The notes under the pieces are model-generated. The model had not been told where the DNA came from, did not search any database, and was given only the letters and a program-made list of their open reading frames with translations. This document shows positions 1 to 64,000 of a stretch of DNA of 64,000 nt, piece by piece. The translations under genes were made by a program, and so were the position numbers. The number at the start of each line of letters is the position of its first letter. Position 1 is the stretch's first letter. Origin of the DNA: Mustelus asterias (Eukaryota); the NCBI RefSeq assembly GCF_964213995.1, contig NW_027590120.1:1240001-1304000 (forward strand), in the 5' to 3' direction.

Positions 1-1151
1 ACGGCAGATCAGGCTTGAAGGGCCAAATGGCCTACTTCTGTTTCTTTGTTTCTGTGATAATTGTGCTACATACTTGAATTTATGAGGTTCAGTATTATCA
101 ATGCACTGAAATCCGGAGTTGATTCTCATTTTCTTTTATTTTTATTTTTCTTTTTAAGGATATTTTTGGAATGTCGCTTTGACGCTCGAGGTGTCATTTC
201 AACTATCGCTGCCGTTTAGCACTCTTAGCACACTTTAGCGCCCTCTGGTGAGAACTAACTGGGTATCTCTATCTAGGATTTTCTATGGATTTTCTTTTTT
301 CCCTATATTTGTGGCAGCGAAATACGCAGCGGTGTCGGACAGAAGCACAAAAGTGACGTTTAAATGAATAATTTCCTTTAATCGTTTACTCAATTACTAA
401 AGCTGTGTACTGTTCTCCAGCTGAGATATCGCCAACAATCAGTGCAATTGCAACAGTATTTAACTTAATTTCTCTTGAACATCGTCAGCTTTGGAAAAAA
501 GGGCAACATCCAAATCACCCTTCCCAATTGATGGCTCCATCTTTAGATTAAATGTCTGTGTTTTGCGTGCAAGAACATACAAATCGCTCTGCACACCAGA
601 AAGAAATAATTTCTCACTAATTACAATGTTTTATATTTCCTTTCTCTTCCCTGCAAATTGAATAGCATATTTTTCTATTCATGTCCCCAGTTGACGCGTC
701 ACATAAACTCCACATAACCCTTGGCAGGACTTTCTATCTCTCTCTACAGCTGACTATGTAACGTCACTTTGTATTATCCGAAAACTTCGATAAATTACAC
801 CTGCCCTCTCTGCATGTTAATAAAGTCCAGGTGAATAGCAGTGCTTCAGGGAGGCGGCTCACCAACACCTTTCCCGAGGATATCAAAGATGAAGAAATAA
901 GCACTGGTCTTACCAGTGACGCTGGAATTAAGTGAAAAAATTAAATGCTTAACTGAACGTAATTCAATTGGATTCACGGTTATCACTGTTCCAATGGTAA
1001 AGCTATCAGAATTATTGAGAAAATGTGGAAAAACTCATTAATTTGTGCTAGTTTCCGCTCATCATAAGGCAACACCGGCAAATTACTGGGGGCGGGGTTT
1101 AGAATAGATTCTGTCAAATACCCAACTCTTTTCACAGCGCGGAAAGAGGCA

Positions 1152-1658
1152 GCACGGCTGCTCAGCATCTGGGTAGTGTGGGGAGCATTCTTGGCTGGTA
1201 AATGGGAATAAATACATTTCATCTTTTCTCTGACTTATCAAGCATGGCTCAAATATTTCCATATTTCTGGCCTGGCCAGTTTTTATTTGATTATGTTTCT
1301 TTGTTTTTTCAGATGTGACTAATGGAGATTCTGTCACTCAGCGGTTCCCCTCAGATTATAAAACAGAAGGAGAAGCGGTGACATTGACCTGTACCTATGA
1401 TGCCACAGCCACCAATTATTACTTACACTGGTATCGACAGCGCCCAGAGAAACAACCGGAATTTATAGTGATGAAAAGCTCTTTGGACACTGAGGATACA
1501 GCAAGTTTTACTCCAATCCGTTTCTCTGCTGAGCTCCAGATCGAGAATAAAGTCACCAGTTTAACCATCTCGGGCCTGCAGGTGACTGACGCTGGCGGCT
1601 ATTACTGAGCTTTCAGTCACTCAGTGATAGAAAACATTATCACCGCCGTACAAAAGCT
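1152..1658 (+). pseudogene. TCR alpha/delta-type V segment V1 (leader 1152-1197, V exon 1313-1619, 23-RSS 1620-1658); pseudogene
   Basis: V exon reads DVTNGDSVTQ...LTCTY...LHWYRQRP...LTISGLQVTDAGGYY*, with the second Cys replaced by TGA (1606-1608). Leader (A)RLLSIWVVWGAFLA|GT has GCA where the paralogue V2 has ATG. RSS is CTCAGTG-23-ACAAAAGCT, so the heptamer CAC is lost. Confidence 0.93.
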
Positions 1659-2325
1659 CTAGATAGGAGCTGCTGTCTGCTGCGGATTGTTTACAATCGC
1701 GGGCAGATTCAGTCACAATGAACATCGGCGCTGCCAGCTGCTCAAACACAGCGAAGCGAAACCAGAATAACCTCGGATTAAACATTCACCCAACAGTTTC
1801 CAGGACCAACAGAGAGCCGACAGTTCAGTTCAACCCGTTCCCTTTCCCGAAACCGCACTCGCTCAGGGTGGGAACTCTGATCCTCACACTGAACGGCTGT
1901 GAACACAAATGTCAATTAACCAAAGCACATGATTAATAAATTACTAAAACGTGGCATTTGATTAGAAAAATACAATCACACAGTATCAGCAGGATCAGAG
2001 CTTCAGCTGCAAACGGGGTGTGGGGGGGGGGGGTGTGGGGGGGGGGGGCTGGTGGATGGACAGTGGAGCCTCCCTTTCTCCTCATTCTGTGGGACACTGG
2101 TGGATGACATTCTGACTAATCAGATTATTCTTGGATGTTGTCAGTAGCCGTCATTCAGAGTCCCATTTGGGGATACGCTCTGTTTAAACAAATAAGTTCA
2201 GGACACTCATTAGGATTTTGTGCGTGTGTGCAACGATTGATTAAATGTTTCAGGAATATTTGATTTCTTTATTACTTTTAGCTCCAATAGTCACCTTCGG
2301 TTTAGAATCATGCAATGATGATAGG

Positions 2326-2620
2326 GGCAGCACGGTGGCGCAGTGGTTAGCGCTGCTACTTCACAGCGCCAGGGACCTGGGTTCAATTGCCGGCTTGGGT
2401 CATTGTTTGCGTGGAGTCTGCACGATCTCCCCGTGTCTGCGTGGCTTTCCTTCTGGTGCTCCGGTTTCTTCCCACAGTCCAAAGACGTGCTGCGTCGGTT
2501 CACTGCCCGTGCTAAATTCTCCCTCAGTGTATCCGAACAGGCGCCAAAGTGTGGCGACAAGGGGATTTTCACATTAAATTCATTGCAGTGTTAATGTAAG
2601 CCTATTTGTGACTAATAAAG
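2326..2620 (+). mobile_element. tRNA-derived SINE (HE1-like shark SINE)
   Basis: A/B-box head GGCAGCACGGTGGCGCAGTGGTTAGC...GGTTCAATT. Related copies lie at ~15350-15560(-), 28232-28490(+), 32770-33040(+), 34601-34895(+), 35855-36150(-), 38085-38270(-), 38437-38750(+), 44935-45215(+), 45788-45918(-), 50408-50560(+), 59735-60350(+) and 63497-63815(-). Confidence 0.85.
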
Positions 2621-4200
2621 TAACTTTACTTTTACTTACTGGTCAGGGTAATGTGTTTATTCCTCATTCTCTGTACTGCAACCTACAAATCCTCTTGCTC
2701 CTTCACCTTTAAACGCTTATTCAGTTCCTATTTCTAATACCTTACTCGTCAATTTATATGTGCCGTGCCACCTTCATGGTCTCCGGTCACCATGGTTTTA
2801 TTGAATGAAACAGAAAGGATATTTACTGATTGTCGGGCGTCAATGTCAAAACACCGCAATAATGGTCACGTCGCCTGGTGGCGGTTTCGAGTGACGGCAT
2901 GTTTTTTTGAATTGGTAAAAATGTATTCACTGCCTTGAACTATTTGTATTCACTTCGAGCCATTTTAAAGCGGTGAGGAAATTTCCTAAATGAATGGATG
3001 TCTGGTCATAGAGACAGAGTACGTGACTAAGAGAACGAGAGATCAGAAAAGTGACCAAGAGAAAGATAACTAATCAGAAAAAAATGTCTGTAGCTCTCAT
3101 TTATTGGTGGGTAATAATCAGCAGTTCTGGCAGAGAAGCCAATCCTGTTCCTGGAAAAACGACAGTTTCTCAATAAGTGAAGCCAGATTCCAAAGTGGGT
3201 CGGACTTTATGTCAGGCTGCAACATTCAACATAATTGGAGCATTTTGTTACTTTCTGTCGAATTCTAAAGCAGACAGCATTGTCTCTCTGCGAGGTCAGT
3301 ATATTTTTAAATGGTCAGCGTGACATCCAGGTGTTACATTTAGTCCCTGAAGCATTCCGTATTTGTGTTACAGGAATGAATGACTATGAATCAGTGTCCA
3401 ATAGAAACATAGAAAATAGGAGCATGAGAAGGCCTTTCAGCCCTTCGAGCCGACTCCATCCTCCTTATGTTCATGGTTGATCATCGAGCTCAGTAATCTA
3501 TTCCTTCTTTTCACCATTTAGCCACGAGAACTGCATTTATCTACTTCTTGATAATATGCAATATTCTGCCCAGATTTGCTTTCTATAGTAGTGAATTCTA
3601 TCGGCTTTTCACTCTGTGAGTATATAAATGTCCCTCTAAAAGGGAAATAAAGAGATGTTCAGTGCTTATGTAGTGTTTTGAATATCTATAACGAATCAGT
3701 TGGACGAAATATCTCGTGTAAATGTTTCTTTCGGGGCCTCGTCAGTGGATACCCTAGTCTGAGTGACAACAGAGTGTTGTTCATCATTACAGGCAGACCC
3801 GCAGAAGGCAGCAAAGGACAAATGGGGACTTCAGTTTGAGTAACGTCACGCAAACATGGTGGATGCCGATCTGCTGTCTGTGCGATTCTTGCCGGTCATT
3901 ATTGTGTAATATTTGGTTTATAACATGCCGCATGTTAAAAGAATGCACAATTCACCAGTAGCAGAAAGGACTGTTTTGCTGAAATATTGATTTTATAATG
4001 GATCTGTCGGCTTAATTCGATTCTGTTGTTTTTCCGTTCTTGGCCCCTCCTGGGAACATCTGCGTGACAGTTTGATCCGAGGTTAATGCGGTTTCCTATC
4101 AGTTTGTGTTTGAGTGCCTGACGGCGACGCTGCTCATTGCGGCTGCATCTGTCCACGATTCAACACAGCAGAGAGGAGATCTCACTTACATTGCTGAGAC

Positions 4201-4697
4201 AGTTTTTGTGCAGGAGGCAGATTGCTTTCTATCACTGTGCGTCCCAGAAAGCGCAGTAATACACGGCAGCGTCAGCAGCTGCAGATCCGAGATAGTCAAA
4301 CTGGTGTTAATTCGAGTTCTGGAATACAGTCGAGAAACGGATTTTAGCAAAATCTGCTTTAACTCCACCACCTCCTGCGTAGACCCTCAGTATATACTCG
4401 GGATGGGAGTCTGGATGTTTTCGGTACCAGAGTAAATAATAGTCACTCCATGCAGTATCTCAAAAACAGTACAAAATCACCGCTTCACCTTCCGTCTCAA
4501 CATCTGAGGACAGCGGCTGTGACAGAATCTTCATGACTCAGATCTGGAAAAGATGTTCAAACAGATAAATATTGGACTGACGTGTGCTCAAATTTCAGAT
4601 TCAACATAAGTTTTTCTTTAATGAGAAAACAAACGAGATGTCCACAAATACCTGTCAGAAATGTTTCCCACACAACCCAGATGTTGAGTATCCGCAT
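4201..4697 (-). pseudogene. TCR alpha/delta-type V segment V2 (leader 4697-4652, V exon 4543-4240, 23-RSS 4239-4201); frameshifted pseudogene
   Basis: Leader MRILNIWVVWETFLT|GT. V fragments EGEAVILYC, YLLWYRKHP, LTISDLQL, DAAVYYCAFWD lie in shifted frames with internal stops. Canonical RSS CACAGTG-23-ACAAAAACT. Confidence 0.92.
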
Positions 4698-5277
4698 TGT
4701 CTCTGTCCCCTCTGTAAAAGGGGGATCGGATATTTGAAGACACCCGTTCTGGTCCCCACATTCAATACTCTGATGACTTGCCTCCGAATGCTCACACCGT
4801 CAGTTCCGTGTCTCGCCAGTGATACCGTGAAATTGGTTATTGCTTAGCTGACTGTCACTGAATGGAAGCTCCAAAATCTGTACTCCAGTCGGTGTCTTTA
4901 TAGGACACATTTTTCTGCCATAGAAATGGGATGTGACTGAAACTTTCATTTGGTTATTATTCAGTGTGGCTTCTCGTTCTTAGTCGCAGTTTTCATGCAG
5001 CGATGATTTCAGAAGGAAGTTAAGGATTAAACATATTGCTGTGGGTCTGGAGCGAGGCTGGATAAGGATGGCAGATTCCCTTCTTTCCACAACATTGTTA
5101 ATTCAATTGGGAATTTATCCTAATACCACGGTGCCAATGTCACCACTTATTCCAGCTTTAATTTCAGATGTTGATTTGATTGATTAAATTCAATTGCCCC
5201 TGCGACAGTGAACGAAGTCCAAATCATGTAGGCGGATTATTAATCATTGTCTCCTGGATTCCAGTACCGTAAAATGT

Positions 5278-5660
5278 CACTGTGTAATCCAGCAATTAAT
5301 CCAGTTTTTTCTAGATTACTGCTCTGTAACACATCACTGTGTAATCCAACAAATAATCCAGTTCTCCTGGATTCCTGACCTGGAACATTTCACTGTGTAA
5401 TCCAACAATTAATCCAGTTCCCCTGGATTTCTGCTCTGTAACATATCACTGTATAATTCAACACTGAATCCAGTTCTCCTGGATTTCTGCCCTGTAACAT
5501 TTCACTTTGTAATCCAACAATTAATGCAGTTCTCCTCGAATTCTGCTCTGTAACATTTCACTGTGAAATGGAACCCGCTCCTGCTTCAGTGAACACACAA
5601 ACACAGCGAGGGAGCTCCCTCTTGCGGCGCAGTGAGGTAAATGACCTCTGCCTGGGAGAC
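5278..5660 (-). repeat. Short array (~6 units) of the 56-bp RSS-like satellite plus CTCF-like head sequence
   Basis: CACTGTG-type words at 5278, 5335, 5391, 5447, 5503 and 5559 (four perfect). The flank 5566-5657 is the reverse complement of 55183-55274. Confidence 0.9.
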
Positions 5661-6056
5661 CATTATTTTCTCAGATTATTGAAGAGTATATTTGCCGGAT
5701 TAGGCTGCTGCATTTTTCTTGTTGCTATTATTCTTAAGAAATATAATTTCATGCGGATGAACCTATGCACAGAACTGATAACAATTTCTGTGTGAATCTT
5801 CGTCTATTCATTTATTTGATTTTACGATCATAGAACAGCCCGTTAAATAATGCCTGTGTTACACAATGTGGCACTCGAAGAATACTTACAGAATGAGGAG
5901 TCTTAAATGTTCACGCAAAGAAAGGATGCAAATATAACTCTATTTTCACGTTGATCTGATATACTGCGGGGTTCAATGTACGTGCTCCATTTTTAAAAAA
6001 ATCTCAGATTTGTGTCTGTGTATATTGTGCGCGATAACTGCTCCCAATTGTTTGGG

Positions 6057-7061
6057 GAGCTTGTTGAAATGTTCCATATCCTGCACTTTCCTGGAACGCA
6101 GCTGAAGGAGGGACAGGTTCAGAGACACACAGAGAGGTGGCTGACACAGAGGGAGAGAGAGAGACCAAACGATCGAAGGAGACAAACAGACACAGAGAAG
6201 GTCAGAAGATCCGTGGATGCAGAAAAAGACAGACAGAGGGAGATAGAGAAACAGTCAGGTAAAGTAAGTGGGCTACAGCCAATACTGATTGGTGCCCAAT
6301 TGCTGACAGCACTGAGAGACCAGCCAATTCTGTCCTTGGTGAGCGCCCATCAATTTCTCAATAAATGAAACTTATCTATGATATGAAATTACTTCTTCAT
6401 GTCAGATTGGAAGTGTTGACATACTTTAAAAATTCTGCTCTTTTGTACAATTCTATAGTAGCAAGCAAGTTGTCCCGATGTTTCTTTACTAATCGTGTTG
6501 TCCAGTGATTCTGTGTTCAAATCGTCACTGTCTGTTCCCAACGTTCACTACCAGATATTTAATCAATCCTATATTTTGTTGCAGGAAACAATGGCAAAGA
6601 TAAACTGTCCCAGGATCTTTCTGAATTTAGGGTTCAGCAAGGACACACAATAAGACTGGATTGCAATTACTCGACAGCTGGTCGAATTCTGTTATGGTAC
6701 ATCCAGTCTGCCGGGGAAGGCTCAAAGTATCTGTTGACGTTATACAGCACGGAAACGTACTTTTCAAGTTTTCTATAGAGATTTCCTGCTGGTGTGAGCA
6801 AGAAAAACAAAATAGTTTCTTTAACTATCGCTGGGATGACCTCTGCCCACTTACTTTACCTGACTGTTTCTCTATCTCCCTCTGTCTGTCTTTTTCTGCA
6901 TCCACGGATCTTCTGACCTTCTCTGTGTCTGTTTGTCTCCTTCGATCGTTTGGTCTCTCTCTCTCCCTCTGTGTCAGCCACCTCTCTGTGTGTCTCTGAA
7001 CCTGTCCCTCCTTCAGCTGTGTTCCGGGAAAGTGCAGGATATGGAACATTTCAACAAGCTC
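6057..7061. repeat. 217-bp inverted repeat (6057-6273 / 6845-7061), 2 mismatches
   Basis: The arms are direct reverse complements; the near-identical ORF text at 6012..6368(+) and 6825..7049(-) reflects this. Confidence 0.95.
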
Positions 7062-7327
7062 TGGCTGGCTGTGGAGATTTGCATTCTAATTAGTATTCTG
7101 TAGCTTGATTTCTGTGTCTCTGTGCACTGTTGGAGAACAGATTTTCACTCCATCTGACGAAGGGGCAGCGCTCCGAAAGCTTATGGTATTTGCTACCAAA
7201 TAAGCCTGTTGGACTTTAACCTGGTGTTGTGAGACTTCTTACTATGCTCTTCTCCGACAGCACAGTGTACTTATGTGCCGTGCAGCCCACACTGCTGCAG
7301 AGATCGAGCGGATTCCGGACAATAACT
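6585..7327 (+). pseudogene. TCR alpha/delta-type V segment V3, split by an ~405-bp insertion; pseudogene
   Basis: After the ttgttgcag acceptor: GNNGKDKLSQ...IRLDCNYST...LLWYIQSAG...FL*(6776)...VSLTIAGM (to 6838). It resumes at 7247 as LFSDSTVYLCAVQP, then CACACTG-24-ACAATAACT. Confidence 0.88.
7150..7186 (+). ncRNA. Minimal type-I hammerhead ribozyme motif (Penelope-associated)
   Basis: CCAT-CTGACGA-A-GGGGC/AGC/GCTCC-GAAA-GC-TT-ATGG: conserved core, stem I CCAT/ATGG, stem II, palindromic minimal stem III. Confidence 0.7.
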
Positions 7328-7560
7328 GCAGACTGGAAGTTCCAGTTATTGATCAGCGGAGGGCGCGCTTCCTGAGGGTGGTCACAGAGCCATTAATAAA
7401 ATATCAACACAAAACACAACACCCAACAAGAGGAGGAACAACAACTGAGGAATTATGTTAGTTGCTTCTAACTAACCTAACTAACACGTGAGTGGCATGT
7501 TGGCACAGCTGCCTCACAGTGCCGGGAACGCTGTTTCGATTCCCGGCTTGGGTCACTGTC

Positions 7561-9544
7561 TGAACATGGAACATAGAACATAGAACATAGAACATTACAG
7601 CGCAGTGCAGGCCCTTCGGCCCTCGATGATGTGCCGACCAGTGAAACCAATCTAAAGCCCATCTCCCTACACCATTCCAACATCATCCATATGTTTATCC
7701 AATGACCATTTAAATGCCTTAATGTTGGCGAGTCCATTACTGCTGCAGGCAGGGCATTCCAAACCCTTCCCACTCTCTGAGTGAAGAACCTACCTCTGAC
7801 ATCTGTCCTATATCTATCACACCTCAATTTAAAGCTATGTCGCCTCGTGCTAGCTATCACCATCCGAGGAAAAATGTTCTCACTATCCACTCTACCTAAT
7901 CCTCTGATCACCTTGTATGCCTGTATTAAGTCACCACTTAACATTCTTCTCTCTACCGAAAAAACTTCAAGTCCCTCAGCCTTTCCTCATAAGACCTTCC
8001 CACCATACCAGGCAACATCCTAGTAAATCTCCTCTGCACCCTTTCCAATGGATCCACATCATTCCTATAATGCGGTGACCAGAACTGGACGCAATACTCC
8101 AATGCGGCCGCACTAGAGTTTTGTACAGCTGCAACATGACCTCCTGGCTCTGAAACTCAATCCCTCTCCCAATAAAAGCTAACACTCCGTACGCCTTCTT
8201 AACAACCCTATCAACATGGGTGACAACTTTCAGGGATCTGCGCAGATGGACACCGAGATCTCTCTGTTCATCCATACAACCAAGTATCTTACCATTAGCG
8301 CAGTACTCTGTAATCATGTTACTACTTCCAAAGTGAATCACCGCACACTTTTCCGCATTGAACTCCATTTGCCATCTCTCAGCCCAGCACTACAGCTTAT
8401 CTATGTCCCTCTGTAACCTGCAACAAACTTTCGCACTGTCCACAACTCCACCGACTTTAGTGTCATCCACAAATTTACTAACCCATCCTTCTACGCCCTC
8501 ATCCAGGTCATTTATAAAAATGACAAACAGCAGTAGCCCCAAAACAGATCATTGCCGTACACCACTAGTAACTCAACTCCATGATGAACATTTCCCATGA
8601 ACCACCACCCTCTGTCTTCTTACAGCTAGCCAATCCTGGTCGAAACCACTAAATCACCCTCAATCCCATGCCTCCGTATCTTCTGCAATAGCTTACCGTG
8701 GGGAACCTTATCAAACGCTTTACTGAAGTCCATGGACACCACATCAACTGCTTTACCCTGATCCACCTCTTTGGTCTCCGTCTCAAAGAACTCAATAAGG
8801 TTTGTGAGGCACGACCTACCCCTCACAAAACCGTGTTGACTATCCCTAATCAAATTATTCCTCTCTAGATGATTATAAATCCTATCTCTTATAATCCTTT
8901 CCAAAACTTTGCCCACAACAGAAGTAAGACTCACTGGTCTATAATTACCAGGGTTGTCTCTGCTTCCCTTCTTGATCAACGGGACAACATTTGCTATCCT
9001 CCAGTCTTCTGGCACTATTACTGTAGAAAATGATGACCTAAAGATCAAAGCCAAAGGCTCTGCAATCTCCTCCCTAGCCTCCCAGAGAATCCTGGGATAA
9101 ATCCCATCCGGACCAGGGGACTTATCTATTTTCACACTTTCCAGAACTGCTAACACCTCCTCCTTATTAATGTCAATCCCGTCTAGTCCAATAGCCTTTA
9201 TCTCAGTATTCTGCTCGACAACATTGTCTTTTTCCTGCATGAATACTGTCGAAAAATATTCATTTAGCGCCTCTCCTACCTCTTCAGGCTCCGCGCATAA
9301 GGTCCCACTACTGTCCTTGACTGGCCCTAACCTTACCCTAGTCATTCTTTTATTCCTGACATACCTATAGAAAGCTTTAGGGTTTTCCTTGACCCTGCCT
9401 GCCAAAGACTTCTCATGTCCCCTCCTGGCTCTTCTTAACTCTCTCTTTAGATCCTTCCTGGCTAACTTGTCACTCTCAAGCGCCCTAACTGAGCCTCCAC
9501 GTCTCATCTTTGCAGACGTCTCCTTCTTCCTCTTCACAAGAGGG
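7561..9544 (-). mobile_element. 5'-truncated, frameshifted CR1-clade LINE nested inside a SINE (7490-7560 / 9547-9740)
   Basis: RT-region peptides KSPGPDGI, YRPVSLTSVVGK, QHGF, DFSKAFDKV, MEFNAEKC and an (TTCTATG)n tail. The SINE halves join across it. Confidence 0.93.
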
Positions 9545-10561
9545 ATGTGTGGAGTTTACACATTCTTCCCGTGTCTGCGTCTGTTTCTTCATTTGCTCGG
9601 TTTCCTCCTGCATTCTGAAAGACGTGCTGGATAGGTGCATTGACACAAGGAGGCGCAGGAATGTGGCGATGAAGGGAATTTCACAGTAACTTCATTGCAG
9701 TGCTAATATAAGCCTTACTTGTGACTGATAAATAATAATAAAAAATGACATCTGTACTCAAAACTAATTTCACAAATCAATGTGTGATGGTCTCACTCCC
9801 ATTTTATCTTTTCATGATATATCCACGTCTGTATTAATTAGAAGTTCAAGTTCAAGTTTATTTATAAGTTTCACAAGTAGGTTTACATTAACACTGCAAT
9901 GATGTAACTGTGATAAACCTGAATTAATGTATAATCCTCCTTTCAACTCCACTCTCCGTTTTTGGGCATCAGTTGATATGGTCACAGTATGTTACTGGTT
10001 TAGGCATAGTTTGCAGAAAATGAGCACATTTCCCAAGTAGCAGGGAAGGACATTCCAGCATCGAGAAATTTTAAATAATTTTGCAGCATCAGAACATTGG
10101 AAAAATTGTTAATTTTTCAATGCGGCAATATCCAACAGCCAGTTATCAGGAAACTGTATCAGAAAATTTAACTGTCTAACTATAAACAAAGTACGAATTT
10201 TGATAAAGCAATTAAATGCAACTTTTTTGGGGATTATTTTCATTTATAACGTGACCTATTTTTTAACCTCTGTGTCTGACGCTGGTTATTTTAGACTTTA
10301 TTCCATTTATTTTTCCATAGTTCACGAATGTTTTGTCCTTTGCTCGTTATGATTACTGCATTTTTCCGCTGTTCCTTTTTCTGTTTGCTTTTTTATTTCT
10401 CTGTGTTTATGTTTCCAAAGTTCTTCATTTTTGATCCGCTTTAGTTCTTTCTCTGTTAGATGCACTTGCTTTCTTGCACAATCCTCCAGTCCTTATTATT
10501 ACCACGCCACTTGCAACGCCGATCCCCGAAACACAGTAGAGCTCAGTTGCCACTCGGTGTC

Positions 10562-10939
10562 GGTTTCTGTACGAGCTCTCCATATGTTTGTTACACTGTG
10601 CCTCACGGCGCAGAGATAGGCGGCAGTGTCTGTTAGCTGGGTGTCTCTCACAGTCAGGACACTGAGTTTGTTGTCTCCCTCGACTGTGGCAGTGATCCTC
10701 CTGTGTTGATCGGTTTCTCTTGTGGCCATCACCAGATGTTGAGGTGGTTGATTTGGGAACTGTCTGTACCAATGCACCATGTTCATCACCCTGGCGCTGG
10801 TACAATTCATGGTTACGATTCCCTCTTCACTAACTTCCGTCCACTGAGGGAGCTGCAGCAACTCATGTCCAACAGTCACCGCGGTGCAGATCAGAGTGAA
10901 AAACAGCAAAAAGAATTTATAAACCCAAAGGACTATCAT
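10562..10939 (-). CDS. TCR alpha/delta-type V segment V4, open reading frame with in-frame leader and canonical 23-RSS; potentially functional
   Basis: MIVLWVYKFFLLFFTLICTAVTVG-HELLQLPQ...TMNCTS...VHWYRQFPNQPPQ...LTVRDTQLTDTAAYLCAVR. RSS CACAGTG (10600-10594)-23-ACAGAAACC (10570-10562). Confidence 0.9.
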
Positions 10940-10955
10940 ATCACTTGATTAAATT

Positions 10956-11249
10956 TTAATTAATCGTCAGGGATCCTGCTTCAGTCTTTGTTGCAACAAC
11001 CGGCTCATGAGAGATAGAAACTGCACCACTCATACCTGCAAAAATAGAAATAAGAGCTTTAGCTTTGTCATTTTCACTTTACTAGAAACAATGTGATCAG
11101 GGTAATTAAATAATTGCAAATAAAGGAAACAATGTTAAAGGGAAGATCGCTGTATCAGTATGGCCCGCGAACTGCGCAACTTGGGGACTTACCAGTTGAG
11201 AGACCTGCAGCTGTAAGAATAAGTAAAGAACCAAAGCCACAATGTTCAC
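10956..11249 (-). pseudogene. Remnant V gene: ATG-less leader-like exon plus 5' fragment of a V exon
   Basis: Leader-like GFGSLLILTAAGLST|GTAAGT at ~11249-11192. Acceptor ttttgcag at 11036 is followed by GMSGAVSISHEPVVATKTEAGSLTIN*, an FR1-like sequence stopping where the first Cys is expected. Confidence 0.5.
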
Positions 11250-11342
11250 AGAGCTGGTGTTGGATCTGAACTCAGCGAGTTAAAGCTCAATTGTTTTAGT
11301 TCAGACTTCAGAAGATTTTGTGTATTATTCGTCCTCACTGGC

Positions 11343-11457
11343 GATTGGTTCATTCCTGACAGATCCAGCAGGAGACACCCAATCAGCTCACAGCTCCATT
11401 GTCCTATATTTAATCCAATCAGCTCGGAGTGACTTTGTTCTCCAATCCATGACGTCA
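11343..11457 (-). promoter_or_regulatory. V-gene promoter: perfect CRE (TGACGTCA 11450-11457) and several CCAAT boxes
   Basis: Motifs read directly upstream of the leader-like exon. CRE-like elements are typical of TCR V promoters. Confidence 0.55.
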
Positions 11458-11901
11458 AAGAGAGGAGCAGGAACCATTTAAATCTTTTTTTCAGAACAAT
11501 GAACTGGGCAGAAGAACTTCAGAGAATAGGGAACCGGAGCTGGAATGGACCGTTTGATCCTCCATTAGTGCCCGCTACCGCCGTTTAGTAAGATCATTGT
11601 TGATTTAGCTCACAACCAGCTTCCTGCACAATCTCATATCCCTTATTTCCCTGAATATCCATGCATCTATCAACTGCCCCGAATAAATTAAACGACCGAA
11701 TAACTATCGTTCTCCATGGCGCAGAGAGTGCGTTAAAACGAACGTTGGTGCTCTTAAGGAGTTAATCTTTGAGATAGAACAATGATGGATATTGGTCAAA
11801 ACTTTGATACCAAACCCAGAGTTTTCCATTGAGGGAGTCGTGTGTAAATGGCGCGGCGTAGTGGCATAGTAGTTAGCACTGATACAAAACAGCGCCAGGG
11901 G

Positions 11902-12775
11902 CTAGACAGTGAGGAAGGGTGTCGTAGTTTGCAGGAAGACTTAGACAGGTTGCAAAGTTGGGCCGAGAGGTGGCGGATGGAGTTTAATGCGGAGAAGTGT
12001 GAGGTAATTCACTTTGGTAGGAATAACAGATGTGTTGAGTATAGGGCTAACGGGAGGACTTTGAATAGTGTGGAGGAGCAGAGGGATCTAGGTGTATGTG
12101 TGCATAGATCCCTGAAAGTTGGGAATCAAGTAGATAAGGTTGTTAAGAAGGCATATGGTGTCTTGGCGTTTATTGGTAGGGGGATTGAATTTAGGAGTCG
12201 TAGCGTTATGTTGCAACTGTACACAACTCTGGTGCGGCCGCACTTGGAGTACTGTGTGCAGTTCTGGTCCCCACATTACAGGAAGGATGTGGAGGCTTTG
12301 GAGAGGGTGCAGAGGAGGTTTACCAGGATGTTGCCTGGTATGGAGGGGAGATCCTATGAGGAGAGGCTGAGGGATTTGGGATTGTTTTCGCTGGAAAGGC
12401 GGCGGCTAAGAGGGGATCTTATTGAAACATATAAGATGATTAGAGGTTTAGATAGGGTGGATAGTGATAGCCTTTTTCCTCTGATGGAGAAATCCAGCAC
12501 GAGGGGGCATGGCTTTAAATTGAGGGGGGGTAGTTATAGAACCGATGTCAGGGGTAGGTTCTTTACCCAGAGGGTGGTGAGGGATTGGAATGCCCTGCCA
12601 GCATCAGTAGTAAATGCGCCTAGTTTGGGGGCGTTTAAGAGATCCGTAGATAGGTTCATGGACGAAAAGAAATTGGTTTAGGTTGGAGGGTCACAGTTTT
12701 TTTTTTAACTGGTCGGTGCAACATCGTGGGCCGAAGGGCCTGTTCTGCGCTGTAATGTTCTATGTTCTATGTTCT
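11902..12775 (+). mobile_element. CR1-clade LINE 3' fragment nested in a SINE (11850-11901 / 12776-13040)
   Basis: Open C-terminal ORF2 (LQEDLDRL...RPHLEYC...RRRLRGDLIE) with a TTCTATG tail; AGGGGC on both sides. Confidence 0.93.
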
Positions 12776-13201
12776 AGGGGCAAGGGTTTGATTCCCGGCT
12801 TGGGTCACTGTCTGTGCGGAGTTTGCACATATTTTCCATGTCTTCATGGGTTTACTCCGGGTGCTCCCGTTTCCTCCCACAGTCCAAAGATGTGCGGGTT
12901 AGGTGGATTGGCCATGATAAATTGCCTCTTATTGTCAGGTGGTGGGGTAAATGCATGCAAATATGGGGATAGGGCCTGGATGTGGTTGTGGTTTGTGCAA
13001 ACTCGATGGGCCGAATGGTCTCTTTCTGCACTGTGAAAACTTATATGAAGAGGAATTTCCCATCAATTAACACACGCTCAGCACCACAGAAAGAGAGCGT
13101 TCGCCACAACTGTTCCTTATAATGTTGCTTTGTTTATATTAAGAGTTCACAATCCAGGTCACAGACCTGATTCAATGATAGGAGGTGAGAGTGCCTTTGC
13201 T

Positions 13202-13678
13202 GATTTTTGTAGGGCTGACTGTGCCTCTGTAACAGTGTGGGGTTCAGCGCACAGTGATATCCGGCACAATCAGAGACAGGGACACCGGTGATTTAAAGGA
13301 AATGCTTTCTTGCCTTGGTCTAAATCAGCAGAGAACCTGTCAGGGAAACCTGCAGACTTCTCTCGCTGCCACGTGCTGTATTTCTTCAGTAAATATCTCG
13401 GAGCTCCCCTGGATATTGAATGTACCAGAAGAGAGTCCCGCCAGTGTATCTTGTCGTGTAATTGCAATTCAATATTACTGTATTTCCTTCCTGGACCGTT
13501 AATTCGGGCATTTCCTTCCTGGAAAACTGAATCTTGGCCATTGGTTCCTGTAACAACATATATAACGTGTGAGAAATCTGTGCGTGAATATAACCCATGA
13601 AGCACACACTTGAGATTTGAGCTCAGACACACCGGGCAGCATGACCATTATTATCAGTAAAGCACACAGGGAACACAT
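13202..13678 (-). pseudogene. TCR alpha/delta-type V segment V5 (leader 13678-13633, V exon 13547-13240, RSS 13239-13202); frameshifted pseudogene
   Basis: Leader MCSLCALLIIMVMLP|GT. GTNGQDSVFQ / ELTVQEGNTVILNCNYTT...LFWYIQYPG / APRYLLKK...FPDRFSA / YHCALNP are separated by frameshifts. RSS CACACTG-22-ACAAAAATC. Confidence 0.92.
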
Positions 13679-14562
13679 GGTTCCTGATTGGACAGTAAAC
13701 AGCGACACTGTTTAAACTATGTTGTTGTTTCCAGTCTTATGTCACAGAGTCAACTCAGATCAGAGGCAAAGGCAACTGCAATTGTTGGAAACTGGCGGGC
13801 GTTTCTCAGTTTTGTGATTGGCTAACCTCCCTGAGATGACGTTAGCTTTGGACCAATCACTGTTTGCTGACGACGAAGGGCAGTTGGCTTTCTCCAATCA
13901 AATTGTAGACCAGGCTGTGTGCGTCTTTCTCACCCTCTTGCTCTCAGTCATTCTGTCTCTTTCTCTGTTTAACTCGCTTTCTTTCGAACTCAATGTCGGT
14001 ATATTTCTTGAGGTAAATCTTTTCAATCAAGGTGAAAAATGAAACAGATAATTTGAAATCTGTCTGATGCACAGTTATTTAGTGCCCAGTGTATGAGGAT
14101 AATTAATAGATACCGTTCTCAGTACACCGGGATAAAGTAATCACCCAACTCCGCATTGAGATGCGTTCCACTGGGGAAGCATTGATTTCAGTCAGTCATT
14201 ATTTTTAACCCAGCAACTTCAACATGTGACAACTCTAAGTCTGCCTTTGGATATTTGATCGCTTTTGAAAGGTGTGGTCTGCCTGACAGTTAACTGATCT
14301 GGAACATTTAAAGTATAGATTGATGACGTTGTTCACCTGAAAGATCTGCAGACTTGTGTGAATGGGATCGGGCAACGATTGGAATTGATCTGGTATAATG
14401 TAAGTAAATATATGTCAAATTTCCCAACAGTGACAATCATTTACCTCAGTGAGCGAAAACATTCAGATGGGGCTGTATTGTCAGGTACTATGGGCACATT
14501 TTCTCTGATTTTTAATCCTATGTGTTCTCCTGACAATGAACCATTGATTTTCGACCTGCGCC

Positions 14563-15079
14563 AGTTTTTGCATGAGGCCCGCGGGAACCTCATTCACTCT
14601 AGGTCTCAGTGCGCAGTAATACACGGCGCTGTCTGTCATCTTCAAATCTTCCATTGACAAGTGAAAAGTGTTTTGTTTCAGATTGAGATTCCCGCTGAAC
14701 TGTTCAAATCGAGGAGCCGTCTCGATAAATACATAACTAGCAGCTCTGAGCAGATACTGAGGAGTTCGGAGTGTATATTGGCGATACCAGAACAGGTAAT
14801 GTTGTGCAGCTGAACTCGGTACCGAGTAACTGCAGGGTATTGCTGAATCTTCACCCGCTTCTGCTTCAACTCCTGGTTCTGACTGGGACAATGAGTCTCC
14901 GTTACTCATGTCTGAAAAAAGGCAACAGAAACGCAGCGGGTTAGAAGGAGTAACAACAACGGAATAAGCGCCTCGAGGTGGAAATGGGGAATGAATATGG
15001 TGATTGAGGATTTCACGCAGAAGTTCAAAATGACAGACCTGCAATCAGGACAACAATCGGAGTCAGAGTTCCATCCCAT
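14563..15079 (-). pseudogene. TCR alpha/delta-type V segment V6: open V exon (14911-14602) but frameshifted leader and defective RSS heptamer
   Basis: DMSNGDSLSQSEP...IPCSYS...LFWYRQY...LKMTDSAVYYCALRP. RSS is TAGAGTG-23-GCAAAAACT. Leader ATG (15079) is out of frame with TLTPIVVLIA|GT. Confidence 0.88.
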
Positions 15080-16216
15080 GCTTCGAGTCTGAACACCAGA
15101 AAAAGAGAGAGTGACCGCTGTCTGCATCAGACCTGCAATTGGAGGAGTTAAAACAGTCAAGGGGATGTGAGGAGGTCGAAGGTGACTCCATCTCTCCGTC
15201 CATTTTTGCATCTTCAAACAGACGCTTCCTTGAGAAGAGGATCGTGATCTTTTATAAGTGATCAGAGAGCGCCCTCCCGTGGACAGCACAGCCGCATATC
15301 GGAAGCAGGTTCACACAAGGCCAACTGCAAAGACACATATAGAGATCAGAGAATCATAGAACCGCTACAGAAGGAAGCCATTCGGCCCAGCGAGTCTGTA
15401 CCGGCTACAATTCCACCGAGGCCCTATTCCCGTAACCGCACAAATTTACCCTGCTAATCTCCGACGCTCGGGGTCAATTTAGCATGGCCAATCCACCTAA
15501 TCCGCACATCTTTGGACAGTCGGAGGAAAGCACAGCACCCGAGGAAACACAGCAGACATGGGCAGAACAAATACACACACGGCCACGTGCAAAGACAAAC
15601 ACGAATAAAGACATATAACCATATAGATATATGCCCAGTGACATCAATTCTAACGTCCCTCATTATAAATCCAGAATTATTCTGCAGATTTCTGACACCT
15701 ATTAGTTTGCGTTGCTTACCATGTAATTCATAAATAACTCCTCCTCTGTGTTCACTGGAAGCCTCGTATACTACACAGAATCAACACCAGCATAAACACA
15801 TAGGCAAGTAAATGCAGTGATAGATTCCCAAACCAATCGACTCAAACATAGGCGCACGGAGAATCACGAAGGAAGGTAAAGAATCATTAGCACAGCCATT
15901 GACACACAAAAGAGGAATGAACCCATTGACAACCTCAAAAACCCACTGGCTCCAGAGTAAAATTCCTGAGCTGGAATTCCCTGGTGTCGTGTCAGTGAGG
16001 CAATATTGTTTCAGATATTCTTTGCGATGGAACAGAACATTTTAACAACAGGAACAGCCGGAAATCTATTTCTCATCAATGGTGATTATTGATTGACGAC
16101 TCGATAGATTTTTCTCTCTGCTGTTGAAACTGGCACCAGTATCACTCATGTTTTTGATCAGGAAGTAATTCCATCTCCATCTAAACCATGTGCTACAAGA
16201 AGGCAATAAATCTTCA

Positions 16217-16282
16217 TCCCCTGAGCCGGAATCGAACCGCTGCGATAAAAGCACCAAATCCTAACCACGACAACATCAGGGA
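16217..16282 (-). pseudogene. Degenerate tRNA-Glu pseudogene
   Basis: TCCCTGATG...GTGGTTAGGATTTGGTGCTTTT...GGTTCGATTCCGGCTCAGGGGA aligns to the intact copy at 22210, with a deletion. Confidence 0.7.
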
Positions 16283-16429
16283 GATTGCCTGCAAGGATTT
16301 TAATCTAACCTCCCCATGATAATTTGGCGCTTTGTTTCTATTTCAGCATTTTTTTTGTATATCAGGGACAAGTCTGTCTGACAAGTGCCTCTTCAAATAT
16401 ACAAATTTACTGCTGGAATGCGAACAAGA

Positions 16430-16733
16430 ATCATAGAAACCCTACAGTGCAGAAGGAGGTCATTCGGCCCATCGAGTCTGCACCGACCACAATCCCACCC
16501 AGGCCCTACCCCCACATATTTACCCGCTAATCCCTCTAACCTACGCATTTTAGGATTCTAAGGGGCAATTTTTAACCTGGCCAATCAACCTAACCCGCAC
16601 ATCTTTGGGAGGAAACCCACGCAGACACGAGAAGAACGTGCAAACTCCACACAGACAGTGACCCGAGCCGAGAATCGAACCCGGCACCCTGGAGCTGTGA
16701 AGCAGCAGTGCTAACCACTGCGCTACCGTGCCG
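16430..16733 (-). mobile_element. Young tRNA-derived SINE; near-identical copies at 44280-44615 and 62970-63307
   Basis: Almost base-identical sequence in three places. Confidence 0.9.
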
Positions 16734-17860
16734 CAGAACAGAAAACGCTGGAAAATCTCAACAGGTCTGAAAGCACCTGTGAAGAGAGAATAGAGCGAAT
16801 GCTCAAAGTCTGGATGACCCTTCGTCAGAGCTGAAGACAAATAAGTTTGGACGAGGTTTATCCTGAAATGGCGAGGGATATGGTTGTGGTATGGGTGACA
16901 GTGGTGTCACATATAAAAAACAAACAAACAAAGGGAATGTAATTGGTTGTGATCATGGCTAAGAAGGCTGCCCATTAAGAGATCAGAATGTGTAAATGGC
17001 AGGAAAAAGGAAATGTAAGAGACGGCCCGAGTGGGGTGGAGGGAGAGGGGGCAACAAAATGGAAAGTGAGATTTTAAATAAAAAATGCAAAACATGGAAA
17101 TTAAACAATAAGTATATATATAAAAGAAGATATAAAATAATAAAAATAATTAAATAAGATAAAATGAAATAAAACAAAATAAATGGAAATGGGGTGAAGA
17201 TGGAGGAGAGGAGGTGCTCACAAGTTGTTGAACTCAATGTTAAGTCTGGTTTGCACTAAGCGCCGAATCGGGAGATAGGGCAATGTTCCTCCAGTTTGCA
17301 TTGGAATGCCTCCTTATACCATCGTTTATTGCTACTTCCATCACATTACTGATGATCAAGAATAGATTGGTGGTAATTGGAGGTGTTGGATTTGACCTGA
17401 TTTTTGTTAGCGGGACAATCTTGGACAAATTGTCGCATTGGCGGTTGATGCCAGTGTCGTAGTTTAGGAACAGCTTAGCTAAGGCTATGGCAAATTCTGA
17501 AGATCAATTCTTCAGCACCATTACCAGAATATTTTTCAGGGACAGAGCATTTTCTCTTTCCAATGTCTTCAAGTTTTTGTTTCTTGAAATCACATGGAAC
17601 AGTGAAGTGCATCTGTTCCGTTCAGCGTCTACCCCCACTCTGGCTCTTTCTTTTCTCTCTCTGTAGATTGCCTCAGTCCCTCCCTCTCTCAGTCCGACTA
17701 TCCATTCCCCTCTTTTGATTTTGTTCCTTCTATTCTCTCCCTGTCTGGGTGGTACCAAATTTAATTGAATTGATTCCTGAAATGAGGCAGTTGTTGACCT
17801 GGGGTTTGATTGAAAGTGGGGGAGGAGACTCAATGGGACATGTGATCTAATCCAACTCCA

Positions 17861-19099
17861 TTGTGTGTCTCTCTCTTTGCGTGTGTGTGTGTCTCTCTCT
17901 GTGTGTGTGTCTTTCTCGCTCTCTCTCTGTGCTTCTGTCTCTCTCTCGCTCTGTGCGTGTGTGTCTCTCTCTGTGTACGTCTCTCTCTCTCTGTGTGTGC
18001 GTATGTGTCTCTCTNNNNNNNNNNNNNNNNNNNNNNNNNNNNNNNNNNNNNNNNNNNNNNNNNNNNNNNNNNNNNNNNNNNNNNNNNNNNNNNNNNNNNN
18101 NNNNNNNNNNNNNNNNNNNNNNNNNNNNNNNNNNNNNNNNNNNTCGCTCTCTCTGTGCGTCTGTGTTACTCTCTCTATGCGTTTGTGTGTCTCTCTGTGC
18201 GTGTGTCTCTCTCTCTGTCTGTGTGCGTGTGTGTCTGTGTGTGTGTGTGTGTCGCTCTCTCTCTCTCNNNNNNNNNNNNNNNNNNNNNNNNNNNNNNNNN
18301 NNNNNNNNNNNNNNNNNNNNNNNNNNNNNNNNNNNNNNNNNNNNNNNNNNNNNNNNNNNNNNNNNNNNNNNNNNNNNNNNNNNNNNNNNNNNNNNNNNNN
18401 NNNNNNNNNNNNNNNNNNNNNNNNNNNNNNNNNNNNNNNNNNNNNNNNNNNNNNNNNNNNNNNNNNNNNNNNNNNNNNNNNNNNNNNNNNNNNNNNNNNN
18501 NNNNNNNNNNNNNNNNNNNNNNNNNNNNNNNNNNNNNNNNNNNNNNNNNNNNNNNNNNNNNNNNNNNNNNNNNNNNNNNNNNNNNNNNNNNNNNNNNNNN
18601 NNNTCTGTTCGTCGGTCTCTCTCTCTCTCTGTGCGTGTGTGTCGCTCTCTCTCTNNNNNNNNNNNNNNNNNNNNNNNNNNNNNNNNNNNNNNNNNNNNNN
18701 NNNNNNNNNNNNNNNNNNNNNNNNNNNNNNNNNNNNNNNNNNNNNNNNNNNNNNNNNNNNNNNNNNNNNNNNNNNNNNNNNNNNNNNNNNNNNNNNNNNN
18801 NNNNNNNNNNNNNNNNNNNNNNNNNNNNNNNNNNNNNNNNNNNNNNNNNNNNNNNNNNNNNNNNNNNNNNNNNNNNNNNNNNNNNNNNNNNNNNNNNNNN
18901 NNNNNNNNNNNNNNNNNNNNNNNNNNGTGCGTATGTGTGTCTCTCTGNNNNNNNNNNNNNNNNNNNNNNNNNNNNNNNNNNNNNNNNNNNNNNNNNNNNN
19001 NNNNNNNNNNNNNNNNNNNNNNNNNNNNNNNNNNNNNNNNNNNNNNNNNNNNNNNNNNNNNNNNNNNNNNNNNNNNNNNNNNNNNNNNNNNNNNNNNNN
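17861..19099. repeat. (TG)n/(TC)n compound microsatellite with assembly gaps or masked N runs
   Basis: Low-complexity sequence interrupted by four N blocks. Confidence 0.95.
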
Positions 19100-19580
19100 A
19101 TACCAGCTCTCACAGCAATGACTTCTGCTGGTGTCGTTGATGGGAAGTCTCAGACACTAAATTTAGGATAAACATGTTTATGAAGGAGAGGGATCAAATT
19201 CTCCCACTGTCCGATTTTCACTTAAACTACTATAAACGTTATGATCAGCTTTGGTCAAACATGTGATTACTAAAATTGAATACAGTGGTATGTATCATCA
19301 TTCATTTTGATTCGAGGGACCAGCAGCGAGAATGTAAAGTGAGCAACTGGATAAAAGCAAATTACAGCGGATGCTGGAATCTGAAACCAAATGTGTCACA
19401 CAAAACTTTGACAAAGAGTCATCTGGACCCGAAACGTCAGCCCTTTTCTCTCCGACGGATGCTGCCAGACCCAATGTGATTTTCCAGCATTTTCTCTTTT
19501 CTGTAAAGTGAGCAACTGACGGGCTTGTCGGACGAGATTAGTTGCTCAACCAGTAAATCGCAACTGCTTCAAATGCGCAC

Positions 19581-19653
19581 GTTTCTGTACTGTAGTGGTT
19601 ATTACGCTTGCCTTGCACGCGGAAAGTCCACGTTTTGAAACCAGGCAGAAACA
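19581..19653 (+). pseudogene. tRNA-Val pseudogene
   Basis: GTTTCTGTACTGTAGTGGTTATTACG...GAAACCAGGCAGAAACA matches the vertebrate tRNA-Val body; anticodon and B-box are mutated. Confidence 0.75.
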
Positions 19654-20799
19654 TTTCAAAATGGCTTTATTTCAAAATGATTCAAATTTCAGAATTATTC
19701 ACGTTTATCATGAAACATTCATTGAACTATTGAGTTGTTTGCGGCATTTAAGGCGGGAATAATTCAATGTCGGAATATAGAAAGTCTGTGATTGTGACTC
19801 AGGCAGGATGGATTCACTGACACAAGGAATAAGGCCAAGGGCAACATTTGTTCCCGTTATTTGAAAACTTTGCTGCTTTTCTGGGCGAACTCCAGCTCTC
19901 CATTCCTCCATTTCACCGCTCAAACTTAGACTTTCTCCATTCCGCTTTGTTAATCTCACAGTTACTGATTTCTGAATGAAAACTGCTTGCAATCAGTCGA
20001 AGTCAAAGAGTTTAGTGTTCCATTCATGGAGACGTTTTCTTGCCATTTAGCCCGAGAACGTTATCCAGAAATGAGTGATATTTCTGTCAATGCAAATGGT
20101 TAAATCTGACCCATTAACACCCAGATCTTACCTTGTATCTCTATCGGCAGCGTTTTGCATCATGTCACTGTCTTTCACTCTCTGTGTTTGTTCTTGACCT
20201 GTTGCACATGTGACATTTCCAAAACGAAGCAAAAGTGCAAATCTCACACCACCGATTCTGGCAGTGCTGCTTTGGACCAGGACGTATTGCTGGTTTGTTT
20301 CTTTAAAAAATCATTAAATCTTAATATATCGAAGGCAGCCTGCGACCCTGAAAGTGCCGAATCCTTACCACGAAACCACCAACATTCCATCTGCCTGATT
20401 CTCCCAGAGACTGATTACAGAAATGTGCACAGTGCCAATTGTCCACAGTCATAGACTCCTTACAGTCTCTTAAGATTTGAAATTGTTTATATTTTCACAT
20501 GAGCTTCCAGTGTGATGAAAGCAGAGCTGTGATAAGCTGATGTTGTTCAGTAGATTTACCGCAGTAAGGTTTATATCAGTTCGATTATAACATTGCTCTT
20601 TGAATGTGGTGAGCTACAGTGAAATTTAATGTAGTTGAAGATAGCCTTCTGACTTTTTTAAGGAGGAACAGCAAGGGCAATGTAAATATGAATTGGTGTG
20701 GGTAATTGACGGGATTGTGCAATGAGACTGATATTTCTCCCTGCTGTTCAAATTGGCGCAAGTATTGAGCGAGGATTTTCAAACGGTTGCCATGTGTTG

Positions 20800-20871
20800 G
20801 GTTTCGTGGTGTAATGGTGAGCATTCTGGACTCTGAATCCATCAATCCGAGTTCAAATCTCGGCGGAGCCT
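20800..20871 (+). tRNA. tRNA-Gln(CTG), diverged (possibly functional)
   Basis: 72 nt, GGTTTCGTGGTGTAATGG...GGACTCTGAATCC...GAGTTCAAATCTCGGCGGAGCCT. Acceptor stem pairs with G-U pairs; one anticodon-stem mismatch. Confidence 0.8.
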
Positions 20872-22209
20872 TGCTTTAATTTCCAAATGCAGATGGTTGA
20901 TTTGCTGAAGGGCGTTTCTTTTAAATTTCTCACAAAGTACTAATCAAGAGGACAATTTGTCAGCACGTTCCACTGCTATTACAATGCACATTGCTGAGCT
21001 TCTGGTGCCAGGTGCCTGCAACATCAGTGTTTTTCATCTTTTCGCTGCTCTTTAACTCCTCTGTTGAAAAAAATGAAGCAGCTGGTGTCACACAATAACA
21101 ATTCCTGTAATGTATGCTTCCCATCATTCTGACCAGATATTTACAGAATTAACCTGGCTCATGTGATAACCACCGCACTATAGAAACACGGAGATGGCCT
21201 GAGGGCAAGAAGATCCGGTTTGCTGGAGAGCAACGAGACTGGCTCCAGAAGCCCATCTTTTGCCCACAGCAATTGATATTACATTGCCTCTGCGTGTTCC
21301 TCCTGTCATAATGAATAATGATACTTCCCACTGTAGTAAAGTTTCGTAATAAAATGTTCGAGAAACAGTATTCATGACGTTTAAAACAGATCAACTGAAC
21401 ACCTGAAATTTGTGGCATTTGATCACTTTCCCCCACAAATGCTATTGCCTCGGATTCAATGCCTCAGAGCACTCACCAACGGTTCTGGCGGAAGTGATCG
21501 CTGTCAGATCTGGTGCTGCAGGGAACAGAATTAATGGAGTGGGATAGGCTCACATGTCCCATGGAGTCTCCTCCACAATTTAAGGAGATTATGACGAATC
21601 CCAGGACTCAACACCAATTTCCAACCCTATCATGATGGCCCTTCATTCCCTTAGGTTCCAAAAATATCTCCATCTGGAACTTCAATATCCTCATTAACTG
21701 AGGATCCACAGACCTCTGGCGAAGCGCCATCCAGACTCGAAACGTTGGCTTTTTTCTCTCTCCATTGATGCTGAGATGTTCCAGCATTTTCTGTTTTTGT
21801 TCCAGATTCCAGCATCCGCAGTATTTTGCTTTTCCCGCCGACAATTTACATTCCGTTTGGTTTTTTTCTATCACAACTTTGTCAACTCTTACCAACGGCT
21901 CCCACCCTCACCCCCCGCATCTCCCACACTTAAAGTATAAATCTCGCCATCTTTTCCTGTCTTCAGCTTTGATGACTGACCATACAGATTTGAAATGTTG
22001 GCTCTATTCTCTCTCCAGAGATGCCGTCATGCCTGTTGAGATTTTCGAGCATTTAAGTTTTTCTTTTAAGTTCCAGAATCTGCAGTAATTTGCTGTTGAC
22101 TGAAGCAGTCATTCGTGTTCGACATGAGGTTTTTTTCCCCCCAAACCTTTCTCGAGTATTTGAAAAACGCTGAAATGTATCGGTCAGATTAAAATGTTTG
22201 CTTGCAATT

Positions 22210-22281
22210 TCCCTGGTGGTCTAGTGGTTAGGATTTGGCGCTTTCACCGCCGCGGCCCGGGTTCGATTCCCGGTCAGGGAA
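22210..22281 (+). tRNA. tRNA-Glu(TTC), intact
   Basis: TCCCTGGTGGTCTAGTGGTTAGGATTTGGCGCTTTCACCGCCGCGGCCCGGGTTCGATTCCCGGTCAGGGAA followed by a T-run terminator. Confidence 0.96.
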
Positions 22282-22807
22282 TGTTTATTTTATTGCTGCC
22301 GACCAGCACATGACTGAGGAGGGGCTGAAATTACCTCCAGATCGAAAACAGGATTGATCATTGTGCCAGTTTAAACTACCTGAAGAAACAAAATAAACCC
22401 ACTTGCACAATCCGGTCAATTGTCCCCGGCAACTTTTCATTACATTCCCCTTGCTGCTTCCTCCTGTCAAAATGAATAATAATGCATTCTACCCCACTAA
22501 ATTTCACTGGAGCTCACCACATTGACAGATCATTCGTAACCTCTGCCTCTTCTATAGCTTCTTGTGGGAATTCTGCTGAACAACACTAGCTGATCACAGC
22601 TCTGCCGTGATTTCAGAGATTTGTATCTCGTTGATCATCATTACTGTCTCCATTGCTTCATTCCAGGTCACTGTCGCTACAGACATCGTCACACAGTCAT
22701 TCTACCTTCTGCAGTAAATGATGTACTCTTCCTTTGCTTTCAGATACTTTCACCTCCAGAAACTGATTACACGCTCAGTAAAATGTTCTGTTTAGTTGAC
22801 AGTTTAT

Positions 22808-22864
22808 CATCAATCCCGGGCCTTGGCGGTGAAAGCATTGACTCTGAACGACTTGACCACCTGG
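22808..22864 (-). pseudogene. Degenerate tRNA-Glu(TTC) fragment (another at ~20333-20381, minus strand)
   Basis: CCAGGTGGTCAAGT...GCTTTCACCGCCAAGGCCCGGGATTGAT. Confidence 0.6.
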
Positions 22865-23301
22865 CCTCCACCATCGCCAGCTAAATGTTGCCTTATCCAT
22901 CACTCCTTGTTTCATTTAATCATCCTCCCTTGCTTTATATCACAGAACATCCGTTTTGTTCTTTTCACAGGCTGATTCATGGCGTTACCATCAGAAAATG
23001 TTGGAAATACTCGGCAGTTAATGATTCGTGGCAAATGCGTGATTATTTCTGAAAGCTGAGTTACTCTGAAATTGAAAACATTTGGGTTTGTTTCTGTAAA
23101 GGTGAAATACTGCTCATGCTGGAACCTGAAACACAAAAAAAAAACTTGAAAATCTCAGCAGGTCTGACAGCATCTGTGAAGAGAGAACAGAGCCAATCAG
23201 GAAATCTGATGAAGGGTCATCCAGATTTGAAACGTTTGTTTCCTCACAGAGGCTGTCAATCCTGCTGAGATTTTCCAACATTTTCTATTCCCGTTTAATA
23301 A

Positions 23302-23373
23302 GTTTCTGCTCAGGATTGAACCAGGAAACTTGCATGTGTACGGCGACCGTGATAAGTACCACACTACAGAAAC
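23302..23373 (-). pseudogene. tRNA-Val(TAC) pseudogene (5' fragment also at 21148-21188, minus strand)
   Basis: GTTTCTGTAGTGTGGTACTTATCACGGTCGCCGTACACATG...GGTTCAATCCTGAGCAGAAAC. Confidence 0.72.
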
Positions 23374-24224
23374 GCTGCGATGCAATGATGTAAGGAAACT
23401 GGCTCCACAAAAACGTCAATTACCTACAGCAATTTATATTTGCATTGTGTCTGCTGGTAACTCCTGTTAAAATGTTTAATGATACATCCTACTACGTAGA
23501 ATTCCGGTGCAGTCACCACCCCGGGTCTTATCTTTGAGAATAGACTCGGTCGAGGGGACATCGAATGTGAATTGCCAAAGTGGCTTGGCGATCAACGCTG
23601 AAACTGGAAATTACAATGAACATTTTGCTGTCTCTCTCTCTCTCTCTCTCTCCCCCACTCTCTCATTTACAGCATTAGATTGAGTCAAAAGCGTCGTGAC
23701 TTTCGATGTTGACAGTGGAGAAATTGTCAGAAGGGAATGAATAAACGAGAAGGAGTTATGAGAGCCGAGAGACAGGTTGAATGTTTGGTGGATGTGCTGG
23801 GAAGTGTGTGCGCGATATGAGTAGTGTGGAGGAGGTGAATAGGTTCGCGCTCTCTTGTGGCCGTGGCTGACATGATTGTGCAAGTTGAAGATTTTAAAAG
23901 TGCAGTTCCTGCCGTGAGCAGCAGGGGGCGGTAGAAGTGAGGTGGATATTGAGGAGGCAAAGAATGGGGAGAGTGAGGAAAGTGGGAATTGCAGGATGGT
24001 GCGTGTGAGCGTGCAGGGCAGGTGGAGAGTTGGTTGGTCAAAAGTGTGTGTACCCTTGGTTTTGCTGTCCTTGCGTAGTTTGCTGTGGTGATGGCATTGG
24101 ATGTGAGAGTGAATGAAAGGGGCAGCAGAGGGAGTGAGTGTGGAGGCAGGCAGAGAGGCATCCGGTTTCTCTGCATTGATGGGAACGGCAAAACAGTTTG
24201 TTTGCTGCGATTGAAGGTGTGGAG

Positions 24225-24522
24225 AAAAGGAAGCGTCTCGCTGTATTGGTCAGGCTGCACTGCTGTTCCTATTCACAGGTGCTATCCCACTACTGAAGAG
24301 CACAGGGGATTTGACCTGCTCCGTTTCCGACCTGGGCCGGTTCACCCCTCCTTAGCACACCTGGTGCTCCCAGAGTCCTCTTGGAACACCATGCGGATAC
24401 TGATCTTAGTGTGGACACCCGATCGGCACAGAGAACAACAGCCCAGAACTCCCGACCTCAAGCAATCCAGCAGCCTCAGCCTCCCAGCAGCGGGATTACA
24501 GGTGCGCGCCACAACACCCGGC
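24225..24522 (-). ncRNA. RN7SL: 7SL (SRP) RNA gene
   Basis: 5' GCCGGGTGTTGTGGCGCGCACCTGTAATCCC Alu domain, S-domain CCCAGGTCGGAAACGGAGCAGG, ~298 nt ending in TTTT. Confidence 0.95.
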
Positions 24523-24956
24523 AAACGGAATCCTTGATTCAGCCGCCTTCAGTTCAAACAGCAGCAAGAGCTCGAATGCAGACATCACTGCAAATATAAT
24601 AGGCTGCTTCACTGACTCAACTGACCATAATTTGAGGAAGCTTCAACTTTGTGTGCTCAAGTTAGTCTAATTGACATCTTAAAATTCATTTGTGCGAATT
24701 TTTGTTTGTATTCATGGAACCTGTGTGAATATGTTCACTCAGTCCCGCCCTCAGCCCAGGTATCAGTGCCGTTGAAAATAAGGAGCCGTTTTCTCTGTTG
24801 GAATGGCACGCAGCAGCTCGGCTGTCTGCCCCTGAAATACACGCGTTTACTGCGCGCATCACAGCAGAGTGGAACAGAGACCTTTCCTTTTCCAGATCTC
24901 TGAATGTGACGCAGTGTTTTGCCAAGTGGAAGCTATGATACCAGAAGACCATGAGA

Positions 24957-25745
24957 CATAGAACATAGATAAACTACAGCACAAACAAGCCCTTCGGCCC
25001 ACAAGTTGCGCCGGTCATGTCCCTACCTACCTCGGCCGATATATAGGCTTACCTGTAACCCTCAATCCTATTAAGTCCCATGTACTCATCCAGGAGTCTC
25101 TTAAAAGACCCTATCGAGTTTGCCTCCACCACCATTGACGGCAGCCGATTCCACTCACCCACCACCCTCTGAGTGAAAAACTTACCTCTAACATCTCCCC
25201 TGTACCTACTACCCAGCACCTTAAACCTGTGTCCTCTTGTAGCAGCCATTTCAGCCCTGGGAAAAAGCCTCTGAGAATCCACCCGATCCATACCTCTCAA
25301 CATCTTGTACACCTCTATCACGTCACCTCTCATCCTTCGTCTCTCCAAGGAGAAAAGATCGAGCTCCCTCAACCTATCCTGATAAGGCATGCCACCCAAT
25401 CCAGGCAACATCCTTGTAAATCTTCTCTGCACTCTTTCAATAATTTTTACATCCTTCCTGTAATGAGGCGACCAGAACGGAGCACAATACTCTACGTGGC
25501 GTCTGACGAGGGTCTTATAAAGCTGCATCATTATCTCCCGACTCCTAAACTCAATCCCTCGATTGATGAAGACCAGCACACCATACGCCTTCTTAACCAC
25601 CTCCTCTACCTGTGAGGCCGATTTAAGAGTCCTAGGCACCTGGACCCCAAGGTCCTTCTGATCCTCTGCACTGCTTACCCTTGATATTATACTCCTTCAT
25701 CCCATTTGACCTGCCAAAATGTCCCACTACACATTTATCCGGGTT
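24957..25745 (-). mobile_element. CR1-clade LINE 3' fragment
   Basis: ORF 25049..25639 (KKAYGVL...RFTRMLPG...FFTQRVV). Confidence 0.92.
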
Positions 25746-26075
25746 CCAAAATGTACCACTACACATTTATCCGGGTTGTACCACTACACATTTATCCGGG
25801 TTGTACCACTACACATTTATCCGGGTTATCTGTGTTGTTTAAGTTTTTATGTAAACTTTTATCGTGCCTGTATAATATTTCACTCCTTTGTTTAGGTTCC
25901 TTCACAATTGAATTTCATAATGGACACCTCACTGTGAAGAGGTCAGTCAGAATTATCAGCAAGGATTAATCAGCACTTTCTCATTGGAGATGTTAATCAG
26001 TGGAACCCCTCACACACAGATTTGCAGAAAAGATTAATTAATTTAGGACTGAAGTAAAGTTCGTAATTTTATTGT

Positions 26076-28105
26076 TAAGAACATAAGAACATAAGAAATA
26101 GGAGCAGGAGTAGGCCTCGAGCCTGCCCCGCCATTCAATAAGATCATGGCTGATCTGACGTGGATCAGTACCACTTACCCGCCTGATCCCCATAACCCTT
26201 AATTCCCTTACCGATCAGGAATCCATCCATCCGCGCTTTAAACATATTCAGCGAGGTAGCCTCCACCACCTCAGTGGGCAGAGAATTCCAGAGATTCACC
26301 ACCCTCTGGGAGAAGAAGTTCCTCCTCAACTCTGTCTTAAACCGACCCCCCTTTATTTTGAGGCTGTGTCCTCTAGTTTTAACTTCCTTACTAAGTGGAA
26401 AGAATCTCTCCGCCTCCACCCTATCCAGCCCCCGCATTATCTTATAAGTCTCCATAAGATCCCCCCTCATCCTTCTAAACTCCAACGAGTACAAACCCAA
26501 TCTCCTCAGCCTCTCCTCATAATCCAAACCCCTCATCTCCGGTATCAACCTGGTGAACCTTCTCTGCACTCCCTCCAATGCCAATATATCCTTCCTCATA
26601 TAAGGGGACCAATACTGCACACAGTATTCCAGCTGCGGCCTCACCAATGCCCTGTACAGGTGCATCAAGACATCCCTGCTTTTATATTCTATCCCCCTCG
26701 CAATATAGGCCAACATCCCATTTGCCTTCTTGATCACCTGTTGTACCTGCAGACTGGGCTTTTGCGTCTCATGCACAAGGACCCCCAGGTCCCTTTGCAC
26801 GGTAGCATGTTTTAATTTGTTTCCATTGAGATAGTAATCCCATTTGTTATTATTTCCTCCAAAGTGTATAACCTCGCATTTCTCAACGTTATACTCCATT
26901 TGCCATATCCTCGCCCACTCACTCAGCCTGTCCAAATCTCTCTGCAGATCTTCTCCGTCCTCCACACGATTCACTTTTCCACTTATCTTTGTGTCGTCTG
27001 CAAACTTCGTTACCCTACACTCCGTCCCCTCCTCCAGATCATCTATATAAATGGTAAACAGTTGCGGCCCGAGTACCGATCCCTGCGGCACGCCACTAGT
27101 TACCTTCCTCCAACCGGAAAAACACCCATTTATTCCGACTCTTTGCTTCCTGTCGGATAGCCAGTCCCCAATCCACTTTAACACACTACCCCCAACTCCG
27201 TGTGCCCTAATCTTCTTCAGCAGCCTTTTATGGGGCACCTTATCAAACGCCTTTTGGAAATCCAAAAACACCGCATCCACCGGTTCTCCTCCATCAACCG
27301 CCCTCGTCACATCTTCATAAAAATCCAACATGTTCGTCAAGCACGACTTTCCCCTCATGAATCCATGCTGCGTCTGATTGATCGAACCATTTCTATCCAG
27401 ATGCCCTGCTATCTCCTCTTTAATAATGGATTCCAGCATTTTCCCTACTACAGACGTTAAGCTGACCGGCCTATAGTTACCCGCCTTTTGTCTCCTTCCT
27501 TTTTTAAACAGCGGCGTAACATTAGCCGTTTTCCAATCAACCGGCACTACCCCAGAATGCAACGAGTTTTGATAAATAATCACTAACGCATCCACTATTA
27601 CCTCTGACATTTCTTTCAATACCCTGGGATGCATTCCATCCGGACCCGGGGACTTGTCCACCTTCAGTCCCATTAGTCTACCCAGCACTGCCTCTCTGGT
27701 AACATTAATCGTATTAAGTGTTTCTCCTGCTGCCAACCCTCTATCGTTAATATTTGGCAAACTATTTGTGTCCTCCACCGTGAAGACCGACACAAAAAAC
27801 GTATTTAAAGACTCAGCCATATCCTCATTTCCCACTATTAACTCCCCCCTCTCGTCCTCCAAGGGTCCAACATTCACTCTAGCCACTCTATTCCTTTTTA
27901 TATATTTATAAAAACTTTTACTATCATTTTTTATATTAATTGCTAGCCTAGCTTCATAGTCTATCCTTCCTTTCTTTATCGCTTTCTTAGTCTCTCTTTG
28001 TTGTTTCTTAAATTTTTCCCAATCACTTGTTTCTCCACTATTTTTGGCCACTCTGTACGCAGCTGTTTTTATTTTAATACTCTCCTTTATTTCCTTCGTT
28101 ATCAT
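26076..28105 (-). mobile_element. Young 5'-truncated CR1-clade LINE with an uninterrupted 646-aa reverse transcriptase region
   Basis: KSPGPDGMHP, QHGFMRGKSC, GVPQGSVLGP, FADDTK; (TTCTTATG)n tail. Confidence 0.96.
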
Positions 28106-28619
28106 ATTAACTTTATGAACAGGTTCTTGTTGAGGATTCTTGAATTAAGGAGAAAGATCACAGAAGGTGCTTTTAAAAAGGAACATTGCAGCTCTGAAAA
28201 TCAGTGACATCTCCAGAATATTAAACTCCAACCACGGTGGCACAGTGGTTAGCACTGCTACCTCTTATTACCAGCGACCCGGGTTCGATTCCGCGCTTGG
28301 GTCATTGTGTGGAGTTTGCATGTTCTCCCCGTGCTTTGTAGATTTCTTCCAGGTGCCCCTGTTCCCTCCCACAGTCTGAAAGATGTGCTAGTTAGGTGCA
28401 TTAACCCGAACAGGCACCGGAGTTTCGTGATTAGGGGCATTTCTCAGTAAGTTCATTGCAGTGTTAATGAAGCCTTGCTTGTGACTAATAATTTTTTTAA
28501 AAAAAACTTTAAAGTTATAGGGATGATAACATCAGCAGAAACAAACCAGATATTGTCAGACTATCAATCCAGGCTGTGATTAAAAGCAGAATCCAATCCT
28601 TGCAGTCTATTATGAATTT

Positions 28620-30927
<2,308 letters not shown>

Positions 30928-31677
30928 CTGTAAAAGGAGTTCACAAATGTCATCACTGACAGTCCATTTTGAACAGACAATTCCAGTTTCTCCTGAACAT
31001 TTTTTCCTCTCTCGTTCCCCCAAATCTGTGAATCTCGTCCCACACACTCTCCCTCCTCCCCGGGCTGAAATCCAAAGTAAGAGTTTTAACAACACCAGGA
31101 AATTTCCACTCCATCTTACGAAGGAGCAGCGCTCCGAAAGCTAATGGCATTTGCCACCAAATAAACCTGTTGGATTTTAACGTGGTGTTGTTAAAACTCT
31201 TACTGTGTTTACCCCAGTCCAACGCCGGCATCTCCACATCCTGAAATCCAAACCCATCTCCCCATTTCTTTCCTCCACTCCCAGTTTTCTCCCTCCCTCT
31301 CCTCTGTTTGGGTTCAGTTCTCCAGCTCCTGTCTGCAGACTGACAATAAAACCAATGGGTCTTATTGGGGGTGTTGGGGCCTCCAGCGGGTGTTTGTGAA
31401 TCCTCCCCGCCCACCTCACAATGCCCCGGGGTGATTGACGGCAGGTCCGGACCAATAAAACATGGAGCGGTTGGTCCTCCAACCAATCGGAGGGGGGGGG
31501 GGGAGGGGGCGGGGTGGCGGCGGGAGGCCCGAGGCTTTCTCAGTGCGCATGCTCCGGGATGCACAGGATCCCGATGGAGGGAATCTGGGCCTGTTCTGGG
31601 GAAAAGCCCGAGCTGATTTCCCCGGTTCACAACCCGCTCCCGAGCTTTGTATTCGGGGCTTGGGGCCTGACATCCAC

Positions 31678-32610
31678 TGGCCGGCTCCATCCCCCCCTCA
31701 TTCCCCACCTGCCGGCTCCATCCCCCCTTCATTCCCCACCCGCCGGCTCCATCCCCCCCTCATTCCCCACCCGCCGGCTCCGTCCCCCCCTCATTCCCCA
31801 CCCGCCGGCTCCGTCCCTCCCTCATTCCCCACCCGCCGGCTCCGTCCCCCCCTCATTCCCCACCCGCCGGCTCCGTCCCTCCCTCATTCCCCACCCGCCG
31901 GCTCCATCCCCCCCTCATTCCCCACCCGCCGGCTCCATCCCCCCCCTCATTCCCCACCCGCCGGCTCCATCCCCTCCCTCATTCCCCACCCGCCGGCTCC
32001 ATCCCCCCCTCATTCCCCACCCGCCGGCTCCATCCCCCTTCATTCCCCACCCGCCGGCTCCATCCCTCCCTCATCCCCCACCCGCCGGCTCCATCCCTCC
32101 CTCATTCCCCACCCGCTGGCTCCATCCCCCCCATTCCCCACCTGCCGGCTCCATCCCCCCCTCATTCCCCACCCGCCGGCTCCATCCCCCCCTCATTCCC
32201 CACCCGCCGGCTCCATCCCCCCCTCATTCCCCACCCGCCGGCTCCATCCCCCCCTCATTCCCCACTCACCGGCTCCATCCCCCCCTCATTCCCCACCCGC
32301 CGGCTCCATCCCCCCCTCTTCCCCCACCGCCGGCTCCATCCCCCCCTCTTCCCCCACCGCCGGCTCCATCCCCCCCTCTTCCCCCACCGCCGGCTCCATC
32401 CCACCCTCATTCCCCACCCACCGGATCCATCCAAAGAACAAAGAACAATACAGCACAGGAACAGGCCCTTTGGCCCCCCAAGCCCATGCCGCTCCCTGGT
32501 CCAAACTAGACCATTCTTTTGTATCCCTCCATTCCCACCCACCGGCTCCGTCCCTCCCTCATTCCCCACCCGCCGGCTCCATCCCCCCCTCATTCCCCAC
32601 CCGCCGGTTT
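31678..32610. repeat. C-rich ~31-bp minisatellite (CCCACCCGCCGGCTCCATCCCCCCCTCATTC)n
   Basis: Periodicity read directly; G-runs on the minus strand. Confidence 0.95.
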
Positions 32611-35439
32611 CTGATGCGATGAGAATTTCCACCGCCTCAATCCTGAGCTCCCAGCAGCACTGCGCATGCTCCACATCACAATGCCCGGGCAGTGATTGAC
32701 GGTAACTCTGGACCAATAGGATGAGGGGGCGGAGCTGGAGGACCGAGCGGGAGCAGCTGGTCCTCCGAACAGTGGTTACCGCTGCTGCCTCATGGCGCCA
32801 GGGACCCGGGTTCAATTCTGGCCTCGGCTGTGGAGTTTGCATGTTCTCCCCGAATTTAACGTGGGTTTCCTCCGGTTTCCTCCCACAGCTCAAACATGTA
32901 CGGATTTCATGGATTGACCATGATGAATATGTGGGGTTGCGGAGATAGGACAGAGGAAACGGCCTGGGTGAATGCTGGTTCGGCGAGTCGGTGCAGACCA
33001 GATGGGCTGAAGGGCCTCTTTCTCCACTGTCGGGATTCTATGGTTCAATCGGAGTGAATGAGGGAAATATCGGAGCCCAGATTGGCGGAGACTCTGCATC
33101 ATTTTGAAAGCTGCTTTCTTTCAAACTCCACGAGAAAAATGGACCTTTTTGTTTGTGGCTTTAAGCAGATGATGGGAAAGGAAGGGATCTGGGAAGTAGC
33201 AGACACTTTATGTTGCTTTGGGAGAGTGGGACCTGTGTAGATGTCATGTTTCACACAACACACAGTCAGCTTGTGGTTTCAGCCTGAAGACAAATCTCCT
33301 AATTGTATAATTGAAATCAGTCAATGGAATTTTCAGGAAATTGTCTGCTTGGAGAGGAAGATTTATGTTACAGTAAATGAAAAGCAGAACAGACTGACAC
33401 CTAAACACAGAGATCCACAAACACTCTCTCCCTCTGTCTCACATAGAAGCATCCTTTCCTCACATACAGATACAGGCACATGCGCGCAGCTATATTCCTC
33501 AATACTCACACACGCTCACGTATACACCAACTCCCACACATAAACACACAGGGGATACTTCATGTCCTTTTGGGCAGACAACACCTGCCAACCTGACTAA
33601 TTTTGGAGTTAAAGTGTTCATGTAAGGGCCAAAAATTGCAAGGGAATCAAGGAAAAAATGATGCTCCAAAGATGATGTTGTTTTGACCATTCAATTCCAC
33701 CTCTTTATTTGAACCTTAAATCTATACTGAACCACGCTTGGTACAGATACAACAGCAAAACATTAACATTGAGTGATCATTGCCACCTATGCAGTGTATA
33801 GACTGAGGTGATCAATCATATATTTGCTGTCAGGCATGGAAATGTTTGTCTGAAAAATGTAATGCCAGTGTGGTGGAAATCTGAGAAGTGATACATATCT
33901 CGATATATTTGGATACATGTTTGGATTTTGTTCTCTGGAAATTGGGGAGTATTTGTGCAGAATTGTCCCTCATGAAATTAAATGAGTGTGGTAGAGTCCA
34001 TGATGAGATGGACATGCAGAAGAGCAGAAGAAATGGACTTGAAGTCAAATGATCATTTCTCACAACTACAAGATTTATTGCAGTGATTAGTCAAGGCTCC
34101 TCCAATTGCACTTTCCAATCTTGTGAACTCTGAACCTAAAAGATCATGGGCAGCAGGTGTGTATGAACTCCACCGCCTTCATGTTCCCCTCCAAATTGCA
34201 CACCATCCTGACTTGGAATTATATTGCTATTATATTGCATTGCATCATTGTCACTGCATTGAAATCGTGGATCACCTCCCAAAGAGAAGTGGGGTGTGTA
34301 CTGACACCATATGGACTGCAGCTGATCAAGAAGTTGGCTCACCACCATTTTGGAGTGTGGCTTTTGCCAGCCACACCCACATATCATGAAGTAAAAATCC
34401 ATGTGTGCTAATCTTAACACCTTGTGAAGTAAACCTCAAAATTTCAAAATACCCCACTCATTGAGGGAAATATGCAAAGCTAATGTGTAAAAAGTAGCTG
34501 CATCTTGCTTGTTTCTGTACAGGATTTAGATATTACTATTTCCACAGCCTTCAGTAAAATCAATGGCATAAAATCAATTTCCGAAATAATTGAGATTCTA
34601 AGGGCAGCACAGTGGTTAGCACTACTGCCTCACAGCGCCAGTGACCCAGGTTTGATTCCTGGCTTGGGGCACTGTCTTTGCAGAATATGCCTGTTCTGCC
34701 AGTGTCTGTGTGTGTTTTCCTTCTTGGTGCTCTGGTTTCCTGCCACAGTCCAAAGACGTGCTGGTTGGGTGCATTGGCCATGCTAAATTCTCCCTCAGCG
34801 TACCTGAACAGATGCTGGAGTGTGGCGATGAGGGGATTTTCACAGGAATTTCATTGCAGTGTTAATGTAAGCCCAGTTGTGACACTAATAAATAAAATAA
34901 ATTGTGTTATGAGCCCCATTTGGAGATAGTATGCAATATATAATTTAATTCTGGGATAATTGCAGTCACTAACTTTCCTCTTGTAATTTTGGCAGATCAT
35001 AGATGCTAAATCCTGTCACACTAATGGCCTAGTTATTGAAGGAAATTCTGAGACAGGCTACAAGGAGACAGAGCATAATGTTGTTGTGGCACTGTGATCC
35101 AATATTCCCCTCGCATTGACCATAGCTGCTCCAATGTGTTAGAACATTGCACTTTATCTAACAGTCACCGTTCACATTGTACATCTTCATAATTAATTGC
35201 AGTATTCCTGATATTCATGTGCTACTGAGATACCAGTGAATTCACATATGACTGTAGGAGAGGGTTTCTGTTCTTATTTCTACCTTCAGGTGACTTTCGA
35301 TTTCTGAACAATTCCAATTTCCTTCTCTGAATTGAGATAATGGTCTGTGCAATCAGGTCTCTATATGATATGTATCCTAGTTTTATTATTGGCCCTTCAG
35401 CCCCAGCTTGCACGCGATAACAACAAAGAAATCACGACA

Positions 35440-35820
35440 AACCATTTGTTCTATTCAATGGCAGGGCGTTTACCCAGCGTCCCAAGCGACGAGGAATGCC
35501 TCCGATCCAGGCAATCACGACCGCGCAGGCGCAGTAGTGACCGTGTTCTGAGCATGCGCAGAGGGAGTGTTGTGGAGTTGAAGTTGTTGTTTCTTGTCTC
35601 CGTGGCGGGTAAGGAAGCGGCGTGTCTGAGGGAGCGATGGGCGCAAAGGGAGGGCGGTAAGGTTTCATGAACACTTCGTGAATTCAAACCTCAAACACGA
35701 AGGTCCTGGGCCAGTCCCGGGTTTGTCCAGAGCCATTCGACTTCTGCAGAGACAAGCATGGATAAACGGCCGCCATCTTTCCTGGGGCGATGCGCAGTAA
35801 TGCGCATGCGCGGTGCTCCC
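35440..35820 (+). promoter_or_regulatory. CpG-rich promoter and non-coding first exon of ZNF-B (donor GCGG|GTAAGG ~35608)
   Basis: NRF1-type GCGCAGGCGCA, GCATGCGCA and TGCGCATGCGC; YY1 CGGCCGCCATCTT. Confidence 0.65.
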
Positions 35821-36489
35821 TGTCAGCAGGAGGAGAGAATGTTGTGATTTTCACAGAATCCCAACAGCGCAGAAAGAGGCCATTCGGCCCATCGAGTCTG
35901 CACCGACCACAATCCCACCCAGGCCCCATCCCCTTAACCCCATGCAGTTACCCTAGCTAGTCCCCCTGACACGAAGGGGCAATTTAACATGGTCAATCCA
36001 CCTAACCTGTGGGAGGAAACAGGAGCACCCGGAGGAAACCCATACAGATGTCTAGGAGGAAAATGTACAAACTCCACGCTGACAGTGACCCACGCCGGGA
36101 ATCGAATCCATGTCCCTGCTGCTGTGAGGCAGCAGTGCCACCGTGCCACTCCCTCATTTAAAGGTCAGTGTTTTGTGCAGACCCAGACTGAGTGGCAGGT
36201 TCCTTTCCCTGAAGGACATTAATGTACCGGTTGCGTTTTTACAAAAATCCAGCAGCTTTCATGGTCACTTTTTCCTTCATGCTGTCCCCATAAATTACCA
36301 GATTTATTCAGCTCAATTTCACAACCTGCCTTTGTGTTTTTGTGGTTATCTCTCACTCCCTTGTTTCTGTTTTAAATCAATTTCACAGGTTTTAGGAGGA
36401 CTTGCAGTCAGGAAATTCAAACCATACATCACACCCGGATCTGACAGTCGCACAACTTATCACAACGTGAATATCATCGGATTTTGAAC

Positions 36490-37752
36490 ATGGAAGGAAA
36501 AAGCACCATTCACAGTGGAGAGAAACCGTACGTGTGTTCTGTGTGTGGACGAGGCTTCAACCAATCATCTGACCTGTTGAGACACAAGCGCAGTCACACC
36601 AGGAAGAAACCGTGGAAATGTGAGGATTGTGGGAAGGGATTCAGATCCCCATCTCACCTTGAAAAGCATTGCCGCTGTCACACTGGGGAGAAGCCATTCA
36701 CCTGCTCTGACTGTGGGAAGGGATTCACTCAGTCAACCAACTTGCTGAGACACCAGCGAGTTCACAGTGGGGAGAGGCCAATGACCTCCTCTGAGTGTGC
36801 AAAGAAACGCCAACGAGTTCACACCGGGGAGAAGCCATTCATCTGCTCCGAGTGTGGGAAGAGATTCTCAAGGTCATCTAACCTGCTGATGCACCAGCGA
36901 GTTCACACTGAAGAGAAACCTTTTAAATGCTCAGACTGTGGGAAGTGCTATAAAAGTTCTGGGGAACTTTTGTCCCATCAACGTGTTCACACTGATGCGA
37001 GACCATTCAGGTGCTCTGACTGTGGGAGTGGGTTCAAGACATCCTCTGCCCTAACTAAACACCAGCGCACTCACACTAATGTGAGACCTTTCAGATGCTC
37101 TCAGTGTGGCACTGCATTCAGGCAATTGAGTAACCTGTCTGTACACCAGCGCACTCACACTGGGGAGAGGCCATTCACCTGCTCTCAGTGTGGGAAGGGA
37201 TTCGCTCATTCATGTACTCTGCAGAGACACCAGCGAGTTCACACTCACGAGAAACCTTACATCTGCTCCAAGTGTGGAAGACGATTCACTCAGTTATCGA
37301 CCCTGCTGAAACACCAGCAAGTTCACACGACTGAGAGACCATTTAAATGTCCAGACTGTGGGAAGAGCTATAAAAGTTCTGGGGAACTGATGCGCCATCA
37401 ACGTGTTCACACTGATGAGAGACCGTTCAGGTGTTCTCACTGTGAGACTGGGTTCAAGACATCATCTGCCCTCACTTCACACCAGCGCACTCACACTGAG
37501 GAGCGACCGTTTAAATGCCCAGACTGTGGGAAATGCTATAAAAGTTCAGGAGAACTGGTACGTCATCAACGTGTTCACACTGGGGAGAGACCGTTCAGGT
37601 GCTCTGACTGTGGGACTAGGTTCAGAGAATTATCTCATCTCACTGTGCACCGGCGCACTCACACTGGGGAGAGGCCATTCACCTGCTCTGTCTGTGGGAA
37701 GGGATTTGCTTCTTCATCCAATCTGCTGACACACCAGCGAGTTCATAAATGA
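36490..37752 (+). CDS. C2H2 zinc-finger protein ZNF-B (14 intact fingers plus 1 degenerate; no KRAB/SCAN visible)
   Basis: Uninterrupted [17 protein letters not shown]...HQRVHK*; splice acceptor ttcacag at 36388. Confidence 0.93.
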
Positions 37753-39605
37753 CGACCGTGATTGGATTTTGCCATTATTTACATCCAGAAATGAAGCATG
37801 TTGATTGGGCTCTGTTTCTGCTGATGTTCATAAACTCCATCTCAGCTGAGTTAATATTCCAGATAAATGTTAAATCAATCAGATTTGTGTTGAATCTTTT
37901 TAATATCTCGAACATAGATCAATTCCTACTGAAGGTCTCTCCCTCACCCTTGTCTCCTCCATCCTCACCTCCAGCAACAAGCGAGGAGTTCATGGAGCTT
38001 CTTTGTCATTAAGCTTGAGACAATCTGATCAGCTGTTTCTGCTGCTTCGCTCCCTTCCACAAGCCCACCGGGACAAACTGTCTTTACCATGGTCAATCCA
38101 CCCGACCTACTCATCTTTGGACTGTGGGAAACCGGAGCACCCGAAGGAAACCCACGCAAACATGGGAGAATGGACAAATTCGACAAAGACAGTCCCCTGA
38201 GGTCGGAATTGAACCCGGGTCGCCGGTGCTGTGAGGCAGCAGTGCTAACCACTGTGCCACCGTGCTGCCTACCTCATCTACTGACACCTCAATGAGTTCA
38301 TGTGTCTTCAGGAGCTGCATTCTGCAGTTATTGCTGCTGTTAATCACATTCAAGACAAAATGTGTGGGATATTCCTGAGGTGTGTAAGAAAAGCATCCCA
38401 ACCACTCTCTTCCATGGTTCAGAGCTCCTCAACACGGGCGGCACTGTGGCACAGTGGTTGGAATGCTGCCTCACAGCGCCAGGAACCCGGGTTCAATTTC
38501 CAGCTTGGGTCACTGTCTGTGTGGAGTTTGCACATTTTCCCCGTGTCTACGTGGGTTTCCTCCGGGTGCTCCGGTTTCCTCCCACAGTCCAAAGATGTGA
38601 GGGTTAGGTGAATTGGCCATGATAAAATTCCCCTTAGTGTCGGGGCACTAGCTAAGATAAATTCATGGCGTTATGGGGATAGGGCCTGGGTGGGATTGTG
38701 GTTAGTGCAGATTCGATGGACCGAATGGCTTTCTGCATTGTAGGATTCTAAGACACGGAACAAAGATTCCTTTACAACTGTGTTTCGAGTTGGGAAGAAC
38801 AGCGGTGAATGCTGGCAGTGTGCTGTTAAATCAAAGATTGGTTTAAATCTGGGATCTGTTCCTGAAACAGCAGGTTTAAATTTCCAGACTGAAAATGACT
38901 GGTCAACATTTTGTGAAGATTATTTTTAATTCATTGCTTGTGGTCTATCCCTAACTGCCCTTGGACTGAGTGGCTTGCTTGCTGGACCATTCCAGAGTCA
39001 ACCACATCGTGTGGACCTGGAGTCACATGAAAGACTTACAGATGCTGCCAGACCTGCTGAGATTTTCCAGCATCCTCTGGCCTTATTCTGGAGTCGTATA
39101 AATTACTTCCCTAAAGGGCATCAGTGAATATCGCTGAACCAAATGGGTTTGAACAGCAATGGTTTCATGGTCATCGCTAGACCTTTAATTACAGATTTTT
39201 ATTGACTTCAGATTTCACCATTTGCTGTGGTGTGATTGGAAGCTGGCTCCCCAGAGCATTACCCTCGGACTCTGGGTTACTAGCCCAGTGACAATACCAC
39301 CACACCATCAGATTGAGAGCATTTGTGTGACAGTCCTGAGTCTACAACTTTCAGACCGGTGTTAATATGTTTAAAATAAACTGTTTTAAAATAAATCAAT
39401 TCAAGTCTACATTACATACTCGTTGAAGGAATTCACAGGAGCCTGGGACAATTATACAACAGACATGAGGAGCTGCAGTGTGTTTGCAGGAATGCCCTGT
39501 TTTATTGATGTGTGTGTGTTCTGACACCAGGATAACTAAAAATACACAAACCTGGAACATCCCCTGACTCCATTCCCAACAGTTACTCTGGGATTACTCC
39601 TTCTG

Positions 39606-41550
39606 TTCAGTGAGTTCAGGGGAATGCTCACAGAGGGAATGGAGCAGGGAGAGAGGATCCCTGGGGTGATGTTCAGTGAGTTCAGGGGGATGGAGTCAGA
39701 GGGAATGGAGCAGGGAGGGAGGATCTCTGGGGTGATGCTCAGTGAGTTCAGGAGGATGGAGTCAGAGGGAATGGGGTAGGGAGGGAGGATCCCTGGGGTG
39801 ATGCTCAGTGAGTTCAGGGGGATGGAGTCAGAGGGAATGGAGCAGGGAGGGAGGATCCCTGGGGTGATGCTCAGTGAGTTCAGGGGGATGGAGTCAGAGG
39901 GAATGGAGCAGGGAGGAAGGATCCCTGGGGTGATGCTCAGTGAGTTCAGGGGGATGGAGTCAGAGGGAATGGAGCAGGGAGGGAGGATCCCTGGGGGGAT
40001 GGAGTCAGGGGGATGGAGCAGGGAGAGAGGGTCCCTGGGATGATGTTCAGGGGGATGGAGCAGGGGGGAAGGATCCCTGGGGTGATGCTCAGTGAGTTCA
40101 GGGGGATGGAGTCAGAGGGAATGGAGCAGGGAGGGAGGATCCCTGGGGTGATGCTCTGAGTTCAGGGGGATGGAGTCAGAGGGAATGGAGCAGGGAGAGA
40201 GGATCCCTGGGGTGATGTTCAGTGAGTTCAGGGGGATGGAGTCAGAGGGAATGGAGCAGGGAGGGAGGATCCCTGGGGTGAAGGTTCAGGGGGATGGAGC
40301 AGGGGGGAAGGATCCCTGGGGTGATGCTCAGTGAGTTCAGGGGGATGGAGTCAGAGGGAATGGAGCAGGGGGGAAGGATCCCTGGGGTGATGCTCAGTGA
40401 GTTCAGGGGGATGGAGTCAGAGGGAATGGAGCAGGGAGAGAGGGTCCATGGGGTGATGCTCAGTGAGTTCAAGGGGATGGAGTCAGAGGGATTGGAGCAG
40501 GGGGGAAGGATCCCTGGGGTGATGCTCAGTGAGTTCAGGGGGATGGAGTCAGAGGGAATGGAGCAGGGAGAGAGGATCCATGGGGTGATGCTCAGTGAGT
40601 TCAGGGGGATGGAGTCAGAGGGAATGGAGCAGGGGGGAAGGATCCCTGGGGTGATGCTCAGTGAGTTCAGGGGGATGGAGTCAGAGGGAATGGAGCAGGG
40701 AGAGAGGGTCCATGGGGTGATGTTCAGTGAGTTCAGGGGGATGGAGTCAGAGGGAATGGAGCAGGGAGAGAGGGTCCATGGGGTGATGTTCAGTGAGTTC
40801 AGGGGGATGGAGTCAGAGGGAATGGAGCAGGGAGACAGGAGCCCTGGGGTGATGCTCAGTGAGTTCAGGGGGATGGAGTCAGAGGGAATGGAGCAGGGAG
40901 GGAGGATCCCTGGGGTGATGCTCAGTGAGTTCAGGGGGATGGAGTCAGAGGGAATGGAGCAGGGAGGGAGGATCCCTGGGGTGATGCTCTGAGTTCAGGG
41001 GGATGGAGTCAGAGGGAATGGAGCAGGGGGACAGGAGCCCTGGGGGGATGCTCAGTGAGTTCAGGGGGATGGAGTCAGAGGGAATGGAGCAGGGAGAGAG
41101 GATCCCTGGGGTGATGCTCAGTGAGTTCAGGGGGATGGAGTCAGAGGGAATGGAGCAGGGAGAGAGGATCCCTGGGGTGATGCTCAGTGAGTTCAGGGGG
41201 ATGGAGTCAGAGGGAATGGAGCAGGGAGAGAGGGTCCCTGGGGTGATGCTCAGTGAGTTCAGGGGGATGGAGTCAGAGGGAATGGAGCAGGGAGAGAGGA
41301 TCCCTGGGGTGATGCTCAGTGAGTTCAGGGGGATGGAGTCAGAGGGAATGGAGCAGGGAGAGAGGATCCCTGGGGTGATGCTCAGTGAGTTCAGGGGGAT
41401 GGAGTCAGAGGGAATGGAGCAGGGAGGGAGGATCCCTGGGGTGATGCTCTGAGTTCAGGGGGATGGAGTCAGAGGGAATGGAGCAGGGGGACAGGAGCCC
41501 TGGGGGGATGCTCAGTGAGTTCAGGGGGATGGAGTCAGAGGGAATGGAGC
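39606..41550. repeat. G-rich 66-bp minisatellite, ~29 copies
   Basis: Unit GGGGTGATGCTCAGTGAGTTCAGGGGGATGGAGTCAGAGGGAATGGAGCAGGGAGAGAGGATCCCT. Confidence 0.96.
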
Positions 41551-42159
41551 CTATTGGGAACAATGAGTAATTGTAAAAGGAGTCAGAGTGTGAATTGGTA
41601 CAAAGAGTAAAGCTTGAAGCAGAGAGTCAGTGTGTGTTCACCAGAAAGTGGAGCGTGCGCATGTCTAACAGACAGGGGGGAGAGAGGATGAATGAGGATG
41701 AAGAAGGCTACATTGCCAGCTTTGACAAAGGGTCATCTGGACTCGAAACGTCAGCTCTTTTCTCCCCTCACAGATGCTGCCAGACCTGCTGAGATTTATT
41801 TTCTAGCATTTTCTCTTTTGGTTTCAGATTCCAGCATCTGCAATAATTTGCTTTTATGTATGAAGAGAGCTGAGAGAGGTGTTAAAAGTGTCCATGAAGT
41901 GATCAGAATATGTGAATGGCAGAACAGTGGTACAGATGTTTAAGGCAGTTGTCCTGAATGTGGGTGGGTGGGGGGAGGGGGAGTGGTTAGGGGGTGGACA
42001 AGGCAGAAACAGTTGCCCTGAATGGGGGGTGGGGGTGGACAAGGCAGAAAGCAAGAATGGAGAACTGGAAACATGGAAGTGAGAAAGAAGGATGATAAAA
42101 TGGATGAATAAGACAAAAAGAAGAATCAGAATTAAATGAAATAAATGGAAATGGAGTGT

Positions 42160-43125
42160 AGGTGAAGGGGAGAGTTCACGCTGTGAATGTTGAATTCAAT
42201 GTTCAGTCCTGTAAATGTTCAGGCTGTAAAGTGTCCAATTGGAAGATGAGGTGCTGTTCCACCAGTTTGCATCGGGGTTCACTAGAACATTGCAAGGACC
42301 GACATGTGGACAGGAGAGTAGGGTGGTGTGTTGAACTGACAGGAAGGTCTGGGTTTTGCTTGTGGATGGTGTTCAGCAAAACAGACAACCAGTCTGCATT
42401 TGGTCTCTCCAGTGTGGAGTCGACCACATTGGGAGCAGCGAATGCAATAGACCAGATTGAAGGAGATGTCTGTGAAACGCTGCATCACCTGAAATGGTGT
42501 TTGGGACCTGGGACAGTGAGCAGGGAGGAGGTAAAAGGGTAGGTGTTGCACCTTCAACGATTGCATGGGAAGATGGGAAGGCTCCATGGACAGGGGGTGA
42601 GATGGTGGGTGTAATGGAGGAATGGACCAGGGTGTCCCAGAGAGAACGGTCCTTGTGAGTTCTTGCTGAGGAGGGTGGAGGTGGCGGGGGGGGGGGGGGG
42701 GGGGGGGGAGAAGGGGAAGGTGTGATGAGTAGTGGCATCATGCTGGAGTTGGCAGAAATGGCAGAGGATGATCCTTTGAATGCGGAGGCTGGTGGGGTGA
42801 AAAGTGAGGACACAGGGAAGCCTATTCTGGTTCTGGGAGGGAGAGGAGGGGGTGACAGCAGTGGCCTGGGGAATGGGTTGGTCATGGTCAAGTGTCCTGT
42901 CAACCACAGTAGGTGAAAAACCACAATTGGCAAAAGAAAGACATGGGCAACACTATTTTGGAAAATGGCATTATCAGGACAGATGTGGCGGAGGTGAAGG
43001 AACTGAGAGAATGAGATGGAGTCCTTTCAGGATATGGGGTGTGAAGAACTGTAGTCAAGGTAGTTGTAGGTGTCGGTGTGCTTGTAATAGATACCAGTGA
43101 TATTATCACCAGAAATTGACACAGT
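42160..43125 (-). mobile_element. Penelope-like retroelement remnant (GIY-YIG endonuclease region)
   Basis: Frameshifted peptides RLPCVLTFHP, NLVYCIRCSQCGRLHTGETKCRL..FAEH and KLVEQHLIFQLDTLQP. Flanked by hammerhead-like terminal pieces (41715-41835, 43430-43565). Confidence 0.85.
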
Positions 43126-43172
43126 AAAGAGTCTCAGAACACCAGGTTAAAGTCCAACAGGTTTATTTGGTA

Positions 43173-43209
43173 TCACGAGCTTTCGGGGCACTGCTCCTTC
43201 ATCAGGTGA
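43173..43209 (-). ncRNA. Minimal hammerhead ribozyme motif
   Basis: Minus strand reads TCAC-CTGATGA-A-GGAGC/AGT/GCCCC-GAAA-GC-TC-GTGA. Confidence 0.68.
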
Positions 43210-43673
43210 GTCACTCAGACCTTAACCTGGTGTTGTGAGACTTCTTACTGTACCTACGCCAGTCCAACGCCGGCATCTCCACATCATGACTACCAGAAAT
43301 GGAGTCAGAAATGTCAAGGAGGGGGAAGAGAAGTCTCAGAGATGGACCATGTGAAGGTCCATCTCTGACAATTCACGAGCATGAACTCTCCCCTTCACCT
43401 TCACCCATTTCACCAATTTCCATTTATTTTAAAAGCAAAATATTGTTGATGCTGTAATCTGAAACAAAAACAGAAAATGCTGGAAAATCTCAGCAGATCT
43501 GACAGCCCTGTGGGGAGAGAATAGAGCCAATGTTTCAAGTCGAGATGACCCTTCGTCAGAGCTCTGTCACATCTGAAGTGACATGGGCTCTTAGTCTCGC
43601 CATGAAAACCAGCAGCAACACAGCAAAGCTGAACATTGCAGACAGGTCGATTGTAGGCCTGGCGCTGTTGGCA

Positions 43674-43738
43674 GTTTTTGTAATGTTGTGATTATCCCAT
43701 TTGCCTAACACACGAAGGTTCAAAACCGGGCAGAAACA
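43674..43738 (+). pseudogene. tRNA-Val(AAC) pseudogene
   Basis: GTTTTTGTAATG...GCCTAACACACGAAGGTTCAAAACCGGGCAGAAACA, with a deletion. Confidence 0.65.
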
Positions 43739-45427
43739 TTAATGAAACTTTACCCGTTAGGGTGAGGGAAGTCTGCATGATTTCAGTTATTTGCTGAACA
43801 TTATCCAAATCTCGATGTTACAGACATTGACCAGTATTTTACAGCATCGCTCTCGCGAGGCTCATAAAATCCCACCCGAGGCCAACGGTAAAATTCCAGC
43901 TATTATCTTTGCTCTGATCTCAGTACAAATGCTTTCAGGAAAATCAGGAATGCGATATTTTAAAACGCAACAAGGAAATAAATGTTTGCATTTTGACACC
44001 GTGCACATATTAGCAATTTGTTCAGTCCACAACAGAATTTGTAGGTGCAGACTAACATAGTTAATTACCACCTGAAACATGTCTAATAGTATTGTGTGCT
44101 CATAAAGACAGACTCAAAGGTGATACTGTAACTGAACTAGAGGAAATGACGCACATTGCGCAGAACAATCTTTTTTTAAAAATCGGTCTTCACAATAGAG
44201 AAATAGAAAAAAACACTTGGCAGATGAGGAAATCGAGAATCAGTGCGGATCTGCTGGACTCTTCTATAGATAAATTCATAGAATTCATAGAAACCCTACA
44301 GTGCAGAAGGAGGCCATTCGGCCCATCGAGTCTGCACCGACCACAATCCCACCCAGGCCCTACCCCCACATATTTACCCGCTAATCCCTCTAACCTACGC
44401 ATCCCAGGACTCTAAGGGGCAATTTTTAACCTGGCCAATCAACCTAACCCACACATCTTTGGACTGTGGGAGGAAACCGGAGCACCCGGAGGAAACCCAC
44501 GCAGACACGAGGAGAATGTGCAAACTCCACACAGACAGTGACCCGAGCCGGGAATTGAACCCGGGACCCTGGAGCTGTGAAGCAGCAGTGCTCACCACTG
44601 TGCTACCGTGCCGCCCGTGGGATTTAAGTGCCAGAATGTTTCACACCCAGAATAAAGAAGGATCAAGTATAACTAACTGATCATTTCTAAATCTCTTCCC
44701 ATTAAAGATATTTGATTTTGTTTAAAGACTGACTCAATCTCAAATAAGCACCATGGGATGTGTGTTACCCAGTGACTCGATCTGTATTGTTGGTCAGTCA
44801 CATTTGCAATTCAATGTGATATAGTTCAGAGATATGCAATTCAGAATGATGACATCTATGTTAAATAAATGTATTGATATTAAATGTTGAATAACGAAAC
44901 AAATACCGAGTAATATAGACTGAGAATGATGAATTTGGCAGAGTGGTTAGCACTGCTGCTTCATGGTGTCAGGGACCCAGGTTCGATTCCAGCCTTGGGA
45001 AGGAAATCTGTGTGGCATCTGCATATTGTCCCCGTCTCTGTGTACATTTCCTCAAATGTGCAGGTTAGGTGGATTGGCCATGCTGAATTGCCCCTTGGTG
45101 TCATGGGATTAGCAGTGCAAATATATAGGGTTATGCGGATAGGATCTGGTTGGGATTGTTGTCGGTGCAGACTCGATGGACTGACTGGCCTCTTTCTGCA
45201 CTTTAGGGATTCTATAATTGAGCAGAAATAATTGCTCCTTTAGACATTTGCCAGACGGACACTTTTAAATTTTGAAGTTCAATATAAGTTGAGACATCAG
45301 GTTGAAAGTAAAAGTTGTCTTCTTGTATTAAGTGGCATGGGCTCTCAGTCTAACTATTGGAACCTGCAGTAACATAGCAGAGTTGAACATTGCCGACAGG
45401 CCGATTGGCTGCCCTGTGCTGTCAACA

Positions 45428-45500
45428 GCTTCTGCAGTGTAGTGGTTATCACGTTTACCTAGCATGTGAAAGGTCCCCGTTCCGAAACCAGGCTAAAACT
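45428..45500 (+). pseudogene. tRNA-Val pseudogene; duplicated with its flanks relative to 43580-43800
   Basis: GCTTCTGCAGTGTAGTGGTTATCACGTTTACCTAGCATGTGAAAGGTCCCCGTTCCGAAACC; about 100 bp of upstream flank aligns with that of the 43674 copy. Confidence 0.7.
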
Positions 45501-46189
45501 TGAATGGCAATGTTTCCTGTTCAGTTTGAAGGACGTTTGCAGAATTTCTTGCTGAATTCTATGTGAATCTGGTACCTGATAGGGTTATTTATTCGCTGGC
45601 TCTCTTGGCTCTATTCTCTCTCCACAGATGCTGTCACACCTGCTGGGATTTTCCAGCATTTCCTGTTTTTGTTTCAGATTCCAGCATCCACAGTTTTTTG
45701 CTTTTACTTATTCGCTCTGACTTGGGCCTCAAAATTCATTCAGGACAAAATACTGGATTCTCATGTGAAGAAAAGGATGGCGTATGGGAGGAAACTGGAG
45801 CACCCAGAAGAAACCCACATAGAACGTGCAAACTCTACACAGACAATGATCCAAGGATGGGAATCAAACCCAGGTTCTTGACGCTGTGAGGCAGCAATGC
45901 TAACGACTGTGCCACACTGAAGGATCAGCCTGGTGGCAGCTTTACTCATGATATCCAGTTACATTAGAGGCAGAATAGAAAGGAAATAAAATTAAAATAC
46001 TGCGGATGTTGGAATTGTGAAATTTAAACTGAAAATGCTGGACTGGCAGCATCTGTGGAGAAACCCATTACAATAGATATTTATGATTTTGATTGCTGAT
46101 TGAGGAGGCAAGGTCCTTTAGGTTTTATTGACGTTTTATACTGTGTTACACGTTTTTTGAGGCGAAAAAAGCGATGTAAATACCTCTGA

Positions 46190-46424
46190 GGTTAAGTGAC
46201 GTCCATCTTTGTGCGGGGCAGACGTGCTCCGTTTGACAAGGTGAAGTGTCGGAGCCGATGTGCCCCTAACAAAGATGGCTGCGATGTGGGGGCGGGGCAA
46301 TGGGCTGAGGAGGTTGGGACCGCACATGCGCATTGCTGCGGTTGTGGTTTGTTGACGGAAGCGCGCGGCTTCTTCTTCGGATCGGAATCAGATTTGAAAG
46401 CGGTTAATTGTCGCCGGCGTTGCC
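46190..46424 (+). promoter_or_regulatory. CpG-island promoter of the EMC4 copy
   Basis: TGACGT, YY1 AAGATGGC, GC box GGGGCGGGG, NRF1-like CGCACATGCGCA and ETS CGGAAG. Confidence 0.7.
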
Positions 46425-47610
46425 ATGGCTGCAGGGGCGGGGCTTGTCAACCGCGCGCGCTGGCACAAGTGGACCCTCGAGTTTAACCTGAGCGGCAGCA
46501 GCAGCTGCGGAGGCCGCGCGGGGAGCCGGGGGCTCAAGTAAGCGGCAAGCCGGGTCAGCCCGCCTCTCCCGAGGGGACGCCACCGCACACTGACCCGGGG
46601 ATGTGGAACCAACCCAAAACTTCCCAACCCCGGGTTTTTCACGCGTCTTTTACCCCTCACCGAGCTCCTCAGCACAAAGCAGCCCCTCAAATCCCCCAGA
46701 AATCACTCAGACCCCACTTGGCATCTTTTCCCAGGTCATGACCCTGAGATGCCCTTTTGGTTTCAGCCCCTCCACCTGATCAGGTGCCAACTGCGGTGGT
46801 GGTTGGAGGAACGATTGCTCGTTTCCAGGGCCGGGTGCTGCACTGGATCTCTCTCAATGTCCCACAATGTTTGTTTTCAAGATACAATTTGGTACATGTG
46901 GTGATTTGTCGCTTTGTCCCTCAATGGAGGGCAAGTGGATTGGCACCCTGATTGACACTAATCCACTTCTGCAGCCCTCCATTCCCCTGGCAGTTTGGTA
47001 CATGCAACGGCAGTGTGTGTCTGAGGTTTGCCCAAGCTTTAGTTCATGCTGGCACTATTGTCACCACGTTGGGGTCCTCAACAGAGAGACTCCCTCTTTA
47101 AACAAGGTCTTGAAAGGGTGACCAATTTGTGTTTTCTGTTTCTCACAGGAGCCGTGATCAACAGTGTGGCCAGAGAGACTCCATGTGCCCAGTCGCATAT
47201 TCGGACAAACAGCTACCGGACATCCGCGTCCAAGAAACAGACCGGATCCGAGTTGAGAAGGTAAGTTAGATTTGAATGTGTCTTTAGTGTGTGGCTGACA
47301 ACGCCCCTGGTTTGTCCACAGTGGTGAAGTGCCTTGGTGAACCACAGCAGCCTGTTTGATAAAGGGACTTATTGAGTTAATTGTTACTTCCAGACCTGTG
47401 TATAAGATCAGCATATGGCCTCCCCAAACCGGCCCCCTTTACTGATACCCTGCTCACTTTCTGTTTTCATCACCTTGGGCCCATTGAAACAGCTGCCCAT
47501 GAATCTGTTCATCATGTACATGGCTGGCAACACCATCTCCATCCTCCCTATCATGATGGTGTGCATGATGGCCTGGAGACCCATACAGGCCTTGATGTCC
47601 ATGTCTGCAA
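46425..47610 (+). pseudogene. EMC4: EMC4 (ER membrane complex subunit 4) partial copy: exon 1 46425-46537, exon 2 47149-47260, exon 3 ~47469-47610
   Basis: MAAGAGLVNRARWHKWTLE / [28 protein letters not shown] / [45 protein letters not shown] match EMC4. The exon 3 acceptor and RCWD codons are missing, and no later exons are seen. Confidence 0.9.
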
Positions 47611-47959
47611 GTGAGTATTGTATTGAATCTGCAGCTCAGAAACAGCTCTGAACTGGCATCACTTGAATGCAGCTTAGAACAGTGTGCTAAGAGTTGGGTG
47701 ATTAAGGGACTTAGGGAAGGAAGGGAACGAGGTACCCTTTTGCTTTCTAATATTCTCAGCCTTTGGGAAGTGATCTTCCTCTTCTACAGGAGAAAGAGCG
47801 GCGAGCTATTTGCTGAGTATCTGCAAAGTGACTAAAGTTTATTCGATGTCTAAGGATCAAAATCGTATAGCAACTGCTGGTAAGGTTAATAAAATATATA
47901 AAATCAAAAGTAAAATACATCATTGGATAAAATAATTAAATACTTTTTTCGCACACATT

Positions 47960-49920
47960 AAAGATGGGAGGACAGGTGATGTGTCACAGCTGCAGCGTGT
48001 GGGAGCTCCTGGGTGTCAGTTTGATCGAGGGCAAACACATCTGCAGTAAGTGTTTGAAGTTCAAGCAGCTCCGGTTAGAGTTTATGAGCTGGAGGCTGAA
48101 CTACAGACACTGCGATGCATCAAGGAGGGGGAACATTACCTGGATTCTTTACACCAGGAAGCAGTCACACCTCTTAGGACAGGACCTGCTGATTTGGTCA
48201 GTGATCAGGGACAGGAGGATGACTGTGAGTGAGGCAGGTAAGGGGATTCAGGTGGCAGGAGCCTCAGCCTTCACAATTGTCCAACCGGATTGCAGTTTTT
48301 TCAGCTTGTTTATGCTGCAGGGTGGATGAGCAAACTGACCTTGGCACCGTGGTACAGGAAGCCATTCAAGTTGGAGGAGAAAAAGGGAATGTAGGGGTAG
48401 TATGGGATGGTGTAATCAGAGGGATTCACACTGTTCTCTGCAGCAAAGAGCATGAGTCCAGATGGCTGTGTTGCCTTGTGCCAGGGTTCAGGACATCTGT
48501 TCAGGTCTGAAGAGGAACTTACAGTATTGTGTCGGATCTGCAGCTCAAAAACAGCTGCACGGGGGAGGACCCAGTCATTGTGGTCCATGTAGGTACCAAT
48601 GACACAGGCAGGACAAAGAAGGAGGTTTTACATGGCTAGTATGAGGACCTAGGTACCAAATTAAGAAGCAGGATCTCAAAGTTCATAATCTGGATAATTA
48701 CCTTAACTACTTACTAATTGTCTTAGGACAAATCAGATCAGAGAGATGAATGAGTGACTCAAAGATTGGTGTGGGAGGTGGGTTCTGGTTCATGGGGCAC
48801 TGACACCAGTACTGGGGAAAGCATTTTAAAACTAAATAGTAGACAGGGAAACAAATTTGGGGCAAGGAATCAAAGATTTATAGAAATGACTGGATGAAGG
48901 GCTGGTTGGCAAATTTGCCGATGACACAAAGGTGCGAAAGTAAGTTGTGACGAGGACATACGGAGGGTTCAAAAAGACAGAAAGGTGAAGTGAGTGGGAA
49001 AATATCTGGTAAATGGAGTAGAATGTGGGCAAATGTGAAATTGTCCATTTCGGCAGGAAGAATGAAAAAGAAGCATTTTGTCTAAACGGTGAGAGATTGC
49101 AGAGCTCAGAGATTCAGAGGGATCTGGGTGTTCTAGTACATAAATCACAAAAGGCTAATATGCAAGTAAATCAGTAATTAGGAACACTAATAGAATGTTA
49201 TCATTCATTGTGAAGGGAATTAAATACAGAACTAGGGAGGTTATGCTTCAGTTGTACAGGTCACTAGTGAGACCGTCTGGAGTACTATGTACAGTATTGG
49301 TCACCTTGTTTAAGGAAGGGTGTAAGTGTGCTGGAGACAGTTCAGAGAAGTTTACCAGACCAATACCTGAAATAATGCGGTGATGCCGGCGTTGGACTGG
49401 GGTGGGCACAGTAAGAAGTCTCACAACACCAGGTTAAAGACCAACAGGTTTATTTGGAATCCTTCCGCACCTGACGAAGGAGCAGCGCTCCGAAAGCTCG
49501 TGATTCCAAATAAACCAATTGGACTTTAACCTGGTGTTGTGAGACTTCTCACAATGCCTGAAATTGATGGGTTGTGTTACGAGGCAAGGTTGGACAGGCT
49601 AGGAGTGTATCCGCTGGAGTTCAGAAGAGTAAATGGCGACTTGTTCCTGCAAGGCCTTGACAGGATGGAGGTAGAGAGGATGTTTCCTCTTGTGGGATAA
49701 TCCAGAACTAGGGGTCACCGTTTTAAAAAATAAAGCGTCACCCATTTAAAGTAGAGATGAGGAGAATTTTTCTCCAAGTGTCGTGAGTCTTTGGAACTCT
49801 CTCCCTGAAAAGGTGGTGGAAGAAGAGTGTTTGAATATTTTAAGCAAAGGTGGATAGATTCTTGGTAAGAAAGGAGGTGAAAGGTTATTGGAGGTCAGCA
49901 GGATGAAGATTTGAGGTTAC
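47960..49920 (+). mobile_element. Old, internally deleted CR1 LINE (ORF1 and ORF2 remnants)
   Basis: ORF1-like CHSCSVWE...HICSKC and VVHVGTND (SGNH esterase-like); ORF2 KFADDTK remnant. Confidence 0.8.
49468..49502 (+). ncRNA. Minimal hammerhead ribozyme motif inside a foldback element (49383-49550)
   Basis: CAC-CTGACGA-A-GGAGC/AGC/GCTCC-GAAA-GC-TC-GTG. Confidence 0.72.
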
Positions 49921-51365
49921 GATCAGGTCAGAGAGTAAAGACCAGTTCTGCTCAATCGCTCCTCATTGCACAGTCCTGTCATCCCAGGAAGCAGTCTGGT
50001 GAACGTTTGTTACTCGTCCTCTGGGGCAATTCTCTGGGTAAGGAGACCCAAACTCTGCAGTGTTCCACATGTGGTTTCACCAAAACTGGATACAATTTCA
50101 GAAAGCTTTCCTCACTCGGAAACTGCATCCCTGGGGAATAAAGGCTAACAGACCATCTGCATCTCTCCTTAGGGATGCTGCCAGACCTGCTGAGATTTTC
50201 CAGCATTTTCTCTTTTGGTTCCTCATTCAAGCATCTGCAGTAATTTGCTTTTATTTGGTTAGAAGTGGGGGATTTACACACAGAAAATTCAAATCAAGGA
50301 ATGGTTTGTCTCTTCTGAATTTATGTCCTGGTTTAACAGTGATGATCTTTTTGGAAACTCTATTTACAGGATACAGCAATTGGAAATTGGACATGGAAAA
50401 CGTTTTGGGGCTGCACAGTGGTTAGCACTGCTGCCACAGAGCGCCAAAGACCAGGGTTCGATTCCAGCCGCGGGCGATTGTCTGTGTGGAGTTTGCACGT
50501 TCTCCGTGTCTGCATGGATTTCTTCCCGTGGTCCAAAGATGTGCAGGTTAGGTGGATTAGTCAATAACTGCTCAAAAGATAATCCCAGAAACTACAGGTC
50601 AGTCAGTTCAATGCTAGTGATAGGGAAGATTCCTGAAACAATAATTCAGGACATATTTACTAATCACCTGAGTAAATGTGGGTTAAGAACGACAGTGTTC
50701 AGAGGAAATGGTGTTTATCGAACCTGGTTAAATATTTTGATGAGGTCACAGATCCCGTTGTTGAGGATAATGCTGTTAATGTGGTGAACATGGACTTCCA
50801 AAAAGCATCAGATAAATTGCTGCACAGCAGACATCGGAGCACAGGTATGACTCGTGGAATAAAAGGGACAGCAGCAGCATTGACACAAAATTGTCTGGGG
50901 GACAGGAAACACACAAAATACTGGTTAATGGATGTTTGGGAGTTCCTCAGGAGCTGGTGTTAACACCCAGCTCTTCCTAATGTATACAAATGACCCAGAC
51001 CTTGGTGTTCAGGGACAGTTTAGAAATTTGTGGACAGAATCTGTGTCGACCCAGACTGGGTGGCAGGTTTCCTTCCCGAAGGACATTAGTGAACCAGTTG
51101 GGTTTTTATGAGAATCCACCAGTTTTAATGGTCACTTTTCCCGGGAGCCGGCCCCGCAAATGACCAGATTCATTCAGCTCAATTTCACAAACTGCCTTTG
51201 TGTTTTTGTGGGTTCTCTCTCACTCCATTTTTTTCTGTTTTGAAACAGTTACACAGCATTTTAGAAGAGGAGGATTTGCAGTCGGGAAACTGAAACGAAA
51301 CATCACATCACAATCTGGTGGAGTTTTCCAATTTATCGTAACTTGAATATCATTTGATTTTGAAC

Positions 51366-52411
51366 ATGGAAGGAACAAGCACCATTTACAATGGGGAGAA
51401 ACCATACACGTGCTCTCTGTGTGGACGAGGCTTCAGCCAATCATCTGACCTGTTGAAACACAAATGCAGTCAATCCAGGAAGAAACCGTGGAAATGCAGG
51501 GATTGTGGGAAGGGATTCAAATCCCCGTCTGGCCTGGAAAGTCATTGGCTCAGTCACACTGGGGAGAAACCGTTCACCTGCTTCGAATGTGGGAAGGGAT
51601 TCACTCGTCAATCCTACCTTCTGATACATCAGCGACTTCACACTGGGGAAAGGCCGTTCACCTGTTCTGTGTGTGGGAAGGGATTCATTCAGTCATCCAC
51701 CCTGTTGAATCACCAGCGAGTTCACACTGAGGAGAGACCATTTAAATGCTCAGACTGTGGGAAGTGTTACAAATGTTCTGGGGAACTGATGCGCCATCAA
51801 CGTGTTCACAGCAATGAGAGGCCATTCACCTGTTCCATGTGTGGGAAAGGATTTACTCAGCAATACAAACTGCAGACACACCAGCGAGTTCACACTGATG
51901 AGAGACCTTTTACATGTACAGACTGTGGAAAGCGCTTTAAAAGTTCCCAGGACTTGATGCAGCATCAACCTGTTCACACTGATGAGAGACCGTTCAGATG
52001 CTCTCACTGTGGGTCTGCATTCAAGCGATCGTCTCACCTGACTGTGCACCAGCAAATTCACACTGGGGAGAGGCTGTTCACCTGCCCTGAGTGTGGAAAG
52101 GGATTTACTCAGTCATCCGTCCTTCTGACACCCAGTGTGTTCAAACTGGGGGGAGACCATTCATCTGCTCTGAGTGTGGGAAGGGATTCCCTTCCTCATC
52201 CAAACTTCTGATGCACCAGCACGTTCACACTGGGGAGAGACCGTTCACCTGCTCTGTGTGTGGGAAGGGTTTCACTCAGTCATCGAACCTACTGACACAC
52301 CAGCGAGTTCACACTGGGGAGAGGCCATTCACATGTGCTGAATGTGGGAAGGGATTTGCTTATTTTTCTGTACTGATGAGACACCAACAAGCTCACAAAC
52401 AATTACAATGA
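51366..52411 (+). pseudogene. C2H2 zinc-finger gene ZNF-C, paralogue of ZNF-B with a single frameshift near 52130
   Basis: ORF 51354..52211 continues as 52091..52411; shares intron and 3' flank with ZNF-B. It could still encode a truncated ~9-finger protein. Confidence 0.85.
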
Positions 52412-52694
52412 TTGGATTTTGCTGTCAGTGACATCCAGGATTATGTTCGTTGGGGTCTGTTGGATGATGTCAATAAATTCCAGCCAGTTGTTTGGGCTAA
52501 TATTGTGAATAAAAGTCAAATAAATTAGTTTTATATTACTATTTTTATATTGAACACACTGTGTTGCATCTATTTAATGTCTCTAACTCCATTTGGATCC
52601 TTTTGAAGGGCCCTCCCTCTCCCCAGTCTTCTCCATCCTCACCTCCAACAACAAGTGTGAGGAGCGCATGGAGCTTCTTTGTCACTAAGATTGA

Positions 52695-53075
52695 GGGGAG
52701 GTGATGGCCTAGTGGTATTAACACTAGACAGTTAATCCAGAAACTCAGCTAATGTTCTGGGTACCAGGTTTCAATCCCGCCACAGCAGATGGTGAAATCT
52801 GAATTCAATAAAAAAAATCTGGAATTAAGAATTTACTGATGACCGTGAAACAATTGTCGTAAAAACCCATCTGGTTTAATGATGTCCTTTTGGGAAGGAA
52901 ATCTGTCGTCCTTGCCTGGTCTGGCCTACATGGGACTCCAGAGCCACAGCAGTGTGGTTGTCTCTAAAATGGCCGAGCAAGCCACTCATAAGGCAGCTCA
53001 CCACCACCTTCTCAAGGGCAACTTGCAATAAATGCTGGCCATGCAACAACATCCATGTCTCACAAATGAAATTTA
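52695..53075 (+). mobile_element. Second SINE family (tRNA-like head, LINE-like tail); reverse fragments at ~38930-39310, 36170-36330 and 51045-51195
   Basis: GAGGTGATGGCCTAGTGGTA...GGTTTCAATCCC head and repeated internal blocks. Confidence 0.6.
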
Positions 53076-55210
53076 AAAAGCTGCCTCTGTTGCTTCCCTT
53101 CCTCCCACGAGCCCACCCTTGACCCCGGTGTCTTTGTTCCCCTCCTGCCCATCTCTCATTACAACTTCCAAAATCCCTGTCGTCTCCCAAATCTCTGCCC
53201 ATATGTCCTGAAATTCCCTGTGTGAATCCCTCTGATTACATTTGTCTTTCACACAGTATCAAACAGCTCTTACCAAAGTCTCAAATTACTGTGTGAATAT
53301 GACTCGGGTAAGTTATCTGTCACTGTCCTTTTTAGTCAGTCTGCAGTTATTGACACCATTGACCAAAGCATCTTCCTCCAGTGCCTCTCCATTGTTGTCC
53401 AGCTGGGTGGGACTGCACACTTCGGATTAATTTCTTTTCTGATTATAGTCAGAGAATCACCGGCAGTCATTGTGATTATTACAGACAGAGAACAAGTGAA
53501 TAGAGGGAGCAAAGTAAATGGGGAAAGAGACAGTGAGAGTGAATGGGATGGAAGTTCGTAAACTGAGACAAAGAGAATCAGATTGAGACAGAAAATGGGG
53601 TCAACATTGTTCCAAAGAGAAGAGATTAATACTTTTCAAACCTTCCTGATCATTATAACTTATCAATTTCTGTAAAATATTTTGAGTGAATGGAACAAGG
53701 CCTGGATATGAGATTCTGAAACTCCCTCCCTAACTGTCCAGATTAAAGGTGTTTGTTAAGGTCTGTCTCTCCAAACAAGGTTTTGGCCATCCATCCTAAT
53801 ATTGTGCTCTGTGACCCAGTAATTCTAGTTGCTGATCTATCAGTAATGGACTTGCTGCCGTCTGGAACAAAACTGTTTTCACCACTAAGTCTCCGCTGTG
53901 ATGTAATAGTCTCTATGACATCATCGCAGCAGGACTGGATGACATCATCAGAGTCCATTGTTTCTGAATGATCCACATCAATAACAACAGGAAATACTCA
54001 TCAAGCTGAGCACATTATCTAGGCTGACACTGCAGTCTGACACTGAGGGACTGCTGCACTCTGACATAAACTGTCCTTCACATGGAGCTTGTGGAGGCTC
54101 TGGCCACAATCTTCCAATCCTTCTCATAGAGTTGTGGTGCCAAAAGGCTGAGAGATTGGAAATGTTACATCCCTGTTCAAAAAATTACAGAACAATCATC
54201 TTAACATCAGCGGTGGAGAAAAATGAAACCAATAATCTGGGGCACAATCAACTGGTACTTGGAAAAGTGTGGATTCTTATTGTCAGCATTTTCTGTTTTA
54301 ATGCTGAAAACTTCCCTGGATCTCAAGGCTGGGAAAGACATTCTGGAAGGTCATCCCCCCCCATTCCTCTCTCTATCCCTCCTCCCATCCCTCCCTACAA
54401 CAAGAACCATTCACTCTGCACCGCAGTTTCACCCTCATTCCCCCAGTTTGTATTCCAGCCTTTACCACACCCACTCTGCTCCCAGATACTTCACACCATT
54501 AGATATTACAATTCAAACTTTATAATCTCTACAATTTAATATTTGTTCAGACAGCAGACAAATCATCAATTCCACTCCCACCCTGAGCTATGGGGATATC
54601 TTTATACATTATCTCATTTCACAATAAAACTCACACACTGAATTTCAGATTTGCTTCTGTTGTTTTAATTTGCCCAGCAGATTATTTGGAGTGAGACTGA
54701 CATCAACCCTTCATGGTCTCAGTCTGTCTCTGTGTTTGTGAGAGTGTCTGAGATAGTGTGTGTGTCTGAGCGTGTGTATGTATGAGTGTGTATCTGTGCG
54801 TGCTGTGTGTGTGTTTGTGTGAGATTATAGAAAGATAGAAACTAGAAGCAGGAGGAAGCCATTCGGCCCTTCGAGCCTGCTCCGCCATTCATTTTGATCA
54901 TGGCTGATCATCGAATTCAATATTCTGATCCCCCTTCTTCCCACACCTTTAGCCCCAAGAGCTATATCTAATTTATTCTTGGAATCATATGTATGTGTCT
55001 GCATTTTTCTGAGTATTTGTGTGTCTATGAGTTTGTCTGTATTTGTTTCCGAGATTGATATCAGTTATGAGAATAGATTCGTCTGCATTAAAATATATTA
55101 AAATAAGAATAGTAGGAATAAGAAAAATACAGCAGCACAATCCTCCAACAGGATCCTTCAGTAATCTGAGAATTCAGTGACTTCCCAGGCAGAGGCCATT
55201 TACCTCACAT

Positions 55211-55228
55211 CGCCACAAGAGGGAGCTC
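55211..55228 (+). promoter_or_regulatory. CTCF-like motif CGCCACAAGAGGGAGCTC at the head of the satellite (second copy at 5612-5630, minus strand)
   Basis: Close match by eye to the CTCF core CCACCAGGGGGCGC. It overlaps the perfect palindrome GAGGGAGCTCCCTC. Confidence 0.6.
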
Positions 55229-55271
55229 CCTCGCTGTGTTTGTGTGTTCACTGCAGCAGGAGCGGGTTCCA

Positions 55272-57500
55272 TTACACAGTGAAATGTAACAGAGCAGAAA
55301 TCCAGGGGAACTGGATTAATTGTTGGATTACACAGTGAAATGTAACAGAGCAGAAATCCAGGGGAACTGGATTAATTGTTGGATTACACAGTGAAATGTA
55401 ACAGAGCAGAAATCCAGGGGAACTGGATTAATTGTTGGATTACACAGTGATATGTTACAGAGCAGAAATCCAGGAGAACTGGATTAATTGTTGGATTACA
55501 CAGTGAAATGTAACAGAGCAGAAATCCAGGGGAACTGGATTAATTGTTGGATTACACAGTGAAATGTAACAGAGCAGAAATCCAGGGGAACTGGATTAAT
55601 TGTTGGATTACACAGTGAAATGTAACAGAGCAGAAATCCAGGGGAACTGGATTAATTGTTGGATTACACAGTGATATGTAACAGAGCAGTAATCCAGGGG
55701 AACTGGATTAATTGTTGGATTACACAGTGACGTATTAAAGAGCAGTAATCCAGGAGAACTGGATTAATTGTTAGATTACACAGTGATATTTTACAGAGCA
55801 GAAATCCAGGGGAACTGGATTAATTGTTAGATTACACAGTGATATGTTACAGAGCAGTAATCCAGGAGAACTGGATTAATTGTTGGATTTCACAGTGATA
55901 TGTTACAGAGCAGTAATCCAGGGGAACTGGATTAATTGTTAGATTACACAGTGATATGTAACAGAGCAGAAATCCAGGGGAACTGGATTAATTGTTAGAT
56001 TACACAGTGATATGTTACAGAGCAGTAATCCAGGAGAACTGGATTAATTGTTGGATTTCACAGTGATATGTTACAGAGCAGTAATCCAGGGAACTGGATT
56101 AATTGTTAGATTACACAGTGATATGTTACAGAGCAGTAATCCAGGGAACTGGATTAATTGTTAGATTACACAGTGATATGTTACAGAGCAGTAATCCAGG
56201 GAACTGGATTAATTGTTAGATTACACAGTGATATGTTACAGAGCAGTAATCCAGGGAACTGGATTAATTGTTAGATTACACAGTGATATGTTACAGAGCA
56301 GAAATCCAGGGGAACTGGATTAATTGTTGGATTACACAGTGATATGTTACAGAGCAGTAATCCAGGGAACTGGATTAATTGTTAGATTACACAGTGATAT
56401 GTTACAGAGCAGTAATCCAGGGAACTGGATTAATTGTTGGATTACACAGTGATATGTTACAGAGCAGTAATCCAGGGAACTGGATTAATTGTTAGATTAC
56501 ACAGTGATATGTTACAGAGCAGAAATCCAGGGGAACTGGATTAATTGTTGGATTACACAGTGATATATTACAGAGCAGAAATCCAGGAGAACTGGATTAA
56601 TTGTTGGATTACACAGTGATATGTAACAGAGCAGAAATCCAGGAGAACTGGATTAATTGTTAGATTACACAGTGATATGTTACAGAGCAGAAATCCAGGG
56701 GAACTGGATTAATTGTTGGATTACACAGTGATATGTTACAGAGCAGTAATCCAGGAGAACTGGAGTAATTGTTGGATTACACAGTGAAATGTAACAGAGC
56801 AGAAATCCAAGAGAACTGGATTAATTGTTGGATTACACAGTGATATGTTACAGAGCAGAAATCCAGGAGAACTGGATTAATTGTTGGATTACACAGTGAT
56901 ATGTTACAGAGCAGTAATCCAGGAGAACTGGATTCATTGTTGGATTACACAGTGATATGTTACAGAGCAGTAATCCAGGAGAACTGGATTCATTGTTGGA
57001 TTACACAGTGATATGTTACAGAGCAGTAATCCAGGGGAACTGGATTAATTGTTGGATTACACAGTGATATGTAACAGAGCAGAAATCCAGGAGAACTGGA
57101 TTAATTGTTGGATTACACAGTGATATGTAACAGAGCAGAAATCCAGGGGAACTGGATTAATTGTTGGATTACACAGTGATATGTAACAGAGCAGAAATCC
57201 AGGGGAACTGGATTAATTGTTAGATTACACAGTGATATGTCACAGAGCAGCAATCCAGGAGAACTGGATTAATTGTTAGATTACACAGTGACATATTACA
57301 GAGCAGCAATCCAGGGGAACTGGATTAATTGTTAGATTACACAGTGATATGTTACAGAGCAGCAATCCAGGAGAACTGGATTAATTGTTAGATTACACAG
57401 TGACATATTACAGAGCAGTAATCCAGGGGAACTGGAGTAATTGTTAGATTACACAGTGATATGTTACAGAGCAGAAATCCCGGAGAACTGGATTAATTGT
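55272..57500 (+). repeat. 56-bp tandem satellite, ~40 copies (TTACACAGTGATATGTTACAGAGCAG[A/T]AATCCAGG[A/G]GAACTGGATTAATTGTT[G/A]GA)
   Basis: Periodicity read directly. Each unit contains CACAGTG and an internal inverted repeat AATCCAG...CTGGATT. Confidence 0.97.
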
Positions 57501-60500
57501 GTGTGTGTGTGTGTGTGTGTGTCCCTGGGCACAGTTCCCAGAGAGTTTAAAATCTTCTTACAGCTAGCCAATTCCTGATCCAAACCGCTAAATCACCCTC
57601 AATCCCATGCCTCCGTATCTTCTGCAATAGCTTAACCGTGAGGTTAGAGTGTTAAAATCTGAAATAAAACAGTCAACGCCACAAAGAGTCAACAGGCCCG
57701 GCAGTTTGTGTGGAGGCAGAAACAGAGTGAAACACACAGTTAAACATCCATATGAATCAAGAGCAGCAGTAGACCTTTGGGCTGCTCTGCTCCAGATAAG
57801 ATCCCAGCTGATCTGACTGTGACCAAAACTCCACTTTCCTCTCAAGAATTCAATGAATCAGCCTTAAAAATATTCAATGACTCTCTCTCCACTGCTCTCT
57901 GGGGAAGAGAATTCCACAGACCAAAGACCCTCTGAGAGAAAAAAAAATCTCATTCTCTCTCTTTCAGACGTCTTAAATCCGCTCGTTCTCCGGAGCCACA
58001 CAGGGAAAGCCAGACCCGTGAAGAAGGGAGAGAGGGAGGTGGAGAAGAACAAAATGAAAAATCTGCAAACTGATAACATGATTCACAGCCCAAGACCAAA
58101 ACGAGTGTTAATGGGACAAGTAAAGACACAAAAGATGATCTGGATGAGGTGTAAATAGTCCGAATGCAAAGTAAAGAAAACAAGAGGGAAATGAGGTGAA
58201 AAAAGCAACAACGAAACACAGAACACAATGGGGGCAGAGATTGTGGTGTAAAATTGTTGAGCTCAGTTTTGTTCTGAAGGCTGTAAAGTGTCTCTTTTAG
58301 TTGCGGGAAATATTATATTTCCCAGTTCCGATGACAGGTCACATTCAGTCTGTTTCTCTCTCCACAGAGGCTGCCTGACTTGTTGAGTATTTCCAGCGTT
58401 TCCTGTTTTATGTCACAGAGAATGTCGAAGAATTGTTACACCCGGAACAGATGTCTCTTCCTCGGGACACTCCAGCTCGGGTCAGGGTGGGGGGATAATG
58501 TTCACTGTTTTAGATTTGTGTCTGGTGCGAGTAATACCTTAAATTAAATGGAGAAGTTTTTTAAACTGAAGAGAGTAACTGAAACTGACTTTAAACAACA
58601 TTAACAAGCCAGGGCTGCTGGAGAAACATTTAGGGATTTGTGAGCAGTCAGTTCCGGCTGGTTTGAAGTGAAATCCTGTCGGTGCTGCGGCAAATCTGAA
58701 CTCAAACCAGACAAACTGGAACCGCTGGGTTAGAGATTCCGGGTGTTGGGATGTGGAGGCTGGGGGAGGGGGAGATGGCGGCAAAACTCTGAGCCTGACT
58801 TCAGACAGGGTGAGCGGGGTAAAGGGGAGGAATGACAGAGTTAATGTGGGAGTCAGGGACAATAGCAGAAGGTGGGAAGCTCTGGAAAGGAGCAATGGGG
58901 GTAAAGGCCATCACAGAATGCTTGTTTAAATGAAGATAAAAGCAAAATACTGCGGGTGCTGGAATCTGAAACAGGAAATGCTGGAAATCTCAGCGGATCT
59001 GACTGCATCTGTGGAGAGAGAACAGAATTAATGTTTCCAGTCTGGATGGTCATAGGTGCTGCCAGAAATGCTGAGGTTCTCCAGCATTTTCTGTTTGTGT
59101 TTAACTGAAGGTTCAGCAGGGAAACAAGCAGCGATTTCACACACACTAAACCCAGGGGGAGGGGGTGACCCAGGATAAGGGACAGGCGCAGCTCAGTGAG
59201 GCTCTGCAAAGTCCAGCAATCTGTCCACATTGAGAGCTTAGAGCGCCAAGGGGGAGGGGAAGGACAAACTATTTGGGACACAGCAGGAGGTCACCCCTCC
59301 CCCCACTCTGTGGTTCCACAACCCCTCCCACACCTGGGCAAGGTTGGCTCAAGGTGCAGGAAGCTGCAAGCTGAGAGGCTGAGCTGTGAACTGGGCCGGG
59401 TTAGGGGTTTGAGTGACAGTCCTGGGGCTATTTCAGGACAGGAACTGCCACAGATTCCCTCTTTTTCCTGGGACGTTTCACTGGAGCTGTGTTGGTGAGT
59501 GTTTGTAATCTCTGTCTCACTGTCTCGGTAATGGGGGTGGGTTGTAGATTGCTGTGAGTGTTAGACTAAAATAACCTCGCCTCATGCTGCCAGTTCCAGT
59601 CTGCAGACTCCATTTCTCAGTCCAGTCTGCTGCTCTGTCTCTGTCTGTCTGTACTTTGCTGCAGTGCTCCACATTCTGAGCAACATCCAGCCCATTGTTG
59701 TCACCCGAAATTTGCGGCAAACTACCTTCACTGTGACACAGCGGTTAGCACTGCTGCCTCACTGAGTCTGGGTTCGATTCCAGCGGTGGGTGACTGTCTG
59801 TGTGGAGGTTGCTCAGGAAGAAGTCTCATAACACCAAGTTAAAGTCCAATAAGTTTATTTGGAATCAAAGCAAATTACTGCGGATGCTGAAATTTGAAAC
59901 CAAAAGAGAAATTGCTGGAAAATCTCAGCCGATATGGCAGGATCTGTAAGGAGAGAAAAGAACTGATGCTTCGAGTCCACATGACTCTTTATCAAAGCTT
60001 TGACAAAGAGTCATCTGGACTCGAAATGTCAGCTCTTTTCTGTCCTTACAGATGTTGCCAAACCTGCTGAGATTTTCCAGCATTCTCTCTTTTGGTTATT
60101 TGGAATCACGAGCTTTCAGAGCACTGCTCCTTCATCAGCGCTCTGAAAGCTTGTGGTTCCAAATAAACCTGTTGGTCTTTAACCTTGTGTTGTGAGGCTT
60201 CTTACTGTGCTCACCCCAGTTCAGCACTGGCATCTCCACCTCATGTGTGGAGTTTGCACAATCTCCCTCTGTCTGTGTGCATTTCCTCTGGGTGCTCCGG
60301 TTTTTTCTCATAGCCCAAAGATGTGCAGGGTTGGTAAATTTGTCCCTTGGTGTCCAAGATATGTAGTGTCTAATTTGATTTTTATTGTCGCATGTTCTGG
60401 GATACAGTGAAAAGTATTATTTCTTGCGTGCTATTCAGAAAAAAAATAAATTGAAAGAGTACAGAGGGGGAAAGGAAAAGAGTAGGGTGCAGAATATATT

Positions 60501-61194
60501 GTTGCCGTTGCAGTACAGACTCGATGGATCGAATGGCCTCTTTCTGCACTGTATGGATTCGATGATTCGTGAATTCCGGCGAACAACTTTTGAATGGAGG
60601 GGTTTCTGAGGCGCCGAGCATTGTAGGAATTGTGACCACCATTAGTCAGTGACTGACTATAAATATTTAATTGCAGACTGAGGGCAGGTCAGCAACCTGA
60701 ATCCTCAATTCTGTTTGTGACTCTCACAGGCTGCCTGGCCTGATGAATATCTCCAGTATTTATTTTCTTTGTCCCAGAAACAGTCTCTACAGAGTTTTGT
60801 TTCTGTGTTATTGTTTTATAGTTTCGAGCTTAGAAACACAGTTAGGAGCTGGCATGATTCAGGCTGTCTGTTGGATGCAGAACTCAGTTCCTGGCCCCCC
60901 GTGTGCGTTTTTTTATTGTTGCTTCAGTCTGAACTCTATTCATAACTTGCCTCTGTGGGTTCTCTCTCAATCCTGCTGCGTTTTATCAGCATCTTTTCTT
61001 TTAATTTTAAATGGAACCTTAATATCTGCTTAGTACACAGGCCAATTCATCACAAATTCAGAGGAATGTATTTTTAAAAATTAATTAATCTCAATTGCAC
61101 AAGATAGTTTTCTATTATGTCTTTGATTGACAATGGCGCCGTTAATTCCCAGGTGCCCCTGCAGGTGTCAAAGTGTCCTGTTCATTCCACAGCA

Positions 61195-61560
61195 GCCTAT
61201 TGCGCAGGTGCAGTGCTGTATCTGGAGCATGCGTACTGCCACTTTGCTCGGAGCCCTGCGAGGGCGGCGGACGTTTTTTTCAGCGGGTGAGAGTCAGTGT
61301 GGCGGGGGGAGGAATGGAGTCGGGGTGGGGAGGGAGCGGAGGCTTCACAAATACCCGCTCCAGGTCGCAAGGCCCGAATAAGACCATGCGGGTTCCTGGT
61401 TTGCAGCTCCCCGGTTTTCGGCCGCCATCTTGTTCCAGCGGGGAAGGAGAGCGCATGCTCTCGGGCTGGTCATAATGGGCGTGGTTTCAGGGGGCTGGTT
61501 CAGAACCACGATCTTCAGAGGGACAATATGTTGCAGGGCGCATGCGCAACTATCCAAGAC
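61195..61560 (+). promoter_or_regulatory. CpG-rich ZNF-type promoter/first exon (donor GCGG|GTGAGA ~61286); coding exon probably beyond the window
   Basis: Same layout as 35440-35820: NRF1 GCGCATGCGCA, YY1 CGGCCGCCATCTT and a GCGG|GT donor. Confidence 0.55.
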
Positions 61561-64000
61561 CATCGGAACAAGAACAGAAGAATTCGGAACGGGAGCCAGT
61601 CATTCGGCCCATCGAGCCTGCTGCATCATTCAATAAGATCATGTCTACTTTGGAGAGGCTGGATAGACTGGGACTTTTTTTCTCTGGAGCGTAGGAGACT
61701 GAGGGGTGACCTTATAGAGGTCTATAAAATACTGAGGGGCACAGATCAGCTCGATAGTAAATATATTTTCCCAAAGGTAGGTTTAAGGTGAGAGGGGAGA
61801 GATACAAAAGTGTCCAGAGGTGCAATTTGTTCACACAGAGGGTCATAGAGTCAGAGAGGTTTACAGCATGGAAACAGGCCCTTCGGCCCAACTTGTCCAT
61901 GCCGCACATTTGTAAAAATCCCAATTGCCCGCATTTGGCCCATATCCCTCTCTACCCATCATACCCATGTAACTATCGAAATGCTTTTAAAAGACAAAAT
62001 TGAACACGCCTCGACTCCTACCTCTGGCAGCTTGTTCCAGACACTCACCACCCTCTGTGTGAAAACATTGCCCCTCTGGACACTTTGTATCTCTCCCCTC
62101 TCAATTTAAACCTATGCCCTCTAATTTTAGACTCCCCTACCTTTGGGAAAAGATATTGACTATCCAGCTGATCTATGCCCCTCATTATTTTATAGACCTC
62201 TCCAAGATCACCCCTCAGCTTCCTACGCTCCAGAGAAAAAAGTCCCAGTCTATCCAACCTCTCCTTATAACTCAATCCATCAAGTCTCAGTAGCATCCTA
62301 GTAAATCTTTGCTGCACTCGTTTTAGTTTAATAATATCCTTTCTATAATAGGGTGACCAGAATTGCACACAGTATTCCAAGTGTGGTTTTCCCAATGTTT
62401 TGTACAACTTCAACAAGACATTCCAACACCTGTATTCAATGTTCTGACCGATGAAACCAAGTATGCCGAATGCTTTCTTCACCACTCTGTCCACCTGTGG
62501 CTCCACTTTCAAGGAGCTATGAACATGTACCCCTAGATCTCTTTGTTCTGTAACTCTCCCCAACACCCTACCATTAACTAAATAAGTCCTGCCCTGGTTC
62601 AATCTACCAAAATGCATCACCTCGCATTTGTCTAAATTAAACTCCATCTGCCATTCGTCAGCCCACTGGCCCAATTGATCAAGATCCCGTTGCAATTAGA
62701 TAGGGTGGTGAGTATTTGGAACAAGCTGCCAGAGGTAGTAGTAGAGGCGGGTACAATTTAGTCTTTTAAATAGCATTTAGATAGTTACATGGGTATAGAG
62801 GGATATGGACCAAATGTGGGCAATTGGGATGAGCTTAAGGGTTTAAAAAAAAAGGGCAGCATGGACAAGTTAGGCCGAAGGGTCGTTTTCCATGCTGCAA
62901 ATCTCTATGAATCTATGACGTTGCTACCCCCACCCCGTCCATACCCATGACTTTCTTGTGGATCAGAATCATAGAATAGAATCCCTACAGTGCAGAAGGA
63001 GGCCATTCAGCCCATCGAGTCTGCACCGACCACAATCCCACCCAGGCCCTACCCCCACATATTTTACCCGCTAATCCCTCTAACCTACGCATCCCAGGAC
63101 TCTAAGGGGCAATTTTTTTAACCTGGCCAATCAACCTAACCCGCACATCTTTGGACTGTGGGAGGAAACCGGAGCACCCGGAGGAAACCCACGCAGACAC
63201 GAGGAGAATGTGCAAATTCCACACAGACAGTGACCCGAGCCGGGAATCGAACCCAGGACCCTGGAGCTGTGAAGCAGCAGTGCTAACCACTGTGCTACCG
63301 TGCCGCCCAGAACCTCAGCTTTGAATATATTCAATGACCTGCCTCCAATCCTCACTGGTGAAGACAGAGTTCCAAAGATCAATAGCCCATTGAGAGAAAA
63401 GATCTCTCTTCATCTTAATCTTAAATCCTTTATTTTTACTTGATTCCCACACCAAAGGAAACATCCTCAGCATCTACATTGTCAAGCACCTTATATCATA
63501 TGAATCATAGAATCCCAACAGTGCAGAAGGAGGCCATTCGGCCCATCAAGTTTGTACCAACCACAATCCCACCCAGCCCCATCCCCACAACCCCCTGCAT
63601 TTACCCTGCTAACCCCCCTGACACTTGGGTCAATTTAGCATGGTTCATCCACCTAATCCATACATCTTTGGACTGTGGGAGGAAACTGGAGCACCCTGAG
63701 GAAACTCACAGACAAGGGGAAAATGTGCAAACTCCACACAGACAGTGACCCAACGCTGGAATTGAACTTGGGATCCTGGTGCTGTGAGGCAGCAGTGCGA
63801 ACCATTATGCCACCCTGAAATTCCCAGATGCTTCAATAAGTTTACTTCTCAGTCTTCTTAACTCCAAAGAGTACAGGCCCCAGCTGCTCAACCTGGAAGA
63901 TAAAACTCCTCATTTCAGGAATCAACCAACTGGATCTTCTCTGAACTGCCTCCACTGCAATTTTGTCCCACTAAAGTAATTCTGTGCAAGCAATAGGAGA
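61560..64000. mobile_element. Nested CR1 and SINE pile-up
   Basis: A minus CR1 (61844-62697) lies inside a plus CR1 (61650-61843 / 62702-62918, AGGGT duplicated), inside an older minus CR1 tail that is also interrupted by two SINEs. Confidence 0.85.

Follow-up and report, generated by a model that had tools for sequence, protein, structure and literature searches.

A duplicated element with a predicted CTCF site and a 56-bp minisatellite among TCR-alpha-like V segments of the shark Mustelus asterias

Introduction

Hypervariable minisatellites (VNTRs) in segmental duplications are a known kind of repeat, and CTCF sites are known at V-alpha promoters. Furthermore, the kappa-deleting element and deltaRec/psiJ-alpha are each a single near-consensus RSS with documented joins. 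In mammalian Igh, RSS-associated CTCF sites lie 17-19 bp (mouse) and 19 or 48 bp (human) beyond the V nonamer and share one orientation, while V regions also have upstream and intergenic CTCF sites; the CTCF consensus is given as CCASYAGRKGGCRS (PMC6746451). The barriers IGCR1, INT1-2 and Sis/Cer each consist of a single element located between V and (D)J arrays (PMC7515734 and PMC4995090), and according to the convergent-site rule divergent motifs would not loop together (PMC7515734).

The DNA analysed here, referred to as the window, is a stretch of 64,000 nucleotides from Mustelus asterias, held by a 2.9-Mb contig (C88) of a 3.68-Gb genome. An earlier note on this DNA had described a module with a CTCF-like motif and RSS-like repeat units, present as an inverted pair, and had proposed a mobile or duplicated ‘CTCF + 12-RSS array’ cassette that could shape or terminate V rearrangement. 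We refer to the unique part of this module as the head, to the repeated part as the array, and to its two occurrences in the window as copies A and B (Table 1).

The module resembles the RSS-associated elements of Igh in having a CTCF-type motif 48 bp from a heptamer within an antigen-receptor V region. However, this motif stands on the coding side of the heptamer and not 17-19 or 48 bp downstream of a nonamer, the RSS-like word is part of a minisatellite, and there is no common orientation, the two window motifs being opposite and the heads of C88 dividing into four and two. The geometry of motif and RSS is not that of mammalian Igh, on which the earlier note had drawn. It should be added that 7 of the 10 listed heads upstream of the J-alpha cluster on contig C71 point towards it. 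With the upstream and intergenic sites of V regions the module shares the placement of V-linked heads, about 1 kb upstream of a V exon and often between two head-to-head V’s, but most sampled heads flank ZNF or GPCR-like genes, and the head motif is a predicted one. As with the barrier elements, CTCF-type (predicted) sites are found within an antigen-receptor chromosome region; unlike them, no head was detected in the 200 kb around the J-alpha cluster (C71:18.29-18.49 Mb, L131-L150), and the window motifs are divergent and 50 kb apart, so that under the convergent-site rule (PMC7515734) they would not form a mutual loop.

Results and discussion

Genomic setting

The window contains six TCR alpha/delta V-like exons in mixed orientation, with RSS spacers of 22-24 bp, taken as V-set on the strength of three that were scanned (3/3 assigned to V-set); C2H2 zinc-finger (ZNF) genes come after them. 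V4 is the only one of the six that looks intact, V2, V3 and V5 being broken and V6 having no CAC. V1 has no leader ATG, shows a stop codon where the second Cys should be, and has the heptamer CTCAGTG, without CAC, in its 23-RSS at 1620; these faults were not recorded in the earlier note. The RSS of V3, at 7288, reads CACACTG-24-ACAATAACT. The insert of V3 includes a 99% inverted copy of 6057-6273 and is skipped by contigs of the runs X1-X3.

In the 464 kb around the window, 15 V-like matches form three islands interspersed with ZNF and GPCR-like genes. Every RSS-bearing V of this region has a spacer of 22-24 bp, and neither a strict 12-RSS nor a J motif was found in it. Between the V island of the window and its ZNF genes are situated a 7SL (SRP) RNA gene (24225-24522, minus strand, 250 bits) and genes for tRNA-Gln(CTG) (20799-20872, plus) and tRNA-Glu(TTC) (22209-22282, plus). 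The window also holds two more minisatellites, at 31680-32607 and 39607-41550 (31-bp and 66-bp units), and the 66-bp type also adjoins heads in L062 and L063.

The J-alpha cluster (36 J motifs in 44 kb) is located on C71 at 18.37-18.41 Mb, a contig separate from that of the window, and has ZNF genes as its direct neighbours, beginning 10 kb upstream. No V match was obtained in the 200 kb around it; TRAV-like exons were seen on both sides, at 17.38 and 19.40 Mb. Islands of TCR-alpha V are scattered among ZNF, GPCR-like and IgH clusters on this Ig/TCR chromosome. Along the 20 Mb of C71, TRAV islands, ZNF and GPCR-like genes are interleaved with clusters that we take to be IgH V-D-D-J and IgNAR-like, and scaffolds C87-C154 share the modules of C71 with the same interleaving of presumed Ig, TRAV, ZNF and GPCR-like genes. 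A search for the TCR-alpha constant region with Pfam PF09291 gave no match; since control genomes likewise gave none, this result carries no weight.

Table 1. Positions of the features of the module and its surroundings in the window
Feature	Position	Strand	Remarks
V1, TCR alpha/delta-like V pseudogene (V-set)	1315..1658	+	V exon 1315-1619
V2, V pseudogene	4201..4697	-	stop and frameshifts; leader intact; 23-RSS at 4239
Array A	5250..5569	-	56-bp period, 5.7 copies, six decayed minisatellite units
Stretch skipped in contigs of coded runs X1-X4	5554..5800		247 bp; first heptamer and whole head
Head A	5570..5788	-	~220 bp; head-family member
Copy-A CTCF-like motif CCGCAAGAGGGAGC	5614..5627	-	3 mismatches to CCASYAGRKGGCRS
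V3, V pseudogene	6586..7327	+	exon split by a 408-bp insert at 6836-7243
Separate CTCF-like motif TCAGCGGAGGGCGC	7353..7366	+	25 bp beyond V3 nonamer
V4, open V exon	10562..10948	-	good 23-RSS CACAGTG-23-ACAGAAACC
C2H2 zinc-finger gene exon	51348..52432	+	frameshifted; 2.8 kb before head B
Head B	55051..55270	+	subfamily between tandem ZNF genes, inside multi-kb segmental duplications
Copy-B CTCF-like motif CCACAAGAGGGAGC	55213..55226	+	2 mismatches to CCASYAGRKGGCRS
Array B	55271..57500	+	39.9 copies (40 units), 95% matches between copies

The inverted pair

Duplication of the module is far beyond chance: 5239-5788 and 55051-55600 are homologous in inverted orientation at 465 of 551 positions (84%), and beyond this pair there is a family of at least 167 heads. 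Thus the inverted copy and its six 56-bp units were recovered as claimed, while the unique flank, previously put at about 90 bp, measures ~220 bp by the span of the homology. Both copies have the CTCF-like motif near the first heptamer, at 48 bp from CACAGTG rather than the 45 bp given before. In agreement with the earlier description, the palindrome GAGGGAGCTCCCTC (5608-5621 and 55219-55232) overlaps both motifs, the motifs diverge at a distance of 49.6 kb, and the units of array A face the V at 1315-1619 (+) in deletional geometry. V1 is the only V in that geometry; V2 shares the orientation of the units (inversional geometry).

The heptamer-like words of array A are found at 5565, 5509 (CAAAGTG), 5453 (TACAGTG), 5397, 5341 and 5284. 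Nonamer-like forms of the units include GCAGAAATC and GCAGTAATC, the former occurring in 20 of the 40 units of array B, the other 20 of which have lost A5.

Head A, about 1 kb upstream of the V3 exon, is part of a 1.4-1.5 kb block extending into V3. The alignment of copy A with two other V-flanking loci extends from the array through V3 (1,404-1,498 bp, 69-70%), a colinearity that marks the copy as an old component of a V 5' flank rather than a recently inserted one. The subfamily of copy B is young, and copy B and its relatives have over 1.4 kb of flanking sequence in common at 95-98%.

Contigs from all four runs X1-X4 (at most three samples of one study, with scattered substitutions and indels relative to the window) otherwise cover V1 to V3 and pass directly from 5553 to 5801. 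Support on the short side of this joint amounts to 53 letters in X1 and X4 and 22 in X2 and X3, and was repeated for X1 only; the contigs have no cover at 5692-5779, and only the joint across counts as evidence. These animals may belong to another species. As array, head and V3 are colinear in old paralogues, the skipped head is most simply explained as a loss, and the head of copy A would then be dispensable.

The head family

The head pattern matched at least 167 places in the genome and its reversed control none. Among the 100 matches listed (the remaining 67 being two-mismatch matches), all were on C71 or on contigs C87 and higher and none on the large chromosomes, unlike the SINE- and LINE-like repeats of the window. 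The listed heads thus belong to the immune-gene chromosome and to scaffolds sharing its modules; this bears out the family link to the immune region and leaves room for a role in immune loci. BLAST with the head returned 212 candidates, 40 of which were scored, recent copies being 93-99% identical.

From 0 to ~90 repeat units are attached to the heads. We inspected 65 distinct heads in 55 fetched 10-kb stretches, a chosen and not random sample that includes near-identical duplicates or haplotigs, and found an adjacent array at 36 and none at 29. Exons within 5 kb were ZNF at 34, V at 14 and GPCR-like at 9 of the 65; array and V were combined at 8, array and ZNF at 17. None of the array-less heads examined abutted a V exon. 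Array-less heads were also seen 0.3-1.1 kb behind GPCR-like exons.

All nine stretches picked for two nearby head matches show the same arrangement, a single ZNF exon towards which one head with an array and one without are both directed. In L051-L059, L032 and L039, single ZNF exons stand between convergent heads that are 5-8 kb from each other. Such pairs were also considered as RAG-type transposon ends around ZNF genes, an idea rejected on account of the second head having neither array nor RSS. Conversely to the array-less heads, arrays occur without any head within 10 kb (4/4 fetched, on C38, C39, C41 and C45). One of these headless arrays directly adjoins an exon fragment, presumably SRCR-like (L177, L160).

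The family has spread by segmental duplication, its copies sharing kilobases of flank and travelling in larger duplicated blocks with V, ZNF or GPCR-like genes. At the ends of copies A and B neither target-site duplication nor terminal inverted repeats were found, the longest common word being 5 bp at non-matching positions, and the homology of heads ends anywhere from -35 to beyond -1,486. The mobile cassette of the earlier note was therefore not upheld: head and array are separable both ways, and discrete ends and target-site duplications are missing.

In a tree of 39 heads, those of like context group together (16 label changes vs a shuffled mean of 27.2). When midpoint-rooted, the tree places copy A with ZNF and GPCR heads, apart from other V-pair heads, and hence does not fix an origin in V flanks first. 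It is nevertheless likely that the head arose in the 5' flank of a TCR-alpha-like V lineage. Rfam and ARAGORN yielded no match at the module. A literature search found no title or abstract opening describing such an element, and nothing on it was found in PMC5931798.

The CTCF-type motif

With up to two mismatches, the window has 13 matches to CCASYAGRKGGCRS versus 11.2 expected, which means that the motif match alone is not beyond chance there. This consensus scan picked up copy B but not copy A. A relaxed CTCF pattern of our own (6 in 464 kb vs 1.7 in shuffles) had been written to fit the heads and was left unused.

Homologues were also collected with the upstream flank alone, whereby 9 of 47 matches, short, partial and ending before the motif, were dropped. 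Within two mismatches of the consensus were 36 of the 38 distinct homologues, 16 of them at one; copy A and a copy with a short deletion, both at three, are the weakest two. Two homologues of ~70% identity, both missed by the head pattern, have no palindrome, donor-like word or array and keep a CTCF-type motif in different letters, as CCACTAGATGGAGC and CCGCCAGATGGCCC; they are the strongest argument for a CTCF site. Another head form of the family is CCACCAGAGGGAGC. On the tree, the degenerate fifth position changed four times (A, C, T), fixed positions 0.25 times on average and flanks 2.1-2.4 times. Substitutions thus fall on degenerate motif positions, a conservation that is partly inflated since the pattern by which most heads were gathered itself spans the motif. 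At 1.1 changes per column, conservation of the 18 bases upstream of the core comes close to that of the motif. From the conservation among homologues and the changes at the degenerate position, the head motif is probably a CTCF site, in line with the earlier reading.

All of this could instead be neutral, the head being a local repeat or a non-autonomous transposon remnant and its motif not bound. The three mismatches of copy A, the absence of an excess of consensus matches in the window and the loss of the head in other animals would agree with that, as would the near-identity of recent copies, among which shared motifs need no selection. However, distant homologues keep the motif through consensus-permitted changes while their flanks diverge to 70%, no listed copy resides on large chromosomes as the SINE- and LINE-like repeats do, and neither terminal repeats or target-site duplication nor an Rfam match were seen at the head; we consider neutrality throughout unlikely.

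We judge it distinctly unlikely that the head serves as a non-coding first exon or as part of a promoter and that its conserved bases reflect splicing or transcription start and not CTCF. This idea draws on the other strand, which reads 71 nt and then a donor-like GAG/GTAAAT, which hardly varies within the close family (positions -14 to -5) and which at copy A points towards V3, ~1 kb away. Yet the two most distant homologues lose this word and keep the CTCF-type motif, and in ZNF units it is directed away from the gene or located past the gene's 3' end. Moreover, there are stops, and no reading frame is kept across subfamilies, so that the head is neither a J nor a leader exon. Its reading as a J or D segment was rejected (no FGXG, phase-1 stops, no 23-RSS on the far side).

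The 56-bp array

The array is made of head-to-tail units of tens of bp, the copy number of which varies between loci, as in minisatellites; the unit has 2,926 exact matches in the genome. It resembles VNTRs in its 56-bp unit, its 0 to ~90 copies per locus, its interspersed variants and its occurrence at several unlinked sites, and differs from them in that the unit contains a heptamer and a nonamer-like word at 12 bp. Like the kappa-deleting element and deltaRec/psiJ-alpha, it offers an RSS-like word without a coding segment that faces a V-type RSS of the other spacer class; unlike them, it consists of thousands of weak units, and no joint was found.

In every unit a heptamer-like word is followed at 12 bp by a word with 3-4 mismatches to ACAAAAACC, that is, not a close match. 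The CAC of the heptamer is kept in 4 of the 6 units of copy A, and copy B has 40 CACAGTG; the two copy-A units with the best nonamer are those without CAC. At nonamer position 8 the units have T, found in 1 of 41 references, vs C in 37 of 41, and at position 5 many units have T (0/41 references). Five copy-A units, the sixth having been left out of the scoring, reached 10.9-12.9 bits against a leave-one-out median of 22.8 and outscored one of the 41 references. This gap is widened by the reference matrix (41 distinct 12-RSS of the same genome, 26 J-alpha and 15 from Ig loci), the entries of which were chosen by consensus likeness, 2 of the 15 from Ig loci probably not being real RSS. Units of copy B reach 17.6 bits, close to the lower quartile of the references (18.4), and among the other CACAGTG sites of the 464 kb, 41 of 641 attain such scores. 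Degenerate forms are frequent among real J-alpha RSS of this genome (GCAAGAACT, TCAGAAACC). Neither FGXG nor a conserved frame is present in the 71 nt that follow the first heptamer, while real J-alpha segments of this genome carry both.

Signal joints at array units were absent from 13 genome matches to a pattern of a unit fused to a second heptamer: by their matched letters 12 continue as array variants (four were opened), and one has no array. Around real RSS, 2 of the 20 fetched stretches did show germline signal joints; since deletional joints are lost, the absence of joints at array units is weak evidence. Perfect head-to-head heptamer joints were noticed in clusters taken as IgNAR-like and light-chain (L119 near 4997, L121 near 4778).

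These data bear on the possibility that the CTCF site stalls loop extrusion and presents a dense 12-RSS array to RAG, which we regard as very improbable; the consequence that nearby 23-RSS V’s would be joined to the array and thereby deleted, inverted or inactivated appears just as improbable. It would be in keeping with units that have CACAGTG with a nonamer-like word at exactly 12 bp, and with a family on the chromosome of the IgH clusters and the J-alpha cluster. With V spacers of 22-24 bp and no strict 12-RSS or J in the 464 kb, arrays are the densest 12-type words near these V’s, and in mouse Tcrd RAG off-target joins at convergent CAC motifs account for ~1% of junctions (PMC4995090). On the other hand, no copy-A unit joins CAC with the best nonamer and V1 lacks CAC; in other subfamilies the nonamers are worse, or the unit adjacent to the head has a spacer of 10 bp; a V lies within 5 kb of just 8 of 36 array-bearing heads; none of the 13 pattern matches was a signal joint; and the joint 5553-5801 breaks within a spacer, not at a heptamer border. 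In addition, CA-rich satellites on C31, C36 and C98 outscore the units as 12-RSS and have no V exon in those 10-kb stretches. Dozens of near-consensus 12-RSS words were seen in these satellites (L120, L123, L124).

As its units are poor 12-RSS and the V1 heptamer that they face is broken, an ‘array of 12-RSS’ shaping or terminating V rearrangement was not sustained. The 56-bp repeat is likely an ordinary passenger minisatellite and not a rearrangement-steering device; units may see low-level use as cryptic RSS, by analogy with CAC motifs in mouse Tcrd.

RSS-adjacent motifs of the V3 lineage

The separate motif downstream of V3 is, by predicted position, a better mammalian-style RSS-adjacent motif than that of copy A. 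Among 38 RSS-bearing V exons in the fetched DNA, four are followed by a consensus match in the 300 bp past the nonamer (0.057 per 300 bp in the background), and three of these matches lie forward at 25, 25 and 27 bp. The three V’s are the duplicate of V3 on C124, one on C815 and one on C88, ~58 kb to the left of the window. V3 itself was missed by the scan script because of its insert, the motif still being there. All these RSS-adjacent motifs come from one V lineage and are therefore not independent, and the L065 homologue of this lineage has lost the motif. These motifs, that at L175 near 278 among them, are on the same strand as the V. Upstream of V exons, one-mismatch CTCF-like motifs were noted at 238-251 (-), ~1.06 kb before V1, and 470-490 bp before two V’s of another lineage, one in L173 and one 66 kb to the left of the window.

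Conclusions

Most likely, there is little unusual in the module, in which a CTCF-type site and a minisatellite have been copied about within a duplication-rich immune region. Specifically, we consider it probable that it is a ~220-bp duplicated element with a predicted CTCF site, to which a functionless 56-bp passenger minisatellite is attached. CTCF would bind the head motif and anchor or insulate local loops for V, ZNF and GPCR-like units, the convergent head pairs bracketing single ZNF genes being an example of such loop anchors. The array would grow and shrink by slippage or unequal exchange in neutral turnover, and its RSS likeness would amount to that of a weak cryptic RSS, with RAG cleavage no more frequent than off-target cutting. 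Copy A would be a decaying member of the family, with the weakest motif, broken heptamers and pseudogene neighbours, lost elsewhere.

A far-reaching version, in which at least 167 CTCF elements partition the Ig/TCR chromosome and convergent mini-loops wall off single ZNF genes, while the attached arrays (up to 90 cryptic 12-RSS) act as RAG sinks destroying or diverting V rearrangements, seems to us highly improbable; if arrays did trap RAG, this would be a new way to prune the V repertoire. One outcome is a collection of candidate CTCF sites along a shark antigen-receptor chromosome. Furthermore, the position of the V3-family motif, 25-27 bp past the nonamer, suggests that CTCF sites next to RSSs may be older than mammals.

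What the first reader, a model, noticed from the sequence alone, without database searches (positions are those of the whole stretch)
55272..57500. Tandem array of ~40 12-spacer RSS-like elements near a TCR V cluster
Seen: exactly half of each 56-bp unit is CACAGTG + 12 nt + GCAG(A/T)AATC (first copy: heptamer 55275-55281, spacer 55282-55293, nonamer 55294-55302). The heptamer is the perfect RAG consensus. GCAGAAATC matches ACAAAAACC at 6/9 with the A-tract kept, and each deviation also occurs in a V-segment nonamer in this window (ACAGAAACC, GCAAAAACT, ACAAAAATC). The other variant, GCAGTAATC, is weaker. Established: TCR alpha/delta V segments carry 23-RSSs and join to 12-RSSs. Inference: the array may be a RAG substrate, such as a deleting or decoy element (compare deltaRec/psiJalpha or kappa-deleting element), a RAG sink, or an amplified relic of a signal end or RAG/Transib-type terminal repeat. 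It could also be a coincidental satellite.
Basis: partly seen in the sequence, partly recalled or inferred. Interest (0 to 1): 0.82.

Follow-up and report, generated by a model that had tools for sequence, protein, structure and literature searches.

The report
RSS-like minisatellite beside TCR V genes
Forty 56-base repeats, each carrying a good look-alike of the signal that the RAG gene-cutting enzyme recognises, lie near T-cell-receptor V genes; this is most likely an ordinary, locally amplified minisatellite, and whether RAG ever cuts it is untested.

Summary
Positions 55271-57500 are a 56-bp tandem array (39.9 copies, 95% matches). All 40 of 40 units read CACAGTG + 12 nt + GCAG[A/T/C]AATC.

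Both arrays follow the same 220-bp head (81% identical).

By published mouse-RAG assays the unit looks like a usable weak-to-moderate 12-signal.

Nothing shows selection for that. The heptamer and nonamer are not significantly better conserved than the rest of the unit (p=0.08-0.2). Two of 6 heptamers in the old copy have lost CAC. The nonamer overlaps a 7-bp palindrome arm.

Read depth in a related organism gives roughly 0.1-0.24 Mb genome-wide, so this is not a major satellite. Two copies within 50 kb argue for local clustering.

Unchecked earlier notes list nine more ~56-bp arrays beside TCR V genes in this genome.

No RAG-type junctions, RIC scores or genome-wide map could be obtained.

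Verdict: a locally amplified minisatellite carrying a cryptic 12-RSS. A RAG-related role is possible but unproven.

The parts
55271..57500 (+). Main array: 40 units of 56 bp (7 of 55 bp; the last is cut short), each = CACAGTG + 12 nt + GCAG[A/T/C]AATC + a 28-nt second half containing the palindrome AATCCAG-5 nt-CTGGATT
55275..55302 (+). First RSS-like element (heptamer 55275-55281, spacer 55282-55293, nonamer 55294-55302)
55051..55270 (+). 220-bp non-repeated 'head' directly 5' of the array; shared with the second copy (81.4% identity, E 2e-55)
57498..57522 (.). (TG)12.5 microsatellite that closes the array
5250..5569 (-). Second, decayed array of the same repeat (5.7 copies, 81% matches). Heptamers of its 6 units: 4 CACAGTG, 1 CAAAGTG, 1 TACAGTG
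5570..5788 (-). Head of the second copy
4195..4239 (-). 23-RSS (CACAGTG + 23 + ACAAAAACT) of a V pseudogene (two in-frame stops) whose exon ends at 4240; array 1 lies about 1 kb upstream on the same strand
10562..10888 (-). V exon (Pfam V-set, E 1e-10) with 23-RSS CACAGTG + 23 + ACAGAAACC
14589..14834 (-). V exon (Pfam V-set, E 4e-10); its signal has nonamer GCAAAAACT but heptamer TAGAGTG

Best explanation
This is a minisatellite that belongs to a small composite repeat: a 220-bp head followed by a variable run of 56-bp units. It grows and shrinks by slippage and unequal exchange, and it has been copied locally, so it sits in and beside a TCR V cluster. It has no selected RAG-related function. 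As a by-product of its sequence, every unit is a plausible weak-to-moderate cryptic 12-RSS. If the region is open in thymocytes, RAG could occasionally cut at the CACAGTG borders. The geometry predicts what such cuts would produce. With the four minus-strand V segments in this window, array 2 would give a chromosomal signal joint and loss of the DNA between them. With any minus-strand V beyond 57.5 kb, it would give a dead-end V-to-array coding joint. Shown: the array, its motif, the head, the second copy, local clustering, modest genome copy number, and no excess conservation of the motif. Inferred: the neutral mode of evolution, the RAG competence (from mouse data) and the predicted products.
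For: (1) The array shows typical minisatellite dynamics. Variants sit in blocks: 6 of the first 7 units share the AAATGTAACAGA spacer, all 7 units of 55 bp lie between 56059 and 56499, and the 3 GCAGCAATC units are consecutive at 57228-57395. (2) The motif is not protected. In array 2 the variable sites are heptamer 0 of 7, spacer 5 of 12, nonamer 1 of 9 and rest 7 of 28. Fisher tests give p=0.08 for heptamer+nonamer against the rest and p=0.18 for the heptamer alone. The single variable nonamer site is position 5, which splits A 20, T 17, C 3. In the old copy the mismatches to the unit are heptamer 2/42, spacer 11/72, nonamer 7/54 and rest 15/147 (p=0.20). Two of its 6 heptamers have lost CAC. 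(3) The last four nonamer bases are the left arm of a 7-bp palindrome present in every unit (z -3.0), which is another reason for those bases to be there. (4) The unit to the left of each heptamer is only the other half of the repeat; no V, D or J-like coding flank is present. (5) Homology between the two copies stops exactly at the head and the array, so a small module was copied, not a V cassette. (6) Copy number is modest. In raw reads of organism B (1.92 Gb read) the 13 array bins sum to about 402x in both directions, or about 67 kb of read bases. The head bins show 27-62x and neighbouring LINE pieces 2,500-16,000x. Head-to-array contigs about 90% identical exist in organisms B and C (table 8). 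(7) Chance is not excluded: 1.4e-4 per random 56-mer, and many satellite families and many windows were screened.
Against: A perfect heptamer in 40 of 40 units, an exact 12-nt spacer and an A-tract 9-mer are unlikely for any one satellite (1.4e-4). The repeat occurs twice within 50 kb, once inside the V cluster; with 50-1000 copies per genome that has a chance probability of 0.001-0.03. Nine unchecked earlier notes place arrays with a period near 56 bp beside TCR V genes elsewhere in this genome. Together they hold about 82 kb, the same order as the whole-genome estimate for organism B, which would mean strong enrichment at TCR loci. The spacer is the most variable part and the heptamer the least, which is the pattern of real signals even though it is not significant here. 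Neutrality is inferred from weak statistics on one array and six old units.
Confidence: 0.65

Rival explanations
1. The arrays are real, selected RAG targets in the TCR locus: tandem 12-signals that pair with V 23-signals and act as decoys, V-deleting elements or places that hold RAG in the V region.
For: The motif scores well by published mouse assays. CACAGTG followed by AT is top-ranked. Nonamer positions 4-6 are R-W-R in 37 of 40 units. The coding flank ends in ...TTA and is not poly-pyrimidine. Worse cryptic signals recombine at 0.4-0.6% in plasmids. The repeat is low-copy and locally clustered. Array 2 faces, in the J-like convergent sense, any minus-strand V lying beyond 57.5 kb (geometry). 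Unchecked notes report many such arrays by TCR V genes.
Against: There is no excess conservation of the motif. Nonamer position 5 is the most polymorphic site, and C at that position is predicted to abolish the RAG1 R391 contact. The old copy has lost CAC in 2 of 6 units. The two arrays in the window have opposite orientations, and neither is convergent with the four V segments in the window. No RAG-type joint was seen, although the tissues of the runs are unknown and most rows of the tables were not shown. The earlier notes come from windows that look chosen for immune loci, so their association with TCR genes is biased.
Confidence: 0.08
2. The unit descends from a genuine 12-RSS (for example of a D or J segment) plus 28 nt of flank. 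It was amplified in tandem and then spread; it is a fossil with no present role.
For: The RSS-like part is exactly half of the unit (28 of 56 nt). It lies in a TCR locus. Unchecked notes describe tandem arrays of complete 23-RSS (61-bp period) behind V-delta segments in the same genome, which would show that signals do get amplified in tandem there.
Against: The 28 nt to the left of the heptamer have no J- or D-like reading (my inspection). The V segments nearby carry 23-signals, not 12-signals. No donor segment was found in the window. The nonamer is tied into a palindrome.
Confidence: 0.15
3. The head plus array is part of a transposable element, possibly one with RAG/Transib-type ends, and the heptamer is a relic of its terminus.
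For: A discrete module (head + array) recurs with sharp homology borders. It is present at roughly 40-200 copies in organism B, if 0.3-0.7x coverage is assumed. An unchecked note mentions a long-TIR element ending in CACAGTG elsewhere in this genome.
Against: There is no inverted partner around either copy. No transposase ORF is nearby; only LINE reverse transcriptase, zinc fingers and V-set were found. There is no tRNA or Rfam match in the head. An apparent 'empty site' joint (54909 to 57861) turned out to be two separate LINE 3' fragments. The heptamer is internal to every unit, not terminal.
Confidence: 0.07
4. The array is a protein-binding platform unrelated to RAG. Each unit carries a 7-bp palindrome and three GGATT/AATCC motifs; from memory, TAATCC is the site of K50 paired-type homeodomain proteins.
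For: The palindrome AATCCAG-5 nt-CTGGATT is in every unit, with variation in the loop (positions 33-34) and almost none in the arms. Array 1 lies about 0.5-1 kb upstream of a V on the same strand.
Against: The 4 units with arm changes (56780, 57452, 56724, 57396) show no compensating change. The factor assignment is recalled, not tested. No expression or chromatin data were available.
Confidence: 0.05

Closest known systems
Cryptic recombination signals in mouse gamma (major) satellite (Cowell et al. 2003, PMC2193808; passages and section 18 read)
   Same: A tandem satellite in which each unit holds a heptamer-spacer-nonamer look-alike. One active gamma-satellite signal has a nonamer ending AAATC, like this unit. 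Those signals recombined in plasmids (0.6% and 0.02%) and showed RAG-induced breaks at the heptamer. The authors also raised the 'safe sink' and 'link to the ancestral transposon' ideas.
   Different: The gamma-satellite has a 234-bp unit, 23-spacer signals and imperfect heptamers. It makes up about 6% of the mouse genome and is pericentromeric, not tied to receptor loci. Here the unit is 56 bp with a perfect heptamer and a 12-spacer. The repeat is low-copy (about 0.1-0.24 Mb estimated in a relative) and lies in or near a TCR V cluster. No cleavage data exist.
Cryptic 12-RSS embedded in VH gene segments (same paper, Table III)
   Same: A 12-spacer signal with a CACAGT-type heptamer, a spacer starting ATA and a poor nonamer. 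These are active at 0.03-0.6% in plasmid assays.
   Different: Those are single copies inside coding V exons and are used for VH replacement. This is a non-coding tandem array.
Deleting elements (kappa-deleting element; deltaRec/psiJalpha). Recalled, not looked up here
   Same: Isolated signals without a functional coding segment whose use removes part of a receptor locus.
   Different: Those are single, conserved signals placed to delete a constant region or the delta locus, with known recurrent joints. Here there are 40 tandem copies, two orientations in one window and no known joints.
Ordinary minisatellites
   Same: Head-to-tail units of tens of bases, block-wise variants, length differences between copies (40 against 5.7 units) and a microsatellite at the edge.
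   Different: Every unit carries a full RSS look-alike, and the array sits in a locus where RAG works.

Membership tests
Functional 12-RSS (RAG recombination signal) | Heptamer beginning CAC, consensus CACAGTG | tested here: met
   40 of 40 units in array 2; 4 of 6 in array 1
Functional 12-RSS (RAG recombination signal) | Spacer of 12 (+/-1) nt | tested here: met
   12 nt in 40 of 40 units; 8 spacer variants; 30 of 40 start with AT, the best class in the mouse assay
Functional 12-RSS (RAG recombination signal) | A-rich nonamer able to bind the RAG1 nonamer-binding domain | tested here: inconclusive
   6/9 to consensus in 20 units and 5/9 in 20. Positions 4-6 are R-W-R in 37 of 40. C at position 5 in 3 units is predicted to be bad. 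This is judged from mouse data only; no RIC or NF score was computed.
Functional 12-RSS (RAG recombination signal) | Abuts a V, D or J coding segment | tested here: not met
   The flank is the other half of the repeat. There is no J-like reading and no V on the plus strand downstream.
Functional 12-RSS (RAG recombination signal) | RAG-dependent cleavage at the heptamer border and joints in lymphocytes | not testable with these tools
   Only DNA runs of unknown tissue were found and no RNA holder. No RAG-type joint appears among the rows shown.
Satellite with cryptic RSS (gamma-satellite type) | Tandem repeat whose unit contains a heptamer-spacer-nonamer look-alike | tested here: met
Satellite with cryptic RSS (gamma-satellite type) | Shown recombination or RAG-induced breaks | not testable with these tools
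Deleting element (kappa-deleting element / deltaRec type) | Single conserved signal placed convergently so that its use deletes a defined locus part | tested here: not met
   There are 40 tandem copies. The two arrays have opposite strands. Array 2 is divergent from, and array 1 is in the same direction as, the four V signals in the window.
Transib / ProtoRAG-type terminal inverted repeat relic | Paired inverted termini, target-site duplication, transposase or its remains | tested here: not met
   No inverted partner. No transposase domain in 10 ORFs scanned. The apparent empty site was rejected.
Minisatellite | Head-to-tail units of 10-100 bp with block-wise variants and variable copy number | tested here: met

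The most novel reading that the evidence does not exclude
A low-copy family of tandem 12-RSS arrays is confined largely to TCR V regions, is shared by several related cartilaginous fishes, and is really used by RAG. V 23-signals would join to the arrays in thymocytes, giving dead-end or V-deleting rearrangements that shape V usage or soak up RAG activity. That would make it a multi-copy counterpart of deleting elements, and a living example of how signals spread by tandem amplification.
Probability: 0.08. Interest if true: 0.85.

Novelty: new member of a known kind. Interest (0 to 1): 0.4.

Why it matters
RAG is most active at antigen-receptor loci, and an array of 40 good 12-signals within reach of V 23-signals looks like a hazard. 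If RAG ignores the array, that shows how strongly chromatin and locus architecture, rather than sequence, limit RAG. If RAG uses it, that would be a new kind of element shaping a T-cell-receptor repertoire. It would also give a directly testable case for how recombination signals multiply. As it stands, this is a well-formed cryptic signal inside an ordinary minisatellite, with an intriguing but unverified link to TCR V regions.

Tried and rejected
1) LINE 3'-tail idea. A CR1-like LINE lies upstream of array 1 on the same strand (reverse-transcriptase ORFs 9537 to 7477). However, it ends in its own 7-bp repeat at 7562-7595, 1.8 kb before the head. Rejected.

2) Insertion with an empty site. 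Reads and contigs join 54909 to 57858/57861. BLAST inside the window shows that both sides are separate fragments of the same LINE 3' region, so the joints are simply other LINE copies. Rejected.

3) Terminal inverted repeats around either copy: none found.

4) SINE-like head: no tRNA and no Rfam match.

5) Extended duplication. Sensitive BLAST of 2.8-3 kb on each side of both copies found only the 220-bp head, plus chance hits of 16-23 nt.

6) Other copies in public collections. The metagenome scan gave 0 matches. The protein route through a V exon gave 1 hit on a 1-kb contig, which was useless for context.

7) RIC-12 scoring was not done because no model is available offline. I used published assay rules instead.

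8) Literature. Five searches found no paper describing an RSS-like satellite in a shark TCR locus. Supplements were closed, so tables of nonamer scores (PMC12711392) and SARP-seq data (PMC9723617) that could score this exact unit were not seen.

9) Earlier-notes searches by sequence and by several word sets came back blank.

10) Depth-to-copy-number conversion assumes a genome of 2.7-6.7 Gb. That range is recalled for sharks and is not known for the coded organism.
Full report
WHAT IS THERE. Tandem Repeats Finder reports a 56-bp array at 55271-57500 with 39.9 copies, 95% matches and score 3781. Cutting at the heptamer gives 40 units: 32 of 56 bp, 7 of 55 bp and a last one cut to 49 bp.

Every one of the 40 units begins CACAGTG, followed by exactly 12 nt and a 9-mer. 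The 9-mer is GCAGAAATC in 20 units, GCAGTAATC in 17 and GCAGCAATC in 3.

The second half of the unit holds a palindrome, AATCCAG-5 nt-CTGGATT. Its left arm overlaps the last four nonamer bases. Folded as single-stranded DNA, a two-unit piece forms both hairpins, with z -3.0 against shuffles. The array ends in a (TG)12 run.

The same repeat occurs a second time at 5250-5569 on the minus strand, with 5.7 copies and 81% matches. Both arrays are preceded by the same 220-bp non-repeated head: 55051-55270 against 5788-5570, 81.4% identical, E 2e-55.

A sensitive comparison of about 3 kb on either side of both copies found nothing else in common. The repeated thing is therefore a small module, head plus array, and not a V cassette.

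Array 1 lies inside the V cluster, about 1 kb upstream and on the same strand as a V pseudogene. That pseudogene has two in-frame stops and an intact 23-RSS at 4195-4239.

CONTEXT. Four V-type ends lie on the minus strand at 4.2, 10.6, 13.2 and 14.6 kb. Two have CACAGTG + 23 nt + a nonamer matching 8/9. The two V exons scanned hit Pfam V-set.

From 20 to 55 kb the window holds LINE reverse-transcriptase remains and three C2H2 zinc-finger ORFs. Array 2 is therefore 40 kb from the nearest V. No V was found on the plus strand after it.

IS THE MOTIF MORE THAN CHANCE? Of 2,000,000 random 56-mers of window composition, 0.62% hold CACAGTG on either strand. Only 0.014% hold it together with a nonamer of at least 6/9 at 12 or 23 nt. 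Outside the arrays, 27 CACAGTG occur in the window. None has such a nonamer at 12 nt. Three have one at 23 nt, and two of those are the V signals.

So the motif is improbable for one satellite. It is not improbable across all the satellite families of a large genome and the many windows screened.

WOULD RAG ACCEPT IT? I could not compute RIC, so I used printed assay results, all obtained with mouse RAG.

- Hoolehan et al. (PMC9723617; abstract and sections 17-19 read) rank 'AT' as the best start of a 12-spacer, with CACAGTG-AT among the top combinations. Here 30 of 40 units start AT, 7 start AA and 3 start AC.
- In the same paper, poly-pyrimidine coding flanks are poor. The flank here ends ...GGATTA.
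- Cryptic nonamers from Pax3 and LMO2 gave 22% and 1% of the consensus.
- Hanout-Chuiko et al. (PMC12711392; abstract and sections 22, 23, 25 read) find that functional nonamers share purine-A/T-purine at positions 4-6. They also find that C or G at position 5 destroys the R391 contact. The A and T variants (37 of 40 units) fit this rule; the C variant (3 units) does not.
- Cowell et al. (PMC2193808; passages and section 18 read) measured 0.4-0.6% recombination for VH cryptic 12-signals with worse heptamers and nonamers. They measured 0.6% for a gamma-satellite signal whose nonamer ends AAATC.

My inference is that a unit would work as a weak-to-moderate 12-signal on a plasmid.

IS THE MOTIF UNDER SELECTION? 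In array 2 the variable sites are heptamer 0 of 7, spacer 5 of 12, nonamer 1 of 9 and rest 7 of 28. This looks like the pattern of real signals, but it is not significant. Heptamer plus nonamer against the rest gives p=0.08, and the heptamer alone gives p=0.18. Other invariant stretches of 7 nt also exist in the unit.

The one variable nonamer site is position 5, and it is the most polymorphic site of the whole unit (A 20, T 17, C 3). In the older array 1, mismatches to the unit are heptamer 2/42, spacer 11/72, nonamer 7/54 and rest 15/147 (p=0.20). Two of its six heptamers have lost CAC.

Variants lie in blocks, as expected from unequal exchange. Nothing here shows that the RSS-like half is maintained for its own sake.

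HOW MANY COPIES, AND WHERE? The one run search found DNA runs of coded organisms A to D holding parts of a 1.2-kb flank-head-array piece, and no RNA holder. The one read-laying run covered 54000-59000 with four runs.

Raw reads of organism B (1.92 Gb read, at least 85% alike) give these depths, both directions summed:
- 22-94x on the flanks from 54000 to 54667;
- about 16,000x, 2,500x and 2,800x on LINE pieces;
- 27-62x on the head;
- 1-104x on the 13 array bins, summing to about 402x, or about 67 kb of read bases.

If the genome is 2.7-6.7 Gb (a range recalled for sharks, not known for this organism), the satellite amounts to about 0.1-0.24 Mb, or 1,700-4,300 units. There would be some 40-200 heads, with about 27 units per head. 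The contig depths of organism B also give about 27 units per head, and those of organism A about 68. The tool warns that these contig depths are not copy numbers.

Contigs spanning the head-array border at about 90% identity exist in organisms B and C (table 8). So the repeat is not a major, evenly spread satellite.

With 50-1000 copies per genome, a second copy within 50 kb has a chance probability of 0.001-0.03. The module is therefore clustered locally.

No joint of RAG type appears among the rows shown. However, the tissues are unknown and most rows were not shown.

LEADS FROM EARLIER NOTES (unchecked AI notes, not evidence). Nine notes on other pieces of this genome, and one 881 kb upstream on the same piece, describe arrays of '12-RSS-like' units beside TCR V or NAR-TCR genes. 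For eight of the nine, the length divided by the stated copy number is 55.6-57.7 bp. The ninth (41 kb) gives no copy number.

Together these arrays hold about 82 kb, the same order as the whole-genome estimate for organism B. If the notes are right, much of the family sits in TCR V regions. But the windows of this genome look chosen for immune loci: 245 of 2,709 notes mention RSS. The readers were also primed to see signals, so the association is biased.

GEOMETRY. Array 2 has its 'coding' side on the left and its signal pointing right. The four V segments have their signals pointing left. Cutting both would leave a signal joint on the chromosome and put everything between them, including three of the V segments, on a circle.

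For a minus-strand V beyond 57.5 kb, array 2 would be in the J-like convergent position. Array 1 points the same way as the V signals, so only inversions are possible. These statements are inferred from coordinates.

ORIGIN. The following were tested:
- No inverted termini.
- No transposase nearby.
- No tRNA or Rfam match in the head.
- The head is not the tail of the nearby CR1-like LINE.
- An apparent empty-site joint is an artefact of two LINE fragments.

The origin of the module stays open.

VERDICT. The best reading (0.65) is a locally amplified minisatellite that happens to be, or once was, a 12-RSS look-alike, with no shown function. It may be an occasional off-target for RAG.

A selected RAG-related role (0.08) is not excluded and is cheaply testable in thymus DNA. 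The closest precedent is the cryptic signals of mouse gamma-satellite. I found no paper on such a repeat in cartilaginous fish. Supplements were closed.

Noticed in passing
window 4240-4560 (minus): The V exon has two in-frame stop codons (…YCF*DT… and …QNSN*HQ…) but a perfect 23-RSS (CACAGTG + 23 + ACAAAAACT). It is a V pseudogene that would still attract RAG.
   Followed up: partly
window 14562-14834 (minus): The V exon is intact by Pfam V-set, but the heptamer of its signal reads TAGAGTG (no CAC) before a good nonamer, GCAAAAACT. It is probably unable to rearrange.
   Followed up: no
window 6057-6273 and 6845-7061: A 217-nt inverted repeat, 99% complementary, with 571 nt between the arms. 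It lies just upstream of the head of array 1. It could be a recent foldback or a small TIR element.
   Followed up: no
window 39607-41550: A G-rich 66-bp satellite of about 29 units, with 132- and 198-bp higher-order periods.
   Followed up: no
window 31680-32432: A C-rich 31-bp tandem array, 24 copies at 94% matches. Long ORFs run through it on the plus strand (31462-32622).
   Followed up: no
window 29134-29991 (minus), 36484-37749 (plus), 51354-52208 (plus): Three C2H2 zinc-finger ORFs (up to 14 fingers) lie between the V cluster and array 2. A zinc-finger gene cluster is interleaved with a TCR V region.
   Followed up: partly
window 7477-9537 (minus): A CR1-like LINE with frameshifted ORF2 pieces and a (GAACATA)n tail at 7562-7595. 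A 646-aa reverse-transcriptase ORF lies at 26165-28105 (minus).
   Followed up: partly
window 55215-55235 and 5605-5625 (minus): Both heads keep a stretch …CA(A/C)GAGGGAGCTCCCTCGCTG… that, from memory, resembles a CTCF core site. It contains a short palindrome (GAGGGAGCTCCCTC). Not tested.
   Followed up: no
window 59898-60097: A perfectly abutting 100-nt inverted repeat (86% complementary, 0 nt between the arms) made of a high-copy element.
   Followed up: no
window 38231-38264, 44596, 50414, 63288 and others: A recurrent SINE-like element contains …GGCACGGT(A/G)GCACAGTGGTTAGCACTGC… It accounts for many of the stray CACAGTG heptamers and raises their frequency to 3.6 times the random expectation.
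   Followed up: partly
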